Source of the DNA: a virus | Lineage: Duplodnaviria; Caudoviricetes | Strand: one strand, 5' to 3' | DNA length: 64,000 nt | Virus record (IMG/VR): IMGVR_UViG_3300021400_001324 | Location: 13,830-77,829 of that record | Shown here: in pieces, positions 1 to 64,000 of the stretch | Numbering within the stretch: position 1 is the stretch's first letter | Layout of the letters: every line of letters starts with the position of its first letter | Translations under genes and position numbers: made by a program | Notes under the pieces: model-generated | Told to the model about the DNA's origin: nothing | The model's database searches: none | The model's input: the letters and a program-made list of their open reading frames with translations, nothing else

Positions 1-295
1 CCATACCTAATTGCTCAATAAGATATTGTTTTGTAGGAACTATGAACGATAGTACTTTATATCTACCGTCAGCTAAAGTTAAATCATAAACTTCACGTTG
101 ATATTTTCCATCAATTACGTGTATGGCTGAATGTTTATCTACAAGAGTTTCAGTACCATCTACATCAATCTTATAAATTAATGTAAATACACCAGAATCT
201 TCCCAAGTAGGATTATATAAAGTACTATTTTCAGGATAGTCTGTAATTGGCATCACTTGAATACTACAATTACATTTCTACTCAACTATTCTCAT
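1..295 (-). CDS. Hypothetical late protein, truncated by the window edge; one in-frame TAG
   Basis: ATG at 295: MRIVE*KCNCSIQVMPITDYPENS..., open to position 1 if TAG is sense; overlaps the upstream gene's stop. Confidence 0.7.
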
Positions 296-599
296 CTTTG
301 TTATAATCTAAGTTTTTAAAATACTTAATAACTGGCTTAAATACAGTGTCCCAACTTACTAAACTAGCAATAAAACTATATAATATCACATTTGAGTACT
401 ATCCATTATAACATATTATTCCACCTAAAAGCAATCCGCATATCACAGCTATTATACGTTTTACTGCTGTTGAGACACCTTTATTTGGGCCGTTAAGCTA
501 ATCTATAGTTTTTATAACTAGGTATGTTAATATGTTAACAGTTAACATATAACCGAAGTCAAAACTACCAAGAAGTAAGTCAATTATTTTTTCCATCAT
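282..599 (-). CDS. Small membrane protein (holin-like candidate), 105 aa, one TAG
   Basis: MMEKIIDLLLGSFDFGYMLTVNILTYLVIKTID*LNG...IAVICGLLLGGIIC...; 2-3 hydrophobic segments; ATGA overlap with the portal stop. Confidence 0.6.
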
Positions 600-2791
600 G
601 TAAATCTAACTGTATCGTTATAAGGATTACCGTCATAAAGCTGATTAAGTTCAATTTTAACTTTCTATTTATCAATTTCAGTTTGTCCTTCTTTATATGT
701 TCTATCAGTCTAAGCTTGATACCATCTAATTTCTTTATCAGTTTCAAGTTTAGCCTATTCTAGTTGTAACTTCTATTCGTTAAGTTGCTCTAGTTTTTGA
801 GACATCTACTAGTTCTACTATTGAAGTTGCTACATCTATTGTTGAGCCTATTCAAGTTGTTGTTGAAGTTGATTAATCTAGTCTATTTCAGCTTTCTTTT
901 TAGCCCATCCTTTTTTCATCATTTGTTTTAATTCAGTCATACTACGACAAGAAATAGCTTCAGCAGCCATATCTGGTTCTAGCATATTAGCCTATATCAT
1001 CTGTATAACTGTCTATCTCAACTATTCTAAATCTTTAAGAATTTGAGTTGAAGATATAATATGTATATCGTAATCTGTAACTGTAAAATATTCTGGAAGA
1101 ATTGTAAATACTTTCTATAAATGATCTCCAAGAATAATAGAACCAGTTAAGCCATTTTTCCACACAATTTTAGCCATATCAACACAATCAATCAGTATAT
1201 CAGTAACTAAAGTATCCATTTGTTGATAAAACGGTTTTGTAATCGTAAATGAATTTTTAGCTCCGGCTTCTATATTACTTACAGCATCACGCTACGTAAT
1301 TCCATTTAATCTTTCTCTAAATACACCTGTAATTGATGTTACTTGATTTTCAATACGTTCAAGAACTATTTCAAATGCTTGAATGGCTTGAACTTTTGTA
1401 GCATCATCAAATCCAGACATAAATGTATTGTTATTAAATCCTCTACCTTCTTGTGAAGAATCAATGAGAGCTGTACCACCTTTTTTATATGCTAACCATT
1501 TCTAGATACGTTCTGTCATATCGGAACCTAAAAATGCAGGAAGCATTGAAACATCGAGCCAATCTCCAATTGTACCACTATTAGCAAGAAGATTATCACG
1601 TAAGAAAATAGTTACATCATAACGATCTTGTAAAGTTGTACATTGTAAAACGAGACTTGTTGGTAAATTATCACGGTTCATCATAAATATACCACCTACT
1701 GATAACTTACAATGTCTTGGAGCATCTTGTGTTCTTACTACGTTTTGTGATAATCCAGTGGGAATATATATAGAATTACCTATACGTACACCCTCATATC
1801 GATTCTGGATATATTTTCCGTCTTGTTTATCTACATCAATCCATTCGACTTCAAATACAGGAAGCAATTTGTACATATAAGTTTCGTATCCATCAATTGG
1901 AAACCCAGGTACTACTCGTTTACCATTATCTAAATCTCCTTCCATTGGAGCATGAAGTAATGAATTATTATGGGTAGTAACGTACATAAAATTTCCATCT
2001 TCATAATGATTATGCATATCATTAAGTTCAGATATCGCATCACGAGTCATTCTATCACCATACTCTGCAAGAATTTGTTCTCTAGTCATCCATTTACGAA
2101 TAACTACTCGATAACTATCTTTAACGTATGGAGAATCTGGGTTTCTGTCTACAAATGTATTTAAGGGATTAAGACATTCAATAACTAAATTAGTACCTTC
2201 TGGTGAAGGTTTTGTACGATAAAAAGCACATCCAGCTATTAACAAGTCTTGGAGTAATATTCTTTTCTTATTTGCAAGATCGGTTACTCTAGATTGAGAT
2301 ACATAATCTATAACATTTTGTGCTGCTATTTCATACTCACTTATAAAATTGTTATCAATGTCTTCGATAAGTTTATTTATTTGCTAATCAATAGCTGGAT
2401 CTTTTAAATCTTTTCCATTTACAAAATCAAGAATTTGTTTATTTAAATCCTATTTATATAAATTAAAAAGTTGTCGTTTTATCTCAAGTAGTTTATCTCT
2501 ATTTATGTTAGTTAGAGTCTATTCATCTTTACAAGAAACTTTAGCAATTGTAGGTACGTCCAAATATTCACCAAGTAACGCATCTACATGTTTTTTAATC
2601 AGTGGTGTAAATTCAACTTGAGTTGGATTACCTATACCAAAGTTTTCTTCAAGATACCTAAACTATTCAGAATCTCGCCTACCATTATAGTAATTGTAAG
2701 CTTTCTATAACTTAAATTTATGATGGACGAGTTCATTAATAGCTTTGTCTACTTGTTCTATTACATATTCTTTACCCCTCGCAGCAGCCAC
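596..2791 (-). CDS. Portal protein (crAss-like), about 731 aa, TAG-recoded
   Basis: Reading through TAG gives L*KAYNYYNGRRDSE*FRYLEENFGIGNPTQVEFTPLIKKHVDALLGEY and GIT*RDAVSN, as I recall for crAss portals; contains track ORF 1502..2245; GTG start inferred; TGA stop. Confidence 0.85.
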
Positions 2792-3050
2792 GTGTAAAAT
2801 ATAATTTTTTTAATTCTGAAAATTCTATACTGTCCCAATGAATCTTTCGTAGTTCTTTACATATAAAATTAAGAAACTATTCTGCATTTCCATCAAATGC
2901 ACATTCATAAGGAATATCATTATGTCCAAAGCCTAACTATAATTTATAACCAGATTTAAGTTTAATTACTTTGATCATTCCAGTATATTCTTTTTCATAA
3001 ACGTTTTTAATAATATCCAAGACTGCTGATTCTAAGTCTTTCGTATCCAT
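2772..3050 (-). CDS. Conserved hypothetical protein between TerL and portal (2 TAG)
   Basis: MDTKDLESAVLDIIKNVYEKEYTG...; ends TAA; overlaps both neighbours. Confidence 0.65.
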
Positions 3051-5289
3051 AATATGAATCAACATCTATTATATTTGTGTCTATTGTAGCATTAACTTCA
3101 GTTGTGGGAGCTTTAGGAATTCTACCTTTATGAATAATTCCACGTTCATCTTTCCAATAACCAAAGTCCTCAAATTTATCTTGTTGTGAATCTATTTTTG
3201 GCTAAACAAACATTAATTCTTCATTAGCAAGAAATGCCATTTGCATAGCAGCTACAATATCGAATTTTCTTTTATTTTCATAAGAATATCTTGATAACTC
3301 ATCAAGGATTTCTTTAAACCAAATTTCACCACAATATTCGTCAATATAATCAGAGATCATATCGAGTCCGTGTGTAATTGTAGTTTCATTAGCTGGAGCA
3401 CCAAACTATCTACTTTTACCATTCTGTATATCAGATTGACAGGCTCTAGGTCTTCGCATTAAATAACGGTTTTCGCATTTTTTACTTCTAAAGAATTGAA
3501 GTAGAGATACACGAGTAGATTCAAGACAGGCTTTTGCATTATACCATTGTAATAATCTCAAACACATTATGTGTGCATCTCTAACTTTTTGTGGTCTATC
3601 TTTATAATAAGCTACAATTTGAGGAGGATGCATACCGTAAGCACGTCTAAGTATTACTACGCAGAAATCAGATGGGTCTTTATAACTAGCAGATGTATCT
3701 TCCTAACCTAAGTCGATACCGTCAATTCCACCAACATATAGATTAACTGGAACTTGTTTATCGTCATCTATTTTAGGGGCTTCTAATACATGAACTTTTC
3801 CACCTTGTTGTGGTACAAATTTTATACCTTCAATCATTTCATCAGTAACAATATTATCTTTAAATATGTATTCTAAAGTTCCATGCTAAATTGTAGGTAC
3901 ATCTTTACCATTCATAAGTATCCTAGCCATCTATTCTGCAATAAGTGCCTAGTCGAATTGGTTTTCACCTTCAAGAGCAAACGCTTCTTCTGCTGTAAAA
4001 CAGTGCTCAGCACATTCGCGTTTATACTCTTTTGGCATACTTAATAGATTATTTCGAGTTAAATTTCTAAACTTTTTAACTTCCTATCTATCAACTACAC
4101 CTCTATCATCAATAAATCGTATATATTTACCTTCTTCTGGTTCATATCCGTCTTTCAAAATAAAGTCAGCTGCGGATACAAAAAATCCTGATAATTTGTA
4201 TTCACCACTATCAAAATTATTATGTCTATATGGAAGGACATTGAATGCAACGGGATTATAAAACATATCTCTTAACTAATCCACTGATTTCATATCACCG
4301 CCTGTTCCAAAACACAATCTTGTACCTATTTTATTACCGCCGACTTCTACAAGAGCGTTACCTTTAATGTAAGTTTCTTTTAAAATAGGATTAGAACCAG
4401 CTTCTTCAAATATTAACAAATCTATACGATCACCACGAAGCTTACTAGACTAGTCTATGACCAATCCTTCTATATCAGAATTCCAAGAGTTTGGTAACTC
4501 TTCACGTTGTTTATTTATTTTCGATGCTTTTTTGTGAAAGGCCGTATTCATTTTCTAACGAACATGTCTCATACCGCCTTCTGTATCAGCATTTAAATAG
4601 TCTAACTATAACCAAGCTTTCTTTAATGAGTCAGATACGAATTTTTCTGTTGCTGCAATTACTACATTGTGAGTATTACGTCTAGTTGAATAATTATTAA
4701 CTAACAAGCTAGCTCCAATTTCCGAGAATCCTACGGCACGACTTTTAACGGCCAATACATCTCGTTTTAGTATTTGAGCCATCTCTATATAATGAAAATA
4801 TTCGTACTGCTTATCAACAAAAGCTGGAAATATTAAACCTCTACCCTACCCTGCTTTTTTAACATCAGTATCGGGTAGTCTATAATAATTTAAAAAGAAA
4901 TAGTGATCTCCAGTAATTCTATAACCATTAACGCTCATACCATTATTACATCGATCATATTCCTTTTTCCAAAAATCCATATAAGCTTTAGTACCTTGTG
5001 GGTATGAACAGTATTTACCTGTTTGTAATTTAACCTCTCTAGCTTCTGTAAACCACTCTGGTTTAAAATCTAAACCTTTAGTTTTAGTTAATGGTCTATA
5101 GCCAGTCAATTCATAAGACAAGTCAGAATCAAAATAATCAATTTTATCATTTAATTTAACATCCCAAGTTACTACATCTTTATTAAATAAAGATTCTCTT
5201 AAAGCTTGTATATTATTATCAAGTGCTTGCTACTAGAGTTTATCCTAATTTATTTTTAAAGTAGGATTCTATTTCTTTTTACGAGGCAT
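3007..5289 (-). CDS. terL: Terminase large subunit, 760 aa, TAG-recoded
   Basis: VKSRAVGFSEIG (Walker A-like), LRGDRIDLLIFEEAG (Walker B), GGIDGIDLG (nuclease); track ORFs 3406, 4084 and 4846 lie in this reading path and are joined only by TAG. Confidence 0.9.
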
Positions 5290-5627
5290 TATTTTCTTTT
5301 TGGTCTTACATCAAGCCTCCATGTAGGTCTTTGATCTTCATTAGTTGGAGTATCCTACTCTTTAGTATATTTTCTATTACCTCTACTATCAAAACGTTCA
5401 GGATGATTCTTTTTTTCTTCTTGAAGTTTCCTAATCTATTGTTCTCGTTCTTGTTTTAATTTAGCATTTTGCTAAACTTGTTTGAATTTATTGCCGGCTT
5501 GCATTTTAGCTCCACCACAATCTTTTTTCATTTTAGTCTTACCTCCACATTTGTACTATTGTAGATCACTATCTGTAATACCTGCAATTTGCGAGGCAAA
5601 TTCGTACATTTCTTCGTTTGAAATCAT
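5289..5627 (-). CDS. Basic hypothetical protein with K-x-GG repeats, TAG-recoded
   Basis: MISNEEMYEFASQIAG...YKCGGKTKMKKDCGGAKMQAG...; ends TAA. Confidence 0.65.
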
Positions 5628-5638
5628 AATTATAAATA

Positions 5639-6217
5639 TTAATCAAAAGCACCAATTTCTACATCACCCATAAGACCATTACTGTCTTGTTCTAGCTCTT
5701 TCTTATATAGAATTTCAAGTGCTTTAAGTTGTTCTATTACATCTGAAACACCTTTCATTTCTGCCATTACATCTTTAACTTTAAATACAGGCTTTCCATT
5801 TGGATCACGTTCATCTAAATCAATAATGGTATCGAAATAATCGGTGATTTTATCTACTGTACCTTTAGCAGCATTTATAAGTCTAAGTATTCTAGAGGAA
5901 TTCTGAAGTTCTCGATATTTACGACAAGCTGCTCTAAATTCTGGATTGTTCCATTCTTCCTCTGTTAGATGTGCATCCTCTAAACAAGCTCGATGTCTTT
6001 CTTGTTCATCATAATCTGAATAAGGACTAGCCCAATCTAACATTAACCATATATAAGTTAATTCTCTATATGCTCGTAGACGTTTTCCTCCAGTTTTATC
6101 CTCTTTACATTCATTTCTCTTCTTATCCCATAACGCTGCAAATTCTTTTATTATAAGAACTTCAGGTTCATTAATAGTTATTTCATTAGTCGCATTATCA
6201 AAGAGGAAAAATTTCAT
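5639..6217 (-). CDS. Conserved crAss-like hypothetical protein upstream of terL (TerS candidate by position only)
   Basis: Intact 192-aa helical ORF in the packaging operon. Confidence 0.7.
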   Translation of the reverse strand: MKFFLFDNATNEITINEPEVLIIKEFAALWDKKRNECKEDKTGGKRLRAYRELTYIWLMLDWASPYSDYDEQERHRACLEDAHLTEEEWNNPEFRAACRKYRELQNSSRILRLINAAKGTVDKITDYFDTIIDLDERDPNGKPVFKVKDVMAEMKGVSDVIEQLKALEILYKKELEQDSNGLMGDVEIGAFD

Positions 6218-6220
6218 ACA

Positions 6221-6895
6221 TTATTGGTTTTGCATCCAGGTTGGCTAATAACCTGTAAATCTATTACGTTTGTTATTATTTATAAACTACTATGCCTATA
6301 GTTCAGTATTAGCTTTCATATTTGCCATAGCCAAATCATTCTAAGCTCCTGCCATAGCAATCTAAGCGTTATTGTTACTATTGTTTATGTCTCGCATAGT
6401 ATCAAGATATTTTTTTTGCTTCTTCCAATCGTACATCGCAGTTATACCATTACCTACTGCTTCTGCTGTAGCTTGTGCAGCTTGTGCCCAATTAAAACCT
6501 CCTCCAGTTTGTTTTTTCTAAATTCCACCGTCTTTAAAATAAGAAGTTGTAGGAATCGCACCTTTATCAAACTTCTTGCCCTTCTCACATTTCTTACATT
6601 TGCCACCTTTTTTCATATAGCCTTCAGGACAAGCATTGTTAAGAGCTTTAATTCTATTTAGCTTAGCTCCCCTTGCTGCTTTTTGAGACTAACTTAAGGC
6701 TTTAATAACCCCATCAATACCCGCTTGTTTCCAAATCTAAAAAAGCTATTGTATTATCTTAGGCTATTCTTTAGCTAATTGCTATAGTTTTGTTTCAGTA
6801 TCTTCTCCAAATAACTGATTCTATATTATTTCTTGAGCGAACTGATTTAGTTCATTTTGGGATGATGCTCCACCCTGTTGATATTTTTTAATCAT
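6221..6895 (-). CDS. Gln-rich hypothetical (probable virion) protein, heavily TAG-recoded
   Basis: Starts MIKKYQQGG; CPEGYMKKGGKCKKC; more than 10 in-frame TAG; ends TAA. Confidence 0.7.
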
Positions 6896-7107
6896 ATTTT
6901 AATTAAATCTTTAGTTGAAAATACAGCTTCCTAAAGAAATCCGTCTTTAGTAAACCATCTACATCTCATACCCTTAAACTATTCAGATTTATCTGACATT
7001 CTAAAGGCCATAGTTTCCTTACCTATTACTAACATTGTAGGTTTATTAGGAAGTTCCTGGCGAACTGTTACTAGCTCACCAGGAACAAAATATACTTTAT
7101 CTTCCAT
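6892..7107 (-). CDS. Small YodC/DUF2158-like protein (2 TAG)
   Basis: YFVPGELVTVRQELPNKPTMLV...RCRWFTKDGFL*EAVFSTKDL. Confidence 0.6.
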
Positions 7108-7108
7108 A

Positions 7109-7783
7109 TTACTTATCATTTTCTACAGGTTTACATACGAGTCCTAACTTCTTAAGTTTAGTATAGTTTTCAACTTTCTCTGCGTTAGTTTTACCTAAGA
7201 AATCAGGAAGTTCTGCTATGTCAACCAATCCATTATTAATTTTTTCGAAACGCTCTTTTACACCAGCGTTAATTACTACATGAATTTGATGTTCAGAAAC
7301 AACATACAATCCTTGTCCAAAGAATGGAACAGGAACTTGACAAGCCTCACGATAGTAAACAACATCACCAGGTCTCACATACTTAACCATTGGTCCAACC
7401 TCAATGACATCTGCTTGAGTTGAAAGGTTATATTCCTTATCTTCTTCTCCAGTATCTGGGTTTTTAAATGAACCGTCATATACTGGAATAATAATACCGT
7501 TTTCTTCACGCATAGCTTCAAACGGATTCTCTGCATAAGGTCTTACAAGAATATAGCTGTTTGCAGGAATAATTTCCATATCTTTTGCTTTTTCAGCAAC
7601 TTCTTTACCTTTTGCAAGTTTTCTATCAATCTCTGCTTTTACGGCTTCAGTTTTCTTATTTACTTCTTTATTAAAACTTTCGACAGCTTGTTTTTTAGTG
7701 GCTTCATCAAGAGTTTGTGCATTCGCAAAACTTACTGCCGTGTCTCCTCCAAAAAAATTCATTTTTCCATTTTCCATAATCAT
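7109..7783 (-). CDS. GroES/Cpn10-like co-chaperonin domain protein
   Basis: ILVRPYAENP...VIEVGPMVKYVRPGDVVYY resembles the GroES fold signature. Confidence 0.65.
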   Translation of the reverse strand: MIMENGKMNFFGGDTAVSFANAQTLDEATKKQAVESFNKEVNKKTEAVKAEIDRKLAKGKEVAEKAKDMEIIPANSYILVRPYAENPFEAMREENGIIIPVYDGSFKNPDTGEEDKEYNLSTQADVIEVGPMVKYVRPGDVVYYREACQVPVPFFGQGLYVVSEHQIHVVINAGVKERFEKINNGLVDIAELPDFLGKTNAEKVENYTKLKKLGLVCKPVENDK

Positions 7784-7794
7784 TTACATTTTAA

Positions 7795-9624
7795 TTATTG
7801 TACAGTTGTATATCTATCTTTATATACGTATCCTACTTGTCTTCCAAGTGAATCATATAGTTTGTATAATTTTATATTAGTTCCGTATTCAGTACTAGTT
7901 AATGCATAGAACTAATGATTAGTTGTCGTTAAAGGTTCAGGTAAAGTATTTACATAATGGATATTACTTAAATATCTTTGATGTGGAGTTAAAATTAAAG
8001 CATTTGTGGCATTTGAAGAAACTCCGTTATGTAAAATATGGGCATCATCTTCTACAGATATTTCTGCATCAAAAACAACTTTATCTCTAAATGTTATACC
8101 ATAATAAACTTCAGGATCACTAATTAAAGATACTCCAGTAGTTTTAGTTTCTGTAAAACGTACCATATCTATTTGTATATTAGAGCATTTCGAAAAACTT
8201 AAGGTTTCTCCGAATAATTTATCTATACAATACATGTGGACATTATGACAATTTGTGAACTAAAAAACTTTACTTTTAGCATCGTTTAAATGTGCAGTTA
8301 TTTTATTTGCATCTGTAGTAGATCCTATGTATATATCATTAGTATTAACGTGTGTTGTTATACTACCTCCACGCATTCGATAAATATTAAACACATGATT
8401 AAAATATCCATCAGTTGCATCTAGTGTGATTTTATTCTCACTAAATGAATTTCCCGTTCTATTGTCTACAGTTATTCCATCCTTTAGTTTAGTAGTATCT
8501 AACATTGTATCTAACTATCCCATAATCCCTATATGTAAGGTATTACTGTTAAAATAACTATTACTCTATTTTAAATGTATGTATACAGGATAATAATTAT
8601 TATTGAGGCTTCTAATATCTATTTTATTAGCTAATCCTGCAGCTTTACCATTCGATCCTTGAATAGGATCGAAATCTGGGCATAAAGTAGACAACATAAC
8701 TCTGTCGGTAATCACTACTCCATATTCAAATCCAGACACACTTCCGATTGTTATTAAATTTTTATTAAAAATTTGTCCAAATACAATACCGCATCCTTTT
8801 CCCATGTGATTAATGGTAGCGCCTCCAGTTCTATCATTGTCTTCTTTTACGACATTATGTATATGAATTCTATTTGCATTTAACGTGCCTATCTATAAAA
8901 ACCCTATAGAAGAATCAGATGTATTTCTAACATATATTGTGCCATTGATTTCCAACACACCTACAGAAAAAGAAACAACGTATACTACAGGCCCAACTAA
9001 GCTTTCATCGCCAATTAAGTTACCGTTAATTATAATTTTTCTTCTCAAATCTTGAGGCCCAGAAGCTCCGTTATATTCCCAAAAAGTCTCTGATGCTCCT
9101 GTTGGATAACTTAAGCCAAAGGCTTCATATCTGCTAGTTTCTGTTTCCGCCTCGACAATACGTATAGGTGTACTTTTAATTCTATAAAACGATTGTCCTA
9201 AGAATACAGTATTTCTATGTGCTGCTTTAATGCAGCTATTTATTGCAGGAGCATCGTCTGTAATTCCATCGCCAACAGCTCCCCACCATTCTGGATATAA
9301 GATTGGATTTTTCAATAAAGCTTTAATTGTACCTGTCCCAAAGATTTTATGCATTCCTGCTTCTATCTCTAAAGGAGTTTCACAATCAATAACACAATTA
9401 TTTCCAAATCGTCCGTTTCTTGTAAATTTTAATACACAATTATTTCCAACAAGAAAAGTTGTTCTGGGCATAGGGTTAATAAACGTATCTATAATATATA
9501 TCTTATCATTTTCCTCAAACATAGATGAAGATATTGAGGTATCCTAATTAATTAATACTTCATTATCGTGCCATTGAGGATATGTCTATTTTAAATTTGA
9601 ATAATGTTTTTGTAATTCGTCCAT
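7795..9624 (-). CDS. Beta-helix tailspike / polysaccharide depolymerase-like protein, 609 aa, TAG-recoded
   Basis: WWGAVGDGITDDAPAINSCI (pectate-lyase-3-type start); track ORFs 8893, 8566, 8260 and 7912 are in one frame and joined by TAG. Confidence 0.75.
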
Positions 9625-9633
9625 TTTTTAATA

Positions 9634-9903
9634 TTACCATTTACCCACAGGGCAATGAGTGTAAGTTAAACGTGTTTTTGCCTGAAGTCTACATCCACAA
9701 CCTGATTTGTATCCAGGTTTTTTAGTTTCAGATACTTCTCCAGTAATCGTATCTAAATAGAGCCTACTATTACACACTGGCCCCATAGCTGTTTGTTTAT
9801 ATAATGGACACTCTCGGCAAATATCCATTCTTTGTTCAAAAATATCTTGATTTTTACCGAGAGCTTCTTTTACATGTCCGTCAATTATTGCTTTTAATCC
9901 CAT
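9634..9903 (-). CDS. Small Cys-rich (Zn-binding) protein
   Basis: RMDICRECPL...CNSRL...CGCRLQAK...CPVGKW. Confidence 0.75.
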   Translation of the reverse strand: MGLKAIIDGHVKEALGKNQDIFEQRMDICRECPLYKQTAMGPVCNSRLYLDTITGEVSETKKPGYKSGCGCRLQAKTRLTYTHCPVGKW

Positions 9904-9960
9904 ATTTCTATACTTAATTTTAACGTCTGAATTATTATCGAATTCTAGTCCCGCTCTTAC

Positions 9961-10884
9961 TCAAAATTCTATGGGTTTACGAGCATTTTTTCTTTTTTCT
10001 AGAATGATTGATTTTTTATAATCTTTAAGCATTCGTTCTACTTCATTTTTAAGATAAGGTACCTCATGTTCAGTAACACTACCATCATGAGCATAATGTA
10101 TTAAATTTAACTTCCTGATTTTAAGTTTTGGATCTAATTTTTGTACCATCCAAGCATAAGTAGAAAGTTGCATAGCATAATGCATCATATTACAATCCAT
10201 TAAGTTGTTTAAAGGATATTTCATCATATCAAATTTCTTTAATTGAGGATTATAGTATGATTTTTCATCTAACTTCTTGTTTGTCTTATAATCGTGGATT
10301 TCTACACAATTTCCATCTTTAATTAATAAATCCACTTGCCCAGCTATCTTTAAAATACCGTCATCAGATTGTCTAAAGATTAAATATTCTGGAAACACTC
10401 CGTTTTCAATATCTAATAAGCTTATTCCAGAATTTTCTAAAGTTTGATTTGTATTTACTAAAAATTTTCCTCCGATTCCAAACTTTTTTAAATCGGTTGT
10501 TTTTTTACTTGTGAACATGTTTTCTAAATCTGCGTGAATCTTAGTTCCACGTTCACAAGCTGTTTCGTTTTCTTTTTGCCAACCATCAAGAACTGCTTGT
10601 TGTTCTCGATTAAAATCGTTCTCAGTAATACCATACATATCAATATAGTATTTAAGTTCTATCTTTTTAGTATCGAGCAACATCTTCTTTTCCATTTTAA
10701 AATCTTCTTTACTGAGCAATTTCTCTAAAGCTTTATACCCAGACCAGAACTCTTTGTCAAATGGTTGACAATACTTTCCAATTAATGTTGTTACACTTAT
10801 GTATTTACCATTATCATCCCAGTATAAATGTTCTTCATCATTATACTTTACATCACCATTTTGTTTATCAATTTTCATAATCAT
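9961..10884 (-). CDS. PD-(D/E)xK (Cas4/RecB-like) nuclease
   Basis: GQVDLLIKDGNCVEIHDYKTN and HYAMQLSTYAW motifs. Confidence 0.8.
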   Translation of the reverse strand: MIMKIDKQNGDVKYNDEEHLYWDDNGKYISVTTLIGKYCQPFDKEFWSGYKALEKLLSKEDFKMEKKMLLDTKKIELKYYIDMYGITENDFNREQQAVLDGWQKENETACERGTKIHADLENMFTSKKTTDLKKFGIGGKFLVNTNQTLENSGISLLDIENGVFPEYLIFRQSDDGILKIAGQVDLLIKDGNCVEIHDYKTNKKLDEKSYYNPQLKKFDMMKYPLNNLMDCNMMHYAMQLSTYAWMVQKLDPKLKIRKLNLIHYAHDGSVTEHEVPYLKNEVERMLKDYKKSIILEKRKNARKPIEF

Positions 10885-11564
10885 TTAATTCCATGAACAT
10901 AATTATAATCTAGTAGAACAGCTAAAGGCTATATATTTGGAGCTATAGCTTTTCTAATATTATCTAATGTTAATTCCGAAAGTTCTTGTTTATAAAGAAC
11001 AACTAACATACCTACGGATCCATCCACTCCGATAATCGGATAAAAAACTGCTGAAGCTGCGTTACTTCGTTCTAATAAATAAGTAAACTTCGGATATTCT
11101 TCTCTAAATATCTATACGTTGTGCATCAATAAACACCTGCGCATTGTTATTTTTTGAATTTCTTCTCCATAATTCATATAATCTAATTCCTTCCAGTAAT
11201 CAATACAAGGACTAGATTCCTAAAAACTTTCACATAACCCTGTTAAATATCTATAAGATAATCCATGAGAACTAGTTAAGGTGTTATGATAATTTAGTAA
11301 TAGTACATTTGTAGCTTTTTCATCTTGAGTTAAAATATCTTCAAGGATGTCATGAACTCTAGGAGTTATTTCTATTGTATACTATTCTCGATCTTGTTTA
11401 GCTTTAGTCTCACGCTATATTTCTTGTCTAAACATATCCGCTATTCCATCTTTATTACATTGAAATAGGACAACTCCCATTAAAAATATAATAAGGAAAC
11501 GTAAAAAATCTGGAGATAGCTTTGTGAGCCACTCCCAAATAATTTTTAAATTTGATAAATTCAT
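10881..11564 (-). CDS. Single-TM protein with a C-terminal soluble domain; putative holin; 5 TAG
   Basis: N-terminal FLIIFLMGVVLF helix, then LNYHNTLTSSHGLSYRYL...; architecture like T4 T holin (inference); missing from the ORF track. Confidence 0.5.
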
Positions 11565-11749
11565 TGTATCTTATTCTACATATTTAGCTATGTATTGTTT
11601 ATAATTATTAAGTCGTGCTATTAATTTTATCAAAAGTTATTTATTGCACACTTATCTATTTGTTTATACACAAAAATATTAATAATTTTATTGACTAACA
11701 AGTAAATAACGAAGAAGATAAATTTTATAAATCTAAACATATATAATCT

Positions 11750-12067
11750 ATGAACTTTTATAGTATAAACACTTTTTAGCACATTCCGTATTTTAAAAAC
11801 GGACATAAAATACATATAAAGAAAAGTAATCGTGGTAAGTTTACAGAATATTGTAATGGTAAGGTTACAGACGAATGTATTTAGAGAGGAAAGAATAGTA
11901 AAGATCCAAAAATTAGGAAAAGAGCCACTTTTGCAGCAAACGCAAGACGCTGGTCTAAAAAAGATGGAGGAACATTTAGTTTAAATATGCATTCTCCAGC
12001 TGTTTTCCCTGAAGTTACTTAGATGACCAATCATTGGTATGCAATAAAAAAGAAGTATGTTAAATGA
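11750..12067 (+). CDS. Basic hypothetical protein (IHIKxxNRGKFT family), TAG-recoded
   Basis: HIPYFKNGHKIHIKKSNRGKFTEYCNGKVTDECI*RGKNSKDPKIRKRATFAANARRW. Confidence 0.65.
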
Positions 12068-12770
12068 TAAGTTAGTAAAATTCAATAACATAGAATCTTA
12101 GAATTTAAATTTCATTCTAAATCTCCCAGAGCAATTATTAGATAATACTTATATTAATCCTTATTCAAACGTGAGTCTACAAATACCTGATGGACTTGGA
12201 TTTCTTGATACAGTGTTAAAACAAGAAGACTTTGATGTTAGTGAAGAATAGAATGTTAAAAATGAGTCTCCAATAAACAACATAAAGAAAAACGTAAAAA
12301 AGTATGTTAAAAATTGGTTAATGAAAAATCAAGGATTATCTAATGAACAAGCATCTGCACTAACTGGAGTATGGTGGGCTGAATCTCATCTTAATCCTGG
12401 AATTCACGAAGTTGGTAAAGAGAATAATCCTTATGCTGGAAAAGGTATTGCACAATGGACAGGTAGATAGAGATAGAAACATGCAGAAGATATATATAAA
12501 CAAATATATGGTAAATCTAAGTCTATAAAGGAAATGTCTTTAGATGAACAATTAAACGTTGCTATTACTGAATTTAAAGAACGTGGTACTTGGCAACAAT
12601 TCTTAAATGCTAAAGATATTAAAACAGCAACTGATGTCGTATGGAGAGGTTATGAAAATGGGTACAACACCTTAGCTTCTCATGAATCAATGAAGAAAAC
12701 TTATGGTAAAAATTATAATAAGCAATGGACTGATAGATTTAGATTTGCTCAAGAAATAAGTAGAATATAA
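12057..12770 (+). CDS. Phage-tail-lysozyme-like muramidase, TAG-recoded
   Basis: ALTGVWWAESHLNP...GKGIAQWTGR*R; includes track ORF 12534..12770 in frame. Confidence 0.7.
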
Positions 12771-13438
12771 TGGAATACGTAAGTTATAAACATGTAGAAC
12801 CGATAACGTTATCAAAATTTGAATTAGAAAGATTCTATAATCAACCTAGATTAGATTATACAGATATATATAATCCTGACTACGGAACTAAGATTTAGAA
12901 TGATAGTTTATATGACAATTTATTAGAAACAACTCCAACTAATAATCCAACAGTATAGCAATCTACACTTTTAAGTTCCATACAAAATCATTTAGGTGAA
13001 GTTTATAACAACGCAAAACGTTTAAAATCTGGATACTCAGATTGTTCTGGTTTTGTAAATAAAGTATTTAAAGATATGGGTATAGATTTAGGAGGTGCAT
13101 CTTCAATCTACATGTATAATAAATTAACAGATCACATTAACTATGATCAAGTACAACCTGGTGATTTAGTTTTTCTTACTCCTAAACAAACACATAGTGT
13201 TGCTGGAACAAAAAGACGTGCTGGTATAGATTCTTCTCATGTTGCAATCGTGGTTGAGAAACAAGGAACGCGTATTAAAGTTGCAGAGAATACAGGTTAT
13301 AAAGGAAGATCTGATTTTTCTTGGTACGAACTTGGTGGAGCTGATAAACCAAGCGGTAATGGAGTAATTAACTATTCAAAAGGAAACAAAGGTAAAAATA
13401 AAAACGAACTTTTAGGATTTGGTAGAATTCGAGTATAA
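12770..13438 (+). CDS. NlpC/P60 peptidoglycan endopeptidase, TAG-recoded
   Basis: DCSGFV catalytic Cys, PGDLVF, HVAIV catalytic His; the Cys lies upstream of the standard-code ORF start at 13076. Confidence 0.8.
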
Positions 13439-13479
13439 AAAATCCCGAGCCTAGGATAAAACCTAAGTTCGGGATTTTT
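13438..13479. terminator. Bidirectional intrinsic terminator between convergent genes
   Basis: AAAAATCCCGAGC...GTTCGGGATTTTT hairpin with A and T tracts. Confidence 0.75.
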
Positions 13480-13483
13480 AGTT

Positions 13484-13684
13484 TTATATGATTTGTTCTT
13501 CTAACTCATTAATTCTATCTCTTAAAGCTTGTCTCTCAGCTTTTATATCTGCGTAATCTTCTTCACTTATCCAACCTTCAGCATACTTAATAGCTTTATA
13601 ATCGGATTCAAATAGCTGCCTTTTTAAATTATCAATTTCTGAAAATCTTTGTTGTTCAGCTATTTCTTCATCTGTAAGCTGCAT
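13484..13684 (-). CDS. Short tail-fibre assembly (XkdW-like) protein
   Basis: LKRQLFESDYKAIKYAEG...RQALRDRINELE; paralogue of the 13737 gene. Confidence 0.55.
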   Translation of the reverse strand: MQLTDEEIAEQQRFSEIDNLKRQLFESDYKAIKYAEGWISEEDYADIKAERQALRDRINELEEQII

Positions 13685-13736
13685 CCATCGCCAGCAGGCG
13701 GCTCATGTCAATCAACGTCTGTGTCATTTCTATTGC

Positions 13737-14183
13737 TTATGCGTCATAGTCATAGTCCTCGGGCAGTAGCCCATCATTTCCCTCTATAGACTCATCCTTA
13801 ATTACATTGCCTCCGGGATGAGCCTCATTATACTCTTCATTAGTCATCTGCTCCAGCGCGTTAATCTGGTCACGCAACGCCTGCCGCTCACGGTGCAGCT
13901 CCGCCACATCGTAGGGCGCGGCCTCACCCACGGCGGCGCACTCAGCCACCTTGATGACCTTGTAGTCCGTCTCGGCAAGCTGCATCTTGAGCGACTCGAT
14001 GCTCGCCATGCGCTCCTGCTCGGCCATGTCGCTCTCACTGGGCTGCGGAGGTGTCCACGGTAGATACCCTGCCTCTGCATACATCGCCTCGGTGGGGTTA
14101 ATCACCTGCCGACCGTCCTCCAACGTCAGCACCTTTGGGGCATAATCGCCCCGCTCGTTCTTGTAGTTGTAGTTGTATTTCAT
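13737..14183 (-). CDS. Tail-fibre assembly (XkdW-like) protein in the GC-rich cassette
   Basis: QLAETDYKVIKVAE...RQALRDQINALE. Confidence 0.6.
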   Translation of the reverse strand: MKYNYNYKNERGDYAPKVLTLEDGRQVINPTEAMYAEAGYLPWTPPQPSESDMAEQERMASIESLKMQLAETDYKVIKVAECAAVGEAAPYDVAELHRERQALRDQINALEQMTNEEYNEAHPGGNVIKDESIEGNDGLLPEDYDYDA

Positions 14184-14185
14184 AA

Positions 14186-14716
14186 TTATAGATTATCTCT
14201 ATTATCCCAATCACTTGAATCAAAAATTGTTACAGTACTATATTGGCCCCATTTTGCCTCATAGGCAGCCCTTATATTGGGTTCTACAAAGAACCGAAAG
14301 TTTGACTGCACTGACATGACACTTGGTATACTTTGCACTACATTGTCGCCCTCGACCAAAATGTTGGCTTTTCTCACACGATACCAGTGTATCTCACTGT
14401 TGCCAAATTTTGTGATATTAGGCGGCAATATGACATCCAGCCTTTCAGCATATCCCCATGCCGAGCTGACGGCAAACGTGTCAATGCTTGTGAAAAATCG
14501 CAAAGCCGTAAAGTCAAGGTTTGCGCCTATAAAATCTCCATTAGTCCTAAGATACAGTACCCCCGTCAAGGCCTCGGCCTCGCTCTTGAGCATGTAGTCT
14601 GCCCTTGTGGAGTATCCTCTATCATATAGGACTTTCATGATTATCGGGCTGCTTTCGCTCGTAATGATTTTCGGGTCATTTATTATCATCGCTCTTCTTC
14701 TCAACATCTCATTCAT
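14186..14716 (-). CDS. Hypothetical tail-associated protein
   Basis: MNEMLRRR start; degenerate LRR-like segments. Confidence 0.55.
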   Translation of the reverse strand: MNEMLRRRAMIINDPKIITSESSPIIMKVLYDRGYSTRADYMLKSEAEALTGVLYLRTNGDFIGANLDFTALRFFTSIDTFAVSSAWGYAERLDVILPPNITKFGNSEIHWYRVRKANILVEGDNVVQSIPSVMSVQSNFRFFVEPNIRAAYEAKWGQYSTVTIFDSSDWDNRDNL

Positions 14717-14786
14717 ACAACACTCCTTTCTAGGATATACAATTTACTGTTGTTATTTTTATAGTTGTAATTGTATTTCATAAATA

Positions 14787-16655
14787 TCATGAGTAAGTTT
14801 CGTTAAACTCGCTTTCTGGTTTTATTCTATCTGCTATATCAACCCACCCTGTTGCAGTTTTGTAACTTTCCAACAATGCGTCTGGAACATAGATGTCACA
14901 GGTGATGTTGGCTAGATTGGCGTTCCATGTCGTCACAACGCTTGTGTTGGTGAGGTGCAGCTTCTGCAAGTTTGTCATGCCTGAAATGTTGTTATTCAAT
15001 GTCTTTACCGCTGTATGTATGGTAAGCACCTTTAAGTTTGTCAAGCGGGCAAAGTTAAAAGAAGTCGAGTTAAAGCTCAGCTTTGTCATTGAGGCCACCC
15101 GCAAATTTGGGACACCACGATAGAACAAATATGCGCCATCATAATACCTATCAGTCGTCCTGCCACCATCCATGCGGAACTCCACGAGGTTAGGCATATT
15201 GAGAAAATTTCCTCCGGAAGAACTAGTTGCACCATAAAATACGTCTGTCACCCATTCGGGTATCACAAGCCTTGTAATGTTGGGCATCTGACCAATTGCG
15301 CCTGCAGCAATCTTTGTACATGTTTGCGGTATAACTACTTCGGTAGCAGTTCTGTTATACCAGTACAGAATTGAGCCGTCTTTGCTCCATATGCTGCCAT
15401 TCTCCATCTTGTAATAATCATTTTCACTTACTACATTACCAGATTCGTCTATAAGTTCCATTACATAGTCTTTGACAGGCAAAGATTTGTCTGTATATTG
15501 CATGTCAGTAAATGCCGCACGGTTATTAACTTGAATACCAACATCCATAAAAGGCCACCATCCATTATCTCCCTCGACTATATATCCTCCTATCTGCACG
15601 CGGTCAAGGATGTTAAATTTGAATGAGTTACCCCCATTAGCATTAGTGTATCCTACGAGTGTTGTGTTGCCAAATAGCCTGAGTAGTTTGAACCGCACAG
15701 CATTTGTATTATATCCATTATAGCTATAAGACGCATTAGCAGAGCTAATGCGAGCATTTATAAATGTCACTCTAGCAATTTCACATTGATGCCCATTTGA
15801 GCCACCAAATTGGGCGCCACTAAAATTATACCCAGGTGGGTAAGTCACAACTCTCTCGGGCATATATGATATTGGATAATTCACATTGTCCCTGTCTTTT
15901 ACATTGACAAAGTACCTTAGGTCATCTAGATTGGGTATGTTTTTGGCATCGAAGGCGTTGAAAAGTTGCGACATTCCAGTCACAGCCTCGCACTCGGCTT
16001 GTGTTATTCCGTACTTTGATTCACAAAGGCCCTTTTTGTAGAGATGTGCTACGAATGGTGCGTTGTTTCTTCTGTCTATTATATATTTTGACCAGTCAAT
16101 GTAGCTTACTTGCCTCCTCCTTAACATCGAGTTTACACTCACACCCAATACATCAGTCAAGTAGGCTGCATCATACACCATCACCTCCATCGTCAGTGTA
16201 CCCTTGAATTTCCTGCCACGGAAGTCGCCGTTCTTCCACGTGTCACCTATGGTCAACGGGCCTGTGTAGGTGATGGCACTGATATTAGCCGTAAACACAT
16301 CCCCATTGGGTGCAGTGTAGGTCAGTGTGTTGCCATCTTTCTCTACCACAACATGGTAGTTGCCACCTGTGTAGTTCTTTTTGCCCATGTTTGGATTGCA
16401 TTGGAACTGCATGTTCAGCGAGTTGGCGCCATTGATTCTGAAATTCATCCCGTGCCACGGAGAGCCACTCTCGTCTTGGCATGCAAATGCAGTTGCGAGG
16501 TCTGCATTTCCTGCCGCTGGAACAATGTCTGCCGTTATCTTCCAGTGGTCTGATTGCCACAGGAGCAATCCTGTGTTTATCGCAAAGGTGCCGTCAAGCG
16601 CAAGGTCTGTGCAATGCCATGCCGGTATATACTCTGCCATAATCAATCCCAACAA
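14787..16655 (-). CDS. Receptor-binding or tail protein with a LamG/ConA-like N-terminus and BspA-type LRR C-terminus
   Basis: VVIPQTCTKIAAGAI, LVIPEWVTDV, IYVPDALLESYKTATGW; true start may be 16640. Confidence 0.65.
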   Translation of the reverse strand: MLGLIMAEYIPAWHCTDLALDGTFAINTGLLLWQSDHWKITADIVPAAGNADLATAFACQDESGSPWHGMNFRINGANSLNMQFQCNPNMGKKNYTGGNYHVVVEKDGNTLTYTAPNGDVFTANISAITYTGPLTIGDTWKNGDFRGRKFKGTLTMEVMVYDAAYLTDVLGVSVNSMLRRRQVSYIDWSKYIIDRRNNAPFVAHLYKKGLCESKYGITQAECEAVTGMSQLFNAFDAKNIPNLDDLRYFVNVKDRDNVNYPISYMPERVVTYPPGYNFSGAQFGGSNGHQCEIARVTFINARISSANASYSYNGYNTNAVRFKLLRLFGNTTLVGYTNANGGNSFKFNILDRVQIGGYIVEGDNGWWPFMDVGIQVNNRAAFTDMQYTDKSLPVKDYVMELIDESGNVVSENDYYKMENGSIWSKDGSILYWYNRTATEVVIPQTCTKIAAGAIGQMPNITRLVIPEWVTDVFYGATSSSGGNFLNMPNLVEFRMDGGRTTDRYYDGAYLFYRGVPNLRVASMTKLSFNSTSFNFARLTNLKVLTIHTAVKTLNNNISGMTNLQKLHLTNTSVVTTWNANLANITCDIYVPDALLESYKTATGWVDIADRIKPESEFNETYS

Positions 16656-17740
16656 TTATACGTTAAACAACCAGCGTAGTCTATAACACACTCAAACCGC
16701 CTCCCAGTGGCCATCTCCATCTCCATGTCCACAGGCAGCTTAATACCGCTAGGCAGCGTCAGTGTAGTAGAATCACTTACACATGTAAACGCAAACTTAT
16801 AGAGGTCATAGTTCGTCATAGTTCCACCACTCAACGTGACCGTCAGCGCACTCACCGTACCAAAGTCACGGTATTCGTTAACCGTCAGCGCACCACTGGC
16901 CGTATTGGTGATGGGCGACACATCTTGTTTGCCTTGCAATGCCGTGTATACTCCACCGCTAGTCACCAACTTATCACTGCTATCTACAGGTACATTGTCT
17001 AACTCTGATAATGTAGATTTATGAACATAAATGGCATTCTGTGCAAAGACTGACACTACAGCATAACCGTTACTTTGAAAGTAAGGGTAAACCGATTCAG
17101 GCCCAATTAACACAACACCATCACTAAGTTCATCATCGTCGTTATTATAAGTTAAATAACCAACGTGCAATCTACTAATGATATAATCATTTTTAATCAG
17201 CCCTATTGTAAAGCTTGTGTTTCGCTGCAATGCAGCTAGGACATCAGCAGGAGAAATAGGGTTGGTTATATTCATATCTACGGCACGGTAGAAAGTCACT
17301 CTGTTGTTATTGCCAACCACTCCAACAATGGCATTATTCATATTAAGACCCATTAGGACAAGATCAACACCATTAAAATATTGTGCTAACCCATCGCTAG
17401 TAACAGGATTGCTGGAACCATAAGTCGGAGCAGAGTCAAACGTAAGTTTGTCCTATTTATCACCAAGAGCTATGTTTAACTCAGGATTGGTTACATAATC
17501 TAAATATTCTTCTTTATTTACAGTGCCTAATGACTCCCAGGTATCATTATTCCAGATAAACTATTCATAGACGTTTGGGTCTGCAATGCTAGGCATTAAA
17601 TAAAGATAACCTTCTTTTCCATACTCGGGAAGTTGTTCTACTACAACTTTCTAAGATATGGATTTAAGTATTGCATCTGTTTCTTCTTTAGTATAAAAAC
17701 ATTTAGGATGTTTTAATTCTTTTAATTCTTCTAACGTCAT
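16643..17740 (-). CDS. Tail-fibre protein; AT-rich recoded N-terminus fused to a GC-richer C-terminus
   Basis: Extends track ORF 16643..17353 through 3 TAG to ATG 17740; K*DKLTFDSAPTYGSSNPVTS and LDNVPVDSSDKLVTSGGVYTAL fibre repeats. Confidence 0.7.
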
Positions 17741-17889
17741 GCAAAGTCAAAAGCTATAGTTACTTTTCTATTATCTATTTCCTCATTTACGGAATCCCAT
17801 TCAGAATTAAACACTAGGGCATATCCTTCTACTAGCCTAGATTCTGGTGATAGTCTTAACTCTAAACTGTTGTTTCTTACTTCTTTCAT
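17737..17889 (-). CDS. 50-aa ORF resembling the N-terminus of an HK97-type prohead protease (fragment)
   Basis: MKEVRNNSLELRLSPESRLVEGYALVFNSE...; ATGA overlaps on both sides. Confidence 0.4.
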   Translation of the reverse strand: MKEVRNNSLELRLSPESRLVEGYALVFNSEWDSVNEEIDNRKVTIAFDFA

Positions 17890-18419
17890 CAATCTGTATA
17901 ATAAAAAATAATGTTGTTTAAGAATTTGTCTATCAGTTCTTCTGATTCATCATCATCACAGTCAAATGAAAATTCAGATGATGCTTGTAGGCATTCAATC
18001 AGACTCTCTGTTTTAAATGGTACATCAGGACTAAAATTTTCTATTGTTTCTTCACTAAATTGATTTTCTTCTGCTGATATTCCATAATTAAAAACTTTCT
18101 CAAAGTACTTAAAAATATCTGGTACAACTACTGGTGTTGTACTTGCTATTGAGCCACCTATATTTTTATTGGTAAATACTTTGTAAACCCCATCTTGTTC
18201 AAAAAACTGTAGTGTCCACAATGATGTAGATAGATAAAGATTGCCAACATTATTTATATTAGGGTCATTAAAATCAATTTCAAATGGTTGTACTTTAATA
18301 TATCTGATATTTGCGTTTGTCATTGTATTAGCATCAAAATCTTTGGCTGATATAGACTTCCAACCGTGTACCGCACAATTAATTAAATCGTAATCTAAAT
18401 TTGTATATTTAAGTTTCAT
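17889..18419 (-). CDS. Hypothetical protein (LDYxLIN N-terminal family)
   Basis: Intact 176-aa ORF. Confidence 0.7.
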   Translation of the reverse strand: MKLKYTNLDYDLINCAVHGWKSISAKDFDANTMTNANIRYIKVQPFEIDFNDPNINNVGNLYLSTSLWTLQFFEQDGVYKVFTNKNIGGSIASTTPVVVPDIFKYFEKVFNYGISAEENQFSEETIENFSPDVPFKTESLIECLQASSEFSFDCDDDESEELIDKFLNNIIFYYTD

Positions 18420-18475
18420 AGTTTAGCATTATAGTTAAAATAGTTATATAATGGATAATATCCGTACCCTCATAA

Positions 18476-19075
18476 TTAATTGCCTTCCTCTGTTTTAATT
18501 GGTATTACTTCATCTAAAACAAATTTCTCTGTTTTTAAATCGTATTTAAAACAGTATGCTTTCATTGCTTCAAATGGCATTTCAATAACATTGCAACTAA
18601 CGCCTTCATCGTTATTATAAAAAGTAATAGCCATACTATTACAAGGTTGTAGAGCATAGAATATAACCCAAGGATACCATCCCAAAGACGAAGCAATGTT
18701 GGTTTGATAATTCTCAATGTCTTCAGCAAAATCCATATCTTTTGCTCTCGGATATATTTTTTTACAAAAATCATAAACATTACCATTATCACAAGACGAT
18801 ATCCTTAGAACAACATTAGCAAAACCCCAAAACTATACGTCAAAATTTTTGGTTTGTAAGTCTGAACTATTATAATAAATTATACCCCTCTTTATCTCTT
18901 CTTTTTTATTCTCATAATCCAAGAATTGAAGATTAATTACTTGTGGGTTATCTTTAGTTGCGGCATACCAATTTGTATTTTCAGGACAATCTTCTATTAC
19001 TGTAACTGTTGGCTTGTTATGTGAATCTGAATTATTCTTGTTAACTGAATTAATTAAATTATAATCAAGTTTCAT
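18476..19075 (-). CDS. Hypothetical protein (MKLDYNLIN), one TAG
   Basis: Track ORFs 18833..19075 and 18476..18736 are in frame and joined by TAG. Confidence 0.7.
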
Positions 19076-19821
19076 TCGTAATGTGTATAATATGGAAATT
19101 CTGGTTGTATTATCTAATATTCATTTTCAGGATTAAACACTAAAGGTAAAAACGGCTAGTTTTTAGAATATCCTAAATTTGTGAGATCTTCTGATTCTAT
19201 ATTGTTGTTTGCATAATAAGGTATGAACCAACAATGTTTATCACCCTCTATACGATGAAGTATCATTGGAAACATTTCCTCGTGGATTAAACATTCTTTA
19301 ATATGCTATTTAAAATAGTTAATAAATTCTTCCGATTCATAACTATCAAAATCAGGATGTTGGTATTCGGTATGTTCTGGAGTAAGTAATACTGGATCAT
19401 TCACAAATAAACGTATACCTCCTACGTCTGGATCTTCAATTGCACTTACTATAATCTTTCCTATGTACTCGTCTCCAAAATCAAGATATATTGTATAAGA
19501 GTGTGCTTCCGAATTTAATTCAATGTGGTTAATGGGTATTATTAGTTGCAAACCAAAACCATCTTCAAAAAAAACAAATCCAAGCGGATAATCGTTTACA
19601 TTATAAGATTTGTTACACTCTGAGAGAACACGTTCTATCGTATCGTTAATCCCGAACGTGAACTCTTTAGCATAAGGATATGCCACAAAACTTCTAACTT
19701 TAGTTGGAGTTGCAATAGGACGCCCTTCTAAATCTGAAAAATACTCGTCTAAAATAGTAGCCGCTTCTTCCTTTTTATTAGAACTAGTAATCGTATTAAT
19801 TAAACTATAATCAAGTTTCAT
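19072..19821 (-). CDS. Hypothetical protein (MKLDYSLIN), 3 TAG
   Basis: Readthrough reaches a TGA that overlaps the next ATG. Confidence 0.7.
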
Positions 19822-20005
19822 TGTATATTATTTTCTAATTTTTAGATGTCATATCTTCTAAATGCTTTTTCTTAGGAGTTAATAAAATTCCATCTTCCTA
19901 GGCATCAGATTCGACTATACAGTCTATAATCTTTAACATTGTATCAAGTTGGTACCTCGGAAACTCCTGATGAAGCTTCTTCAGTGTTGCTATTTTGTCT
20001 AACAT
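19811..20005 (-). CDS. Small hypothetical protein, 2 TAG
   Basis: MLDKIATLKKLHQEFPRYQLDTMLKIIDCIVES. Confidence 0.55.
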
Positions 20006-20186
20006 TTTCATTCAATTTATTAGTTAACTCTTTTATCTAAGAATTTAAAGTATCTATTTGCTATAAAGCGTTATTATATTGATTTTGTAAGTAATCAATT
20101 TTCTCCTACGCCTAATTTAAAGAAAGCTCTAGTTGACTTTCAACATCAGCTAGAGCCATTCGCACTTTACGTAATTCTATTATCAT
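19944..20186 (-). CDS. Small coiled-coil protein, TAG-recoded
   Basis: MIIELRKVRMALADVESQLELSLN*A*EKIDYL. Confidence 0.5.
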
Positions 20187-20309
20187 AAATTCATTTTCGC
20201 TTGAAATCTTTCTTTATATTCTAATGGATCTGTTATTTTAGAATTATAAACATGTCCAGGTTTAATGCTGTCATAAGGGTGTATAACAGGCATTACAGAA
20301 AGCTTTTCA

Positions 20310-20537
20310 TTAATCTGTTTCAATTGCTCCAATATTTCTTGCAGTATATTCATTTTCATCCATCATTGTTATACAAGTATTTAAATCTTCATTTGCTATT
20401 TTTCTTTGTACCAATTCTATCGTTTCATTAATCCGAGTTTGGAATAACTCTAGAATCATTAACATATCTTCCCAAGTTAAATCAGAAATATCTGATAAAA
20501 CGTCATATTTCATACAAGTTATAAGCAGATCTTTCAT
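20310..20537 (-). CDS. Hypothetical protein
   Basis: 75-aa ORF on the operon strand. Confidence 0.55.
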   Translation of the reverse strand: MKDLLITCMKYDVLSDISDLTWEDMLMILELFQTRINETIELVQRKIANEDLNTCITMMDENEYTARNIGAIETD

Positions 20538-20663
20538 CCTCTTATCGATATTTCATTAAGTGTATCAAGCCACGATAGGACTTCTTGTTCATCTTGTAAT
20601 TCATTTTCTTCAATTATATCCCACACTTTGTTTGCAAGATATATAACAGTATCCATCAAGATT

Positions 20664-20969
20664 TTAGTCTACTTGTTCATAACCATCCATTTTCAGATTA
20701 TTATAAATTGATGTTATACTCCACCCAGTTTGTCTATTTATATAATGGTGAAGTACAACTTTATCTTCATCATAATTAACCTCAGAAGCTTTTCCATTCA
20801 TTTCTTTACATAAATCTTGTAAAGTTGCATTAGGCATTTCTTTTATTATCTTGAAATCTCCAGAAGTCTTCTTTGCTTTCTTCTGGAGATTCATACAGTA
20901 ATTCATTTTACCATTTAATTCATAAATTCCAGGACAAGCTGGAATATCATTAACATTATTCATAAACAT
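20664..20969 (-). CDS. Hypothetical protein immediately downstream of the suppressor tRNA
   Basis: Start trimmed to ATG 20969 because the longer track ORF overlaps the tRNA 3' exon. Confidence 0.6.
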   Translation of the reverse strand: MFMNNVNDIPACPGIYELNGKMNYCMNLQKKAKKTSGDFKIIKEMPNATLQDLCKEMNGKASEVNYDEDKVVLHHYINRQTGWSITSIYNNLKMDGYEQVD

Positions 20970-20980
20970 ATAAAAATTAG

Positions 20981-21275
20981 TCCTCCTCCTAGGATTCGAA
21001 CCTAGTCTGTCGGTTTTCGTACTACACTTGCTTTTATACAAGCCAACTAACGTGAGTTGTTGTAGTCTGGACTATTTCTTTATCCACATGGGATATTCCC
21101 TATATAGTCTCTACGCCATTTATCACAATCGTGAATTTAGTAAGCCGTCGCCAAAACTAAAGTCGCCTTTAGTGAGGTTTCCGTTTGTTAGGGGAATTAT
21201 TCGATATACATTGCTGTATAAAGCTCCATTTTACCTTTAAGAGACCGTCTTGCTAACCAATTACAACAGAGGAGA
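20981..21275 (-). tRNA. Amber-suppressor tRNA(CUA) interrupted by a group I intron between anticodon positions 35 and 36
   Basis: Acceptor TCTCCTC/GAGGAGG plus A73; D stem TTGT/GCAA; T arm CTAGG-TTCGAAT-CCTAG; removing 21018-21239 gives the 7-nt loop CT-CTA-AA. Confidence 0.85.
21018..21239 (-). ncRNA. Group I intron (222 nt, no ORF) in the suppressor tRNA anticodon
   Basis: 5' exon ends in U and intron ends in G; IGS GGAG pairs with CTCT with G.U at the splice site; P3 ATTCCC/GGGAAT; P7 GAGACTA/TAGTCC; P8 and P9 stems present; P4 pairing poor. Confidence 0.82.
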
Positions 21276-21318
21276 GAATAAACCTCTTATTTAACCTTAA
21301 GAGGTTCTTTATTATCTA

Positions 21319-21675
21319 TTACTCACCAATTGTCATTCTTAACAATTTCATAAGTGATCTTTCATCTAGTTCATTTAATACTTTCATTATTTCTTCAAGC
21401 TTCTTCATATCGGGACGCTGAGAAAGATAATCCTCCAACGTATGAATAGCTTCTTCAAGAAGTTCTCTATCTTCTAGAATAGCATCATTACTCATAGTTG
21501 AAATTTTTGCAAATACAGGATGTTCTTTATATAAATCAAGTATTTCATCATCTTCTACCAAGTCTAAAAGACCTGATGCGTACTCATACATTGCAACTGC
21601 AATATTATGATTGTACTTTTTCTGTAGTTCTATTATTTCATTTCTCATATAACAAATATAATACATTTTTTGCAA
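21319..21675 (-). CDS. Hypothetical helical protein upstream of the suppressor tRNA
   Basis: 118-aa ORF with TAA stop and no TAG. Confidence 0.65.
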   Translation of the reverse strand: MQKMYYICYMRNEIIELQKKYNHNIAVAMYEYASGLLDLVEDDEILDLYKEHPVFAKISTMSNDAILEDRELLEEAIHTLEDYLSQRPDMKKLEEIMKVLNELDERSLMKLLRMTIGE

Positions 21676-21736
21676 TAAAACAACAAATATTGCAAATTTA
21701 ACGTTTGTTAATAGTTCTTTTTAATAAACTCGTAGA

Positions 21737-24016
21737 TTAATTAATGAGACCTAATACTTTAGCAAAATAGTTAGCATATCTTCGTCTTATAGGAGATCCT
21801 TGACCTCCACTTCTTTCATAATGTTTCTCCCAAGCATCAGTGATAGCATCTATGTTTCTAAGATTTCTAGTAGCTTTATTAAAACCAGCAAATCTCTTAA
21901 AAAATTCTCTTTGCCATGGTATTTTATTACTGTCTTGTAATTTTCCCATTAAACCGTCTACTAAAAATCTCATTTGATGCGCTTTACTATAGCCTCCGTA
22001 ATTTTTAATAATCCAATTTTTAGCATCTGTTTGGTTTTGAGTCAATCCGTGATATTTACCATGATGGTTCGCATTAGGATCAAATGCACTTTCTAAAGCA
22101 ATGTTTCCCAATACTCCAACGGCTACATAAGGATTTATACCTGCAGCAACTAATTCTCTATAATAAGGTTCTGCTTTTTTCCACATAGCTTCGTTTTCTA
22201 CATCAACTCTAGATTTTCCACCTTTTGGTCCAACGTAAACTGTCTAATCTGGAAGTGTTAAAATTGGAACTCCTCCAAATTGGAATTTACGAGGGATTAA
22301 TTTTCTGCCTTGTTTTGCATAAGAAATATCATTAAGCTTACGCTATGGTAAATTGTAAGCAACTTCATTTAACATCTATATAAGTTTTTTTCTACTAATA
22401 CGCCCTAATCTATCACGAACCTGACGACTCCAAGTGTAACTATCTAAATTATCATCTTCTTTAAACACTTTATCTGGACTAATATTGTTATCTTTTCTAA
22501 ACTAATTTAAAGCAGCATATAATTCACTAGGACTAGTATAATAAGTATCCCTATTATCTGAATTAGATTTTTCGTTATCGTCTAAATCTTCCATTATCTT
22601 TGCGATAGCTATTTCCTACGGACTAAGAGTCCCACTTCTTTTTAAAGCGTGTGTAAATTCATGAACATCTGTTGAATCATCTGTATACGGTAAATATACA
22701 TAAGGGATTTGCGTTTCAAAATCTGGTTTTCTAATATAAACATGAGGAAAAGTATCAGTGGGATTAAGAGAATCTTCTGGAACCTTTTTTGTATAAAGTT
22801 CTGTATTTGCAAGTCGATTTAATTGAGATTCTATAGTTTCATCACTTCCTGCAGCTAATTTGTTTTGTTCAAACTATTCTTTTCTTTGAGGTAACCACCA
22901 ATGTAACCAGGTATTTTTCCCAACTAACGTAGGTTTTTCATTTAAAGAAGGTTGTATTGTTGTTTGTTTTTCTAGTTGTGGTGTTACAGTATTTTCGTTT
23001 ACCTATGAATTATTATTTTGATTTCTATGATACAATCTATTTTGTGCTTCTCCTTTTAATAAATTAATTGTGTTAATTAAATCATCTTCTGGAATAGACT
23101 CATAAAATTTTTGAAATCTTTCATTATATTCTGGAGAAGTTGCAATATTTAAATCTATATTGTTTTGTTCTGCAAACCGTTCGTATAAATGCTATCCTAA
23201 CAATCTAGTAATTTCAGCATTTAATTCTTCTTCGTTATTTAAGTTACCTCCAGATTGAAACTTGCGGGAAATTAGTTTCCCGCCTTGTTTTTTGAGCGAT
23301 TCATAATATTCAGCTCCTTTTGCAACTGCATTTTTATAAGCTGGCATTCTTTCTTTAGTTAAAGGTATGTAAGTAATAGTAGCATCTCTAAGTCCATCAG
23401 GTTCTTTTATAGTTTTAGCTCCAGGTACTTTTTTAGCTAATTGCTCTACAATAAAAGGAGTCATTATAGGTCTCCATGTAGAGTTAGATCCATCAAATTC
23501 ATTTCCTAAAACATCATCTAAAAATCGATAAGTACTATCTGAGCAATTATTAAATAAAAAATTGTAATTAGAATCATGCATTTTTCTAGAAACTAAAAGA
23601 TTTGGTCCGCGTACTTCAGAATGTGAACTGTAAGGATAAGATTCTCCAGCAAACGGATAAGTTATTACCTAAAGATGTGGTGTTCCATATTTAGTTATTG
23701 TAGGAAGATTTGCAATTTTTCCGTTTTCAAAATACTTATTAAATCGTTCATCAATTTGCTATTTTCTATAGTCCATATCTCTATTTATATACTGTAGTTC
23801 TATTGGATCATTTGAATGATATATAGATTCATTCCATTTCCAAGAATTGTATAACTCGTTAGGTACTGATCCGTTTCTATAAGGATCGTTATCATCTTGA
23901 TTTATAAAATAATATCCTTTATACTTATCCGCGTAATCTCTTAAAGCTTCATTTGCTTCTTTTACAGTACGATATTTTATAGGCATGTTAGGTTCTTTAT
24001 ATTTTTTAATCATCAC
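21737..24016 (-). CDS. 759-aa modular protein: permuted papain-like peptidase, HExxH metallopeptidase and phage-tail lysozyme; about 10 TAG
   Basis: SHSEV...YNFLFNNCSD; VHEFTHAL...ELYA; GNIALESAFDP...YHGLTQ; track ORFs 23759, 23192 and 21737 share one frame. Confidence 0.8.
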
Positions 24017-24049
24017 ATAGAGTTTACAAATTTTTATTAAATTATTAAT

Positions 24050-25012
24050 TTATTCATAAGGGCGTAATCGTCTTTTTGGCTCGTTTTTAGGTAGTGATGT
24101 TTTATATATAGCCCTATATAAACCTTGAGTGTCTTGACCATATTGGTTTTTCAATCTTGTATAATCTTCAGGATTAGTAGTTTCATAATTGCGAATATAA
24201 TTATAAGCTTCCTCATTATTCCAATCTGTCCCAAATACATTATTTACATAATCAGATACCAAATCAGGATTAGTTTTATTCTATTCTCTTAAAACATCGA
24301 TTAAGTTTTTATAGTCGTCAAATGTAACTCCATTATCTTCATTAAAAAATTCCGAATACAGAGGAGTATCATTTATACTTAATTCCCCAGGTTTCTATAT
24401 ATCAGATGACATTCTCTTTCTGAAAACATCCAGATTATTATTGTTTATAGAATACTTATTTTGTTGGTCCCTAAACTTAGCGTTAGTACCAGCTATCGAT
24501 GAAGCTAATATCGATGTAGGTAAATAATCATTCTACTTCATTCTCCCTTTTATATAGTCGCCTTTTTTATCATCACCTTTTCCTAACCCTATATCTTTAG
24601 TAAAATAACGTGTTTGTTTATTTAAAGCCATTCGCATTGCAGTAATTGCATTTTGATTGTATCCAAATTCAGAATTATCTTTATCTGCTTCGTACATATT
24701 ATAACGTGTATCTCCTCGTAAATCTTTAGGAGATGTGTATAAAGATGCGTATCTTTGTAGCTAATCCTACGCAAAATCATTTGTGATAGATGGCATTTGA
24801 GAATATTGCGTAACTGGTATTGGTTTCTAAACTTGTTCATTCTTCTGAGTGTTGTACACTTTTGCCCAATCTTCATCAGATTCGCCTTTCATTCGTGTTG
24901 TGTAACTTTTACCATTATAATCAAATATTTTTTTTCCTTCTTTTCTAGCATTTGCAAATGCTCTAGCAAAAGCGCTACTTCCTCTTCTAAATTTTGGTAT
25001 TAATGTATTCAT
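24050..25012 (-). CDS. 320-aa hypothetical (probable virion cargo) protein, TAG-recoded
   Basis: MNTLIPKFRRG, FARAFANARKEGKKIFDYNGKSYTT; joins track ORFs 24827 and 24050. Confidence 0.75.
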
Positions 25013-25013
25013 A

Positions 25014-26594
25014 TTATATTGTATAAAGTGGATTATTATAATCGTATCTGGATTGCTTTTCAGATTTTTTTATCTTATTTTTCTATATCAGTTCTTTTTT
25101 TCTTGGTTTTGAAGAATATGTTTTAGAACTTTGATTATTTTTTTTCTTAAGAGTTTTAGTCTATTCGTTTTCTTGTCTGTTCACACCTGATTTTTCTAAA
25201 CGCTGAGTTTTAATTTTATTTTTTATGGAATCGATTGTATTATTAAATATAGTAAATATATTTTTTTGAGATGTACTGGAACTATTTGATTTACGAGTTG
25301 CAATACTGCTTTTATTTGTCATACGAGTAGACTAATTAGTTGTTGATAATGTATACCAAGAATGCTTTGGTTCCTCCTTTTTTAAGTACTGTGTGTAATC
25401 AAACTTATATTTATCATAAGGATTATAATGTATAGCGTGATCAAGTTTTTCATAATGCTGTTTCTTTTCTTTAAACAGCTATTTAATATAATTTATTTTA
25501 GCAGATATATTCTTATCTACTCTTTCTCGTTGCTCTCTTATTTTTGTTTCTTCAGGAGATAAAATATATAATCCGTTTCCGGCAGATCCATTCAATCCCC
25601 TATATTGTATCCATGTATTTCTATCTATAAAACCACTATAAGTTCTTAATCCAGTACTATGTGATCCTAAATCAAAATAATATATTTCACACGGTTTGCC
25701 TCCATGTCGTTGTCTCATATCTTGTATTATAGCATCAATCTAATTTGCAGAACCTAAAGCTACCCTAGCCTCATCATCAATTTTTACAATACATCCACCT
25801 CCTGTAGTATGTCCGTACTAGTCGTCTCTTTTGTTTTTATCTCCAGAGTCACCAATTAATAAACCTCCACTAGTATTGCCATCACTATCAATTAAAACTG
25901 GATGTCCCTTAGACCAAACTATTTTGTTGTTTGCATCTCTCTAAAATCCCAAAACGTTTTTCCGTGTAGGCATATATGTAACTAAATCATTTGGTTGGAA
26001 GTTATCAAACTTAAGATTTCCGTATTTGTCTACTCCCATAAGTTTCCCACCGCCATACCAAGGTTTAGCTATTGAATAAGGTCTAAATGGTTCAAACGTA
26101 GTTATAATCATACCTGGTGTCTTCACAGGCTTCCAACTGATATCTTCAGGATTTCCTTTATATTCAACACCATCGTCTGTATACTATTTGATATTATTTC
26201 TTTTCGCATTATGTACTCCAAATCTAGTTTCCGACAAATTGACAGATCCCGGCAAAACATACTGATCTGGACGATGTTCTAACTAAATAGTATCAGTAGA
26301 AAACCATGTTGCAGGATATTTAGTTTGTGTTGTGTCCTATTGCTAAGGTATATATGCTGTAGATATAGGTTCTTTATCTGCGGTATGTTGCTAATAGGTT
26401 CGTACACCTTTATTCCAGACTAATTGGAAAATATCTGTAAATTTTCCATTCCTCCACCATTCTTTAACATCATCTGGAATCATATTTGAAATACCTTGAT
26501 TTATTTCCCTAGGATTATATATTCCATAATTTGGATTAAATGTACCTCCATATATAGGGTCATAAATATTCTTATTTTTTATTAAATCATCCAT
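25014..26594 (-). CDS. 526-aa hypothetical protein with a basic low-complexity C-terminus, TAG-recoded
   Basis: Track ORFs 26391, 25941 and 25479 are in frame; no TAA or TGA until 25014. Confidence 0.75.
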
Positions 26595-26625
26595 GTTAAA
26601 TTTACTTTCTTTTTAAGTTTTCATA

Positions 26626-29600
26626 TTATTTATACTTTCTAGGTATTAATCTTCCGCCTTTTTGATTAGATGTAGGTTGATTTAATTGAGATAAACCATA
26701 AGTTATACCAGTAAATATAGCTCCTTTTTTTAAAGCGCCTTTCCAAGAATTAACGTATTTTTGTGCCTACTCTAATGTTCCATTTCTCATTAAACGTACA
26801 TAATCGTTTAAATAATGACTATCCATCGATAGCATTAAATTTTGCATATCTTGTATAGACATATTATCTACAATTTGATCAAAATATTGCTTCTGTGTAC
26901 GTGCAGCAGTTTCGAAATCAATTCCTTTTTCACGAGCAATTCTGGCATAAATTTTAGTAACCATTTCCCAATTCATAGCTCTAGCATCTCTAGGATTCTA
27001 AGAATCCTTATCAACAATCTAATCTATTAATTTTCTATCATAAATATGATCTGGCTAACTTAATTTTCCATATAAAGAATTGCTATCTTTTGATAATACT
27101 TGTGTACTTTTAGCACGTGTTATCATATTCTAAACAATTCTATCTGTAGGATGTACTACACCTTCGTGAATCTATGTATAAAAATATGGTTTATTTTTAA
27201 TATGATTTATAACAATGTTAGATCCATTATAATCAGAGTAAAATCCTCCGATATGAGAAGTCTAATCTGAATTTATAACAGCTGCTGTTTTATCCTATTT
27301 AATTAAATCAAACATTCTTGGATAACCCTAAATAGTAATGTGACTTCCTCTACTAGGTCCAAACCAAACTAAAGAAGTTTCATTTGGATTTGTACCAGGT
27401 TTCCAATTGAAATTTTTCCAGCGTTCCTACATTAAATTTATGATAACTTTAGTTCTTTCATGCATCGGTAAATAACCTATTAACTAATACCTCGCATCAA
27501 TTTGTTGTGGTTTTTCTAATAACTCTAATCCTGAATTAGAATATCTTTTATTCCAATTCTAAATGGCTGTACTTAAATCTATTGTAGGGTATTCTGTATT
27601 AGACGATGACATATAAATATTTGGATCACTCCAATTTCTAGGTATTCTTAAATCATATGGGAGTATGTGTTTAGCATTTTTTGCATTAAAGTCGGGTAAA
27701 GCAAAATAATCATAATTTTCGTGTTCTTCTCCTCTCCAAAATGAATTTCTATCACTTTTAAGTAAACCTTGATTCTGTCTTTCAGCTTCTCGTAATACTG
27801 CCTTATTCTAAGCCAATCTAACATCATGTAAGGAACTACCTATCCTATCTTCTTTAGGGATTAACCATGAAAAAGGAGGAGGTGTGCCTGGTTTTCCTCC
27901 TGTAACTACAACTTCGTTAGTTATATCTCTAACAGCAGGTGTTCTTACAATAAATGCGTTTAAATGATTAACTTTTCCATCAACAAGATTATCGCTACTA
28001 ATTTTACTTCCACTTATAACATTTCCATTTTGTTTAGCATAGCTCCAATATGGATAGGATACCTAATTATCTACAACAAGACCTTTCCCAGATAAATTAT
28101 ATAAATATCCATCTTTAAAACTAGGTGCTAAAGTGGAAAAATCTGCTACTTCTATACCAGAATGGTATGGAGCCATAATTTCTCCATTCTAGTTAGCTAT
28201 GTATAAATATCTATCAGGACCCCAACCTTCTCCAATTCCAGTTCTATCTAAAAATAACGTGCCTAATATATTATCTTCAGATCCTCCAGATTTGTGATGA
28301 TTGGTTCTAAGTTGTGTATATGGTCTAGTATCGCCTCTAAATAATAACTAAGGTTCTCCCTATTCGTTTACTGCTGCAGTATTTCCACCTAATTCTTTTA
28401 TATGTTTATATAATGCTTGAGCAATTTCTTCATCAGTTATATCTGTATTTCCTACTAATCCATAACGTTCTCTCGCCTCTGGTACATATTTTCTTAGCTA
28501 TTCTCCATTAATTGAACCTTCTGGAATAGGTTCTCCGCCATATTCTTTAAACATTCTAACTGCATCTTCTCCTTGTAAATGTGAGTCAAGAGGTTTCCAT
28601 AAATCTCTAAATAATGGTGCTCCGCCCCTATCAGCTTCCATAGTAGCTAAGGTAAGCGGTTGATCACTAAACTACATTCTAGCTACATCTTCTGACATCA
28701 TATGTCTAGCAATAGCATTATATTGCGCATCGGTCATATCTGGGAACATCTATTTAAGATAGTCTGCTCCAATTTCACCGTGACCTTCTCCTGCGAACAT
28801 TTTACCGAAGTCGTGTCCTAACGCTGCAAACATCTAATCCTACTTTGTATATCCAGCAGGAGTAGGCATTTGCCAAGCTCTTTGTGCAACTTCCTTTGTA
28901 TGTAAGAATGTATTAGGATCTGTCTTATGCCATTCTGGATTTTCTAATCTCTAAGACATTCTCCAACCCCCTTGTCTATCAGCTTCTGCATTAGCAATTT
29001 GTAAAGCCTTTTGTACGTTTATAGTTCCATCAGGATTAACTACTTCATTAATAGAATGTTTTGGGCCAGTATATAAGAATCTAGTTTGTTCTGGTACAAA
29101 GTCAGCAGGCTTTAACTACTTTGATGGATTTGCTCGTACCTTCGCCCAAGGACTTATTGCTAATGTTTGAGGAGATTGTGCTTTTAATCCTGTAAGTTCG
29201 ATCTATCCTTTTGGTTCTAAAGTTATACCATTTACTACAGATACAATAGGATAATTATAAGTTGGAACTATTTGTCTATTTATATATCTACTTACTTGTC
29301 CTGGTGTAGGATTCCAATAATTTACTCCAGTTGCTTTCTAAAACTATAAAGCTAACTATTGTTCAGGAGTAAGAAAAGTGTTTGTTGATCCTAATTTAAA
29401 TCCAGTGCCACCTCCAACTAACATACCTGCTAATCCTCCTGCTGCTTGCCAACGAGGATCATCTGTAAATAATGAAACTGCTTTTGTTCCTAATTCATTT
29501 CCAGCATATCCTCCTAATATAGATGCCAATAGTGCAGGAAAGCCATACGATTGTAATACTGGACCAGAAAATCCCATAGATAATCCAACAGAAGTATTTA

Positions 29601-30087
29601 AAGCATTGGTTGTATTTTGTTGTTCAATTGCATCTCTTCCTTCCTAAGTCAAATAGTTAGGAGTATAATTAAATCCATTTCCTGTATTCCAAAAGAATCC
29701 ACCATTGTTTATATTATCTAAAGTTTTAGCTCTTGTTATAGCATTAGCATCTACAATTACTCCATTATTTTGAGTTGCAGCTTTAGCATTACGTACATCT
29801 GGATCAAGATCTGTCGCAGATTTTATTGCTTTCTAATCGATTAAGTTCTCAACTAAAGGTGATAATTTCTTATTTGTTCTTTGTATTACTTTTCTTTTAG
29901 CTTTATCTGCATTTCTTTGTGCTAATTTTGTTTGAGCTGCTACTCTAACAGGTTTATTCTATTTCGGATCAGAAGCAACTCTTACTAAAGCTGCTTCCAT
30001 TTCTTTATCAGCTTTTAATAAGAGTTGCTACTATATTGGAGCTGTCTATGTTATTTTACTTTGTTGTTTATATATTGGTTCTGGCAT
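26626..30087 (-). CDS. 1153-aa polyvalent protein: hydrophobic segment, HD domain, ART-like domain and HExxxH metallopeptidase-like domain
   Basis: WHKTDPNTFLHTKEV...AALGHDFGK...GHGEIGADYL; GEP*LLFRGD...PRNWSDPNIY; IHEGVVH; ends QKGGRLIPRKYK-TAA. Confidence 0.8.
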
Positions 30088-32644
30088 AATTATTATATTT
30101 TCTAGGAATTAGTTTTCCACCTTTTCGGTTAGATTGATTAAATTTAGATATACCATAACCTGCTGGAATAATAGTCCATACGTTTTTTAACAAGTTATCT
30201 ACAGATTCATCTGTGAAGTATTTTCTTAATTGTTTAATATTCCAACCATCTTTAAGGCCTTGAGATTTTGCAATATTACTTGCTATACCTCTTGCAGAAT
30301 ACTCCTAATTATCTTCCATGTATTTTAAAAAGTCTTGAATTTCTTTAAAACCAATTTCTCCGTCAGAAGTTTTAAAAACGTCTTCTGGAGCAATCTATTT
30401 TGCTAGTTCAAAATTTCCATCTTTTACGGCTTGATAAAAAGGTCGTAATTGAGGACGTAGTGCTTCATTATGTTTATACATTTCTGTTAAAATACTTGAC
30501 TATCGTTCTGGAATAGTTACATTACTTGCGCCTATATTTAAACTACTACCATGGCCTCCTAGTTCATGATATACTGTGTGTTTTATAGATTCTGGGTCAA
30601 TTAATTGTGCACGATTATTTAATTTTTGATTTAGTCTAATTAATGCTTGACCTCCGATATTTTGAGCATCACCATAAGTGTAGTTTCCTAAGTTTCTAAA
30701 TACTATAGGATGAGCGTGTTCCGCGTTTACGGCTCTAACAGCTGCTATCGCCCACGCCTATTCAGGAGTGGCTCCAGACTATATCAAATGATTATAATAA
30801 TCATCAGAATCAAAATACTATACCACATCATCTCTAGCTTCTGTTGCCCACTTTCTTCTAAGACCTCTTGGGAAGGAAATATCAAATTCTCCCGTCTTAG
30901 GATTATAAGTATATTCTGGTTCACTGGATCCATTTTTAATTGTATTTTGCCTCTTTATAAAACTGTTTCTAGTAAACGTAGGAATTTCTCGCATTTCTGT
31001 TTTAACTCCATTTATAATATTACTTTTTGGTGGCAGTTTAACTGAAGGATAAACGTTATACCCTGCTAACAAACGTCTGATTTGAGTTAATCTATGTGGA
31101 GTTAATGCAGAACGTGGTATTTCATCACCATATCCTACAGTAGTAATATACTCTATTAGCTCTTCATCAGATAATAATTTTCTACTTAATATGAAATCTC
31201 TTCTAGCTTCATCAGAAGCGTTGTTTAAATTATGTTCTTGCAAAATAACATCTCTAATATCACCTTTAAGTTGATTTCTTTCTATTTCTTGAACTTCTGG
31301 AAACGCTTCTTTTAACATTTTTCGGTATTCTTTAGATGTTCCAGTTATAGTCTAATCTACAAGATGATCTACTTCGTGTCTTAACACTCTTCTATGATTT
31401 CTTCCTTGTAATCCTCCAGATATCTATATTCTACCGTATCGTCCAAATAATGGGCTATTGTCAAACACTCCATACGAATACTTATCTACATTATCTGCAT
31501 ACCCTCTTTTAGAATCCCACTATCTGTATTTAATATTTTTTAAGATTTGATTAACTTTATCTATATCTTTTTGAGTTCTGTATGTAGTTCCTGCTAAGTT
31601 TTCATTTATCTAATCTATTACAATTCCAGGAATTTTATATTCTTTATAACCTTTTGGTTTTGGCATATTAGTATTTAAGGCACGATTCATATAATAAGGT
31701 AGAATATACGGTGCAATTTCAGATTTTATAGTATATGTCAATAAAGAAGGATCAATTCCGAGCATATTTCTAACATAATCGTTTACTGCAGTTTTAGTTG
31801 CATCGGATACTATAGAACTTTTTACAGTATTTGTTGCAGCTTGTTGTAAACCTTCTGCTGTAAGGTCGATTGCTTTACTTGTAGGTCCGGATATTAAATA
31901 CCCTGGATTGGTAAAATTCCATAATGTTTTTTGCCATTCTGGTAAACTTCTCCAATTTTCTCCACCACCAGCATTATATATAAGATGCCCAAAATTATCA
32001 TAACCTCCAAGTTGAGAAGCACCATTAAGTAATTCTCCACCTAAAGTTCCGTACATTAAAGCTTGACCAGTTGGAGTTGCTAATGCAGATGTTAACCAAG
32101 GAGCTAACGTTGCTCCTCCAATACCTGCTGCTGTAATAGCTAATGGTGCAACAACAAATGTTCCAGCTCCAGGAGTTAATTGGTTAGCTCTAGCATCCGC
32201 AGCTTTAACATCTGCTTCATGTTTCTCTTTACTTTGTTCATACTACCATTGTGCTTGCTCTTTAAATGTTTTATCTACATCTGCATTTTTAGCTATAGGA
32301 GCAGCAAGCTCTCTAGCATATCTATCTTCAAACGATTCTCCAGTGAGATGCCCTCTAGATTTGCCGTTTCCAAGTCCTTCTATTGTAATCTCAGGCATTC
32401 CCAATTCAAATGTAGGATTGCCATATTGTACAGCATAATCAGCGGCAGCGTTAGGATTATTACCTACAGTTACTATGTTACCGTTTTCATCAGTCCAGAC
32501 TTTATCCCCTGTTTGAACAGGAAGTCCTGTATTATAATCGTTGTATACAATATCTGTTTGTGGCATTGTTCTCCATTGATAGTTTCTTTTATAAGGCTAT
32601 CTTTCAATTGGAGAAGATGCATTCTCATATTTTTTAATTCTCAT
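30068..32644 (-). CDS. 858-aa polyvalent protein with a hydrophobic GxxxG segment and two HExxH-type motifs
   Basis: RHEVDHL; YHELGGHG...EYSAR; joins track ORFs 32243, 31610 and 30818; ends RKGGKLIPRKYNNYARTNI. Confidence 0.8.
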
Positions 32645-33170
32645 ATTATTTTAAGCTTAAAATTTTTACGTTTCCTATATTAATATATTATTATATAAAT
32701 TTATATATAATATAGTATATAAACTACTGAATATAAAAGTATTGAAATATATAAAACTGAGATATATTCAAAGTCTAAAAAATACCCCCGTAGGTAAATA
32801 TATAAAAATTAAAGTTCTGAAAATAGACCCCCGGGTGGTATACTTAAAGAAGGTGTTTTTAAAATAGAGTTAAATATAAAAATAGAGTATATTGTGAGGG
32901 AGGGGGGATACTATATCCGAAGACCCCTTCGGCGTCTTCGGAGGAAAACTAGTCCTATATATATGATATACTCAACCTAAGCGTAACAACGCGTAGCGTG
33001 CGGGAACGGCAAAGGTCGTTCGGTAACGTTGCGGTTCGGTTGCGTGACGCAATTTTTGCGAGCATTTTTGCGAGCATTTTTGTGACTATGGTTTAAAATC
33101 ATAGTGGCAATTATGTTAGCAATTTTGCAAACGAAATTGTGTGTTTATTTATCTTTAATTTCATAGTAAT
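32645..33170. promoter_or_regulatory. Divergent control region between the late and early arms; possible genome terminus or origin
   Basis: Gene orientation flips here; very AT-rich block, AAAATA..CCCCCG repeats, hairpin TCCGAAGAC/GTCTTCGGA, tandem TTTTGCGAGCAT, then an abrupt GC rise. Confidence 0.55.
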
Positions 33171-33737
33171 ATGGTAATTGAAGATAGCACTTTGGTTTCT
33201 CTTTACGGCAAAGATTTTGCCGATAAGGAAAAATCAAGTGAGGACTGCCAAAAGTCGGCTTCCAAAAAGTCGCCCCGGGTAAATGTTCCCGACGGTGCGG
33301 AAATTGTGTTTCCTGACACAATCCGCATTTTTACGGAAACAAGTAACAATGCGGCGACAAAGAAGGTGTTTTCTTTTGAAACATTCCCGTGCAAAATGAA
33401 CGGGATTGACTTTAAGTTCCCTGTTGGGTGGCTCGAGAAAACGGGTTACTCAATCGTAGCCTTTGGTGCAACAGCCAAAGAGTGCGAAGAGGACTTTAAG
33501 GAAAACACTGACCTGGAGCCGATTGAGGGTCAAACTTCAGCCTGCCAAGGTAACATCGTAGATATGTGGCAAAATGCTGCAAATCAGGATGAAGCCAAAT
33601 CGGCAATTGCAGGAAAAACCTGCATTGCTCATATTGTGGGCTGGATTATGACCAAGTGGGACGAATACCCCAAGCCGTTGTTGGAGTTCACCGAAAAGGT
33701 GACCACGCCAGCAAGGGGTCGTCGTGCTTCCAAGTAG
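33171..33737 (+). CDS. First early gene, hypothetical (paralogue of 34513); ends in TAG
   Basis: LVSLYGKDFADKEK... and a basic tail RGRRASK. Confidence 0.8.
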   Translation: MVIEDSTLVSLYGKDFADKEKSSEDCQKSASKKSPRVNVPDGAEIVFPDTIRIFTETSNNAATKKVFSFETFPCKMNGIDFKFPVGWLEKTGYSIVAFGATAKECEEDFKENTDLEPIEGQTSACQGNIVDMWQNAANQDEAKSAIAGKTCIAHIVGWIMTKWDEYPKPLLEFTEKVTTPARGRRASK

Positions 33738-33927
33738 TCCCGTTTTACCTTTTAGCGGTGCGTTTTAGAAACGACTAGAGAAACGACCGCGGTCACTCAC
33801 TGACCAACTGGCAAGGTTGTTGCACCAATCCGCAGGTGCGCGAACAATATCAATATGCAGTGAAATAGGTTTGTCGTGGTGGTGTACCTACTAGTAAACA
33901 CCACCACATTTTTTAAATTATTAAAAA

Positions 33928-34257
33928 ATGGCTAAAGTGAATTACAAACACGAGTACGCTAATTTGCGTGAAGATGCGCTAAGTGCGCTGAGTTGCGAGT
34001 TTGATAGCGTAACTCTATGTGAAATCCCTAAACAAAAGAAAGTAAGACTTTTACCTGTTGAGGGCGAAATAGTAATCTTTTGTGGTTACCGATTGGTTGA
34101 GAGAAATAATTTCTCGTGGTCGGGTGGATTGTTTGCAAGTCAGTCAATCCCCAATTCATACATATTTATCTCAATGGGAAAATTGATACAACCACTAGAT
34201 GAATGTCAGAAATACACGTGTTTAGTTTCCAATAAGAAAGTAGTTGTTTTCGAGTAG
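33928..34257 (+). CDS. Early hypothetical protein; ends in TAG
   Basis: 109-aa ORF flanked by hairpins. Confidence 0.7.
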   Translation: MAKVNYKHEYANLREDALSALSCEFDSVTLCEIPKQKKVRLLPVEGEIVIFCGYRLVERNNFSWSGGLFASQSIPNSYIFISMGKLIQPLDECQKYTCLVSNKKVVVFE

Positions 34258-34512
34258 CCCGTGTTTTAATCCCTTCACACTATTTTGTCGGTGGATAGTG
34301 TGGAGGGATTTTTTATTTTGATTTATTAAACCTAAACGTACCCAAATTTATAAGTAGACCAAACTAGCCCTAAGTGTAAATAAACTAGCCCTAGGTGTAT
34401 GACATACGTATTTTGTGGCAGGTTAACCTGGGACTGACCTGTCACTATGTATGTGATACACATTTGTATTACAACATACATTAGTGTCCCAGACCATAAA
34501 AAAATTATTATT

Positions 34513-35094
34513 ATGGTAGAACAAGAGGTAAATGCGTTGGTTTCCTTGTATGGAAACGATTGGCAGGAGAAACAAAAGGACGCGTCCGCTATGTCGTCAA
34601 CATCGTCTAAGCGGACTCCAGGTGGTGGTCTCAGAGATGGGGATCACCTCGTCTTTTTCGAGGAGTTTTCCATTATGGAGGACTCCTTCATGAACGGAAA
34701 GACTCCTCAACCGTATGAGTCTTTCCCCGTTTTCAAGAACGGAAATGCCGCCAAATTATCCGTTGGCGCATTAGCGAATGTCGGTTATAGCTGCTTCTTG
34801 GCGGACTCCGAAGAGGAGGTCGCGAAGGCTATTGCAGCTCGCGACGCAGGCGAGAATATTACTGACAACGGGGTTAGCGGTAACGTTGGCTCTGTAGTTG
34901 AGGACTGGCAGGCTGCTGGAACTCAGCAACAGGCCATTGAAGCCGTTGCAGGCGGCTCGGCAGTTGTAAAACTCGCAGGCTACTATGCCTGCAGTTGGGA
35001 TGCAGAACCTCGTAAGAGGTGGTCTATCGATTGGGTAGAAGATGAGCCCAAGCCTGCACCCAAGCCTGCACCCAGAAACCGTCGTGGCAAATAA
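34513..35094 (+). CDS. Early hypothetical protein (paralogue of 33171)
   Basis: LVSLYGNDWQEKQK...PKPAPKPAPRNRRGK; start trimmed to MVEQEV. Confidence 0.8.
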   Translation: MVEQEVNALVSLYGNDWQEKQKDASAMSSTSSKRTPGGGLRDGDHLVFFEEFSIMEDSFMNGKTPQPYESFPVFKNGNAAKLSVGALANVGYSCFLADSEEEVAKAIAARDAGENITDNGVSGNVGSVVEDWQAAGTQQQAIEAVAGGSAVVKLAGYYACSWDAEPRKRWSIDWVEDEPKPAPKPAPRNRRGK

Positions 35095-35603
35095 TCTGAA
35101 TGGTTACTTTGCTAGGTAAGTTTAAGAGGGGCTTCGTCTGGATGGACGGAGTCCCTTTTAAGATTGCTAAAGGTCGCGTGGATCCAGCTGATGAGGGCAG
35201 AACTCTCGCCCTCTTATGCCTACATTCAACTATTGGGTATTTAGTTATCAGGTATCTGGTAGTTGAATAACCATAACAACTAACCTACATTTTTCAAATT
35301 TTCGAGGGTTAGTTATGAATAAGAGAAAATTTTGTTTCCAAAGTCGGTACAGGGACTAAGGAGTAAAAACAGAAAGAAGTCCCAAGTGGATGAGCGCTCT
35401 GTACGCTGTACGATCAATTCAAGATGTAGCACTGAAGTGAGTAAGTGTGATGAATTTGTATCGGTAAAACTATGGCAACATAGTAGATGTGATCCTTGCA
35501 GCAAGGACGTGAGAAGGATAGAGAAGATCACTTATGCTCCAACTCTCTATCTACGTGATAATGGACATCGCTTCTACGAGAGCATCGTGTTAAGGAAGCT
35601 TTT

Positions 35604-35677
35604 GGTCTTGTGGCGCAATTGGTCAGCGCGTCTGTCTTATACACAGTAGGTTGTAGGTTCAAGTCCTACCAAGACCA
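35604..35677 (+). tRNA. tRNA-Ile(UAU)
   Basis: GGTCTTG/CAAGACC acceptor, GCGC D stem, loop CT-TAT-AC, GTAGG-TTCAAGT-CCTAC. Confidence 0.88.
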
Positions 35678-35706
35678 CTTTTTATCAACCTTTAAACTTC
35701 AAAATT

Positions 35707-35988
35707 ATGCAGGAAATAACTCTAGTAACACCGACTTTTGGAGCAATCAATGTTGTACCAAAATTTCTTGATTACGATCCGAATACATTAATTATTGGGG
35801 ATAAGGTAATGAACCTTGAACCGATATTACCGGATGATATCAATTTATCAGAATTAGATGACTTTCATATCATTATCTGGGATGGCATGCATGCAAAAAT
35901 CGAAGTAGTGATCAATCCAAATACTTATGTAGGCGAATTTGATGTTATGCCAGGAAATTATCAACGCCAGTTTGTTAATCCAATTTAA
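35707..35988 (+). CDS. Hypothetical protein
   Basis: 93-aa ORF followed by a hairpin terminator. Confidence 0.7.
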   Translation: MQEITLVTPTFGAINVVPKFLDYDPNTLIIGDKVMNLEPILPDDINLSELDDFHIIIWDGMHAKIEVVINPNTYVGEFDVMPGNYQRQFVNPI

Positions 35989-36000
35989 CTTTAACACCTT

Positions 36001-36028
36001 GCCCAGTGGTGTGAACTGGGCATTTTTT
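36001..36028 (+). terminator. Hairpin plus T tract
   Basis: GCCCAGT-GGTGTGA-ACTGGGC-ATTTTTT. Confidence 0.65.
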
Positions 36029-36054
36029 CTATTAACCTTTAACAACAACAGAAA

Positions 36055-36375
36055 ATGATTATTTCAGAAAACTTAAATACTCACAAGATTATAATATCTT
36101 GTGAAGAAGATCTGCTGACTTTACATTACTTTGTAGAATTAGCAGATAAATATCTGTCCGCAATGAGTTTCCCAAATCCAACTTCTTTATACAAAGAAGA
36201 AGACATCGTAATGGGGGAAAAAGCTTATAAATTCATACCAAAAATCGTTTCAGTAAATGGACTCGCAGGATACGTTGTCCTTGAAGATGGTACAATTCGT
36301 TGTACTAACAAAGCATCTTCTTGGATAGCACAATTTGATGAATGCTTTGAATCAGAAATGTATTTCATCCCTTAA
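36055..36375 (+). CDS. Hypothetical protein
   Basis: 106-aa ORF. Confidence 0.7.
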   Translation: MIISENLNTHKIIISCEEDLLTLHYFVELADKYLSAMSFPNPTSLYKEEDIVMGEKAYKFIPKIVSVNGLAGYVVLEDGTIRCTNKASSWIAQFDECFESEMYFIP

Positions 36376-36679
36376 ACAGCTTGCCGAGTGCTGTGAACTC
36401 GGCATTTATGTATTTTTTATTTAGTTAAAGGTTGGCCTCAACCTTGGCGGGAATCAAGATTCATTATATAGTGAATCTCCTTGCCTAAATTAAGTGGCAT
36501 AACCTTGTCGGTTGAATTTTGGAATAAAACCGTCTTACTCGTCACCGTGATCCCTATTGACGTACGAGGACATTAAAAGCTAGGGTGACCCGATATAAGT
36601 ATTAGAGTGTCGGAATTGTTAGTGGTAGACCTCACTAAAAGTGACTTAAACAACAATATCATTTGATATTGGAGGGAGA

Positions 36680-37385
36680 AAAGTATCTAGTTTCCTGGGT
36701 TTCTAAATGGAAAGGATACTCCCTTGTTTAAGTTGCCGTACGCGTTTGTCAGTAGCGCATTTTAAATAACTGTCATTTAAAAATTATGTGTGTAGTAAGT
36801 CGAAACCCAGGTAGTAGAAGGTACTAAGAAGATTCCTAATCCTATTAACTTGATAGGTAGTTATGCTGTGTATGATCGCTCAATAACATCGGCGGTCTAC
36901 TTCGGAACTTTGAGTTTGTTGCAGCATCTCAGAGTTCAGCATAATTAGTCTGCGATCGCTGCAACGATCGTAAGACGAAGCGTTCCCCACTAGGTGGAGA
37001 GAAGTCTCTGCATCGCGACTAGTGGGATACTGCGATCCCGAGAGCAGTATAAAGAAGACGGATGTCCGAGTGATCCACGCGAGGACGTAATGTACGGTGG
37101 ACAAAGGATGCAGCGCCAAGGGCATCTACAGTTCCGTGATTGGGCTAGTCGGAACATTTTTAAACATTCTTCACGAGTTGGAGAATGTCTCTAATGCAGC
37201 CATTCTTCGGAATGAGAGTCACAAGCCTCTATAAATTGCAGAGTGGAGAAAGAGAGATAAAACAGGACTAAGCTACGAAGGGTTCGACACCCACTAGTGA
37301 ATATCGTTATGCAGATATCTATAGCACTGTCTGTATAAAATAGCTATTAGGATATCCCTGGATTCGGAGAAATCTCTCTCTTTTA
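36680..37385 (+). ncRNA. Candidate large structured ncRNA
   Basis: No credible ORF; GC-rich; stems CCTGGGTTTC/GAAACCCAGG, CCCACTAG/CTAGTGGG, GCGATCG/CGATCGT, AGAGAGAT/ATCTCTCT. Confidence 0.45.
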
Positions 37386-38177
37386 AACAAATTTAATAGT
37401 GCTGAAAGACCGAGGCAAGTGTAAGATGGAATAGGGCTTACGAATGGTTCAAACAGAAGCAAGAGAACAGTCAGCACGGTTTAGGTAGAAGGTACCTGTA
37501 TGTTCCTAACCCTGTTAGTATAAGTTGTATTAGCAGGTATAAGTTCTGAATATCTGACAGGACGGATTTGTGCAGAAATAGTCAAGAACGCACCATAAAC
37601 ATTACTTGACTAACCAACCTAAAGAAAATTAATTAGGTCGTAGTATTCTACGTTTGGTTGGTTTTGGGAGTTTATAAACCCATGTAAAACCTATTTTTTT
37701 ATTTAATGGTGCTGAAAGAGTAAGACAAGAGAACAGTCAGCACGGTTTAAAAAAACTCAATAACTTCCCAAGTCGTTGAGGGCACCAGTTTCTTATCTAA
37801 TTAAAACGTGATAGGTGGATTAAGTAGGCAACTACGGTTGTGCGAACCATTATCAGACAGTCTTTAGATAAGTTTTAGGTGTAAAACGCGTATATGAAAC
37901 ATTCATTAGTACTAGAGCCTTCCCTAATAAGGAAGAGCGTGTGAGAGATGAATGTGGATAAGTCGAGTAGCTTAAGTCTCACCTCGATCATCTTTTTTAG
38001 TTTTGCTTGTTTTCTACAAATAAGCTACCAGGAGGCCTCGTCAAAGGCAACAAACTGGAAAGACTGCATGCGAAGCAAGAAAGGTTGACTGCCTATTATT
38101 GAAGCCCCTAAATTGCAGCACGATACAGGGTTTGTAAGGTTACCGTATCATTTTTGTAAACTTTAAAAAGTCAATAT

Positions 38178-38372
38178 ATGAGAAAACTTTTATTCGTAAG
38201 CAGCATGAGCTGCTTAATGGCAAGCCAGATTGTATTCTGGTTTGTTGCTGTCCTAAATATGTTAGTAAGACAGCCTTACGATACACCGCTTTGCATAAGT
38301 GGTGTATTTGCGATTCTAACTGTTGTATTAGGATTAATAAGTCAAATAAATAATCCTAGTATAAAAAAATAA
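38178..38372 (+). CDS. Small two-TM membrane protein
   Basis: Two hydrophobic helices. Confidence 0.65.
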   Translation: MRKLLFVSSMSCLMASQIVFWFVAVLNMLVRQPYDTPLCISGVFAILTVVLGLISQINNPSIKK

Positions 38373-38392
38373 TACCGAAGATAGAATTTTTC

Positions 38393-38641
38393 ATGACAAA
38401 AAAGAAATGGCGTAAAAAAGAATTCAAGAGATTGGTATCTCTTGGATGGCCACGATATGTAGCTTCAAGAATAGTTAGAGGTAAAACTTTAGCTTCCCTA
38501 GGTTACAAAAACTTGGATGATCTTACATTAGATCGTCAAACGTACTACAATAGTGAATTTAACACTATTGTCTATATTTTTCAAGATGAAACTTGGAAAC
38601 AAGTAGAGGCTACAAAACCTTTACATTATTATTACGATTAA
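38393..38641 (+). CDS. Hypothetical basic protein
   Basis: 82-aa ORF. Confidence 0.6.
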   Translation: MTKKKWRKKEFKRLVSLGWPRYVASRIVRGKTLASLGYKNLDDLTLDRQTYYNSEFNTIVYIFQDETWKQVEATKPLHYYYD

Positions 38642-38658
38642 CTTTTAAATTAAACAAT

Positions 38659-39102
38659 ATGACACCGAACATTAAGAAAACTGAAGCAGGAGTATCTGTA
38701 CAAATTGTGCTCCCGTTCCGTGAGGGGAATAGTGTTCCCAAGCTGAGAGAGGCACCAAAATATCAGTGCCTCAAAGACAATAAGGAAGCACTGATCAGAG
38801 CTGTTAAGGCACGCATGCAAGCATGTTACGATAGCCTTGTAGAAGGAATGGATAACATCGTTTATAATGATGGTATGTCTATTCACTACAAAGTTGATGG
38901 AAGTTATTCTTACTTTAATCTTCCAAGCTGGGAGGTTATGGAGAAGCTTCTCAAAGCACTTGAGGAAGATGCTTACTATAACTGGGACATTCCAATGTAT
39001 GAGCAACTTCTCAAATCAGTTGTTCTGCATTTTGATGCTACTTACAAGAACTATGATAAGATGGTTTGTTATTTAATTAACCATCTTGCGGTTCAAGGTT
39101 GA
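38659..39102 (+). CDS. Hypothetical protein
   Basis: Start trimmed to MTPNIKK. Confidence 0.7.
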   Translation: MTPNIKKTEAGVSVQIVLPFREGNSVPKLREAPKYQCLKDNKEALIRAVKARMQACYDSLVEGMDNIVYNDGMSIHYKVDGSYSYFNLPSWEVMEKLLKALEEDAYYNWDIPMYEQLLKSVVLHFDATYKNYDKMVCYLINHLAVQG

Positions 39103-39425
39103 AATCCCTGGCTCGTTAAGAGCCAAAATCTCTGACAAGTCTAGACCTTCACGTGGGTCAGAGGTCGCATTAGCGCATACTAGACATTGCTCTTTTATCT
39201 TTTCTATGCTGCGAAGAATAGTAACAGCCGCTTAAGTAAAAGGTTGAATTGCCAGATATAAATAACTGGAACCCATAAATAGAGAGATTCGTTCAACTTC
39301 AGAATTGAATGTTATGCCTATAGCGAATTAGAATTTTTCATTTTGAAATAATTTTAGATTAATCATTGAAAGAATCTCTCTATTTTTCTTACCTTAAATA
39401 AATCCTGGGTAAGCAGGTAAATACT

Positions 39426-39695
39426 ATGCGTAAGTATAGCCGTATTAACAAAAATCGCAAGTCGGGTATTAACCGCTCCAACCTCCGTATGAAAAAGGAA
39501 CGCAAAGTTCGTGCTTTTTCATTTGCGGGTGTCAAATTAGACATCCGACTGAACAACCGTGGTGGCATCGTAGATGTTCAGCCACGTGTTGGCGATCTTT
39601 TCAATAAGATCGCAGGTCGTCAATGGGGGTTGTCAGATGTTAAGAACATCCTTCGTGATGAGTGTATCGAATTTGCTAACTCAAATAAAGAGTAA
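39426..39695 (+). CDS. Basic hypothetical protein
   Basis: Arg/Lys-rich N-terminus. Confidence 0.7.
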   Translation: MRKYSRINKNRKSGINRSNLRMKKERKVRAFSFAGVKLDIRLNNRGGIVDVQPRVGDLFNKIAGRQWGLSDVKNILRDECIEFANSNKE

Positions 39696-39700
39696 CAACT

Positions 39701-40063
39701 ATGGCACGAGTTGATTACAGCAAGTTTGATTACAAACAGGCCTGTGCTAAATTCAATATGGTGCGTATGCACTATATTGGAAAGGCAGTACAGAAGGCAG
39801 AAATCAAACAAGCCATTCTTACTTCAGGTTTAGGATGGCATTCTATCCTATTAACGATCTTAATTAATCACAAATGTGTGATTAAAGAAGGTCGTGGTCG
39901 TGCTTGTAAGTTGTTCTTCACAAAAGAACCACTCCACTTTACACAGCTCTACGATGCTCACAAAGAGTATCTGAGAGTTAGAAGAGAAATGAAGAAAGAA
40001 GCTAAACCTGTTCAAAAGGAAACTAAGAAGATTTCCTATTGGACATCAACCACGACTTGGTGA
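39701..40063 (+). CDS. Hypothetical protein (possible winged-helix DNA binder)
   Basis: 120-aa basic ORF. Confidence 0.65.
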   Translation: MARVDYSKFDYKQACAKFNMVRMHYIGKAVQKAEIKQAILTSGLGWHSILLTILINHKCVIKEGRGRACKLFFTKEPLHFTQLYDAHKEYLRVRREMKKEAKPVQKETKKISYWTSTTTW

Positions 40064-40227
40064 TGAACAAGGACCTTTTAAAGGTAATTGGAGGGCTTGC
40101 TTTTATAGTAAGCCTTCCAGTTACTATCATTCTAATTGCAGCTCCTAATAAAATTTGGGAGGCGATTATTCCATCTCTAATAATACTAGCGAGTTCTTTT
40201 TACGTTTTCTTAATAAAAAAAGATTAA
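40063..40227 (+). CDS. Small two-TM membrane protein
   Basis: MNKDLLKVIGGLAFIVSLPV... Confidence 0.6.
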   Translation: MNKDLLKVIGGLAFIVSLPVTIILIAAPNKIWEAIIPSLIILASSFYVFLIKKD

Positions 40228-40229
40228 TT

Positions 40230-40505
40230 ATGAATTATTATATTATGATTTTGTCATCAGACGATAAGTATGATGAAATGGCAGATGAGATACTGAAACT
40301 GTTTGGTACATTGCACATTTTTTTGCGCAATGATATCAAGACAATCGAGATCAAGAATCACGAACTAGATCAGTCTATCTATGAAAAGCTGACTGAGATC
40401 ACAAGGGATCTTGACGCAACAGCGTTCATGTTTAAAGCTGATCCTAACCAGCTTGAAGAAATGTGTACTTCAGAAGTTGAAACAATTCCGACTCTCAGTT
40501 GGTGA
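40230..40505 (+). CDS. Hypothetical protein
   Basis: Start trimmed to MNYYIM. Confidence 0.65.
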   Translation: MNYYIMILSSDDKYDEMADEILKLFGTLHIFLRNDIKTIEIKNHELDQSIYEKLTEITRDLDATAFMFKADPNQLEEMCTSEVETIPTLSW

Positions 40506-40647
40506 TGGAAACGTTCATCTTCTGGCTTTGTGAACAGCCGTCTTGGAGTATTCCTCTGATTCTTATCGGAGGAATGCTTCTTTCTGCTTGTATTATTACA
40601 AGTATCGCTGACTTAATAGAATTTTATAGATTTAAAAACTTTAAGAA

Positions 40648-40908
40648 ATGAAGTACCATATCAAATTCAATGGTGGTAATGATGAAATGCTCATCATTAG
40701 TGATGAAGCATTTTACGGTTTCATCCGTGTAGCCGTTCAGCACAATCGTGATGTTACAGATTTCCACGTAAAAGCGTATCGTAATGAAATTCCATTGTAT
40801 AAGACTGAATACAACGGACAAGTTCACTACTACACGTTTGAAGACTTTATGAAGTTCTTCGCGTATGAAGGAGGACAGTATCCTGACTTAAAAATGAAAA
40901 TTGTATGA
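40648..40908 (+). CDS. Hypothetical protein
   Basis: 86-aa ORF. Confidence 0.7.
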   Translation: MKYHIKFNGGNDEMLIISDEAFYGFIRVAVQHNRDVTDFHVKAYRNEIPLYKTEYNGQVHYYTFEDFMKFFAYEGGQYPDLKMKIV

Positions 40909-41303
40909 ACTGTAAAGTTTGCGGATCAGAAATAGACCACGAAACATACAGTTGTGGTCCACAAATGATAGAACGTCAACTCTGCTTCACTTGTAATTTC
41001 TGGCGAGATCAGCTTGAAGCTGATAAGTTGCGTGGTGATTACAAGTGGGCAGTGATTGACGGTGGTCATTATGTCATTGCTTCCGAAAACGAAAAAACCA
41101 GATTCAGAGGTTTTGATGGACAAAAATTTATCATTATCTTTGAAGATGGAACTATTGTTAGAACTACTAATCTTTGGTTTCAGGGACATATCCCTGAAGA
41201 ATGGAAATCTCAATTTCCTGACAATGCTGTTTTTGCTGACAATCGAAAATGGCAAAAGATTGGAGATTGTGAGTATCTTGCTCCGTCTATCTCGACGACA
41301 TAG
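40905..41303 (+). CDS. Zn-ribbon-containing hypothetical protein
   Basis: CKVCG...LCFTCNFW, TTNLWFQGHIP. Confidence 0.75.
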   Translation: MNCKVCGSEIDHETYSCGPQMIERQLCFTCNFWRDQLEADKLRGDYKWAVIDGGHYVIASENEKTRFRGFDGQKFIIIFEDGTIVRTTNLWFQGHIPEEWKSQFPDNAVFADNRKWQKIGDCEYLAPSISTT

Positions 41304-41587
41304 AGAGGCTTTCGTAGGGCTGAAGTTACCATCCGTACAATGGTTAAACCTTACCTAGAAGCACAATAGGTATTGTGTGATGAGAGGGCACCTTCTTATC
41401 TGAAAGAAAATGGTGACGAGGCAGCTGACAATTTGCAATACGCAGCTGTGACATAGATCTGTTATAAGCCTCCAATCGTGAGCAGATTGTGCTACTTAAC
41501 AATCTATAATGAGTGTAACTTGCAAAACTCTGTAAAAACTTCCGCAAGTAGGTTGCCGACATCCCTAAGAGATAATTGTCGGTACAA

Positions 41588-41658
41588 TGAGATTTGGTGT
41601 AATGGCAGCACACAACATTTTGGATGTTGTAGTATAGGTTCGAATCCTGTAATCTCAA
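41588..41658 (+). tRNA. tRNA-Gln(UUG)
   Basis: TGAGATT/AATCTCA, CAACA-TT-TTG-GA-TGTTG, TTCGAAT loop. Confidence 0.9.
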
Positions 41659-41738
41659 CTCGTTTGTCATGATGTTTAAAGGTTAACGGCAGCTGTGCCT
41701 GCTGAACTCTGGGAAGATAGTAAGCTAAAACAGCACTC

Positions 41739-41811
41739 CGAGAATGTAGTGTAATCCGGTAACACGCCACATTTGGGATGTGGAAATGCCGTTCAAATCG
41801 GACATTCTCGA
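41739..41811 (+). tRNA. tRNA-Pro(UGG)
   Basis: CGAGAATG/CATTCTCG, CCACA-TT-TGG-GA-TGTGG, TTCAAAT loop. Confidence 0.88.
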
Positions 41812-41941
41812 CTTTATAGTCGATAAAACAGATTTGTTTGTGTGTCAGACCCATGTCTGATTGTTTTTGGGTTTTAATTACCGAAAGTATGTGAATATAA
41901 GTAGGTAATTTTTATTTGTTTAATCATTAAAACTCTATAAT

Positions 41942-42259
41942 ATGAATATGCAATTTATTCAAGAACGCATTAAAGAAATGACTGTTCCAGATCTTAAACT
42001 GGACATCACCTACGCAATCATTTATCCAACAATCGATAAGATCAAATTCTGTAATCGTTCTGAAATGATTGCAGAACTAGGCATTCTTAAAGATTGTGAT
42101 ATTGATCATATGGAAATTATTCTGGTAAATAAGCATATGTCAATAGAATCGGCATTACATATTGCCAGACACTTTGATTTGGAGTATGAAGTAATGTATG
42201 ACATTACTGCTAATGATATGACTCCTTATCAAGCACTTCAAGAGTGGGATATTATTTAA
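41942..42259 (+). CDS. Hypothetical protein
   Basis: 105-aa ORF. Confidence 0.7.
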   Translation: MNMQFIQERIKEMTVPDLKLDITYAIIYPTIDKIKFCNRSEMIAELGILKDCDIDHMEIILVNKHMSIESALHIARHFDLEYEVMYDITANDMTPYQALQEWDII

Positions 42260-42329
42260 TCCCACTCTTTTTTTAAATGAGAGATAATTTTATTTTGTAA
42301 TTTACATTTAAACTTATAACTTTGTAGAT

Positions 42330-43193
42330 ATGGTTAGTAAAAAATATTTCGCAGAGAAAGGTCTTACTAGTACATCAGCCAACTATTTAGCAAATGTAGG
42401 GCAAGAAGCCCTCACTGGGTACAAAACCACTTTAGACAATCTGAGATGGTACAACGAGACTATGATTCTTCTTTCATCTGGAAAGGAAGTTCCTATGGTA
42501 AATAGCAACACGCCAATTCTAGAAGAGATTAATGTCATTATCAATGAGATGAGCAAGATTAATGCCTTCTGCGCTTGGATACGTGAAGCCATTAAAGCTA
42601 AGGAAGTTCTTGAAGGAGAATTTCCTGATTTCGATGAGTGGAAATCAGATAAAGAAACAGTATCTTCACCTGCTCGTCCTCAACGTTTCACTGAAGCTGA
42701 TGTTGTAGCCGAGTTTGATGTTAAGAAGCTCAATGAATATCTCACTCTTGAAGCTTATGCAGCAACTCTCGGTAAATTGATTCATCAAGGTGGTTCAATT
42801 AGCACTGCACGCAAGCAATTGCATAACGTGCTAGAGACTCCCAACTCTGTTGAGAAGATGGATAGCGATGTCGTGATCACACGCTATACTCCGATTCTTA
42901 AAGCAGAGGAAGTTGATGATTGGTACATGCAACTTCAAAATAAATACCGTGAGGTAGAAAGACAACTTAATCAGATTAAATATCAGATTAAGGAAGAAGT
43001 TGCAGCCCGTAATCGCGTTGCTCAAACTCAATACAACGCCGAACTCAGAAAGTATAACGCAGAACAAGAGCAATTGTTTGCTGAATATCATACTGAGTCA
43101 GAGGCGTATCGTAATGAGATCTCTAAGTTGAAGATTATTGTTCCTCGAGAACTTGAGGAAACATTTAACTACTTACAATCTTTAGGTAAGTAA
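42330..43193 (+). CDS. Long coiled-coil protein (GLTSTSANYLAN family) followed by a structured RNA
   Basis: 287 aa; heptad-rich helices around a central beta-like insert. Confidence 0.85.
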   Translation: MVSKKYFAEKGLTSTSANYLANVGQEALTGYKTTLDNLRWYNETMILLSSGKEVPMVNSNTPILEEINVIINEMSKINAFCAWIREAIKAKEVLEGEFPDFDEWKSDKETVSSPARPQRFTEADVVAEFDVKKLNEYLTLEAYAATLGKLIHQGGSISTARKQLHNVLETPNSVEKMDSDVVITRYTPILKAEEVDDWYMQLQNKYREVERQLNQIKYQIKEEVAARNRVAQTQYNAELRKYNAEQEQLFAEYHTESEAYRNEISKLKIIVPRELEETFNYLQSLGK

Positions 43194-43196
43194 ACT

Positions 43197-43460
43197 GTAG
43201 GGATTTATAAACACTTACCTAAAGTAAATAGGTTCAAAGACTTGATTCTCATTGGAATCTAACTTTGATTTACAAGGATAAGAAAGAAGCGTCAATTAAA
43301 TAAATTATGAACATTCAAAGTTTAATTAACTTTGTTCCTTCATTGGGAAGGACTGGCGTTTCTATCGAAATTAAAGAACTCTCTGTCTTCGTCTTCGTTG
43401 ATAGAAACGGTCTTTGTCTAGGACTTAGACTTTGTTGTAGTTGTTTCTTTCTTATCTTTG
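43197..43460 (+). ncRNA. Candidate multi-branched ncRNA linked to the 42330 gene
   Basis: 18-bp stem CAAGGATAAGAAAGAAGC/GTTTCTTTCTTATCTTTG; CGTTTCTATCGA/TTGATAGAAACG; two hairpins containing CATTGG. Confidence 0.65.
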
Positions 43461-43471
43461 ACTATTTTTAA

Positions 43472-43545
43472 GCTTCTATGGTGAAACGGTTATCACGCTT
43501 GACTGTTAATCAAGTATTCTTGGTTCAAATCCAGGTGGAAGCGCA
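43472..43545 (+). tRNA. tRNA-Asn(GUU)
   Basis: GCTTCTA/TGGAAGC, CTTGA-CT-GTT-AA-TCAAG. Confidence 0.9.
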
Positions 43546-43742
43546 AAATTTATTTGCTGGTTTTATCACCAATACAAATCAGCCACGGAAGCATTCCTGA
43601 GAGATCCCTGATGTAATTCAAATCTGAGTAAGGTCCGATGGTTTGGAACTATTCCGGATAATGTTCCATTCAGGAGAGATAACTGTTGAGATCACAACAT
43701 GAATCAATGAGCAGTACACTCCATATCAAATTGCTCATATAT

Positions 43743-43813
43743 GGCCCTGTAGTTTAGAAGCAGAACGCAAGATTTTCATTCTTGAGAACACGGAGCGTTA
43801 CCGTGCTGGGCTA
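43743..43813 (+). tRNA. tRNA-Glu(UUC) with a non-canonical T loop
   Basis: GGCCCTG/CTGGGCT, CAAGA-TT-TTC-AT-TCTTG, CACGG-AGCGTTA-CCGTG. Confidence 0.75.
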
Positions 43814-43887
43814 CTTTAATACAAAACTTCACCAACTATTCAGCGATTTGGAAGTTTATGCAAGTTGAGGTTTTTGTATTTAATATA

Positions 43888-43961
43888 TGCGGGGTGGAGC
43901 AGTGGTCAGCTCGTCTGTCTCATAAGCAGAAGGTCGTCAGTTCGAATCTGACCCCACGCAA
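43888..43961 (+). tRNA. tRNA-Met(CAU) on an initiator-like scaffold
   Basis: TGCGGGGTGGAGCAG start, TCTGT-CT-CAT-AA-GCAGA; lacks the three G-C anticodon-stem pairs; bulged A in the acceptor stem. Confidence 0.85.
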
Positions 43962-43972
43962 CTTTTAAACAT

Positions 43973-44095
43973 GGGATTCTACACGAATTATTCTTTTAAG
44001 TAGATGCATATGCTTACTAGAGTATTGGGTGGTTTTAGATTTTGAAACTGCAGATATTCAAAATCTATTAGGAGGTTCGAGTCCTCTGTTTCCCT
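43973..44095 (+). ncRNA. tRNA-Cys(GCA)-like RNA with an enlarged D arm and about 12-bp anticodon stem
   Basis: GGGATTC/GTTTCCC plus U73; loop CT-GCA-GA; T arm GGAGG-TTCGAGT-CCTCT. Confidence 0.6.
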
Positions 44096-44211
44096 CAAAT
44101 TGGAATTTATTTAATAGAAATGTAATTCTTGGTAGTGTAAGTAGGGTTCGATTCCTGTAAATAGTAACTTACTATATTTTTATTAAATATCTAGCTAGAA
44201 TTCCAATTCTA

Positions 44212-44937
44212 GATCTCGTAGCTCAGCTGGTTTTTAGAGCACCACACTTTGATTTAAGAGTGCTATGGCGAGAAATCCCATAGTAGAATCACCCAAATTC
44301 GGTGAAAATCCTTTTCTGAATAAATGGCACATGATGCAAACTGGTTATACCTTAAGGAGTGCCAGCACTAACCAATAATGTGTAAGGACAATACCGAGCG
44401 AAAATAAGTTTAAATTTGTATGAATACATGTACGTAATACAAATGACCATTGCAACAGATAAGCACTAACAACAATGGGGGTAGTGCAACTTATAATCGT
44501 GTAGAGACTGAACGGGTGATACCTAAGTTGAAATTGATATCCATATTAAGCATTGATAGTGATGCTGCCTCGAAAGGGTGAAACAAAGTGCAAATCTTTG
44601 AATATGAATCTTGCAAGAATTTCAATATGGTAAAGAGACAGTGAGGTTTAACCTCCACTAACTAATGTTAGACTATAACAAATGCGATAGTATAGAGCTG
44701 TCACGGCTGTTCGGCTGATACAAACCGAATAATAAATGTGTAAAAGTTGATTTGTTTCAAACTATCGGTGATATCTTATTTGATTATAGTAATATTAGTT
44801 AGTGCCAGACCACAACAAATGACCCTACCCAATGGGTGAATGTCAGGGTGGGAAGGAACATTCTCAATCATTTGGCTATGGTAACATAGAGTGGTAGGTT
44901 AATGTGGGAGTCCTGGGTTCGAATCCCAGCGGGATCA
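44212..44937 (+). tRNA. tRNA-Lys(UUU) interrupted after U34 by a 649-nt group I intron
   Basis: GATCTCG/CGGGATC acceptor; CCACA-CT-T|TT-AA-TGTGG after removing 44250-44898; CTGGG-TTCGAAT-CCCAG. Confidence 0.9.
44250..44898 (+). ncRNA. Group I intron without an ORF; P7 interrupted by a nested insert
   Basis: IGS TTAA-GAGTG pairs both exons with G.U at the splice site; P3 ATCACCC/GGGTGAT; P4 TTCGGT/ACCGAG; R GTAGAGACTG; S AAAGAGACAGT|CC; terminal G. Confidence 0.87.
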
Positions 44938-45093
44938 CTAAGCAGATTATCTGTATCGGGCACCGACCCTAAGGTACATACGGATACAGATGGTGAGTAA
45001 TAGAGTTCGAGGATTGTTAGTGAAATAGACTTTGAAGCTGCAATACGTGCTGAACCATGAGCGGTCGGAACGTCTCTATTAAATCTGTTTTTC

Positions 45094-45175
45094 GCGGTTG
45101 TGCTGTAACTGGTAGCCAGGTCTGGTTTAGGCCCAGATGTCGAAAGGCGTGGGGGTTCGAGTCCCTTCAACCGCA
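45094..45175 (+). tRNA. tRNA-Leu(UAG)
   Basis: GCGGTTG/CAACCGC, TCTGG-TT-TAG-GC-CCAGA, long variable arm. Confidence 0.92.
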
Positions 45176-45203
45176 CATTTAATAACAATTAATTTATTTA
45201 ATT

Positions 45204-45647
45204 ATGCACAAAGTAGTTTATAATGCTTGTTATGGAGGATTTGGTTTAAGTGCAAAAGCAATAGCTTACATTCTCCGACAGAATAAACCAGATGTTAAGC
45301 TATTCTTTTATAAGCAAGATTTTGAAAACTGGGATTGGCACTATACAAAATGTAATGAAGCTGAAGCTACTCACGTTTTTCTAAAAGACTTTGGAGACGA
45401 GTTTTATTATGCGCAAGTGAATCAAGTACAATTCAACGACAATGTTGTTTATGATTCACAAGTCTATAAAAATCGTCACGATCCTCGCTTAATTAAGGCA
45501 GTTGAAGAACTCGGAGAAGAAGTTAATAGTGATTATTCAGAACTTCGTATTGCTGAAATTGAATCTGATGTTTACATTATCCGAGAATATGACGGTTTGG
45601 AAAAAGTAGTAACTCCAGAGGATATAAATTGGATTAAAATTGAATAA
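45204..45647 (+). CDS. Conserved phage hypothetical protein
   Basis: KVVYNACYGGFGLS...RHDPRLIKAVEELG. Confidence 0.8.
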   Translation: MHKVVYNACYGGFGLSAKAIAYILRQNKPDVKLFFYKQDFENWDWHYTKCNEAEATHVFLKDFGDEFYYAQVNQVQFNDNVVYDSQVYKNRHDPRLIKAVEELGEEVNSDYSELRIAEIESDVYIIREYDGLEKVVTPEDINWIKIE

Positions 45648-45708
45648 CTATAAATTACTTCATAATCTAAAGTAGACCTAAGCATGTCTTAAAACTGCTT
45701 AAATTACT

Positions 45709-46275
45709 ATGTTAGTATATGCACATTCTATAAACGATGTTAATAACATCTTAAAGAAAGATAGTAATCCGTTAAGAAAATGGATTAACGAAATATTTTT
45801 GGATAAGTCTAGTAAAAATTTAAGAAGAAAGAATCAAGATATGATTTTAACTAAAGTTTTTACAAAGACTATTCATAATAATACTTATTATGCTACTGTA
45901 TATGGTTGTAAGAAAGGATTACTAATAAACATATTTCTACTTGTATCTTTAGGTAATAAACAAAAAATTTATTTAATAAGCAGTACTGGAAGTTATGTTT
46001 TATTTACTTTTGAACAACATTTTATTAACCGATTTTTAGAAAGAACTCGAAATACTCATTATAATCTGTTAATTGCTTTAACAAGAGAATTTAACGGGTT
46101 TCCTATATTTGCTCACTCTTTAATTTTTTTAAAAGATGGAAGATGGATGTATAAATCTAGAAACGGTTATGCTATTATGGATAAAAATATTTTTATAACT
46201 TTTATTACAGATTTGAGTAATAAACAACAAGAATTATATGATAGTTGTGCACAAAAAGATTTAAGTAGATTCTAA
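45709..46275 (+). CDS. AT-rich hypothetical protein flanked by short direct repeats
   Basis: 188-aa ORF; AAACTGCTTAAATT on both sides. Confidence 0.7.
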   Translation: MLVYAHSINDVNNILKKDSNPLRKWINEIFLDKSSKNLRRKNQDMILTKVFTKTIHNNTYYATVYGCKKGLLINIFLLVSLGNKQKIYLISSTGSYVLFTFEQHFINRFLERTRNTHYNLLIALTREFNGFPIFAHSLIFLKDGRWMYKSRNGYAIMDKNIFITFITDLSNKQQELYDSCAQKDLSRF

Positions 46276-46299
46276 ACTGCTTAAATTTTATTGAAGTAT

Positions 46300-46384
46300 G
46301 GGCCGATGGTGAAATTTGGTAGACACGTTGGATTTAAGCTCCAATTCCTAGTTTGGAGTGAGGGTTCGAGTCCCTCTCGGCCTA
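46300..46384 (+). tRNA. tRNA-Leu(UAA)
   Basis: GGGCCGA/TCGGCCT, TTGGA-TT-TAA-GC-TCCAA, long variable arm. Confidence 0.92.
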
Positions 46385-46712
46385 CTATTTCTAATAAAAA
46401 TATAACACTGAGGCGGACTTTAAACGCAAAACTCCACTAAATTGGTGGGTAGGAATGTGCGAAGTATTAGAGTTGGGAAGGGTCGCTCCCTTGGTAAGTG
46501 TTGTATTTTTTAAAATAATCCTTTTCGGCGTTTACGGTGTAACAGAGCGCTGCGCTTGGTCTATGAGTACCTTGAAAACCGTTAACTGTCGTGTTAGGTA
46601 GAGGAAGCCTAACATTTAAATTGAGGTGGCAATAAAGAGCTGTTTAGCACTAAAGTAAATTTTCATTCATGCTCAGTATCCACCTATACTGAGCTTTTTA
46701 AAATTAAGGATT

Positions 46713-47135
46713 ATGACATCTGAAGAACTATTTGAGAAAGTGTCAGAACTTACGGATAAGACTTTCAAATATAAACCTATCAGTGAAAAAGAAGCTATTG
46801 GTAAAACAATAGAGAAAATCTATACACTTTATAATGGTTGGAATGATAATTATAAAGTAATCACTTTTACTGATAAAACCGCTTTATATTATGAATGTGA
46901 TAAGGATCCAGAAATACATCCTAATTTAGTAAAATCATATGGTGACATAGAAAGTGGTGTTAATGTTTATCTAACTAGTTTTGGAAGTTCACTTTATGAT
47001 GAAGGTCTTTTAAATGATACTACTGAACTTTTAAAAGCTGAGGAACAATATAGATTAGCATTTCTTGAAGAAAATAGACAAGAACAAATTAGAAAACTTA
47101 AAGAAATATTAAAACAACTAGAAAATAACTCCTAA
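46713..47135 (+). CDS. Hypothetical protein (similar architecture to 48122)
   Basis: GKTIEKI...ITFTDKTALY; C-terminal coiled coil. Confidence 0.75.
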   Translation: MTSEELFEKVSELTDKTFKYKPISEKEAIGKTIEKIYTLYNGWNDNYKVITFTDKTALYYECDKDPEIHPNLVKSYGDIESGVNVYLTSFGSSLYDEGLLNDTTELLKAEEQYRLAFLEENRQEQIRKLKEILKQLENNS

Positions 47136-47146
47136 TTACAAATATT

Positions 47147-47590
47147 ATGAATAATATAATTATTTGGCCAACAGAACAAAATGAATTTTTTAAGAATACT
47201 GTAATTGGCAAAACTGTAATCGATATTAAAACGGATAATTATGAATATATTTCGTTTTTATTTAACGATGGGTCTGCAATGCGAATGTATCATTCGCAAA
47301 ATTGTTGTGAATCAGTAATTATTGATGATATTTGTGGAGATCTAGAAGATTTGATTGGAACTCCAATTCTTACTGCAGAATTGCGCACAAATTTTAACGA
47401 TAATCCAAAAGATGAATACGATAATTCGTTTACTTGGTCATTCTATATATTTAGAACTGTAAAAGGAACTGTGGATATTCGCTGGTATGGTACAAGTAAT
47501 GGATATTATTCAGAAGATGTTCATATAGAATATCATCCATCTGATATAATTTACGATAATTGGCAAAAAGACTTTTTCAATAAATATTAA
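47147..47590 (+). CDS. Conserved phage hypothetical protein
   Basis: HSQNCCESV.IDDICGDL...TWSFY...IRWYGTSNGYYSE. Confidence 0.8.
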   Translation: MNNIIIWPTEQNEFFKNTVIGKTVIDIKTDNYEYISFLFNDGSAMRMYHSQNCCESVIIDDICGDLEDLIGTPILTAELRTNFNDNPKDEYDNSFTWSFYIFRTVKGTVDIRWYGTSNGYYSEDVHIEYHPSDIIYDNWQKDFFNKY

Positions 47591-47595
47591 ATACT

Positions 47596-47928
47596 ATGGA
47601 ATATAAACTTTATTTAGTAGAAATTGTAGACTGTCTTGGTCAATGGATACCTAAATACATAGCATTTAGTTTAGCTACGGCTAGGTGTGGAATAAGAAAA
47701 CTTAATGAAAAGTATGGAGGTAGTACAATGTGTTCTATTTATATATATGAATTTGAAGTAGATCCGTTGTTAGAAATTGAACATTGGAGTTACCGGATGA
47801 ACATTCCTTACTATAAAAAGAAACTTATAGAGGTATACAGTCAACGTAATGGTAAATATGAGTTAAATACAGGATTTGAAATTAAAAAACTTAAAAAACA
47901 ATTAGAACAATTAGAAAATGAGTCCTAA
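47596..47928 (+). CDS. Hypothetical protein
   Basis: 110-aa ORF. Confidence 0.65.
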   Translation: MEYKLYLVEIVDCLGQWIPKYIAFSLATARCGIRKLNEKYGGSTMCSIYIYEFEVDPLLEIEHWSYRMNIPYYKKKLIEVYSQRNGKYELNTGFEIKKLKKQLEQLENES

Positions 47929-48118
47929 TTATGTACAAGTAACTTATGATGGAGATGTAAACTTAGAAATATATGTTCATCAAAATACACCATTTGGAGA
48001 ACTTAATCAAAAATCTTCTTTTGCTCTTTCTCCAGATAATGTTGAAAAATTAGCACAATGTTTAAACAAAATTATTAAGGGAGAATCTTTTAGTATGTTA
48101 ATGGATTATAATCTTTAA
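47918..48118 (+). CDS. Hypothetical protein
   Basis: 66-aa ORF. Confidence 0.6.
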   Translation: MSPNYVQVTYDGDVNLEIYVHQNTPFGELNQKSSFALSPDNVEKLAQCLNKIIKGESFSMLMDYNL

Positions 48119-48121
48119 ATT

Positions 48122-48505
48122 ATGGAATCACTACTTAAATACCCTGCAGTTAAAGACATTGAAGGTAAGGTCTTAGATAAAATCATTTTTCGTGAAATGC
48201 GTTTTACTCCGTTAACAATTCTTCTATTTAAGGATAATACAGCTTGTTATATTATTGGATCAACTATTGCCAGTGATCCAGTGATTGTAAATCCTGTATA
48301 TTACAATGACGGAACTGTAAGTATTCTTTATACAGATTTAGGTTTAGAATTAAGTAACTTAGATTTACTAAATAAAGAAATTGTAGAAAGTACTAAAATA
48401 TGTCTTTTAAAACAAGCTCTTACAGAGAAAGCATCAGTAATTGCTGAAATAGAGGAACTTGAAAAGAAAATAAATAAGCTAAAGAGTAGTTACAACATTG
48501 TTTAA
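48122..48505 (+). CDS. Hypothetical protein
   Basis: 127-aa ORF with a C-terminal coiled coil. Confidence 0.7.
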   Translation: MESLLKYPAVKDIEGKVLDKIIFREMRFTPLTILLFKDNTACYIIGSTIASDPVIVNPVYYNDGTVSILYTDLGLELSNLDLLNKEIVESTKICLLKQALTEKASVIAEIEELEKKINKLKSSYNIV

Positions 48506-48519
48506 TTACTTTACAGGTT

Positions 48520-48592
48520 GCCCCAGTAGCTCAGGAGATAGAGCAATTGCCTTCTAAGCAATCGGTCGTGCGTGCAAGTCGTACCTGGGGTA
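48520..48592 (+). tRNA. tRNA-Arg(UCU) with an atypical T loop
   Basis: GCCCCAG/CTGGGGT, ATTGC-CT-TCT-AA-GCAAT, GTGCG-TGCAAGT-CGTAC. Confidence 0.85.
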
Positions 48593-48697
48593 CGAAGTTA
48601 ATATGAATTGACCTTGTAGGTCTTATTTACTTTACTAATGATTAATTGTTAATCATTTTTATTTAAGATGTAAATATTAATTTAAAAATAATGTACT

Positions 48698-49795
48698 ATG
48701 AAAAACCTTAAATATCAAACTTACAAATTAAAATACAAAGATTTTCCTTTAGGATATGATTTCATTAAAAATGTAGATGCATAGCCACAAGACTTACCTT
48801 ATAATCAAAGATATTTTACTACTGTTGCATTAGAAGACGGTACTATATCATTTCATATGGTAGAACAAACTAATACTGATTTGCTTAAATCAATGAGTTA
48901 TTCGTTAGATAATGGCAAAATTTGGAATACTGTATAGAATATTGATAGCGAAGGGGTTGATATAAATGTAAATGTTAGTACAGGAGATAAAATATTATGG
49001 AAAGGCGATGGAATCTCATTATGTATGGATATAAGGGATTCTGAATTAGGACTAGATTTATATGGATCGTTTTTTAGCTCAGAGAGTTAGTTTAATGTAG
49101 AAGGTAATGTAATGTCGTTATTATATGGTGATAATTTTAGTAATAAAACAACATTAAATGTAGGTTTTGAGTTTGCTGATTTATTTTTTGACGGTTGGTA
49201 TAAAGGGAGAAAAACAAACTTGGTTAGTGCAGAAAATTTAATTTTACCAGCAACAACGCTTAGTATAGGTTGTTATGCAGGTATGTTTAACGGTTGTACA
49301 AATCTAATTTTAGCTCCAGAATTACCTGCCACTACACTGGCTCAGAGTTGTTACAGCAGCATGTTTGATGGTTGTAGCAGTTTAACTACAGCACCTGAAT
49401 TGCCTGCTACTACGTTGGATGGAGGTTGTTATGCAGGTATGTTCACTCGTTGTACCAGTTTAACTACAGCACCAGAATTACCAGCAACTACACTTGCATA
49501 TGGTTGTTACCAAGCTATGTTCTAGGATTGTACCAGTTTAACTACAGCACCAGAATTATATGCTAGTACGCTTACTAATGGTTGTTATGATAGGATGTTC
49601 AACGGTTGTACTAAACTAAATTATATTAAAGCAATGTTTATAACCACACCTTCAACTGATTATACAAAAAATTGGGTTAAAGGTATTGCTTCAACAGGCA
49701 CATTCATTAAGAATAGCGCAGCTACATGGAATGTAACTGGTAATAACGGTGTTCCGACAGGTTGGACTGTAGAAACTGCTGATACGACAAATTAA
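48698..49795 (+). CDS. 365-aa LRR protein (APELPATTLA..CY..MF.GC repeats) with 4 in-frame TAG
   Basis: Joins track ORFs 49112 and 49595; one TAG falls inside a repeat (AMF*DCTSLTT). Confidence 0.85.
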
Positions 49796-49873
49796 ATTTT
49801 TTGAATGCGTATGTAGAAAGTAACAAAATACTTCTACATGCGCTTTTTTTCATAAAAAAATTAACTTATTATA

Positions 49874-50386
49874 ATGAAAAAAATAGAAATCGAAATTCCC
49901 GAAGGAAAAGAAGTACAATGGGTAGGTGATACTCTTAAATTAGTAGATATTGAGAAACCTATTACTGAACGTATCAAAACGTTTGAGGATGCTTTTAATT
50001 TATGTTATAATCCTACTTTAATGCAAGAATATGTTAATAACAAAAACGCTAGTGCCGATTTAGTTGCTTATCTAAAACTCCGTATTATTGTTGCCGCTCT
50101 TAATGAAGGTTGGGAACCTAAATTTGAAAAAGGTGTGTATCGTTATTTTCCTTGGTTCTATTTCTGTACTAAAGAAGAGTATAGCAAGTTAAACGATAAA
50201 GAGCATTGTGTTTTTCACTCTAGTAGTAACGTATACTTGCACTACGGCTTTGTGTACTGCAATGCAAATAACCATAGTTCAGGTTCATATCCTGTTGGTG
50301 GTTCGCGACTCGTATTTAAAACTAAAGAACTTGCTGAATACGCAGGTAAGCAATTTATTGATATATATGCAGATTTTTATTTATGA
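49874..50386 (+). CDS. Conserved Bacteroidetes-phage hypothetical protein
   Basis: ERIKTFEDA...LNEGWEP...YFPWF...GSRLVFKTKELAEYAGKQF. Confidence 0.8.
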   Translation: MKKIEIEIPEGKEVQWVGDTLKLVDIEKPITERIKTFEDAFNLCYNPTLMQEYVNNKNASADLVAYLKLRIIVAALNEGWEPKFEKGVYRYFPWFYFCTKEEYSKLNDKEHCVFHSSSNVYLHYGFVYCNANNHSSGSYPVGGSRLVFKTKELAEYAGKQFIDIYADFYL

Positions 50387-50631
50387 AAAAAGAAACTGTT
50401 TATTTAGTTATTTGTAAATACAACAAATCGACATTTGTAGAAAATGTTTACAAAACTCGCAATTCTGCAGTTAAATATATAGCGAATAAAAAGAAAGAAC
50501 TTACTAAATATTGGGAAGAACTTCATAGTGTAATCGATATTATAGAATGGGATGGATATTTAAAAATCTGTTCTAAAACTAGTTCTGATTGTGAAAAATT
50601 TCAAATTATAGAACTTCCATTATACTTATAA
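50383..50631 (+). CDS. Hypothetical protein
   Basis: 82-aa ORF. Confidence 0.65.
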   Translation: MKKETVYLVICKYNKSTFVENVYKTRNSAVKYIANKKKELTKYWEELHSVIDIIEWDGYLKICSKTSSDCEKFQIIELPLYL

Positions 50632-50638
50632 AAAAATT

Positions 50639-51025
50639 ATGCAAGATATTAAAGAACTGAACATTCCAAACGTATGCTTCTCATTAACTAATGATCTTGA
50701 TAAAGATGATAAACGACAAGAAACATTTAAACAACAACGTCTTGAACGTGGGTTTGATGATACCGAAACTTGGAATCTAGATTATACAATTGCTTCGTTT
50801 ATTCTTCCGAGATTAAAACGATTTAAGCAAGTTGCTAATTGTTATCCAGGAAATATGACTCTTGAAGAATGGGAAGATATTCTTGATAAAATGATTGATG
50901 CTTTTGAAATTAAAGCTAAAGAAGACAGTGTATCTTGGACTTTGGAAGAAGAGAAAACTAAATGTCAAAAAATTCAAGAAGGTCTTGATTTATTTGCAAA
51001 GTATTACTTCCATCTTTGGTGGTAA
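50639..51025 (+). CDS. Conserved phage hypothetical protein
   Basis: RLERGFDDTETWNLD.TIA.FILPRL. Confidence 0.75.
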   Translation: MQDIKELNIPNVCFSLTNDLDKDDKRQETFKQQRLERGFDDTETWNLDYTIASFILPRLKRFKQVANCYPGNMTLEEWEDILDKMIDAFEIKAKEDSVSWTLEEEKTKCQKIQEGLDLFAKYYFHLWW

Positions 51026-51033
51026 TACGTTTA

Positions 51034-51118
51034 GGAAGTATGGGTGAGTGGTTTAAACCAGCAGTCTTGAAAATTGCCGTACAGAGATGTACCCCAGGTT
51101 CGAATCCTGGTGCTTCCG
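51034..51118 (+). tRNA. tRNA-Ser(UGA)
   Basis: GGAAGTA/TGCTTCC plus G73, GCAGT-CT-TGA-AA-ATTGC, long variable arm. Confidence 0.92.
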
Positions 51119-51138
51119 CTATTTAAATAATAATAACT

Positions 51139-51354
51139 ATGCCAAAATTAAACATTACTGAAGTAGAGAACGATCTAGAAGTTAAGTTAATTACTGATCC
51201 TAATGAATGGGAACATAGATGTGGTAGTTGTGACAACTTCTGTGATCCTTATGGAGGATATTCTGAATGGGCAGTATGTAAATGTCCATTTGAAGGTAAA
51301 GTACTTGCAGATACCGATTATAGAAAGTTTAATTGTAAGAAATATTGGTCATGA
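51139..51354 (+). CDS. Small Cys-rich hypothetical protein
   Basis: CGSCDNFC...CKCP. Confidence 0.65.
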   Translation: MPKLNITEVENDLEVKLITDPNEWEHRCGSCDNFCDPYGGYSEWAVCKCPFEGKVLADTDYRKFNCKKYWS

Positions 51355-51596
51355 ACATTGGAGATTATATTAGATTTAAAGACAGTAATCATATCTATAG
51401 AGTTAAACGAGACGGTATAGTAGTAAGACCTGTTATTGGTATAAAACGCACTGCTATTCTTGATACAGACAAATTTGAACTCGTAGATGAACCACCTTAT
51501 GTAATTGTTTATGAAACGTGTGGTAAATTATTTATAAGTAAAAACGATGCTCTTCGTTATAGTGATAATCCTATAGAACGTAAAGTATATGGATAA
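51351..51596 (+). CDS. Hypothetical protein
   Basis: MNIGDYIRFK... Confidence 0.6.
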   Translation: MNIGDYIRFKDSNHIYRVKRDGIVVRPVIGIKRTAILDTDKFELVDEPPYVIVYETCGKLFISKNDALRYSDNPIERKVYG

Positions 51597-51840
51597 GGTT
51601 TATATTGTAATTTTAGAATCTAATGAAGGAACTTCTTATGATTGGTATATAATGGGCTGTTATAAGAGTTACAACGATGCTAAATTCTGTCTAAACGAAT
51701 GTGCAGAAATGTGTCTTGAAGCAAACGCAAACGATAATAGTATCATAAACACAGGTAATGAAATTCTAATAAATTTTAACGATAAGAATCATTCTCAAAA
51801 GCTTTATATAGAAGAAAGGATTTGTTATGGCGGCTATTGA
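51589..51840 (+). CDS. Hypothetical protein
   Basis: 83-aa ORF overlapping its neighbours. Confidence 0.65.
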   Translation: MDKVYIVILESNEGTSYDWYIMGCYKSYNDAKFCLNECAEMCLEANANDNSIINTGNEILINFNDKNHSQKLYIEERICYGGY

Positions 51841-52615
51841 AAAAATATATTTAAATAAAGACGACTATTTTGCGTTCAAAGAATGGTGCAAAAACCAACC
51901 GCCACTTCATGACAAGTACGGAAAGGATGCACGTATCACCGACTATTTGTGGAACATAGATAACGAATCCTGGAAAGATGACAACGAGTCTCGTCCTGTA
52001 ATGATGGCTCCATATTATGTTGATGCATACATCATCCGCAACTGCCCAATTAAAGGCGTTCAAGAGGAACTGCAACTCCACTATGGATATTGGTCACAGG
52101 AACGAATCCGTGAGTATTATGAAAACGTAAAGAATTATAACCCCGATAAAGACGGATCCCCATACTGGGCCAAACTTGCGGATTTCATCTTTAATGATGA
52201 CGGCACGATGTCTATTAAAGGACTTGAAAAATCATCATATGAGGAAATCCTTGATGGTGAATTATATACTTTACCATACCGCAGTAATGTAGAGTATGGA
52301 ACTCATTTTAAATTGGTTAAATCACCAAATGGAAAGAAAACAATTCCATTTGAACGTCCATTAGAGGGAAGTTGGTGGGTGAATGTTGAAAACGCAGATA
52401 ATAAATATGATTTTATGTGGTATAACAAAGATACTGACACATGGGATTTCGGAGACGAATATGTCATTTCAAAATGGAAATCAGATACTGCATATGTAAA
52501 AACAATAACTGCACTAAAAAGAAAAATTAGAAAGTGGAAACTTCCCATCGGCACTAAAGTTCGTGTGTCAGGAAGATATGTTGATGAGAAATACGAATTC
52601 GTTATTACAAAATAA
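51827..52615 (+). CDS. Hypothetical protein
   Basis: 262-aa ORF. Confidence 0.8.
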   Translation: MAAIEKIYLNKDDYFAFKEWCKNQPPLHDKYGKDARITDYLWNIDNESWKDDNESRPVMMAPYYVDAYIIRNCPIKGVQEELQLHYGYWSQERIREYYENVKNYNPDKDGSPYWAKLADFIFNDDGTMSIKGLEKSSYEEILDGELYTLPYRSNVEYGTHFKLVKSPNGKKTIPFERPLEGSWWVNVENADNKYDFMWYNKDTDTWDFGDEYVISKWKSDTAYVKTITALKRKIRKWKLPIGTKVRVSGRYVDEKYEFVITK

Positions 52616-52926
52616 TGTCAAAAACATATAATAAAAATGTAAGAGTAGGTATTGCTGGAGGTTCTAATACTGAATATTACCGAAGCAGGAATCGCCAATC
52701 TAGAAGGAAGAACAAGAAACATTTAAAATACATTAGTTCTCAATATGTTGATGATGAAATTCAAGAAAATCTTGAATTTGAGAAGTTACCTAAAGATCAT
52801 TGGGAAGAACCTACTGACGGAACAGTTACATATACAAAGAAACAATTAAATTTATTACTTGAAATTGAAGATAATAATGATTTCAAGAAATGGTGGAAAA
52901 AGCTATTAAGAAGATTTAAGAAATAA
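52615..52926 (+). CDS. Basic hypothetical protein
   Basis: 103-aa ORF. Confidence 0.7.
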   Translation: MSKTYNKNVRVGIAGGSNTEYYRSRNRQSRRKNKKHLKYISSQYVDDEIQENLEFEKLPKDHWEEPTDGTVTYTKKQLNLLLEIEDNNDFKKWWKKLLRRFKK

Positions 52927-52931
52927 TAAAT

Positions 52932-53228
52932 ATGAAAAACGTTTTAACAATATTTGTTATAGGTTTAGTATTCTGTTTAGTACTATTAGCAGTAGGATTA
53001 TCTAAGAGTTATTCACAAGAAGATGAACTTCTTAAAGAAGATAATAAATATAAAGAAGAAATTATTTATCAACAACAAAGTTATATAAATGCTTGTGAAG
53101 AGCTTCTTGACTCTATTGATAATAGTCCAACATTTGCCGATACTTATGGTGAATTGGACTGTTATGACAGTATACAAATAGCTAAAGAAAAAATTGATTC
53201 TTTATATAAATATAATGTTTTACACTAA
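52932..53228 (+). CDS. N-terminal TM or signal-anchored protein
   Basis: VLTIFVIGLVFCLVLLAVGL. Confidence 0.7.
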   Translation: MKNVLTIFVIGLVFCLVLLAVGLSKSYSQEDELLKEDNKYKEEIIYQQQSYINACEELLDSIDNSPTFADTYGELDCYDSIQIAKEKIDSLYKYNVLH

Positions 53229-53267
53229 AGAAGAATTTAAACGATTGTTCGTGAGATACGATATAAA

Positions 53268-53561
53268 GTGTTAAAAGCTGCTGAAGTAAATGATGCAGAA
53301 GAATATAATCCAAATAAAGAAACGGATATGATAACAGGAAGACGTGCTACAGCCGATGATCTTCAAAAAGAATATTGGTTAAGACAACGCAAATATATCA
53401 TTTGGAAAACTAAAGATGGAAAAGATATTCCTATTGACAAATTAACTGATGAACATTTAGAGAATATTCTTAAAATGTTGAATAGATCTCCATTTGGACA
53501 TCTTGAACAAACCTATGTTCCAGAAGATTTAATTGGAGATTACGAAGATGCAATGGGATAA
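53268..53561 (+). CDS. Hypothetical protein
   Basis: WKTKDGKDIPIDKLTDEHLENIL; GTG start uncertain. Confidence 0.6.
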   Translation: MLKAAEVNDAEEYNPNKETDMITGRRATADDLQKEYWLRQRKYIIWKTKDGKDIPIDKLTDEHLENILKMLNRSPFGHLEQTYVPEDLIGDYEDAMG

Positions 53562-53706
53562 TTAATATCTCTCTTCATGATTAACTAGCGTTAGAGGATT
53601 GAGCTATTGGTTCAATCCTCTATTTTTTATTATACTATGGAACAGAATCTATATACATTTGATATAATATTAGGAATTGAATCTTTAGATGATTTAAAAA
53701 TTAGCA

Positions 53707-53898
53707 ATGATGATCCAAACGAAGAATAAATACGATGCTTTTATGAAAGCAAAACGTGTTATTGAGAGTTGTAAGACTTTCGATCAATTAACTAACGCAA
53801 GAAAGTACTATTATCTATTTGAGGATATGTACAATGATACATTTTTATGTTCAGAATTAAATAATATTTACTTTAATAGGGTAGATCTAGTTGACTGA
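53707..53898 (+). CDS. Hypothetical protein
   Basis: KRVIESCKTFDQL. Confidence 0.6.
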   Translation: MMIQTKNKYDAFMKAKRVIESCKTFDQLTNARKYYYLFEDMYNDTFLCSELNNIYFNRVDLVD

Positions 53899-53912
53899 TA
53901 ATTATTGCTTAA

Positions 53913-54218
53913 TTGTGTTTAAAATCAAATATAATATTTAAACTCTTATCAAAGAATATGAATAAGATTGTTTTACTGATGCTAACTGTCTTGATAATGG
54001 CGGGGTGCGAATACAAAACCGATGCTGAAATAGAAGAAGCAAAGCGTTTAGATGGGTTCAATATTGTTGTTATAGACTCTTGCGAGTATCTTAAAAAGTC
54101 AGTAGCACACGGGAATCAAGGATTTGGATATTTTGCTCACAAAGGAAACTGCCGATTCTGCACCGAACGAAGAAAGAAAGAACTGGAGGCATTAGTCGGG
54201 CAAATGAAAGAAGAGTAA
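53913..54218 (+). CDS. Putative lipoprotein
   Basis: MNKIVLLMLTVLIMAG-C lipobox (true start probably later). Confidence 0.65.
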   Translation: MCLKSNIIFKLLSKNMNKIVLLMLTVLIMAGCEYKTDAEIEEAKRLDGFNIVVIDSCEYLKKSVAHGNQGFGYFAHKGNCRFCTERRKKELEALVGQMKEE

Positions 54219-54221
54219 GAT

Positions 54222-54626
54222 ATGGAAATGATTAAAAGTTACACCTCGTTAGAGCAGTCAAAGAAACTAGCAGAGATACTGCCAATAGAGAGTGCAGATA
54301 TGTGGTATCAACATGTTGGATATTCATATTCAATTATTGACGGTAAGGAAAAACCTGTATATTTTCCAATGGTTATAAGAGATAATATATCATCTGATGA
54401 TATTCCATGTTGGAGTCTTGCTGCATTACTCAACGTTCTGCCAAAAAAATATTATCCAATAAAAGATCATGAAACTAATCTAATTCTTGGTAAACCTAAA
54501 GATAAATGGTGTGTTCTTTATTGTGATACAACAGGAATGCAAGATGGCGAACAAACGTTAGGAAACAATCCTGTCGATGCTTGCTACGAAATGATAATGA
54601 AGTTGCACGAACAAAAACTTTTGTAA
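54222..54626 (+). CDS. Hypothetical protein (YTxLxQSxKL.EILP family)
   Basis: Paralogue of 55077. Confidence 0.75.
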   Translation: MEMIKSYTSLEQSKKLAEILPIESADMWYQHVGYSYSIIDGKEKPVYFPMVIRDNISSDDIPCWSLAALLNVLPKKYYPIKDHETNLILGKPKDKWCVLYCDTTGMQDGEQTLGNNPVDACYEMIMKLHEQKLL

Positions 54627-54628
54627 TT

Positions 54629-55093
54629 ATGATTGAAAAAGAAAAACTTTTCCATGATAAGAGAATTGCTTTTTATGTAGATGATGATATGACTATTAGA
54701 TATATTCCAAAAGGTCTTTCTCATGCTGAATACTTTAATCATATTAAGAAGCCTGAATATATAAAGTTTATTTGGCGAGGCTATATATTATATGACCATG
54801 CTATGATATATGTAGGAAATGATTTTAGTATTCCTAAAGATATATCTATTCAGCGAATATTTGACACCTTTTCTGCAATAAACAGTGAACATCCTATTAA
54901 ATGGATGGGCCTTGGATGTATTATAGGAGAAATAGGTGAAGAATGGAAACCTAAAATAGTTATTAATGCTCTTATACGAAAGAAAATTCTTTTTCTTCCA
55001 TATATTATAAATGCAGATAAATTATTTGAATTTATGAAAGCTGATATATGGTTAAATAATAATGATTATTTACGAGATGAAAAGTTATACTGA
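54629..55093 (+). CDS. Hypothetical protein
   Basis: Start trimmed to MIEKEK. Confidence 0.65.
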   Translation: MIEKEKLFHDKRIAFYVDDDMTIRYIPKGLSHAEYFNHIKKPEYIKFIWRGYILYDHAMIYVGNDFSIPKDISIQRIFDTFSAINSEHPIKWMGLGCIIGEIGEEWKPKIVINALIRKKILFLPYIINADKLFEFMKADIWLNNNDYLRDEKLY

Positions 55094-55460
55094 CTTATCA
55101 CAAAGTCGCAAGTTGGTAGAAATTCTACCAATTGAAACAGCAGATATGAAATTTCCTTATTTCGGTAATGGACAATATGGAACAACAGCATTATTTGGTG
55201 AGCCTATAGAGTTTAGTGGAGGAAAAGATATTCGTTGCTGGTCGCTGACTGCGTTGTTTAATTATTTACGTAAAGTCGATTTATTCCCTAAGATAGATGT
55301 AGATGAGCTTGAAGTAACAATGAGTATTAAGTACTATGACAATGAGGATGCTGAATTATTAAATCTTGCAGCTATACATAACATTGAGGTTAAGGCAGAG
55401 AGCTTCATTGATACTTGTTATGAACTGATCCTGAAGTTATATAAATCAAATTTATTATAA
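55077..55460 (+). CDS. Hypothetical protein (YTxLxQSxKL.EILP family)
   Basis: CWSLTAL...IDTCYELILKL. Confidence 0.75.
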   Translation: MKSYTDLSQSRKLVEILPIETADMKFPYFGNGQYGTTALFGEPIEFSGGKDIRCWSLTALFNYLRKVDLFPKIDVDELEVTMSIKYYDNEDAELLNLAAIHNIEVKAESFIDTCYELILKLYKSNLL

Positions 55461-55462
55461 TT

Positions 55463-55894
55463 ATGGATTACAAAGAAAAGTACAACGCGGCTCTTGAAAG
55501 GATGAAATCTTGGGTAAGGGGCGAACATCCTGAGTGCTTTTCAGAAGCACAAAAAGCGGCTGAATTTATCTTCCCTGAACTCGCAGAGAGCGAGGATGAA
55601 AGAATAAGAAAGAAAGTGATAGAAGTGCTTAAACTAAATATAAAAGGCGCAGAATCACAGATGCAAGCAAGTAGAGGTGTTGACAGATGCTTTGAAATCT
55701 ATGCGTGTAATAAAGTTATTGCTTGGCTTGAAAAGCAAGGCAAGAAGCAATCTATATGGTCCGATAGTGATAGGACGATGGCTTTTACCTTAATGAGAGA
55801 TGTTGGCCAAATGACGTATATCAGTAATGAAGGAAAAAACGAGCGCTTTCAATGGTTGAACTCACTTGAAGATAAGTTTAACAAAGGAGAATAA
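55463..55894 (+). CDS. Hypothetical protein (YKEKY..ALER...FPELxESEDE family)
   Basis: Shares modules with 55898 and 61366. Confidence 0.75.
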   Translation: MDYKEKYNAALERMKSWVRGEHPECFSEAQKAAEFIFPELAESEDERIRKKVIEVLKLNIKGAESQMQASRGVDRCFEIYACNKVIAWLEKQGKKQSIWSDSDRTMAFTLMRDVGQMTYISNEGKNERFQWLNSLEDKFNKGE

Positions 55895-55897
55895 ATT

Positions 55898-57853
55898 ATG
55901 AAAACGATAGAAGAAAAAGCAAAAGCCTATGACGATGCTTTGGAAAGAGCAAAGGCATTTGAAATGCCAGAATATAAGAACATCATGGAGTCTGTTTTTC
56001 CTGAACTCAAAGAGTCAGAGAACGAGACCATAAAGAAAGATTTAATTGCGTGGTTTGAAGAATTCCCAGATATGATTTGGAGAGGTCATTATAAAAAGGA
56101 TATCCTTGCCTGGCTTGAAAAGCAAAGCGAAAAACTGCAAGGTAAATCAGCACTTGAAGCAATTAAAGAAGAAAAGGCTGACAATCAGAATTGTATAAAC
56201 CATTCTGAGGATGATGAACCAAAATTTCATCCTGGAGATTGGATTGTCGACAACGAATATGGCGATGTCTTAAAAGTCGACAAAGCACATGCTAACAGCT
56301 ACGAAATCACTACACAAGACGGAGAAGTATTCGGCATTCTGAAAGAGGATGTAGAATGCAACCACCGTCTTTGGACTATCGAAGACGCAGAGGATGGTGA
56401 TGTGCTTGCCACATCGGCAGGTGCATTTATCTATAATGGCAATAATGGAGGAGGTGGTAGTCCTGGAAGTTATTGTGGAATTAACACTTTAGGTAGATTT
56501 CAACTTGGTAGTGAAACTCATTGGGCTAGGAAAAAAGTATATCCCGCAACCAAAGAACAGCGTGAACTATTATTCCAAAAAATGAAAGAAGCTGGTTACG
56601 AATGGGACAATGAGAAGAAAGGGCTGAAAACGATTGAACAAAAGTCTGCAGACAAAGTTGAGACAAAGTTCAAGGAAGGAGATTATATTGTTTCAAATAT
56701 TGATAATTTCTTAGAAATTTGGAGGGTTATCAATATTGACAAATATGGCTATTATAACATTCAGTGCATCAACAATCCTGAGTATGATGAAATATATCGT
56801 GTTCCTGGATTTGTTCTTGAACAGGATTATCGTCGTTGGACTATCCAAGATGCTAGAGATGGTGATGTACTTGTGATACAAAAAACAAATGTTACTTATG
56901 AAACTATCTTTATTTTTAATAAAATCGAAAACAATCGCATTATTCAATATTTACATTATTTTACTACTGATGCAGATGAAGAAGTTTGTGAAGCAAGGTC
57001 TATTGACGGCTTTTTAGGATTTGTTGGAACTACTGTTCACCCTGCAACCAAAGAACAATGTGACTTGTTATTTCAGAAAATGAAAGAAGCGGGTTACGAA
57101 TGGAATTCAGAGAAGAGAGAATTGAAGAAAATTGAGCAAAAGCCTGCTGATAAGATCGAGCCAAAGTTTCATGAAGATGAATGGATAATATCGGATACTG
57201 TTGACAAGGATTATCATATCTGCAAAATTACAGACATTAAAGACGGTAATTATACAATCGAATCTATATATGGGTATAAGGGCTATAATCAGTTTGATGT
57301 GTTTGACAATGCCTATAGATTGTGGGATGTTACCAAAGATGCAAAGGATGGTGATGTGCTTTCTTATGTAACAGACGAAGAAGATTTGTGGATAATGATT
57401 TATCGGTCTTTGTATGAGCCTTATGAAGGACATGTTCATTATCATGCACTTCTCGTTAATGATAATTTTTCTGATAAAGGCACTTGTTGTATTTGTATAG
57501 ACAACTTGAAACCAGCTACCAAAGAGCAACAGGAACTTTTATTTCAGAAAATGAAAGAGACAGGATACGAGTGGGATAGCGATAAGAAAGAATTGAAAAA
57601 GATAGAAGTGGTAAGTAAAGAAAGCGAGGATAAGAAAATAAAGAAAGAACTCATAGCATTCATAAAAAAACGTGATAAAAGTGGTTGTGATTATGACTAC
57701 GATAAGTGGATTGCTTGGCTTGAAAAGCAAGGCCACATGCTTGACCCTGACAAGGTGATTGAGTGGATAGACGACCAAGCATGTCAGGGTTGGATTGAAG
57801 ATATTGAAGTTGATAAATTTGTAGACAAATTTAAAAGACATTTCGGATTATGA
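55898..57853 (+). CDS. 651-aa protein with three tandem KF..GDWI...WTI.DA.DGDVL...PATKEQ..LLFQKMKEAGYEW modules
   Basis: Repeats visible in the translation. Confidence 0.85.
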   Translation: MKTIEEKAKAYDDALERAKAFEMPEYKNIMESVFPELKESENETIKKDLIAWFEEFPDMIWRGHYKKDILAWLEKQSEKLQGKSALEAIKEEKADNQNCINHSEDDEPKFHPGDWIVDNEYGDVLKVDKAHANSYEITTQDGEVFGILKEDVECNHRLWTIEDAEDGDVLATSAGAFIYNGNNGGGGSPGSYCGINTLGRFQLGSETHWARKKVYPATKEQRELLFQKMKEAGYEWDNEKKGLKTIEQKSADKVETKFKEGDYIVSNIDNFLEIWRVINIDKYGYYNIQCINNPEYDEIYRVPGFVLEQDYRRWTIQDARDGDVLVIQKTNVTYETIFIFNKIENNRIIQYLHYFTTDADEEVCEARSIDGFLGFVGTTVHPATKEQCDLLFQKMKEAGYEWNSEKRELKKIEQKPADKIEPKFHEDEWIISDTVDKDYHICKITDIKDGNYTIESIYGYKGYNQFDVFDNAYRLWDVTKDAKDGDVLSYVTDEEDLWIMIYRSLYEPYEGHVHYHALLVNDNFSDKGTCCICIDNLKPATKEQQELLFQKMKETGYEWDSDKKELKKIEVVSKESEDKKIKKELIAFIKKRDKSGCDYDYDKWIAWLEKQGHMLDPDKVIEWIDDQACQGWIEDIEVDKFVDKFKRHFGL

Positions 57854-58248
57854 TAGCTGAAGATTATTGCTCGTATGAGGTAGCCAAACTCCTTGAAGAA
57901 AAGGGGTTTCCAATTGGTGAGCATTTATATATGTATGTCAATAAAGATGGTAAATTAATGACTGACCATCAAGCATGTTTGACTATGACTAATGAGGAAT
58001 ACAGAACATTTTTTGATGACTATATTCCAACTGTTACACAAGCACTTGCAATGAAATGGCTGAGGGGAAATAAAGGTTTGTTTATAAATATCGGGCAGTC
58101 TAAATGTATGAATGCCCCAATAAAGTACCGTTTTTCCATTTGGAAAGATGTTACCTATATAGGCAAAAGTGGTGACACTGGCGATTATTCTACTTATGAA
58201 GAAGCAGTTGAGGCTGCATTGAAATATTGTTTAACGTATATGCTTTAA
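57850..58248 (+). CDS. Hypothetical protein
   Basis: EDYCSYEVAKLL.EKGF...TYEEAVEAALKYCL. Confidence 0.75.
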   Translation: MIAEDYCSYEVAKLLEEKGFPIGEHLYMYVNKDGKLMTDHQACLTMTNEEYRTFFDDYIPTVTQALAMKWLRGNKGLFINIGQSKCMNAPIKYRFSIWKDVTYIGKSGDTGDYSTYEEAVEAALKYCLTYML

Positions 58249-58253
58249 TTTTT

Positions 58254-58739
58254 ATGAAAGATAAAGAAGTAAAAATTATTCCACCTGAGGGATATGAAAT
58301 TGATAAAGAGAATAGTACTTTTGAGTGTATTAAATTTAAACCTACCGTTAAGAAATGGGCAGATGATACACAAGCAGAAATTACAGGTTATTATATAGGT
58401 GGCAATGATATATATCCATTTACAGGAGATAATATAGAAGGTAACTTTAATGTTTTTGCTACTAAAGAGCTGGCTAAATCAGCACTAGCAATGGCAAGAA
58501 TCAGTCAGATTATTGCAAATGATAAAAGATTTGGAGGCCCTATAACTGATAAGGAATGGAATGATCCTGATCTTGAAAAATATACTATGTTTAGAGAGGA
58601 AGATTCTATTGCACGAGGAAATAATTTTATATCATATAAATTTTTAGCATTTCATACAGCAATTCAACGTGATTTATTTCTTGAAGAAAATGAAGATTTG
58701 ATCAAAGATTATTTAATGATAAATGATAAATCACAATGA
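58254..58739 (+). CDS. Hypothetical protein
   Basis: VKIIPPEGYEIDKENSTFECIKFKP. Confidence 0.75.
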   Translation: MKDKEVKIIPPEGYEIDKENSTFECIKFKPTVKKWADDTQAEITGYYIGGNDIYPFTGDNIEGNFNVFATKELAKSALAMARISQIIANDKRFGGPITDKEWNDPDLEKYTMFREEDSIARGNNFISYKFLAFHTAIQRDLFLEENEDLIKDYLMINDKSQ

Positions 58740-58972
58740 TACAATTGACACGAAAAGAAGAAATTAATCAAGCAACTGATGCTTACATCACGGATGAATG
58801 GCGTCAATTAAAGCATAATGTAGGTGATACATTTAAAGCTGGTATAAGATGGGCTGACCATCATCCGACCGCTCTTATGGCATGGCGGTTAGCCTCACTT
58901 GTGGATGGCTACAGGTCTGGTCTCTATGAAGGTATGACGTTGCAAGAAGTAATTGATAAGTATTATGATTGA
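58736..58972 (+). CDS. Hypothetical protein
   Basis: FKAGIRWADHHP. Confidence 0.65.
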   Translation: MIQLTRKEEINQATDAYITDEWRQLKHNVGDTFKAGIRWADHHPTALMAWRLASLVDGYRSGLYEGMTLQEVIDKYYD

Positions 58973-59298
58973 TATGACTGCACAAGAACGAGCATCAAAA
59001 CTAATCGACGACCTAGGTATTGATAAGATAATTAGTGAATTCATTGTTGACTATGATGATGTAGAACTGCGTGAGAAACTAATATATCAGGTACTTGACA
59101 GATTCCGTTGAAAATGGCTGGGGGTGGGTTATACAATGTGGCCTACTGGATGCCGATGCTTGAATCTTCAATCAGATAAAAAAATTACAGCCTCCGAGGT
59201 AGGGGTCTATTCCGCTCTGGGGTCTAACAGCCCCGGTGGTGTAATGAAGCACACGGCGGCTTTTTTAAAATACAATGCAAGATGGAAAATATTAAGTT

Positions 59299-59493
59299 AT
59301 GGAATTTGCAACAGATATTAATGCCGATAAGATAGACCTTTATTTCTACGAGGACGGGCATAAGGTCGGTGACTATAGTCTGACACAAGACGAGGCTATT
59401 ATCCTCACAAAGAAACTAATGGGAAGTATCGTTCGACAACGTGGGGCTGTGAAATTAACATGCACTGCCTATAAAATTAAAGTGGGAGATTGA
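59299..59493 (+). CDS. Hypothetical protein
   Basis: 64-aa ORF. Confidence 0.5.
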   Translation: MEFATDINADKIDLYFYEDGHKVGDYSLTQDEAIILTKKLMGSIVRQRGAVKLTCTAYKIKVGD

Positions 59494-59680
59494 ACTATGG
59501 CACAAGAAGAAAGAAGAAAGCGACTTATTGAGAGGATTGTTAATAAACTAGACTCAAAATATGTCACAATTGATATGTTAGAACGAATTTATAATATTGT
59601 TAATAACGCATGACAAAAGAAGATAACCTAGTTGACGCTTGCTACGCAATTGTATTAAAATTACATGAATTAAATTTATT

Positions 59681-59893
59681 GTGATTATGGCAAAGTATAG
59701 AATAATAAAAAGGGAATATCCTAATGGACAAATAGACTACGAAGTCCAAAAGAAAACATTAGGATTCTTTTGGTGGAACTTTAACAACATAGATGTATAC
59801 GAAACAGGTTTTTACGATACTCTTGAAGCAGCTAAGACAGCAATTGAAATAGATAAATGTCCTATCATAGAAACAATTATAAACGTTGAATAG
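59681..59893 (+). CDS. Hypothetical protein
   Basis: KYRIIKREYPNGQIDYEVQKK. Confidence 0.65.
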   Translation: MIMAKYRIIKREYPNGQIDYEVQKKTLGFFWWNFNNIDVYETGFYDTLEAAKTAIEIDKCPIIETIINVE

Positions 59894-60506
59894 TATTGAT
59901 ATGAAAGAAAAAGATAAAGAATATATTTTGTCTCAAATTGACAAAATTAATGATATTGGTGAACTGTCTGACGGATTTCATACATACGATTCATTATATT
60001 TTCAACGAATGGTATTATTTGCTGCTTTAGTAAAAGCTTATCCTGATATTAGCTGGAAATCATATTATCATGAAGATGAAAAATTATGTTTTGGTGGTGG
60101 ATGGTTTATCGTTGGTATTGACACACCGGATGGGACATATACATATCATTATGAAAATAAGTATTGGGATTATTTTCATTGTGTTGAACTATATACAGCT
60201 CCGCATTGGGATGGACATACTGATAAAGATGTAGAACGTTTATTAAGTATAGTTGACGATACTATTTTTGACGGTAGACGTTTTTCTAATTTTGAAATAT
60301 CAAGTAAATATGTTAAGGCTGGTGATATTGTTCTTGAAGGTGATGGACCTAATTTTAAATATAGAGTATTGACAAGTGTCGATGGTAAACATTGGGAATA
60401 TTTTGAGAATGGTTATTATCGCTCAACTTCACCAGAATATTGTCATTGGTTAGTTAAAGGACAAAAAGATTGTTGTGAAGCTGAACTTGTAAAAATTATT
60501 TACTAA
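59886..60506 (+). CDS. Conserved phage WDGHT-motif protein
   Basis: SDGFHTYDSLY...GWFIVGIDTPDG.YTYHY...WDGHT. Confidence 0.8.
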   Translation: MNSIDMKEKDKEYILSQIDKINDIGELSDGFHTYDSLYFQRMVLFAALVKAYPDISWKSYYHEDEKLCFGGGWFIVGIDTPDGTYTYHYENKYWDYFHCVELYTAPHWDGHTDKDVERLLSIVDDTIFDGRRFSNFEISSKYVKAGDIVLEGDGPNFKYRVLTSVDGKHWEYFENGYYRSTSPEYCHWLVKGQKDCCEAELVKIIY

Positions 60507-60608
60507 TTATGTAAAGGTATGAACAGTTGATGACATCATTTTGGTGTACGGCTTATACATCTAATGATGTAAAGTATTTTAAATAAATTTAAATAAAAAT
60601 AAAAGATT

Positions 60609-60839
60609 ATGACAAGAAAAGAAGCAACAAATATAGCATTAACAGAAATTAAAAAGGGTATGCTTGAATATGGTGAAGATGCTATTTATGTAGCTTCACC
60701 GCAACCGGGAAAAAATACTTGGACTTGGAAAGAAGCTTATGAAAATGTTATGAATGACACATGTTTAGAAAATACAAAACATAACATTATAGATTCTGTT
60801 CTGGAGTTTTATAATTATTTCAATTTCGATAAAGTATGA
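60609..60839 (+). CDS. Hypothetical protein
   Basis: 76-aa ORF. Confidence 0.65.
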   Translation: MTRKEATNIALTEIKKGMLEYGEDAIYVASPQPGKNTWTWKEAYENVMNDTCLENTKHNIIDSVLEFYNYFNFDKV

Positions 60840-61030
60840 CACAAGAAGAAAAAGAAAAATTACGCAATATACTCTATAACAAAAAGTGTATTGCTGATTA
60901 TAGAGAAGAAGATCCCTTTGTTGAAATATATTTTAGTGACTTGATTGACTTATTAGAAGATTATAAAATCGTATACGAACATAGAACAGTCAAAGAAATT
61001 GACAGAGATACTGCCACTCAAGACCGCTGA
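60836..61030 (+). CDS. Hypothetical protein
   Basis: 64-aa ORF. Confidence 0.55.
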   Translation: MTQEEKEKLRNILYNKKCIADYREEDPFVEIYFSDLIDLLEDYKIVYEHRTVKEIDRDTATQDR

Positions 61031-61346
61031 CATGTGTTATAGAATTGTAGCATATAATCCTAATGATACACATGAATATCAAAAATATTGGAAAGTTGCG
61101 ATGATTGACGAGAAATGCAAAACATGTCCGGAATTGGTCGTTCCTTACTTTGGAATATTCGCTAGACCGCAGCCAAAGTTGCCAGAAGATTTGAAAGTCG
61201 GTACATGCAGATGCAATATGGACCTCATCAACCGAATGAAAGAAGGCTACTATGGATGGTGCCGTCCAGAGCTATGCAAAGGTCCCGGACACCCATATTA
61301 TTTTGTTAATCATGGCAAAAACCGTGATATTGTCTTTATCAATTAA
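60999..61346 (+). CDS. Chimeric-looking hypothetical protein
   Basis: EILPLKTADM fragment of the 54222 family followed by an unrelated Cys-rich part. Confidence 0.45.
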   Translation: MTEILPLKTADMCYRIVAYNPNDTHEYQKYWKVAMIDEKCKTCPELVVPYFGIFARPQPKLPEDLKVGTCRCNMDLINRMKEGYYGWCRPELCKGPGHPYYFVNHGKNRDIVFIN

Positions 61347-61365
61347 CAAGAAAAATGTTACATTT

Positions 61366-62403
61366 ATGGAATACGAAAAGAAATACAAAGAGGCACTTGA
61401 AAGAGCAAGAAAGATACATCATGAAACTGAATTTGATTATGAAAAAGGTATGATGGAAGAAATTTTCCCCGAACTCAAAGAGTCGGAGGATGAGAAGATA
61501 AAACGAGAACTTCGCAACGATTTATTACTTTATGTTCCTACCCCAGAAAGGTATATCGCTTGGCTTGAAAAGCAGGGTAAACATAAGCCTTACGGACAAA
61601 GAAAAGAATGCAAAGATTGCCAATTTAATTATGCTGGCGAGTGCAAAGGTTATTGTGCCTTAAAAAGAAACGAGCATAAACCAACTGATAAGGTTGAACC
61701 AAAGTTCCATGAAGGTGATTGGATTTGCAACGATATGTGCATTGTTCATATTGCATCCATAGAGAATGGAATGTATTATTTCTACGAAGGTGATGGTTTG
61801 TCCATTGCGTTTGTTGACAAACATTACCATCTTTGGACAATCACTGACGCCAAGGACGGTGATGTGCTGGTATCTGAGTTAACCGGTGCTATATTTCTTT
61901 TCAGAGGTATTAAAGACAACAAAATTGATTTTTATTGCGACTACTACACTAGAGCTAAATGGATCACTGATACATTTGACATTAATGATTCCGGCGAACA
62001 TTATGGCAGTGTAGAAGAATCACAAGACATCCATCCAGCCACCAAAGAACAATGTGATACTCTAATGAAAGCAATGACTGATGCAGGATGGGAATTTAAC
62101 TTTAAGAAGAAAGAGTTGAAGAAGATTAAACAAAATTCTGTTTGGAGAGAAAAAGATGATAATAAAGTTACAGAAATTATTGGGTATCTGAATGAACTCT
62201 ACGATAAGTATAGACTTGACTTACAGGAACTCAATGATTACGAAACTTGGTTCAAATCAATCAAACAAAGATTAGGAGATGAGAAGAAACCTACCGATGA
62301 TACAAAAAAACTAGATGCCAATAAAGTGATTGAATGGGTAAAAAATACATTTTCTACACCTGATATGCTTATTGATAAATTTAAAAAAGATTTTAACTTG
62401 TGA
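61366..62403 (+). CDS. Protein with one KFHEGDWI...PATKEQ module (paralogue of 55898)
   Basis: Start trimmed to MEYEKKYKE. Confidence 0.8.
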   Translation: MEYEKKYKEALERARKIHHETEFDYEKGMMEEIFPELKESEDEKIKRELRNDLLLYVPTPERYIAWLEKQGKHKPYGQRKECKDCQFNYAGECKGYCALKRNEHKPTDKVEPKFHEGDWICNDMCIVHIASIENGMYYFYEGDGLSIAFVDKHYHLWTITDAKDGDVLVSELTGAIFLFRGIKDNKIDFYCDYYTRAKWITDTFDINDSGEHYGSVEESQDIHPATKEQCDTLMKAMTDAGWEFNFKKKELKKIKQNSVWREKDDNKVTEIIGYLNELYDKYRLDLQELNDYETWFKSIKQRLGDEKKPTDDTKKLDANKVIEWVKNTFSTPDMLIDKFKKDFNL

Positions 62404-62796
62404 AACGATTATTTTCTAAATTTAAATGCGACAAATTAGATTGGCATATACCCGAAGATACAATTACTTATACAGGTGGAACTAACTTTAAGTCAAAATG
62501 TAAGTATTGCGGAAGACCTATTCTTTGGAGCAGTGGAGGATGGTTTGCTTGTAGTTTAAAGAAAGAAGGTAAAAAATGAAACTGTTTGGATTAGCTTTAT
62601 ATATGGGTAATTGGCCAGCTTTTTGTTTTGGCAAAAAAGCGTGAGTATGTAAAATAATATGGTCACCAGTATATCATAGATTCAAGTGCTATCAGTTTAT
62701 TTCTAATTCAGAAAACATATGGTGGGAAAGAGTTAATAGTTATCCTTTTAGATTCTTTGGTATAATGATATTGCCAAACGAAAATGTCTATGATTT

Positions 62797-63156
62797 ATGA
62801 CTATGGAAAATAAGAAAATATATTTTTGTGTTGATATTGTATCATTTTTAAGATTAAAATCCGAAATTAATACTGTAGGAGTAACACGTAATTATGATAG
62901 TACGCAACGATTACTTAAATTAAGGATTAATGAAATCATAACTACATCACTTGCTCATCTTTCATTTGACTTATTGGATTTAGGCTATGATATTTATCTT
63001 TGTTATAGAGGTAGAGATGTAAAAGTTGAACCAGGAATGCAGTTGCATATTGACGGTTCTCCTTGCAAAGAAATTAAAAGAGGCCACAACATATTTAAAT
63101 TGTTTCGTGCTGGAGTGTTTAATGAAATATTGGGGATCACTTATGATGACATCTGA
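62797..63156 (+). CDS. Hypothetical protein
   Basis: 119-aa ORF. Confidence 0.7.
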   Translation: MTMENKKIYFCVDIVSFLRLKSEINTVGVTRNYDSTQRLLKLRINEIITTSLAHLSFDLLDLGYDIYLCYRGRDVKVEPGMQLHIDGSPCKEIKRGHNIFKLFRAGVFNEILGITYDDI

Positions 63157-63445
63157 AAATAAAGATATAATCGAATGGTTCTTTAATCTTGTTGGCTATT
63201 TTAACCATTACGGATTTTTCACAAAGAAATTATGGAAAAAAGTAAAAGGGTTTGAACGAGAAGATGAAGCAGAAATAAAATGTATGTTCATGCATTATTG
63301 GTTTCATTATAAATTTGGTTACTATACTTGTCCGTGTGGTAGTAGTTGGTTTGCTGAAGTTGATAAAGATTCTTACGATAAATATATAACAAAATATAAA
63401 CCTATAATAGATGAATTTACAACATGGATGATAGAGCAAAGATGA
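63143..63445 (+). CDS. Hypothetical protein
   Basis: Start trimmed to MMTSENK. Confidence 0.65.
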   Translation: MMTSENKDIIEWFFNLVGYFNHYGFFTKKLWKKVKGFEREDEAEIKCMFMHYWFHYKFGYYTCPCGSSWFAEVDKDSYDKYITKYKPIIDEFTTWMIEQR

Positions 63446-63609
63446 CAAATCAACTTAAAAAATACCTTGAATGGCGGTGTCGAATGAATTGGCACACAAA
63501 ATATAGACATCTTATAGATAAGTGGATAGATAATGTATTGCCATATCAATGTGAATATTTTGAAAGAGAAATGAACAATCTTATTAATAGAGGAACTTAT
63601 AATTCATGA
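63442..63609 (+). CDS. Small hypothetical protein
   Basis: LKKYLEWRCRMNWHTKY. Confidence 0.6.
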   Translation: MTNQLKKYLEWRCRMNWHTKYRHLIDKWIDNVLPYQCEYFEREMNNLINRGTYNS

Positions 63610-63613
63610 AAAT

Positions 63614-64000
63614 ATGACACAAGAAAATAAACAGCTATTACTTCAAGATCTTTGTGGAAGATTGCCGTATGGAGTGAAAGTTCAATATTATAATGGAATA
63701 TATAACATTGATTATATTTCCGTATTATATGAAGAAATTAAACTAGATATTCCTGACAATTATACTATCGGAATATATGAAATTAAACCATATCTCCGTC
63801 CGATGTCTTCAATGACTGAGGAAGAATGCGATATGGTTGAAGAAATCCTTGGAGACAAGTGTATCTTTGACTTTATGAGTAATGGGGATATTGTTTTAAA
63901 ACAAGGACGATTTTCACAAGGTAAGTTGGCTAAATTACACGATTATTATAATTCTATCCATGTTGACTACCGAGGCTTAATCCAGAAAGGTATAGCGATT
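63614..64000 (+). CDS. Conserved Bacteroidetes-phage hypothetical protein, truncated by the window edge
   Basis: LLLQDLCGRLPYGVKV...IKPYLRPMSSMTEEE. Confidence 0.75.
   Translation, partial: MTQENKQLLLQDLCGRLPYGVKVQYYNGIYNIDYISVLYEEIKLDIPDNYTIGIYEIKPYLRPMSSMTEEECDMVEEILGDKCIFDFMSNGDIVLKQGRFSQGKLAKLHDYYNSIHVDYRGLIQKGIAI

Follow-up and report, generated by a model that had tools for sequence, protein, structure and literature searches.

The window analysed here is a stretch of 64,000 nucleotides (positions 13,830 to 77,829) from the 77.8-kb Caudoviricetes record IMGVR_UViG_3300021400_001324, and its minus strand carries a tRNA gene in two halves that flank a 222-nt insert (Table 1). Explicit splicing of the minus-strand exons as CUCU|AAA, together with ARAGORN, yields a 73-nt cloverleaf with anticodon CUA and places the insertion between U35 and A36, with C34 and U35 as the last exon nucleotides in the CUCU part of the loop, confirming the rejoining of the halves put forward in a preliminary description of this DNA. 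To map the splice sites the 3' end was set at the terminal G that follows GUAGUAC and every 5' end was tried; a cut after U (..CUCU|) is the sole one that gives a 7-nt loop with anticodon CUA, the adjacent cuts producing loops of 6 or 8 nt. The cloverleaf so obtained has a single A.A mismatch at 27:43, a variable region of 4 nt and a canonical T arm (CUAGG UUCGAAU CCUAG), and its acceptor stem, with GAGGAGG as the 3' strand, starts with U1.G72, C2-G71 and U3-A70 and is followed by A73.

Table 1. Features of the split tRNA(CUA) gene and its intron in the window (RNA letters; helices as modelled)
Feature	Coordinates	Strand	Details
tRNA(CUA) precursor	20981..21275	-	295 nt; 73 nt once spliced; CCA not encoded; discriminator A73 at 20981
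Exon 1	21240..21275	-	acceptor 5' strand UCUCCUC, D arm, anticodon stem 5' strand, CUCU
Group I intron (putative)	21018..21239	-	222 nt, ORF-less; 5' UAAAGG, 3' GUAGUACG; terminal G = 21018
Exon 2	20981..21017	-	A36 A37 A38, anticodon stem 3' strand, variable region, T arm, GAGGAGG, A73
P1	21224..21243	-	exon CUCU (21243-21240) with guide GGAG (21227-21224); U.G wobble at 5' splice site
P2 hairpin	21205..21220	-	UAUACA/UGUAUA, GCAA loop; 6 of 6 pairs change on both sides
P3	5' strand 21192..21197, 3' strand 21100-21095	-	AUUCCC with GGGAAU; 5 of 6 pairs change on both sides
P4-P5 domain	21146..21183	-	P4 CG/CG = 21183-21182 with 21147-21146
P6 hairpin	21123..21134	-	UCAC/GUGA; 2 pairs change on both sides
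Catalytic core	21070..21109	-	P7 5' GACUAU 21109-21104; P8 21094-21082; J8/7; P7 3' AUAGUC 21075-21070
P9	21021..21066	-	ACUAC/GUAGU around P9a (CAACU/AGUUG) and P9b (CUUGU/GCAAG)
Terminator-like hairpin	21281..21306	-	directly upstream of the tRNA, between it and ORF 21319-21675; within the 326-bp segment replaced in the closest relative

The split gene escapes both default ARAGORN and the Rfam tRNA model, as had been anticipated for standard tRNA scanners. The ten tRNAs that they do list in the window all lie on the plus strand, from 35604 to 51119; the nearest of these, at 35604, is 14.3 kb away, in agreement with the 14 kb first given. One further point on the plus strand is a tRNA-Glu(UUC) at 43743-43813, which scores 45.8 bits with the Rfam tRNA model and is absent from the ARAGORN output. 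With introns allowed, ARAGORN recovers the split gene with the border 1-2 nt off, reporting 'ACG' and drawing a 9-nt loop. Such ARAGORN intron borders ('ACG', 'CGA') were discarded because they violate the rule of a U before the intron and a G at its end, the one drawn for the window also implying that 9-nt loop. An intact CUA tRNA elsewhere, the finding that the preliminary description had named as contrary to its reading, does not occur in the 77.8-kb record; since CheckV puts this fragment at 44% complete, a second CUA tRNA could lie elsewhere in the genome.

A TAG-recoded late arm and its amino acid

The minus-strand ORFs from 596 to 32650 require TAG read-through and the plus-strand arm is nearly TAG-free. 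The split gene lies in the recoded arm, and both small ORFs that flank it are TAG-free, as described earlier. The earlier statement that TAG breaks every late gene was too strong, since at least six other minus-arm ORFs of at least 150 aa also lack TAG. The P22-like portal gene (596-2791, minus strand) holds 23 TAGs; when it is aligned with 115 full-length homologues, Q outnumbers every other residue at 16 of the 23 TAG columns and makes up 53% of the cells, against a background of 6.7%; TAG is, on the evidence of this alignment, read as Gln. The contigs that yielded these full-length homologues measure 150-190 kb, and this crAss-like gut phage is probably a member of the large-genome, intron-rich (Zeta-like) crAss group.

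The Gln identity set of E. coli comprises a weak 1:72 pair, U35, G73, G2-C71, G3-C70 and G10. The split tRNA shares U35 and the weak 1:72 pair (U.G, with U1 invariant in 11 of 11 homologues) and differs from the set at C2-G71, U3-A70, A73 and U10, its acceptor being non-canonical for Gln just as the first reading of the sequence had it; the phage's own tRNA-Gln(UUG) likewise carries A73. Because most E. coli-type Gln determinants are absent, we can only infer the charged amino acid, which would most likely be Gln.

Neither of the small flanking ORFs receives a function from PHROGs or Pfam. The one directly downstream of the tRNA (20664-20969, minus strand; 101 aa, TAG-free) contains 'PGIYELNGK', faintly like a GIY-YIG motif, a reading of 'GIYELNGK' that we rejected on finding no GIY-YIG hit in Pfam or PHROGs; homologues of this ORF, or at least ORFs with a similar start, come after the split tRNA in three other contigs (L025, L026 and L043). 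On the upstream side, a Bacteroidetes-type promoter-like motif (TTTG ... TAnnTTTG; 21687-21653, minus strand) precedes the small ORF 21319-21675, and the window has no excess of motifs of this type (6 found against 4.4 expected).

Predicted fold and group I membership of the intron

The features first ascribed to the 222-nt insert, namely its U and terminal-G borders, an IGS, and P3, P7, P8 and P9, are all present, their helices having been located in the window copy (Table 1), where P3 and P7 form a pseudoknot and P5 consists of a CC/GG base and ACUAAAG/CUUUAGU with a GCGA loop. To assess this fold we aligned 11 homologous CUA precursors, for which RNAalifold recovers the tRNA stems, P1, P2, P3, P5, P8 and P9/9a/9b, with the anticodon stem closing across the intron in the consensus. 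In a hand model consisting of the RNAalifold helices plus P6 and the P3/P7 pseudoknot, 96% of the cells are paired; sliding the partners lowers this to 40-44%. Changes on both sides are seen at 46 of the model's pairs. For the predicted fold, covariation supports P1-P3, P5, P6, P8 and P9; P7 (GACUAU/AUAGUC) is invariant among the homologues, so that covariation is uninformative on it. At the borders, the U.G pair of P1 at the 5' splice site is found in 11 of 11 homologues, and the terminal G (GUAGUACG then AAAA) in 9 of the 11, the other two (L014, L022) having A. Those two CUA-tRNA introns (L014 750-1034 and L022 8891-9173), in which P6 is also wholly absent, may be decaying copies or be spliced at a different 3' site.

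The difficulty of building a clean P4, a caveat of the preliminary description, has its counterpart in the alignment. P4 comprises two Watson-Crick pairs with A-rich strands around them, a C-G pair and a second pair that covaries as GC, AU or CG, in 11 of 11 homologues, whereas the classical bacterial relatives have a P4 of 5-6 bp (CGGGG/CCCG-type helices); an equally short P4 is found in Leu-UAA and Lys-UUU members of the phage subfamily. With P4 this weak, self-splicing may be slow or protein-dependent.

Comparison with group I covariance models, suggested at the outset as a check, gave a divided answer. On Rfam Intron_gpI (RF00028) the window intron scores 14.8 bits (E 0.3) in a relaxed search, below the gathering threshold of 50 bits; a narrower relaxed Rfam search returned no match, and at the gathering threshold the window yields 10 tRNAs and no intron. 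According to Williams 2020 (bioRxiv 10.1101/2020.01.27.920355), none of the Rfam seed sequences for group I introns is bacterial. Given the 14.8 bits of the window copy, its relatives were examined for group I identity, and one CUA-tRNA member of the family (L042) reaches 56 bits on the same model, above the gathering score of 50. Taken together, the borders, the modelled helices and the relatives support the assignment of the split gene as a tRNA(CUA) interrupted within its anticodon by a putative group I intron of IC3-like type.

Relatives of the intron and exchange at the locus

The 295-nt split gene matches the crAss-like phage cr115_1 (BLAST E 2e-29) and Lak-B1 (E 2e-21), and a scan with two core motifs places the intron family in at least 37 viral contigs. 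Every copy whose flanking tRNA can be mapped sits in an anticodon loop with a U preceding it, and the copies mapped to tRNAs end in G, save the two mentioned above. The host tRNAs are CUA (12 distinct phage sequences), Leu-UAA, Arg-UCU, Lys-UUU and Ile-UAU, and several copies, that in the CUA tRNA of L036 among them, contain HNH-type ORFs. The members with intronic ORFs (L012, L020, L033, L036, L040 and L015/L018/L046) measure 590-780 nt; five of the ORFs have HNH-like CxxC...CPNCH motifs, and the Arg-UCU introns hold another ORF. The CUA tRNAs of L036 and L042 have long variable arms and are therefore not Gln-type. Beyond viruses, at least 120 bacterial genomes contain this core motif, and 52 of these have it within tRNA-Leu(UAA) at CUU/AAAA; the tRNA-Leu(UAA) copies are the classical IC3 intron, the 'Leu.3Ug' of Williams 2020. 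In one phage tRNA cluster, a permuted tmRNA (L013 3067-3353, minus strand; Rfam RF04321, 68 bits) adjoins an intron-split tRNA-Leu(UAA).

The closest relative of the phage, a 139.7-kb contig (G001), is 98.5% identical to the window on one side of the gene (21309-21711) and 90.9% on the other (19049-20982), and between these flanks the 326 bp of the window that comprise the hairpin and the split tRNA (20983-21308) are replaced by 95 bp with a different, intron-less tRNA(CUA). That gene is the only CUA tRNA found in the relative, and the intron core has no copy anywhere in its 139.7 kb. Likewise, Lak-B2/4/5/7/8 carry an intron-less tRNA(CUA) (in Lak-B2 at L287 1477-1549) in the slot that the split one occupies in Lak-B1/3/6/9, with flanks 96-99.9% identical. 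At both syntenic sites the intron-less CUA tRNAs are different tRNA sequences and not the split allele minus its intron, so what is seen is cassette exchange, and intron loss or gain is not demonstrated. The search for intron-less alleles proposed in the preliminary description thus succeeded in finding an intron-less CUA tRNA at the same locus but not the same tRNA without its intron: exact-word scans of viral and metagenome contigs for alleles of the window tRNA, with or without intron, gave no match, and of 129 intron-less CUA tRNAs not one exceeds 77% identity to the window's spliced tRNA. Lak-B2/4/5/7/8 near 292 kb, and Lak-C1 at 332.6 kb, show a partial match to the intron that covers the P7-P9 part only and may correspond to the published 'Tyr(GTA)' intron.

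Two complete genomes bear on whether suppression relies on the split gene. In cr115_1 (NC_055898), where TerL contains 7 TAGs and the portal gene 12, standard ARAGORN reports only Leu, Leu, Arg and a tmRNA, and a single CUA tRNA was found, the intron-split one at c30533-30833 (NC_055898.1; L009 2986-3286), which is unannotated in RefSeq. It lies directly upstream of TerL on the same strand, at the border of TAG-free and TAG-bearing genes, TerL being the first TAG-bearing gene after it. In Lak-B1, whose complete genome is TAG-recoded, the split gene lies at about 412 kb (L010 1465-1782), and the 32 tRNAs at the Rfam tRNA hits include no CUA. Since the split gene is the sole CUA tRNA found in both genomes, their late proteins need the intron to be removed, and we infer that it is spliced in vivo in cr115_1 and Lak-B1.

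A probable working suppressor with a tolerated intron, and its known counterparts

The reading that we favour, and consider quite probable, is that of a working TAG-to-Gln suppressor tRNA gene with a tolerated, once-mobile IC3-like group I intron, a passenger and not a timing switch. The precursor would be transcribed from the same strand as the recoded genes; a guanosine would attack after ..CUCU, which the guide GGAG binds in P1 with a U.G wobble, and the terminal G (21018) would then dock in P7 and the exons be ligated. The product would be a 73-nt tRNA with the loop CUCUAAA; once CCA has been added and the tRNA charged, most likely with Gln, it would decode the TAG codons that stand in frame in the late genes. 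The intron itself would be a selfish element, mobile at one time and now tolerated, leaving suppression to hang on a ribozyme step that was not selected as a timer. Its neutrality is presumed here from its distribution: as the intron is optional in near-identical phages, occurs in sense tRNAs and is sometimes accompanied by a homing endonuclease, a tolerated mobile element is the simplest account.

The preliminary description had instead taken splicing for a timing or metabolic checkpoint. On this view splicing that is slow, or that depends on GTP, Mg2+ or a helper from phage or host making up for the weak P4, would hold back Gln-tRNA(CUA) and with it the virion and lysis proteins. Suppression in the record, in cr115_1 and in Lak-B1 does depend on intron removal, the unusually weak P4 of the phage subfamily leaves room for a cofactor, and the cr115_1 gene stands exactly between the TAG-free genes and the first TAG-bearing one; we nevertheless regard such a splicing-gated code switch as unlikely. 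The intron is not conserved at the locus among close relatives, near-identical phages (G001, Lak-B2/4/5/7/8) dispensing with it there in favour of an intron-less CUA tRNA, and the subfamily has the same weak P4 in sense tRNAs (Leu-UAA, Lys-UUU), where no switch is needed. Homing endonuclease ORFs are found in some relatives, the position of the gene in the late, co-oriented arm explains timing more simply, and no sensor, riboswitch-like element or other sign of conditional splicing was seen in the sequence. The more specific proposal that the weak P4 makes ligation slow or RNA-chaperone-dependent, so that Gln-tRNA(CUA) appears late and the ribozyme step helps to time virion and lysis proteins, seems to us doubtful to a similar degree. 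If true, such a splicing-timed supply of suppressor would amount to a ribozyme-dependent change of the genetic code.

A disabled gene appears very improbable; in that case the degenerate P4 would have ended splicing and left the split tRNA as a relic, and TAG would be decoded by a different CUA tRNA, from the unsequenced part of the genome or from the host. The record is only about 44% complete, P4 is weak, and the loss of P6 and of the terminal G in L014 and L022 indicates that decay does occur in the family; the window copy, however, retains all its helices, the terminal G and the U.G pair, and selection on the fold is evident from the compensatory changes in the family. The position of the relative's only CUA tRNA at this same locus, and the failure to find another CUA tRNA in the complete genomes of cr115_1 and Lak-B1, likewise argue against a relic. 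Chance resemblance, with neither a tRNA nor an intron at the locus, is refuted, the sub-threshold Rfam group I score of the window copy and a fold energy z-score of only -1.4 notwithstanding, by the BLAST matches of the split gene to its counterparts in other phages, the covariation of tRNA and intron helices and a core common to classical tRNA introns.

The working suppressor with its tolerated intron can be set beside the suppressor tRNAs of TAG- and TGA-recoded crAss-like and other gut phages, which are well known (PMC7886860; bioRxiv 10.1101/2021.08.26.457843). Like them, the window phage encodes a CUA tRNA and its late genes use TAG as Gln; the suppressor tRNAs of Yutin 2021 and Borges 2021 are uninterrupted, whereas that of the window is split. 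Recoded genomes without a detectable suppressor have also been reported, and a divergent suppressor that escapes detection has been suggested for them (Yutin 2021, PMC7886860; PMC12386605). Intron-split suppressor tRNAs, invisible to default tRNA finders, offer a concrete answer to this puzzle of the missing suppressor, as shown for cr115_1. Our literature searches, which covered sources other than the settings table of Williams 2020, found no paper on a group I intron that splits the anticodon of a phage suppressor, in keeping with the earlier remark that no such description was known for a phage suppressor tRNA.

The Lak megaphages provide a second point of comparison. Their tRNA introns were called 'enigmatic' and mapped by tRNAscan in eukaryote mode in a study that gives no intron class and names no intron-split suppressor (Devoto et al. 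2019, PMC6784885), and Lak-B1/B3/B6/B9 carry the same intron-split gene as the window. Table 1 of that study (PMC6784885) counts 30 tRNAs for Lak-B1/3/6/9 and 31 for Lak-B2/4/5/7/8, numbers that would fit a hidden CUA gene going uncounted in the former. Suppressor tRNA genes behave in these phages as exchangeable cassettes, intron-bearing and intron-less versions swapping in one slot of near-identical genomes, and members of the intron family move between tRNAs of both kinds, sense and suppressor, in phages and bacteria. Where the split version is present, the altered code depends on a ribozyme reaction, which makes such phages a natural setting for the question whether group I splicing can limit or time translation.

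Finally, IC3 group I introns in tRNA anticodon loops are documented for Leu.3Ug, fMet.2Ug, Arg.5Ug and Ile2.5Ug and for 17 further settings in Williams 2020 (bioRxiv 10.1101/2020.01.27.920355). The window intron resembles these bacterial and plastid introns in being small and ORF-less, in its site in the anticodon loop, in its U-1.G wobble and terminal G and in its P1-P9 layout, and its P7/J8-7 core, AGAGACUA ... AUAGUCCAGAC, is the same as in the 52 bacterial tRNA-Leu(UAA) introns. It differs in its insertion at 35/36 (CUCU/AAA, position 4 in the numbering of Williams 2020) and not at 34/35, in a P4 cut to two Watson-Crick pairs, and in its host gene, which is a phage stop-codon suppressor.

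Follow-up and report, generated by a model that had tools for sequence, protein, structure and literature searches.

Large late proteins of an uncultured, crAss-like gut phage carry a short, flexible peptide of the approximate form KxGGK-LIP-RK-F/Y, often with QxGG next to it, at their ends and at the joints between their modules. This peptide, called the tag below, is real and under selection at the peptide level, and since it is exactly at the tag that modules have been gained, lost and fused in relatives of these proteins, its role is most likely that of a loading or docking handle. A published description of the tag was not found in the literature. The window is the whole stretch of DNA analysed here, i.e., 64,000 nucleotides of a 77.8-kb viral record.

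The tag in a block of late genes

The code of the phage was read with TAG as glutamine (TAG=Q). Reading with table 11 gives only short ORF fragments in the tagged region, and the TAG=Q reading gives five consecutive genes on the minus strand, which encode proteins of 858 (30068..32644), 1153 (26626..30087), 526 (25014..26594), 320 (24050..25012) and 759 amino acids (21737..24016). The 759-, 858- and 1153-aa modular proteins are named W759, W858 and W1153. An earlier note on this DNA had reported a recurrent motif in four copies at joints and C-termini, and this has been confirmed: with all six frames translated under TAG=Q, the window as well as the whole record has exactly four matches to G[GR][KR]LI[PS]RK[FY] (23258-23284, 22283-22309, 26632-26658 and 30095-30121, all on the minus strand), as against 2.8e-5 copies expected from composition in six frames (0.024 for the six-residue core). 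All four matches are inside the five-gene block, two within W759 and one each at the C-terminal ends of W1153 and W858.

In W759, the 16-mer KKQGGKLISRKFQSGG (23246..23293, minus strand; residues 242-257) lies between domain 1 and an HExxH middle cassette, and AKQGRKLIPRKFQFGG (22271..22318, minus strand; residues 567-582) lies between this cassette and a lysozyme domain. The final 12 residues of W1153 are QKGGRLIPRKYK (26629..26664, minus strand), and RKGGKLIPRKY (30095..30127, minus strand) occupies residues 840-850 of W858, 8 residues before the stop, with the start codon of the W1153 gene 8 nt downstream in the +1 frame. A weight matrix trained solely on tags from relatives gave 27-31 bits for the window copies, compared with a threshold of 8.9 bits at 1e-5, and detected no further convincing tag among 29,296 residues. 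Any two of the four copies agree at 18-22 of 27 nt, their longest stretch of uninterrupted identity measures 6-10 nt, and 3-5 of the nine codons differ synonymously; since the copies differ at synonymous sites, it is the peptide that is conserved and not the DNA.

The core of the tag is K-L-I-[PS]-[RK]-K-[FY], which is preceded by [KR]-x-G-[GR] if something lies upstream and followed by Q-x-G-G if something lies downstream. Because the core is flanked according to its context, the element appears as a C-terminal tail, as an N-terminal leader (M..IKKY.., M..LIPKF..) or as an inter-module joint. The related N-terminal starts listed in the earlier note are real as a class: a pattern written once the window's examples were known, ^M.{0,4}[ILW][IK][KP][KR]?[FY], matched 4 of the 91 ORFs that are 100 aa or longer, where the null gave 0.19 on average and never more than 2, and 14 of 163 relatives (null 0.22). 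In the window these are W858 (MRIKKYE, 32624-32644), the 320-aa protein (MNTLIPKFRRG, 24980-25012), W759 (MMIKKYK, 23996-24016) and a 224-aa protein among the head-assembly genes (6221..6895, minus strand; MIKKYQQGG, 6869-6895). A clear tag is absent from the 526-aa protein and from the N-terminus of W1153, and W858 has a second junction peptide, NSFIKRQ, near residue 562. More Gly-Gly junction-like peptides (MKKGGK, SYFKDGG and KKQTGGG) are present in the 224-aa protein.

Domain borders and module exchange

The tags lie in unstructured segments at true domain boundaries. The order in W759 is N-terminal tag, domain 1, tag, HExxH cassette (residues 258-566), tag and Phage_lysozyme2 (PF18013) domain (residues 614-755). 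By HMMER search against 1.84 billion representatives, stand-alone homologs were found separately for residues about 20-257, 249/363-583 and 593-756, which bears out the earlier view that the motif separates three domains. Stand-alone homologs of domain 1 stop at the position of the first copy (P0171 ends ...YYESL), the C-terminal end of stand-alone HExxH cassettes is the equivalent of the second copy, and stand-alone lysozymes begin with the equivalent of this same copy. In an AF2 model of residues 240-590, block-mean pLDDT is 43-60 over the tags versus 85-95 in the core, and the tag-equivalent leader of a free-standing module described below has a pLDDT of 30-39. The HExxH of the cassette is invariant among its homologs; the cassette matched no Pfam family, and its structural matches to the zinc metallopeptidases ECE-1, PepO, Zmp1 and PPEP-2 are weak (Z 4.5-4.6 over 128-161 residues).

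Gain, loss and fusion of modules in relatives have their endpoints inside the tag. P0140, a close relative, consists of W759 residues 1-257 (88% identity) and 565-759 (97%), is missing the 309-aa middle cassette and keeps a single chimeric tag, KKQGGRLIPRKFQFGG, at the joint. Domain 1 is joined to domain 3 via KKQGGKLTPRKFQSGG in P0142, the order in P0002 is W858 C-module, tag and lysozyme, and modules of W858, W1153 and W759 recur in other combinations in relatives. A comparison of breakpoints in relatives with the motif had been proposed as a check, and in P0140, P0142 and P0002 they coincide. The accompanying suggestion that the motif is a homology joint for cassette shuffling therefore holds in its evolutionary half, and its DNA-mechanism half finds no support, the copies having no exact run longer than 10 nt and differing at synonymous sites.

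Many unrelated module families, distant relatives included, carry the tag. About 20 stand-alone homologs of the HExxH cassette, with 25-40% identity, have the C-terminal sequence YA[KR]xGxKLIP[RK]K, in which Y, A, G, K and L hardly ever change, whereas the spacer ahead of this sequence is variable. The core was found within the last 22 residues 17 times among 164 non-redundant relatives (0.6 expected, maximum 4 in 500 shuffles), and an unbiased set of 77 lysozymes has nine C-terminal (0.47 expected) and four N-terminal tags (0.12 expected); as relatives have common ancestors, such counts do not stand for independent events. Among BLAST-unrelated segment clusters, the tag follows 16 and precedes 12. 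IMG/VR loci from a more distant branch of the HExxH family yielded no KLIP-type tag, which may therefore be confined to one lineage.

Probable virion cargo and known systems

The tagged late proteins very probably travel in the virion as cargo and enter the cell together with the DNA. Genes for the portal (phrog_6547, PF16510) and the large terminase (phrog_6681) have the same strand and the same TAG=Q code as the tagged genes. A phmmer comparison of W858, W1153 and W759 with PDB sequences gave no match to solved cargo proteins, and Pfam crAss_CARG1 (PF25725) had no match at E<=1 in the record, which is itself about 44% complete, so that the phage may encode crAss_CARG1 elsewhere; the cargo status of the tagged proteins thus rests on context and on relatives.

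Kinship is seen with gp45, cargo protein 1 of Bacteroides phage crAss001 (PDB 7QOG chain M). A 105-aa ORF (11750..12067, plus strand; end ..AIKKKYVK) matches gp45 residues 364-428, a conserved central module of 65 aa, with E=3e-18, and the window therefore encodes a free copy of this module; HIPYFKNG, which the earlier note had placed among the related starts, is part of its leader and aligns with the tag. In relatives of the window proteins, the gp45 central module sits exactly at the window's tag positions, and an alignment pairs the tag with the module's leader (GGK-x5/6-[FL][KQ]xG[GS]); of this module, only the leader-like tag is present in W759, W858 and W1153. In addition, gp45 carries KGGKV 15 residues from its own C-terminus, and a hydrophobic segment near the N-terminus of W858 (residues 156-188, mean hydropathy 1.8 over 19 residues) resembles the predicted helix of gp45. 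In contrast, the KLIPRK core is absent from gp45, and the tagged window proteins have no detectable similarity to its portal-bound domain (residues 425-552). Residues 246-424 of gp45 are not resolved, and the accessible text of the crAss001 atlas describes no tag (Bayfield et al., 2023, PMC10172136); according to the same text, the cargo is ordered solely where short segments of it dock onto the portal, ring and muzzle proteins. Two overlapping genes that follow the module gene (12057..13438, plus strand) encode a 237-aa Phage_lysozyme2 protein and a 222-aa NlpC/P60 protein, and together with the module gene they look like a split form of module-plus-wall-hydrolase cargo proteins. P0173 and a "tail lysozyme" annotation under H34 provide a comparison for the split form.

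Polyvalent proteins of phages and conjugative elements, for which delivery with DNA has been predicted (Iyer, Burroughs, Anand, de Souza and Aravind, 2017, PMC5512222), resemble the tagged proteins, which are large multi-domain proteins of a portal-terminase phage and whose modules, the wall hydrolase and HExxH ones among them, occur in many different orders. One polypeptide has at least two unrelated effector-type domains in variable order (W759, with its modules recombined in relatives), and the phage encodes a portal-terminase packaging system. The difference is that PMC5512222 contains neither "linker" nor "crAss" nor a conserved junction or terminal peptide, and the junction peptide is the finding here. 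As for signature domains, the PF18013 lysozyme is in the window, ART-PolyVal (PF18760) was found in relatives only, and the zincin-like matches of the HExxH cassette are weak.

In phage T4, proteins that are housed in the head and injected share a short peptide, the capsid-targeting sequence (CTS), though they are otherwise unrelated; the CTS occurs at the N-terminus only, and the prohead protease cleaves it off at L/I-x-E. The tag has an N-terminal variant on 4 of the 91 ORFs, but its sequence differs from the CTS and the same element also occurs as a C-terminal tail and as an internal joint. No prohead protease was found by Pfam among the late genes of the window, the record being incomplete. 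The capsid-targeting reading of the earlier note would fit the pattern, i.e., unrelated modules, both termini and joints, flexible context and kinship with the gp45 segment. A possible analogy is offered by encapsulin cargo, in which diverse enzymes end in a flexible linker and a conserved peptide of about 10 residues that is read by an HK97-fold compartment (e.g., PMC7925596); there is no sequence similarity to the tag, and the likeness is in architecture only. Since the cargo of crAss001 has a low copy number of 6-12 per virion according to the accessible text of the atlas (PMC10172136), the portal or the tail, rather than the shell, would be the reader.

Possible roles of the tag

We consider the chances about even that the tag is a conserved, flexible end-tag of exchangeable modules in large "polyvalent" late proteins and serves as an address or docking handle on virion cargo. 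Its reader would act in trans, either the assembly next to the portal or the lumen of the tail, and each module would thus be loaded into the particle or tethered there. Because every module bears the same handle at its edge, proteins that are fused or split in frame at the tag, or that gain or lose a cassette there, would still work, and the tag would thereby become the preferred exchange point. Clipping of the tag after use is possible, as for the T4 targeting sequence, and is not required by the data. More tentatively, the tag may be a portable, position-independent virion-loading signal of crassviruses, by which any module that it flanks, at either terminus or between domains, would be recruited to the cargo zone of the portal or the tail and injected, with the gp45 central module as an elaborated form of the handle.

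A cleavage signal was also among the proposals of the earlier note, and it seems rather unlikely that the tag is a maturation cleavage site, at which a phage protease such as the HExxH module would release single modules from the polyproteins, either within the virion or once injected, the terminal copies being short pro-peptides that are removed. Q-x-G-G usually closes internal and N-terminal tags, a Gly-Gly ending is typical of Gly-Gly processing sites, and natural gene splits at the tag correspond to the products expected from cutting. Zincin-like peptidase domains have been predicted to process polyvalent proteins (Iyer et al., 2017, PMC5512222), and the middle cassette in the same protein has the invariant HExxH and the weak structural matches to zinc metallopeptidases. 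However, the full tag is kept at the extreme C-terminus of single-domain proteins with 25-40% identity, where there is no downstream module to release, both halves of split genes retain the KLI..K[FY] core instead of complementary half-sites, and the HExxH family has only G-x-K in place of the upstream Gly-Gly. The AF2 model gives no confident placement of the cassette's own tail in its cleft, and cargo cleavage is not mentioned in the accessible text of the crAss001 atlas (PMC10172136). A passive hinge inherited by descent, i.e., a flexible linker spread by module duplication and shuffling and having no reader, is improbable, although the tag lies in non-globular segments of low model confidence with glycines on their flanks, and linkers shared by homologous proteins such as these relatives could reflect shared ancestry. 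A hinge is superfluous at the extreme end of a protein, where most copies in relatives are found, the same core adjoins BLAST-unrelated modules, and in a 10-sequence alignment the L-I-P-[RK]-K-[FY] core is conserved above the adjacent spacer and about equally to the catalytic motif.

Endpoints of cassette indels and fusions inside the tag in close relatives, and the chimeric tag of P0140, are what a recombination joint at the DNA level would leave, with the repeated coding sequence as a substrate of homologous recombination for cassette shuffling and the peptide as a by-product. Its probability is nevertheless small: 18-22 of 27 shared nucleotides, exact runs of 6-10 nt and synonymous changes in 3-5 of nine codons form a pattern of amino-acid conservation, single-domain genes retain the tag at their termini, and IMG/VR contains virtually no match to the strict pattern after back-translation. 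Alternatively, the basic, aromatic tail might bind DNA, membrane or a host factor inside the cell instead of acting in virion loading, in line with the abundance of Lys, Arg and aromatic residues in the tails (KLIPKKFKL, KLIKRYSQW, GGKLRKKKK) and with a legend of the crAss001 atlas, in which cargo is stored in association with DNA (PMC10172136). We give little credence to such a function after injection, as wall hydrolases, the HExxH module and membrane-segment proteins would hardly all share a single host target, and the hydrophobic L-I-P part has a specificity beyond that of a charge patch.

Crassviruses are the most abundant human gut phages, and their particles hold megadaltons of injected protein. 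Because the tag is on exchangeable modules and swaps are demonstrably there, it provides a concrete, testable handle on cargo selection, and it helps to account for the renewal of injected enzyme sets in these phages. For annotators, the tag is a simple marker by which cargo genes and the borders of modules can be recognised in recoded genomes that otherwise defy annotation. If the tag is truly a portable loading signal, this would explain the fast turnover of injected effectors in an abundant order of gut phages and the choice of cargo for packaging.

Tag copies and the recoded gene block

Under the standard code, the region carrying the tag consists of many short ORFs. With TAG read as Gln, five consecutive minus-strand genes open, encoding proteins of 858, 1153, 526, 320 and 759 aa (W858, W1153, W526, W320 and W759); this block lies upstream of the tail, terminase and portal genes, and all are in the same TAG=Gln code. 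The earlier note had reported a motif recurring at domain boundaries and C-termini, which was confirmed: translated in six frames, the window, like the full 77.8-kb record, gives exactly four matches to G[GR][KR]LI[PS]RK[FY] (2.8e-5 expected from composition), all on the minus strand. Two are inside W759 (23258-23284 and 22283-22309), one is at the end of W1153 (26632-26658), and one stands 8 residues before the end of W858 (30095-30121). By a matrix trained on relatives only, the window copies score 27-31 bits, and nothing else in the proteome is convincing. An N-terminal tag variant, defined by a regular expression written post hoc, is present on 4 of the 91 ORFs of the record (null 0.19), namely those of W858, W320, W759 and the 224-aa protein W224. 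No clear tag was found in W526.

The four coding copies have only 18-22 of 27 nt in common, with a longest exact run of 6-10 nt, and each pair differs by 3-5 synonymous codons. Selection acts on the tag peptide, not on its DNA.

W224 (6221-6895, minus strand) is encoded among head-assembly genes; it starts with the tag variant MIKKYQQGG, has 13 in-frame TAG codons and contains several Gly-Gly junction-like peptides (MKKGGK, SYFKDGG and KKQTGGG), and is possibly a small cargo or scaffold-like protein. Two motifs in W858 (30068-32644, minus strand) resemble metal sites, RHEVDH and YHELGGH, of which the latter is conserved in the C-module of distant relatives (consensus VFHELGGHGSS, alignment A4). 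The genes of W858 and W1153 overlap by 20 nt (30068-30087, minus strand), and the W1153 start codon is 8 nt beyond the tag, in the +1 frame. The overlap of the gp45-type module and lysozyme genes described below (12057-12067) has the same +1 geometry, and programmed frameshifting at the two sites was rejected, there being no evidence for it beyond the overlaps. The AAAGGTGGA codons of K-G-G were likewise rejected as a Shine-Dalgarno sequence, the next start codon being about 33 nt away.

Domain boundaries and cassette exchange

An exhaustive HMMER search with W759 retrieved three separate sets of stand-alone homologs, which span residues ~20-257, ~249/363-583 and ~593-756, the last being Phage_lysozyme2 (PF18013). 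Stand-alone proteins of domain 1 end right at the start of tag 1 (e.g., P0171, ending ...YYESL). AlphaFold gives residues 240-590 a confident core (block pLDDT 85-95), and both tags fall in low-confidence segments (block-mean pLDDT 43-60). HExxH is invariant in the core of the middle cassette, for which a VIA-wide structural search gave weak matches to zinc metallopeptidases (Z 4.5-4.6 over 128-161 residues), and Foldseek had no PDB match at E<=0.001.

The relative P0140 (seven member sequences) consists of W759 residues 1-257 (88% identity) and 565-759 (97%), joined by one chimeric tag, KKQGGRLIPRKFQFGG; therefore, the 309-aa HExxH cassette is an indel with both ends inside the two tags. The same two domains are joined via KKQGGKLTPRKFQSGG in P0142, and P0002 has the W858 C-module, then RKGGKLIPRKFQFGG, then a lysozyme domain. 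Relatives of W858 each cover only parts of it, combining its modules with those of W1153 and W759. A second, likewise conserved junction peptide, TF[TG]NSFIKRQ, marks another breakpoint (W858 residues ~556-566; window ~30950-30975, minus strand), beyond which three different modules follow in W858, P0003 and P0005. The tag is clearly a site where cassettes are exchanged, likely because a common handle at module edges would keep in-frame joins viable.

Tags of relatives and the gp45-type module

Nine W858 relatives have KGGKLIPRK-like tails. The HExxH cassette has about 20 stand-alone homologs (25-40% identity) whose C-termini read YA[KR]xGxKLIP[RK]K, with 0-8 basic or aromatic residues after it. 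In an alignment of ten sequences, the tail positions Y, A, G, K and L hardly vary, unlike the preceding spacer. Among 164 non-redundant relatives, the tag core was found 17 times within the last 22 residues against 0.6 expected (maximum 4 in 500 shuffles) and four times within the first 12 residues against 0.33, with no general internal excess. Since tags may have aided retrieval, we recounted on the 77 lysozyme-domain matches, whose aligned region leaves the tag out: a C-terminal tag is present in nine (0.47 expected) and an N-terminal tag in four (0.12 expected). Examples from relatives are MKIKPKFQQGG.., MNQLIPKYKGG.. and ..NGGKLIKRYSQW.., and 16 mutually BLAST-unrelated flanking clusters precede the tag and 12 come after it.

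Other searches were negative within their scope: W759 had no tblastn match among 50,697 phage records, an IMG/VR related-locus search with W759, W1153 and W858 found none, and the loci that the HExxH-cassette family has in IMG/VR (L004-L052) belong to a distant branch lacking KLIP tags. The back-translated strict motif had one match over IMG/VR (L001), GGKFIPSKF on an unrelated contig, which was rejected as due to chance. Pfam and PHROGs hold no family for the gp45-type module, W224, W320, W526, W858 or W1153.

In more distant relatives, a module of ~65 aa occupies the place of the tag. It starts QKQGGKMNILEFLKNGSG, continues with IHIKK..KGKFT.YCGGKVT..C..RKRATFA.NARKWKH and ends K.GG. The window has this module as a free-standing 105-aa gene (11750-12067) on the plus strand, opposite to the tagged genes, which matches residues 364-428 of gp45, cargo protein 1 of phage crAss001 (PDB 7QOG chain M), with E=3e-18, as well as gp45 homologs of 57 phage records. 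These residues lie within the unresolved connector directly before the portal-bound domain 425-552, and the crAss001 cargo is ordered only in short stretches bound to the portal, ring and muzzle proteins (PMC10172136). In anchored rows, the window tag KQGGK-LISRK-FQSGG aligns with KQGGK-INVIEQ-FKSGG of P0013 and with the module leader KQGGK-MNILEF-LKNGSG. AlphaFold models the helical body of the free module confidently (72-92) and its leader not (30-39); the tag is therefore a flexible peptide outside any fold. In gp45 itself, KGGKV stands 15 residues before the C-terminal end, and the gp45 homolog of DAC15 has the module twice.

The module gene is the first of three overlapping plus-strand genes (11750-13438), followed by Phage_lysozyme2 (237 aa) and NlpC/P60 (222 aa); it ends ..AIKKKYVK, with the next start codon within its last codons. 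The arrangement resembles a split counterpart of cargo proteins in which other crass-like phages have module and hydrolase fused (P0173 and H34, a phage-record match annotated 'tail lysozyme'). Several proteins (P0138, P0244 and L008:2460-4238) have their C-terminus exactly at ..NARKWKH, with which the module closes before K.GG, so gene ends also coincide with its far edge. About 100 near-identical W1153 relatives of 644-652 aa (P0022-P0118, L053-L057), encoded on 140-190-kb contigs in the TAG=Q code, have MKWIPKYQKAGKLNF at their start and stop at ...LPFLNNSQK, the very point at which others of the family go on with GGK; their upstream gene begins with a gp45-type module (..GIPYLAKGSGIHIKKENRGKFTE). 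Read-through past the ...LNNSQK end of the 652-aa family was rejected, no tag following the TGA stop in any frame.

None of the tagged window proteins directly matches a solved cargo protein, and no crAss_CARG1 domain is present in the record. With an estimated completeness of 44%, the record probably comes from a crAss-like, TAG-recoded virus of ~180 kb, and the RNA polymerase and gp45 ortholog may be on the missing part of its genome.

Possible roles of the tag

We put the chance that the tag is a loading or docking handle at about even. Single-domain proteins retain the whole core at their very ends, and it is also retained on both split-gene products, beside unrelated folds and in disordered context; all this favours a short linear motif that would be read in trans and disfavours a mere hinge. 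The earlier note had alternatively taken the DNA of the motif as a homology joint; the location of cassette exchange at the tag agrees with this, but the low nucleotide identity among copies makes it less likely that the tag serves primarily as a DNA repeat.

Use of the tag as a processing site, which we consider unlikely, would fit with tags ending in Q-x-G-G and with an HExxH module that carries the tag, and cleavage was proposed by Iyer et al. for polyvalent proteins in general (PMC5512222). It leaves the terminal tags on single-domain proteins unexplained, unless the tag is used first and then clipped, as in T4. The weight left beside the handle and cleavage is shared by the hinge, DNA-joint and post-injection readings.

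A full-text literature search found no paper describing such a tag on crassvirus cargo or linking Crassvirales to polyvalent proteins. New from the window are a specific tag variant of the KLIPRK type, a clean indel of a cassette, marked by a chimeric tag, and the finding that the tag aligns with the gp45 module's leader.

Follow-up and report, generated by a model that had tools for sequence, protein, structure and literature searches.

The gene for tRNA-Lys(UUU) at positions 44212–44937 of the 64-kb stretch of viral DNA analyzed here (the window) is split within its anticodon loop, which raises the question of what interrupts the gene and whether a tRNA can still be made from it. The window is AT-rich and lies within a 77.8-kb IMG/VR record (IMGVR_UViG_3300021400_001324) with an estimated completeness of about 44%, the source of which is an uncultured gut or rumen phage. 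A cluster of tRNA genes is found by ARAGORN and Rfam on the + strand between 35.6 and 51.1 kb of the window. AAA is the top codon of this phage (57 per 1000 codons vs 18 for AAG), and the 78-kb record contains no second tRNA-Lys gene besides the split tRNA-Lys(UUU), so the phage has an ordinary reason for carrying a tRNA-Lys. An apparent second tRNA-Lys using positions 43743–43775 was rejected as an artefact; the gene there is a tRNA-Glu(UUC) (43743–43813) with an atypical T loop, AGCGUUA, which scores 45.8 bits in Rfam and is missed by ARAGORN. The ORFs neighboring the split gene belong to no informative family and are uncharacterized.

In terms of the exons, exon 1 (44212–44249, + strand) comprises the 5′ strand of the acceptor stem, the D arm with an unusually long D loop of 12 nt, the 5′ strand of the anticodon stem, and C32, U33, and U34, and its 3′ end reads CCACA CUU; the same exon is present in loci L004 and L054. 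Exon 2 (44899–44937, + strand) opens with UUAA UGUGG and supplies U35, U36, A37, and A38, the 3′ strand of the anticodon stem, the variable loop, the T arm, the 3′ strand of the acceptor stem, and the discriminator A, with CCA not encoded. The intervening 649 nt (44250–44898, + strand) end in GGUAGG, the last base of which, G44898, is the ωG. Every plausible junction pair was joined in silico, and each product was run through ARAGORN. A tRNA-Lys(ttt) was returned only for the join 44249/44899 or for a one-base-shifted equivalent without the terminal G, and the join 44249/44899 alone has its 5′ site preceded by U and its 3′ site preceded by G while also giving a seven-nucleotide loop, CUUUUAA. 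The uninterrupted tRNA-Lys(UUU) genes of nine other viral contigs agree exactly with the predicted ligated junction in their anticodon arm and variable loop. The split gene is missed by ARAGORN, by ARAGORN with its intron option, and by Rfam at the gathering score; megablast and blastn searches against cultured phages matched only the neighboring tRNA-Leu, and an exact 29-mer of exon 1 has no other match in IMG/VR.

The splice sites are specified by an internal guide at 44254–44262 (+ strand), made up of UUAA (P10) and GAGUG (P1), whose sequence changes in step with the target site in the family of related introns described below. GAGUG (44258–44262) pairs with C30–U34, placing a U34·G44258 wobble at the splice site, and UUAA (44254–44257) pairs with exon 2 over its initial four bases (44899–44902). 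The complementarity between guide and exons thus extends over 9/9 positions, for which the chance is about 4e-6 at a fixed place, in agreement with the initial annotation, which had read TTAA-GAGTG as an internal guide sequence pairing exactly with both exons and had placed the splice after U34. Its description of the intron as 649 nt without a homing-endonuclease ORF also stands, as stops occur throughout all six frames and the longest sense ORF is 43 aa.

The Rfam Intron_gpI model (RF00028) aligns P1, P2, P3, P4, P5, P6, P3′, and P8 of the window intron in the correct order, at a score of 25.5 bits (local E of 3e-4; gathering score of 50). The gathering score is reached neither by the window copy nor by any of eight relatives, and the best-scoring relative, a compact bacterial intron, has 39.3 bits (E of 6.5e-7). 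Williams 2020 describes the Rfam model as having no bacterial seeds and uses cut-offs of 18–20 bits.

The secondary structure was assessed independently in an alignment of 26 mapped family introns (A1), in which 73 pairs of helices P1–P10 were considered. Of the cells in this alignment, 92.6% are paired, compared with 38.7–42.5% in slid controls, and 0 of 500 shuffles are as good. Changes on both sides are observed for 38 of the 73 pairs, including all six pairs of P2 and all six of P9a. A U·G pair is found at the 5′ splice site in 26/26 introns, the two adjoining P1 pairs covary with the target, and the first P10 pair is UA, GC, AU, CG, or UG depending on the tRNA. P7 also covaries (GACUG/CAGUC, GAGCA/UGCUC, GGCCA/UGGUC, GAAUA/UAUUC, and GACUA/UAGUC), with its two outer G–C pairs, including the pair corresponding to the guanosine-binding site, kept in 25/26 introns. 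The family therefore has a U·G-closed P1, an ωG with P10, and a core of P4–P6 and P3–P7–P8 with the P3/P7 pseudoknot, and its assignment to group I is, at the level of sequence comparison, established. Together with the recovery of a tRNA-Lys(ttt) from the joined exons, this covariation bears out the initial annotation of a tRNA-Lys(UUU) with a group I intron at the wobble position.

In the window copy, the guide is followed by the P2 hairpin, CUAUGG/CCAUAG (44263–44283, + strand as for all elements of the intron), in which 6/6 pairs show double changes and 99.4% of cells are paired across the family. The following segment (44288–44408) contains the 5′ strand of P3 (44288–44294), P4 (44298–44303 with 44393–44398), P5 (44309–44313 with 44384–44388), which carries a variable insert, and the start of P6. 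P6 is continued by a variable extension (44409–44489) that is 92% identical to the same module of the intron at locus L039, an example of the variable modules that introns of different tRNAs have in common. The 3′ strand of P6, J6/7, the 5′ strand of P7 (G-A-GACUG, 44503–44510), and the 3′ strand of P3 (GGGUGAU, 44514–44520) occupy 44490–44520, a region backed by covariation whose P7–P3′ 23-mer recurs exactly in five other IMG/VR contigs. P8 (44521–44535 with 44618–44631) and its variable insert, J8/7 (AAAGAGA, 44632–44638), and CAGU (44639–44642), with which the 3′ strand of P7 begins, make up 44521–44642. After an insertion of 162 nt, the intron closes with the remainder of the P7 3′ strand, CC (44805–44806), the P9 domain, and the ωG (44805–44898 in all); the P9 domain consists of P9 (ACCAC/GUGGU), P9a (CAAAUG/CAUUUG) with a variable cap, and P9b (CUAUG-GUAA-CAUAG), which is capped by the GUAA loop.

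The 162-nt insertion (44643–44804) lies inside the 3′ strand of P7, which thus reads CAGU, 162 nt, CC-AGACCAC, and the break adjoins the invariant guanosine-binding G–C pair. Among the approximately 49 family copies inspected, this strand is interrupted only in the window copy; elsewhere J8/7–P7′ runs into CC-AGAC. The insert matches, as a degenerate copy, the 3′-terminal 179 nt of the L004-type intron with 88.6% identity (140/158 aligned positions); a 12-nt piece containing J8/7 and P7′ is missing from it, as is the ωG end. This match indicates that the insert is a scar of recombination and represents an incomplete second 3′ end; its identification as a nested intron or a MITE was rejected on the basis of the same match and the lack of any match to a ribozyme. 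No other match to the junction of this remnant was found, and the allele carrying it was seen in one metagenomic assembly only.

The interruption of P7 bears on whether the tRNA-Lys gene is simply dead. The remnant is predicted to fold into a hairpin (44643–44655) and a long stem-loop closed by 14 bp (44656–44669 with 44791–44804), flush with the ends of the insert (ΔG of −47 kcal/mol, z of −3.65). With the remnant closed in this manner, CAGU and CC could still meet, and P7 could form across the insert. On the assumption that the starting sequence was identical to L004, the remnant has changed mainly in its framing motifs, which are conserved in working introns (12/47 positions, compared with 4/88 in the inner variable part; Fisher p = 6e-4). 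In the downstream P9 domain, which is the one in use, the framing motifs are unchanged. This pattern is read as the result of selection that, after the rearrangement, would have silenced the competing 3′ splice site and tucked the remnant away, and selection of this kind would imply that the intron went on splicing.

The window intron belongs to a family that is widespread in phage tRNA genes. A 20-mer of J8/7–P7′ is found at 15 loci, and the 3′-terminal 22-mer is found in 51 copies at 46 phage loci, window copy included. Insertion sites after U34 are observed in tRNA-Leu(UAA), tRNA-Arg(UCU), tRNA-Lys(UUU), and tRNA-Ser(UGA), and sites after base 36 in tRNA-Arg(UCU) and tRNA-Met/Ile(CAU), while further members reside in odd UCA tRNAs, in suppressor tRNAs, and in a few non-tRNA places. 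Closely related introns are found at three positions (34/35, 35/36, and 36/37) of at least six tRNA species with matching changes in the guide: CUU before the splice site is accompanied by GAG, CAU by GUG, and UCU by GGA, and the nucleotide preceding the guide corresponds to the opening base of exon 2 (U35 with A in Lys, A35 with U in Leu, C35 with G in Arg, and G35 with C or U in Ser). The predominant hosts are tRNA-Leu(UAA) and tRNA-Arg(UCU), not tRNA-Lys; the tRNA-Lys intron is also present in the close relative L004 and in the more distant L054, the only new contig added by a metagenome search. The phage's own tRNA-Leu(UAA), tRNA-Arg(UCU), and tRNA-Ser(UGA) genes in the window are found uninterrupted by ARAGORN, i.e., they are empty sites.

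Two longer family introns in tRNA-Leu(UAA) contain ORFs for HNH endonucleases (L040:6887–7372 and L021:831–1370), the second of which encodes a protein that matches HNH_3 at 28.2 bits (cut-off of 24.8) in a frame that needs TGA to be read as Trp. The sporadic presence of the intron alongside empty sites, the change of the guide with its target, and the HNH genes of some members together mark the intron, most plausibly, as a selfish mobile element. Its spread would involve homing by the endonuclease of ORF-bearing relatives, recombination between introns, and retargeting of the guide.

Compact relatives are also present in the tRNA-Leu(UAA) genes of Ruminococcus/Ruminococcaceae MAGs (L055, L056, L057, L059, and L061), which encode CCA and look chromosomal; their introns measure 228–242 nt in L056 and L057. 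These Ruminococcaceae introns have the 22-nt 3′ motif and the CCAGAC motif in common with the family, and it is by this kinship and by its site at 34/35 that the window copy falls among the bacterial introns of tRNA anticodon loops. The MAG relatives suggest both a host group and an exchange of introns between host and phage, the likely phage hosts being Ruminococcaceae. The lineage would then live in the tRNA anticodon loops of gut and rumen phages and in the tRNA-Leu(UAA) of these likely hosts.

Several other arrangements were observed in the family. At L026:5187–5840, a family intron lacking exon 1 begins 29 nt after an intact tRNA-Lys(UUU) gene, and beyond this intron comes an orphan exon 2 of tRNA-Lys. 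A family intron at L005:1–300 contains a tandem duplication of its P7–P3′–P8 segment and has no obvious tRNA half in its 3′ flank, and four members (L049, L018, L024, and L050; A1 columns 503–558) have P3′ and P8 separated by a conserved insert of about 56 nt. Copies of the 3′ motif with a non-tRNA downstream flank occur in L027/L048, L036, L038, L043/L044, L042:333–354, and L034; such copies could be remnants or could reside in protein-coding genes. On L045, a contig of another phage, a ROOL RNA (2936–3535, 304.7 bits) and a sub-threshold twister-P1 match (1106–1174) are located close to the tRNA cluster.

A second intron-split tRNA is present in the window itself, at 20980–21275 on the − strand, with exon 1 at 21275–21240, the intron at 21239–21018, and exon 2 at 21017–20980. 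Its intron is a compact member of the same family, 222 nt in length, with the splice after U35 and a P1 of CUCU/GGAG, and its exons join to give a 74-nt tRNA with the anticodon CUA, an amber suppressor, which is missed by both ARAGORN and Rfam. When TAG is read as sense in window positions 1–32000, the − strand ORFs of at least 150 aa increase in total from 3472 to 10666 aa, with the longest at 1160 aa; the ORF content of the + strand half is hardly altered by the same treatment. The late genes of the phage are apparently TAG-recoded. As the second family intron splits an amber-suppressor tRNA that a TAG-recoded phage apparently needs, splicing by the family appears to work in this phage. Inventories of phage tRNAs and predictions of genetic codes are incomplete as a consequence of the failure of standard finders to detect the split tRNA-Lys and the amber-suppressor tRNA.

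Taken as a whole, the locus is probably best explained as a tRNA-Lys(UUU) gene split by an ORF-less group I intron of a mobile lineage. By the established chemistry of group I introns, C30–U34 of the anticodon loop would pair with the guide GAGUG to form P1, and a free guanosine held at the P7 G–C pair would attack after U34. UUAA and the start of exon 2 would then form P10, G44898 would take the place of the free guanosine, and ligation of the exons would yield a normal tRNA-Lys(UUU) reading AAA; the intron would be tolerated because of this splicing. That the window copy in particular still splices, with a 162-nt helix in its guanosine-binding strand, is a narrower claim, to which we give slightly better than an even chance.

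The principal competing explanation is that the remnant splits P7, that the ribozyme is inactive, and that what is left is a still undecayed tRNA-Lys pseudogene. In all other copies examined P7′ is unbroken, its two G–C pairs are kept in 25 of the 26 aligned introns, and the interrupted allele has been seen only once; moreover, the uninterrupted form carried by L004 and L054 indicates that the event is perhaps too recent for decay to be visible. Weighing against a dead gene, all other core elements, both exons, and the P9 domain in use are intact, and within the remnant it is mainly the elements liable to compete with the genuine 3′ splice site that have accumulated substitutions (p = 6e-4). 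The closed hairpin flush with P7 is what would be expected from selection for continued splicing, and a phage in which AAA is the top codon has no other tRNA-Lys gene in 78 kb. We regard the loss of the gene as a serious possibility that falls short of an even chance. A chimera of two intron variants, assembled from the remnant and a second P9 domain where the true allele is an ordinary uninterrupted intron, is improbable. The many near-identical core segments of the family can mislead assemblers, and the allele is a singleton, but the 18 substitutions and the indels that set the remnant apart from every variant found would not be expected of an assembler, and the joints lie outside long shared repeats.

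A further explanation concerns the reason for which the intron is kept. Arrays of tRNA genes in phages counter tRNA-targeting defenses, and the intron disrupts the anticodon loop precisely where nucleases such as PrrC and PARIS AriB act. The initial annotation had accordingly proposed that the precursor is a nuclease-resistant reservoir or that the release of tRNA-Lys is conditional, i.e., that the intron is kept since the unspliced precursor escapes cleavage and provides a protected reserve or a gated supply. Nothing that was found supports this proposal. The family is not enriched in tRNA-Lys, as tRNA-Leu(UAA) and tRNA-Arg(UCU) dominate; its distribution among relatives is sporadic, with empty sites in other tRNA genes of this phage and in the tRNA-Lys genes of other phages; and the HNH genes of some members mark a homing element. 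The mature loop is the canonical CUUUUAA, cleavable like that of any tRNA-Lys, and constitutive splicing would leave no reserve. No regulatory element was found, and no match to RtcB or RNA_ligase was found in the 78-kb record, the missing repair enzymes being weak evidence because the record is only about 44% complete. We therefore consider it very improbable that the intron is maintained for the protection of its precursor, and we would equally assign little likelihood to a ribozyme counter-defense in which splicing of an uncuttable precursor pool frees fresh tRNA-Lys during infection. A selfish intron, tolerated because it would splice, remains the preferred reading.

The kind of element described here, a group I intron in a tRNA anticodon loop, is already known, whereas the setting and the promiscuous family in phage tRNAs are apparently unpublished. 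Our literature search found no report of a tRNA-Lys with a group I intron or of group I introns in phage tRNA genes. The classical group I introns of phages (T4 td, nrdB, and sunY; SPO1; Twort; and Bastillevirinae, PMC11878797) are self-splicing introns of phage genomes that often carry HNH or GIY-YIG endonucleases, but they are found in protein-coding genes, whereas the window intron is in a tRNA gene. Hausner et al. 2014 (PMC3984707) noted that all phage introns then known were in protein genes despite the many tRNA genes of phages, and the dozens of copies in phage tRNA genes extend this picture and tie phage introns to the tRNA-Leu introns of bacteria. The introns reported in Lak megaphage tRNAs by Devoto et al. 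2019 (PMC6784885), where they were called enigmatic and the first in phage tRNAs, are similar in interrupting the tRNA genes of gut phages whose stop codons are recoded; the Lak inserts were given no group I classification, whereas the group I core of the present family is backed by covariation. With three sites in at least six tRNA species, the family also constitutes a natural data set for the unsettled matter of whether new sites are reached by reverse splicing or by relaxed endonuclease specificity, and the interrupted P7 provides a test case for the tolerance of the guanosine-binding helix to insertion.

Among bacterial introns, for which Williams 2020 distinguishes 21 tRNA/site classes in bacterial genomes (the word “phage” does not appear in that text), the window copy most readily compares with two groups. 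The known tRNA-Leu(UAA) introns share with it a site after U34, a CUU/GAG P1 with U·G, an ωG, and independence from an ORF, and family members in phages and Ruminococcaceae MAGs occupy tRNA-Leu(UAA) itself. Those introns are about 230–250 nt long, whereas the window copy reaches 649 nt through large inserts in P5, P6, P8, and P9, resides in a phage tRNA-Lys(UUU), and has a P7 3′ strand broken by a 162-nt remnant. The IC3 introns of Azoarcus tRNA-Ile(CAU) and Agrobacterium tRNA-Arg(CCU) (“Ile2.5Ug” and “Arg.5Ug”) are also anticodon-loop group I introns with a very short P1, and their site after base 36 is used by relatives of the window intron with CAU/GUG or UCU/GGA. In contrast to these, the window copy is a phage-borne intron of three times the size, inserted after base 34.
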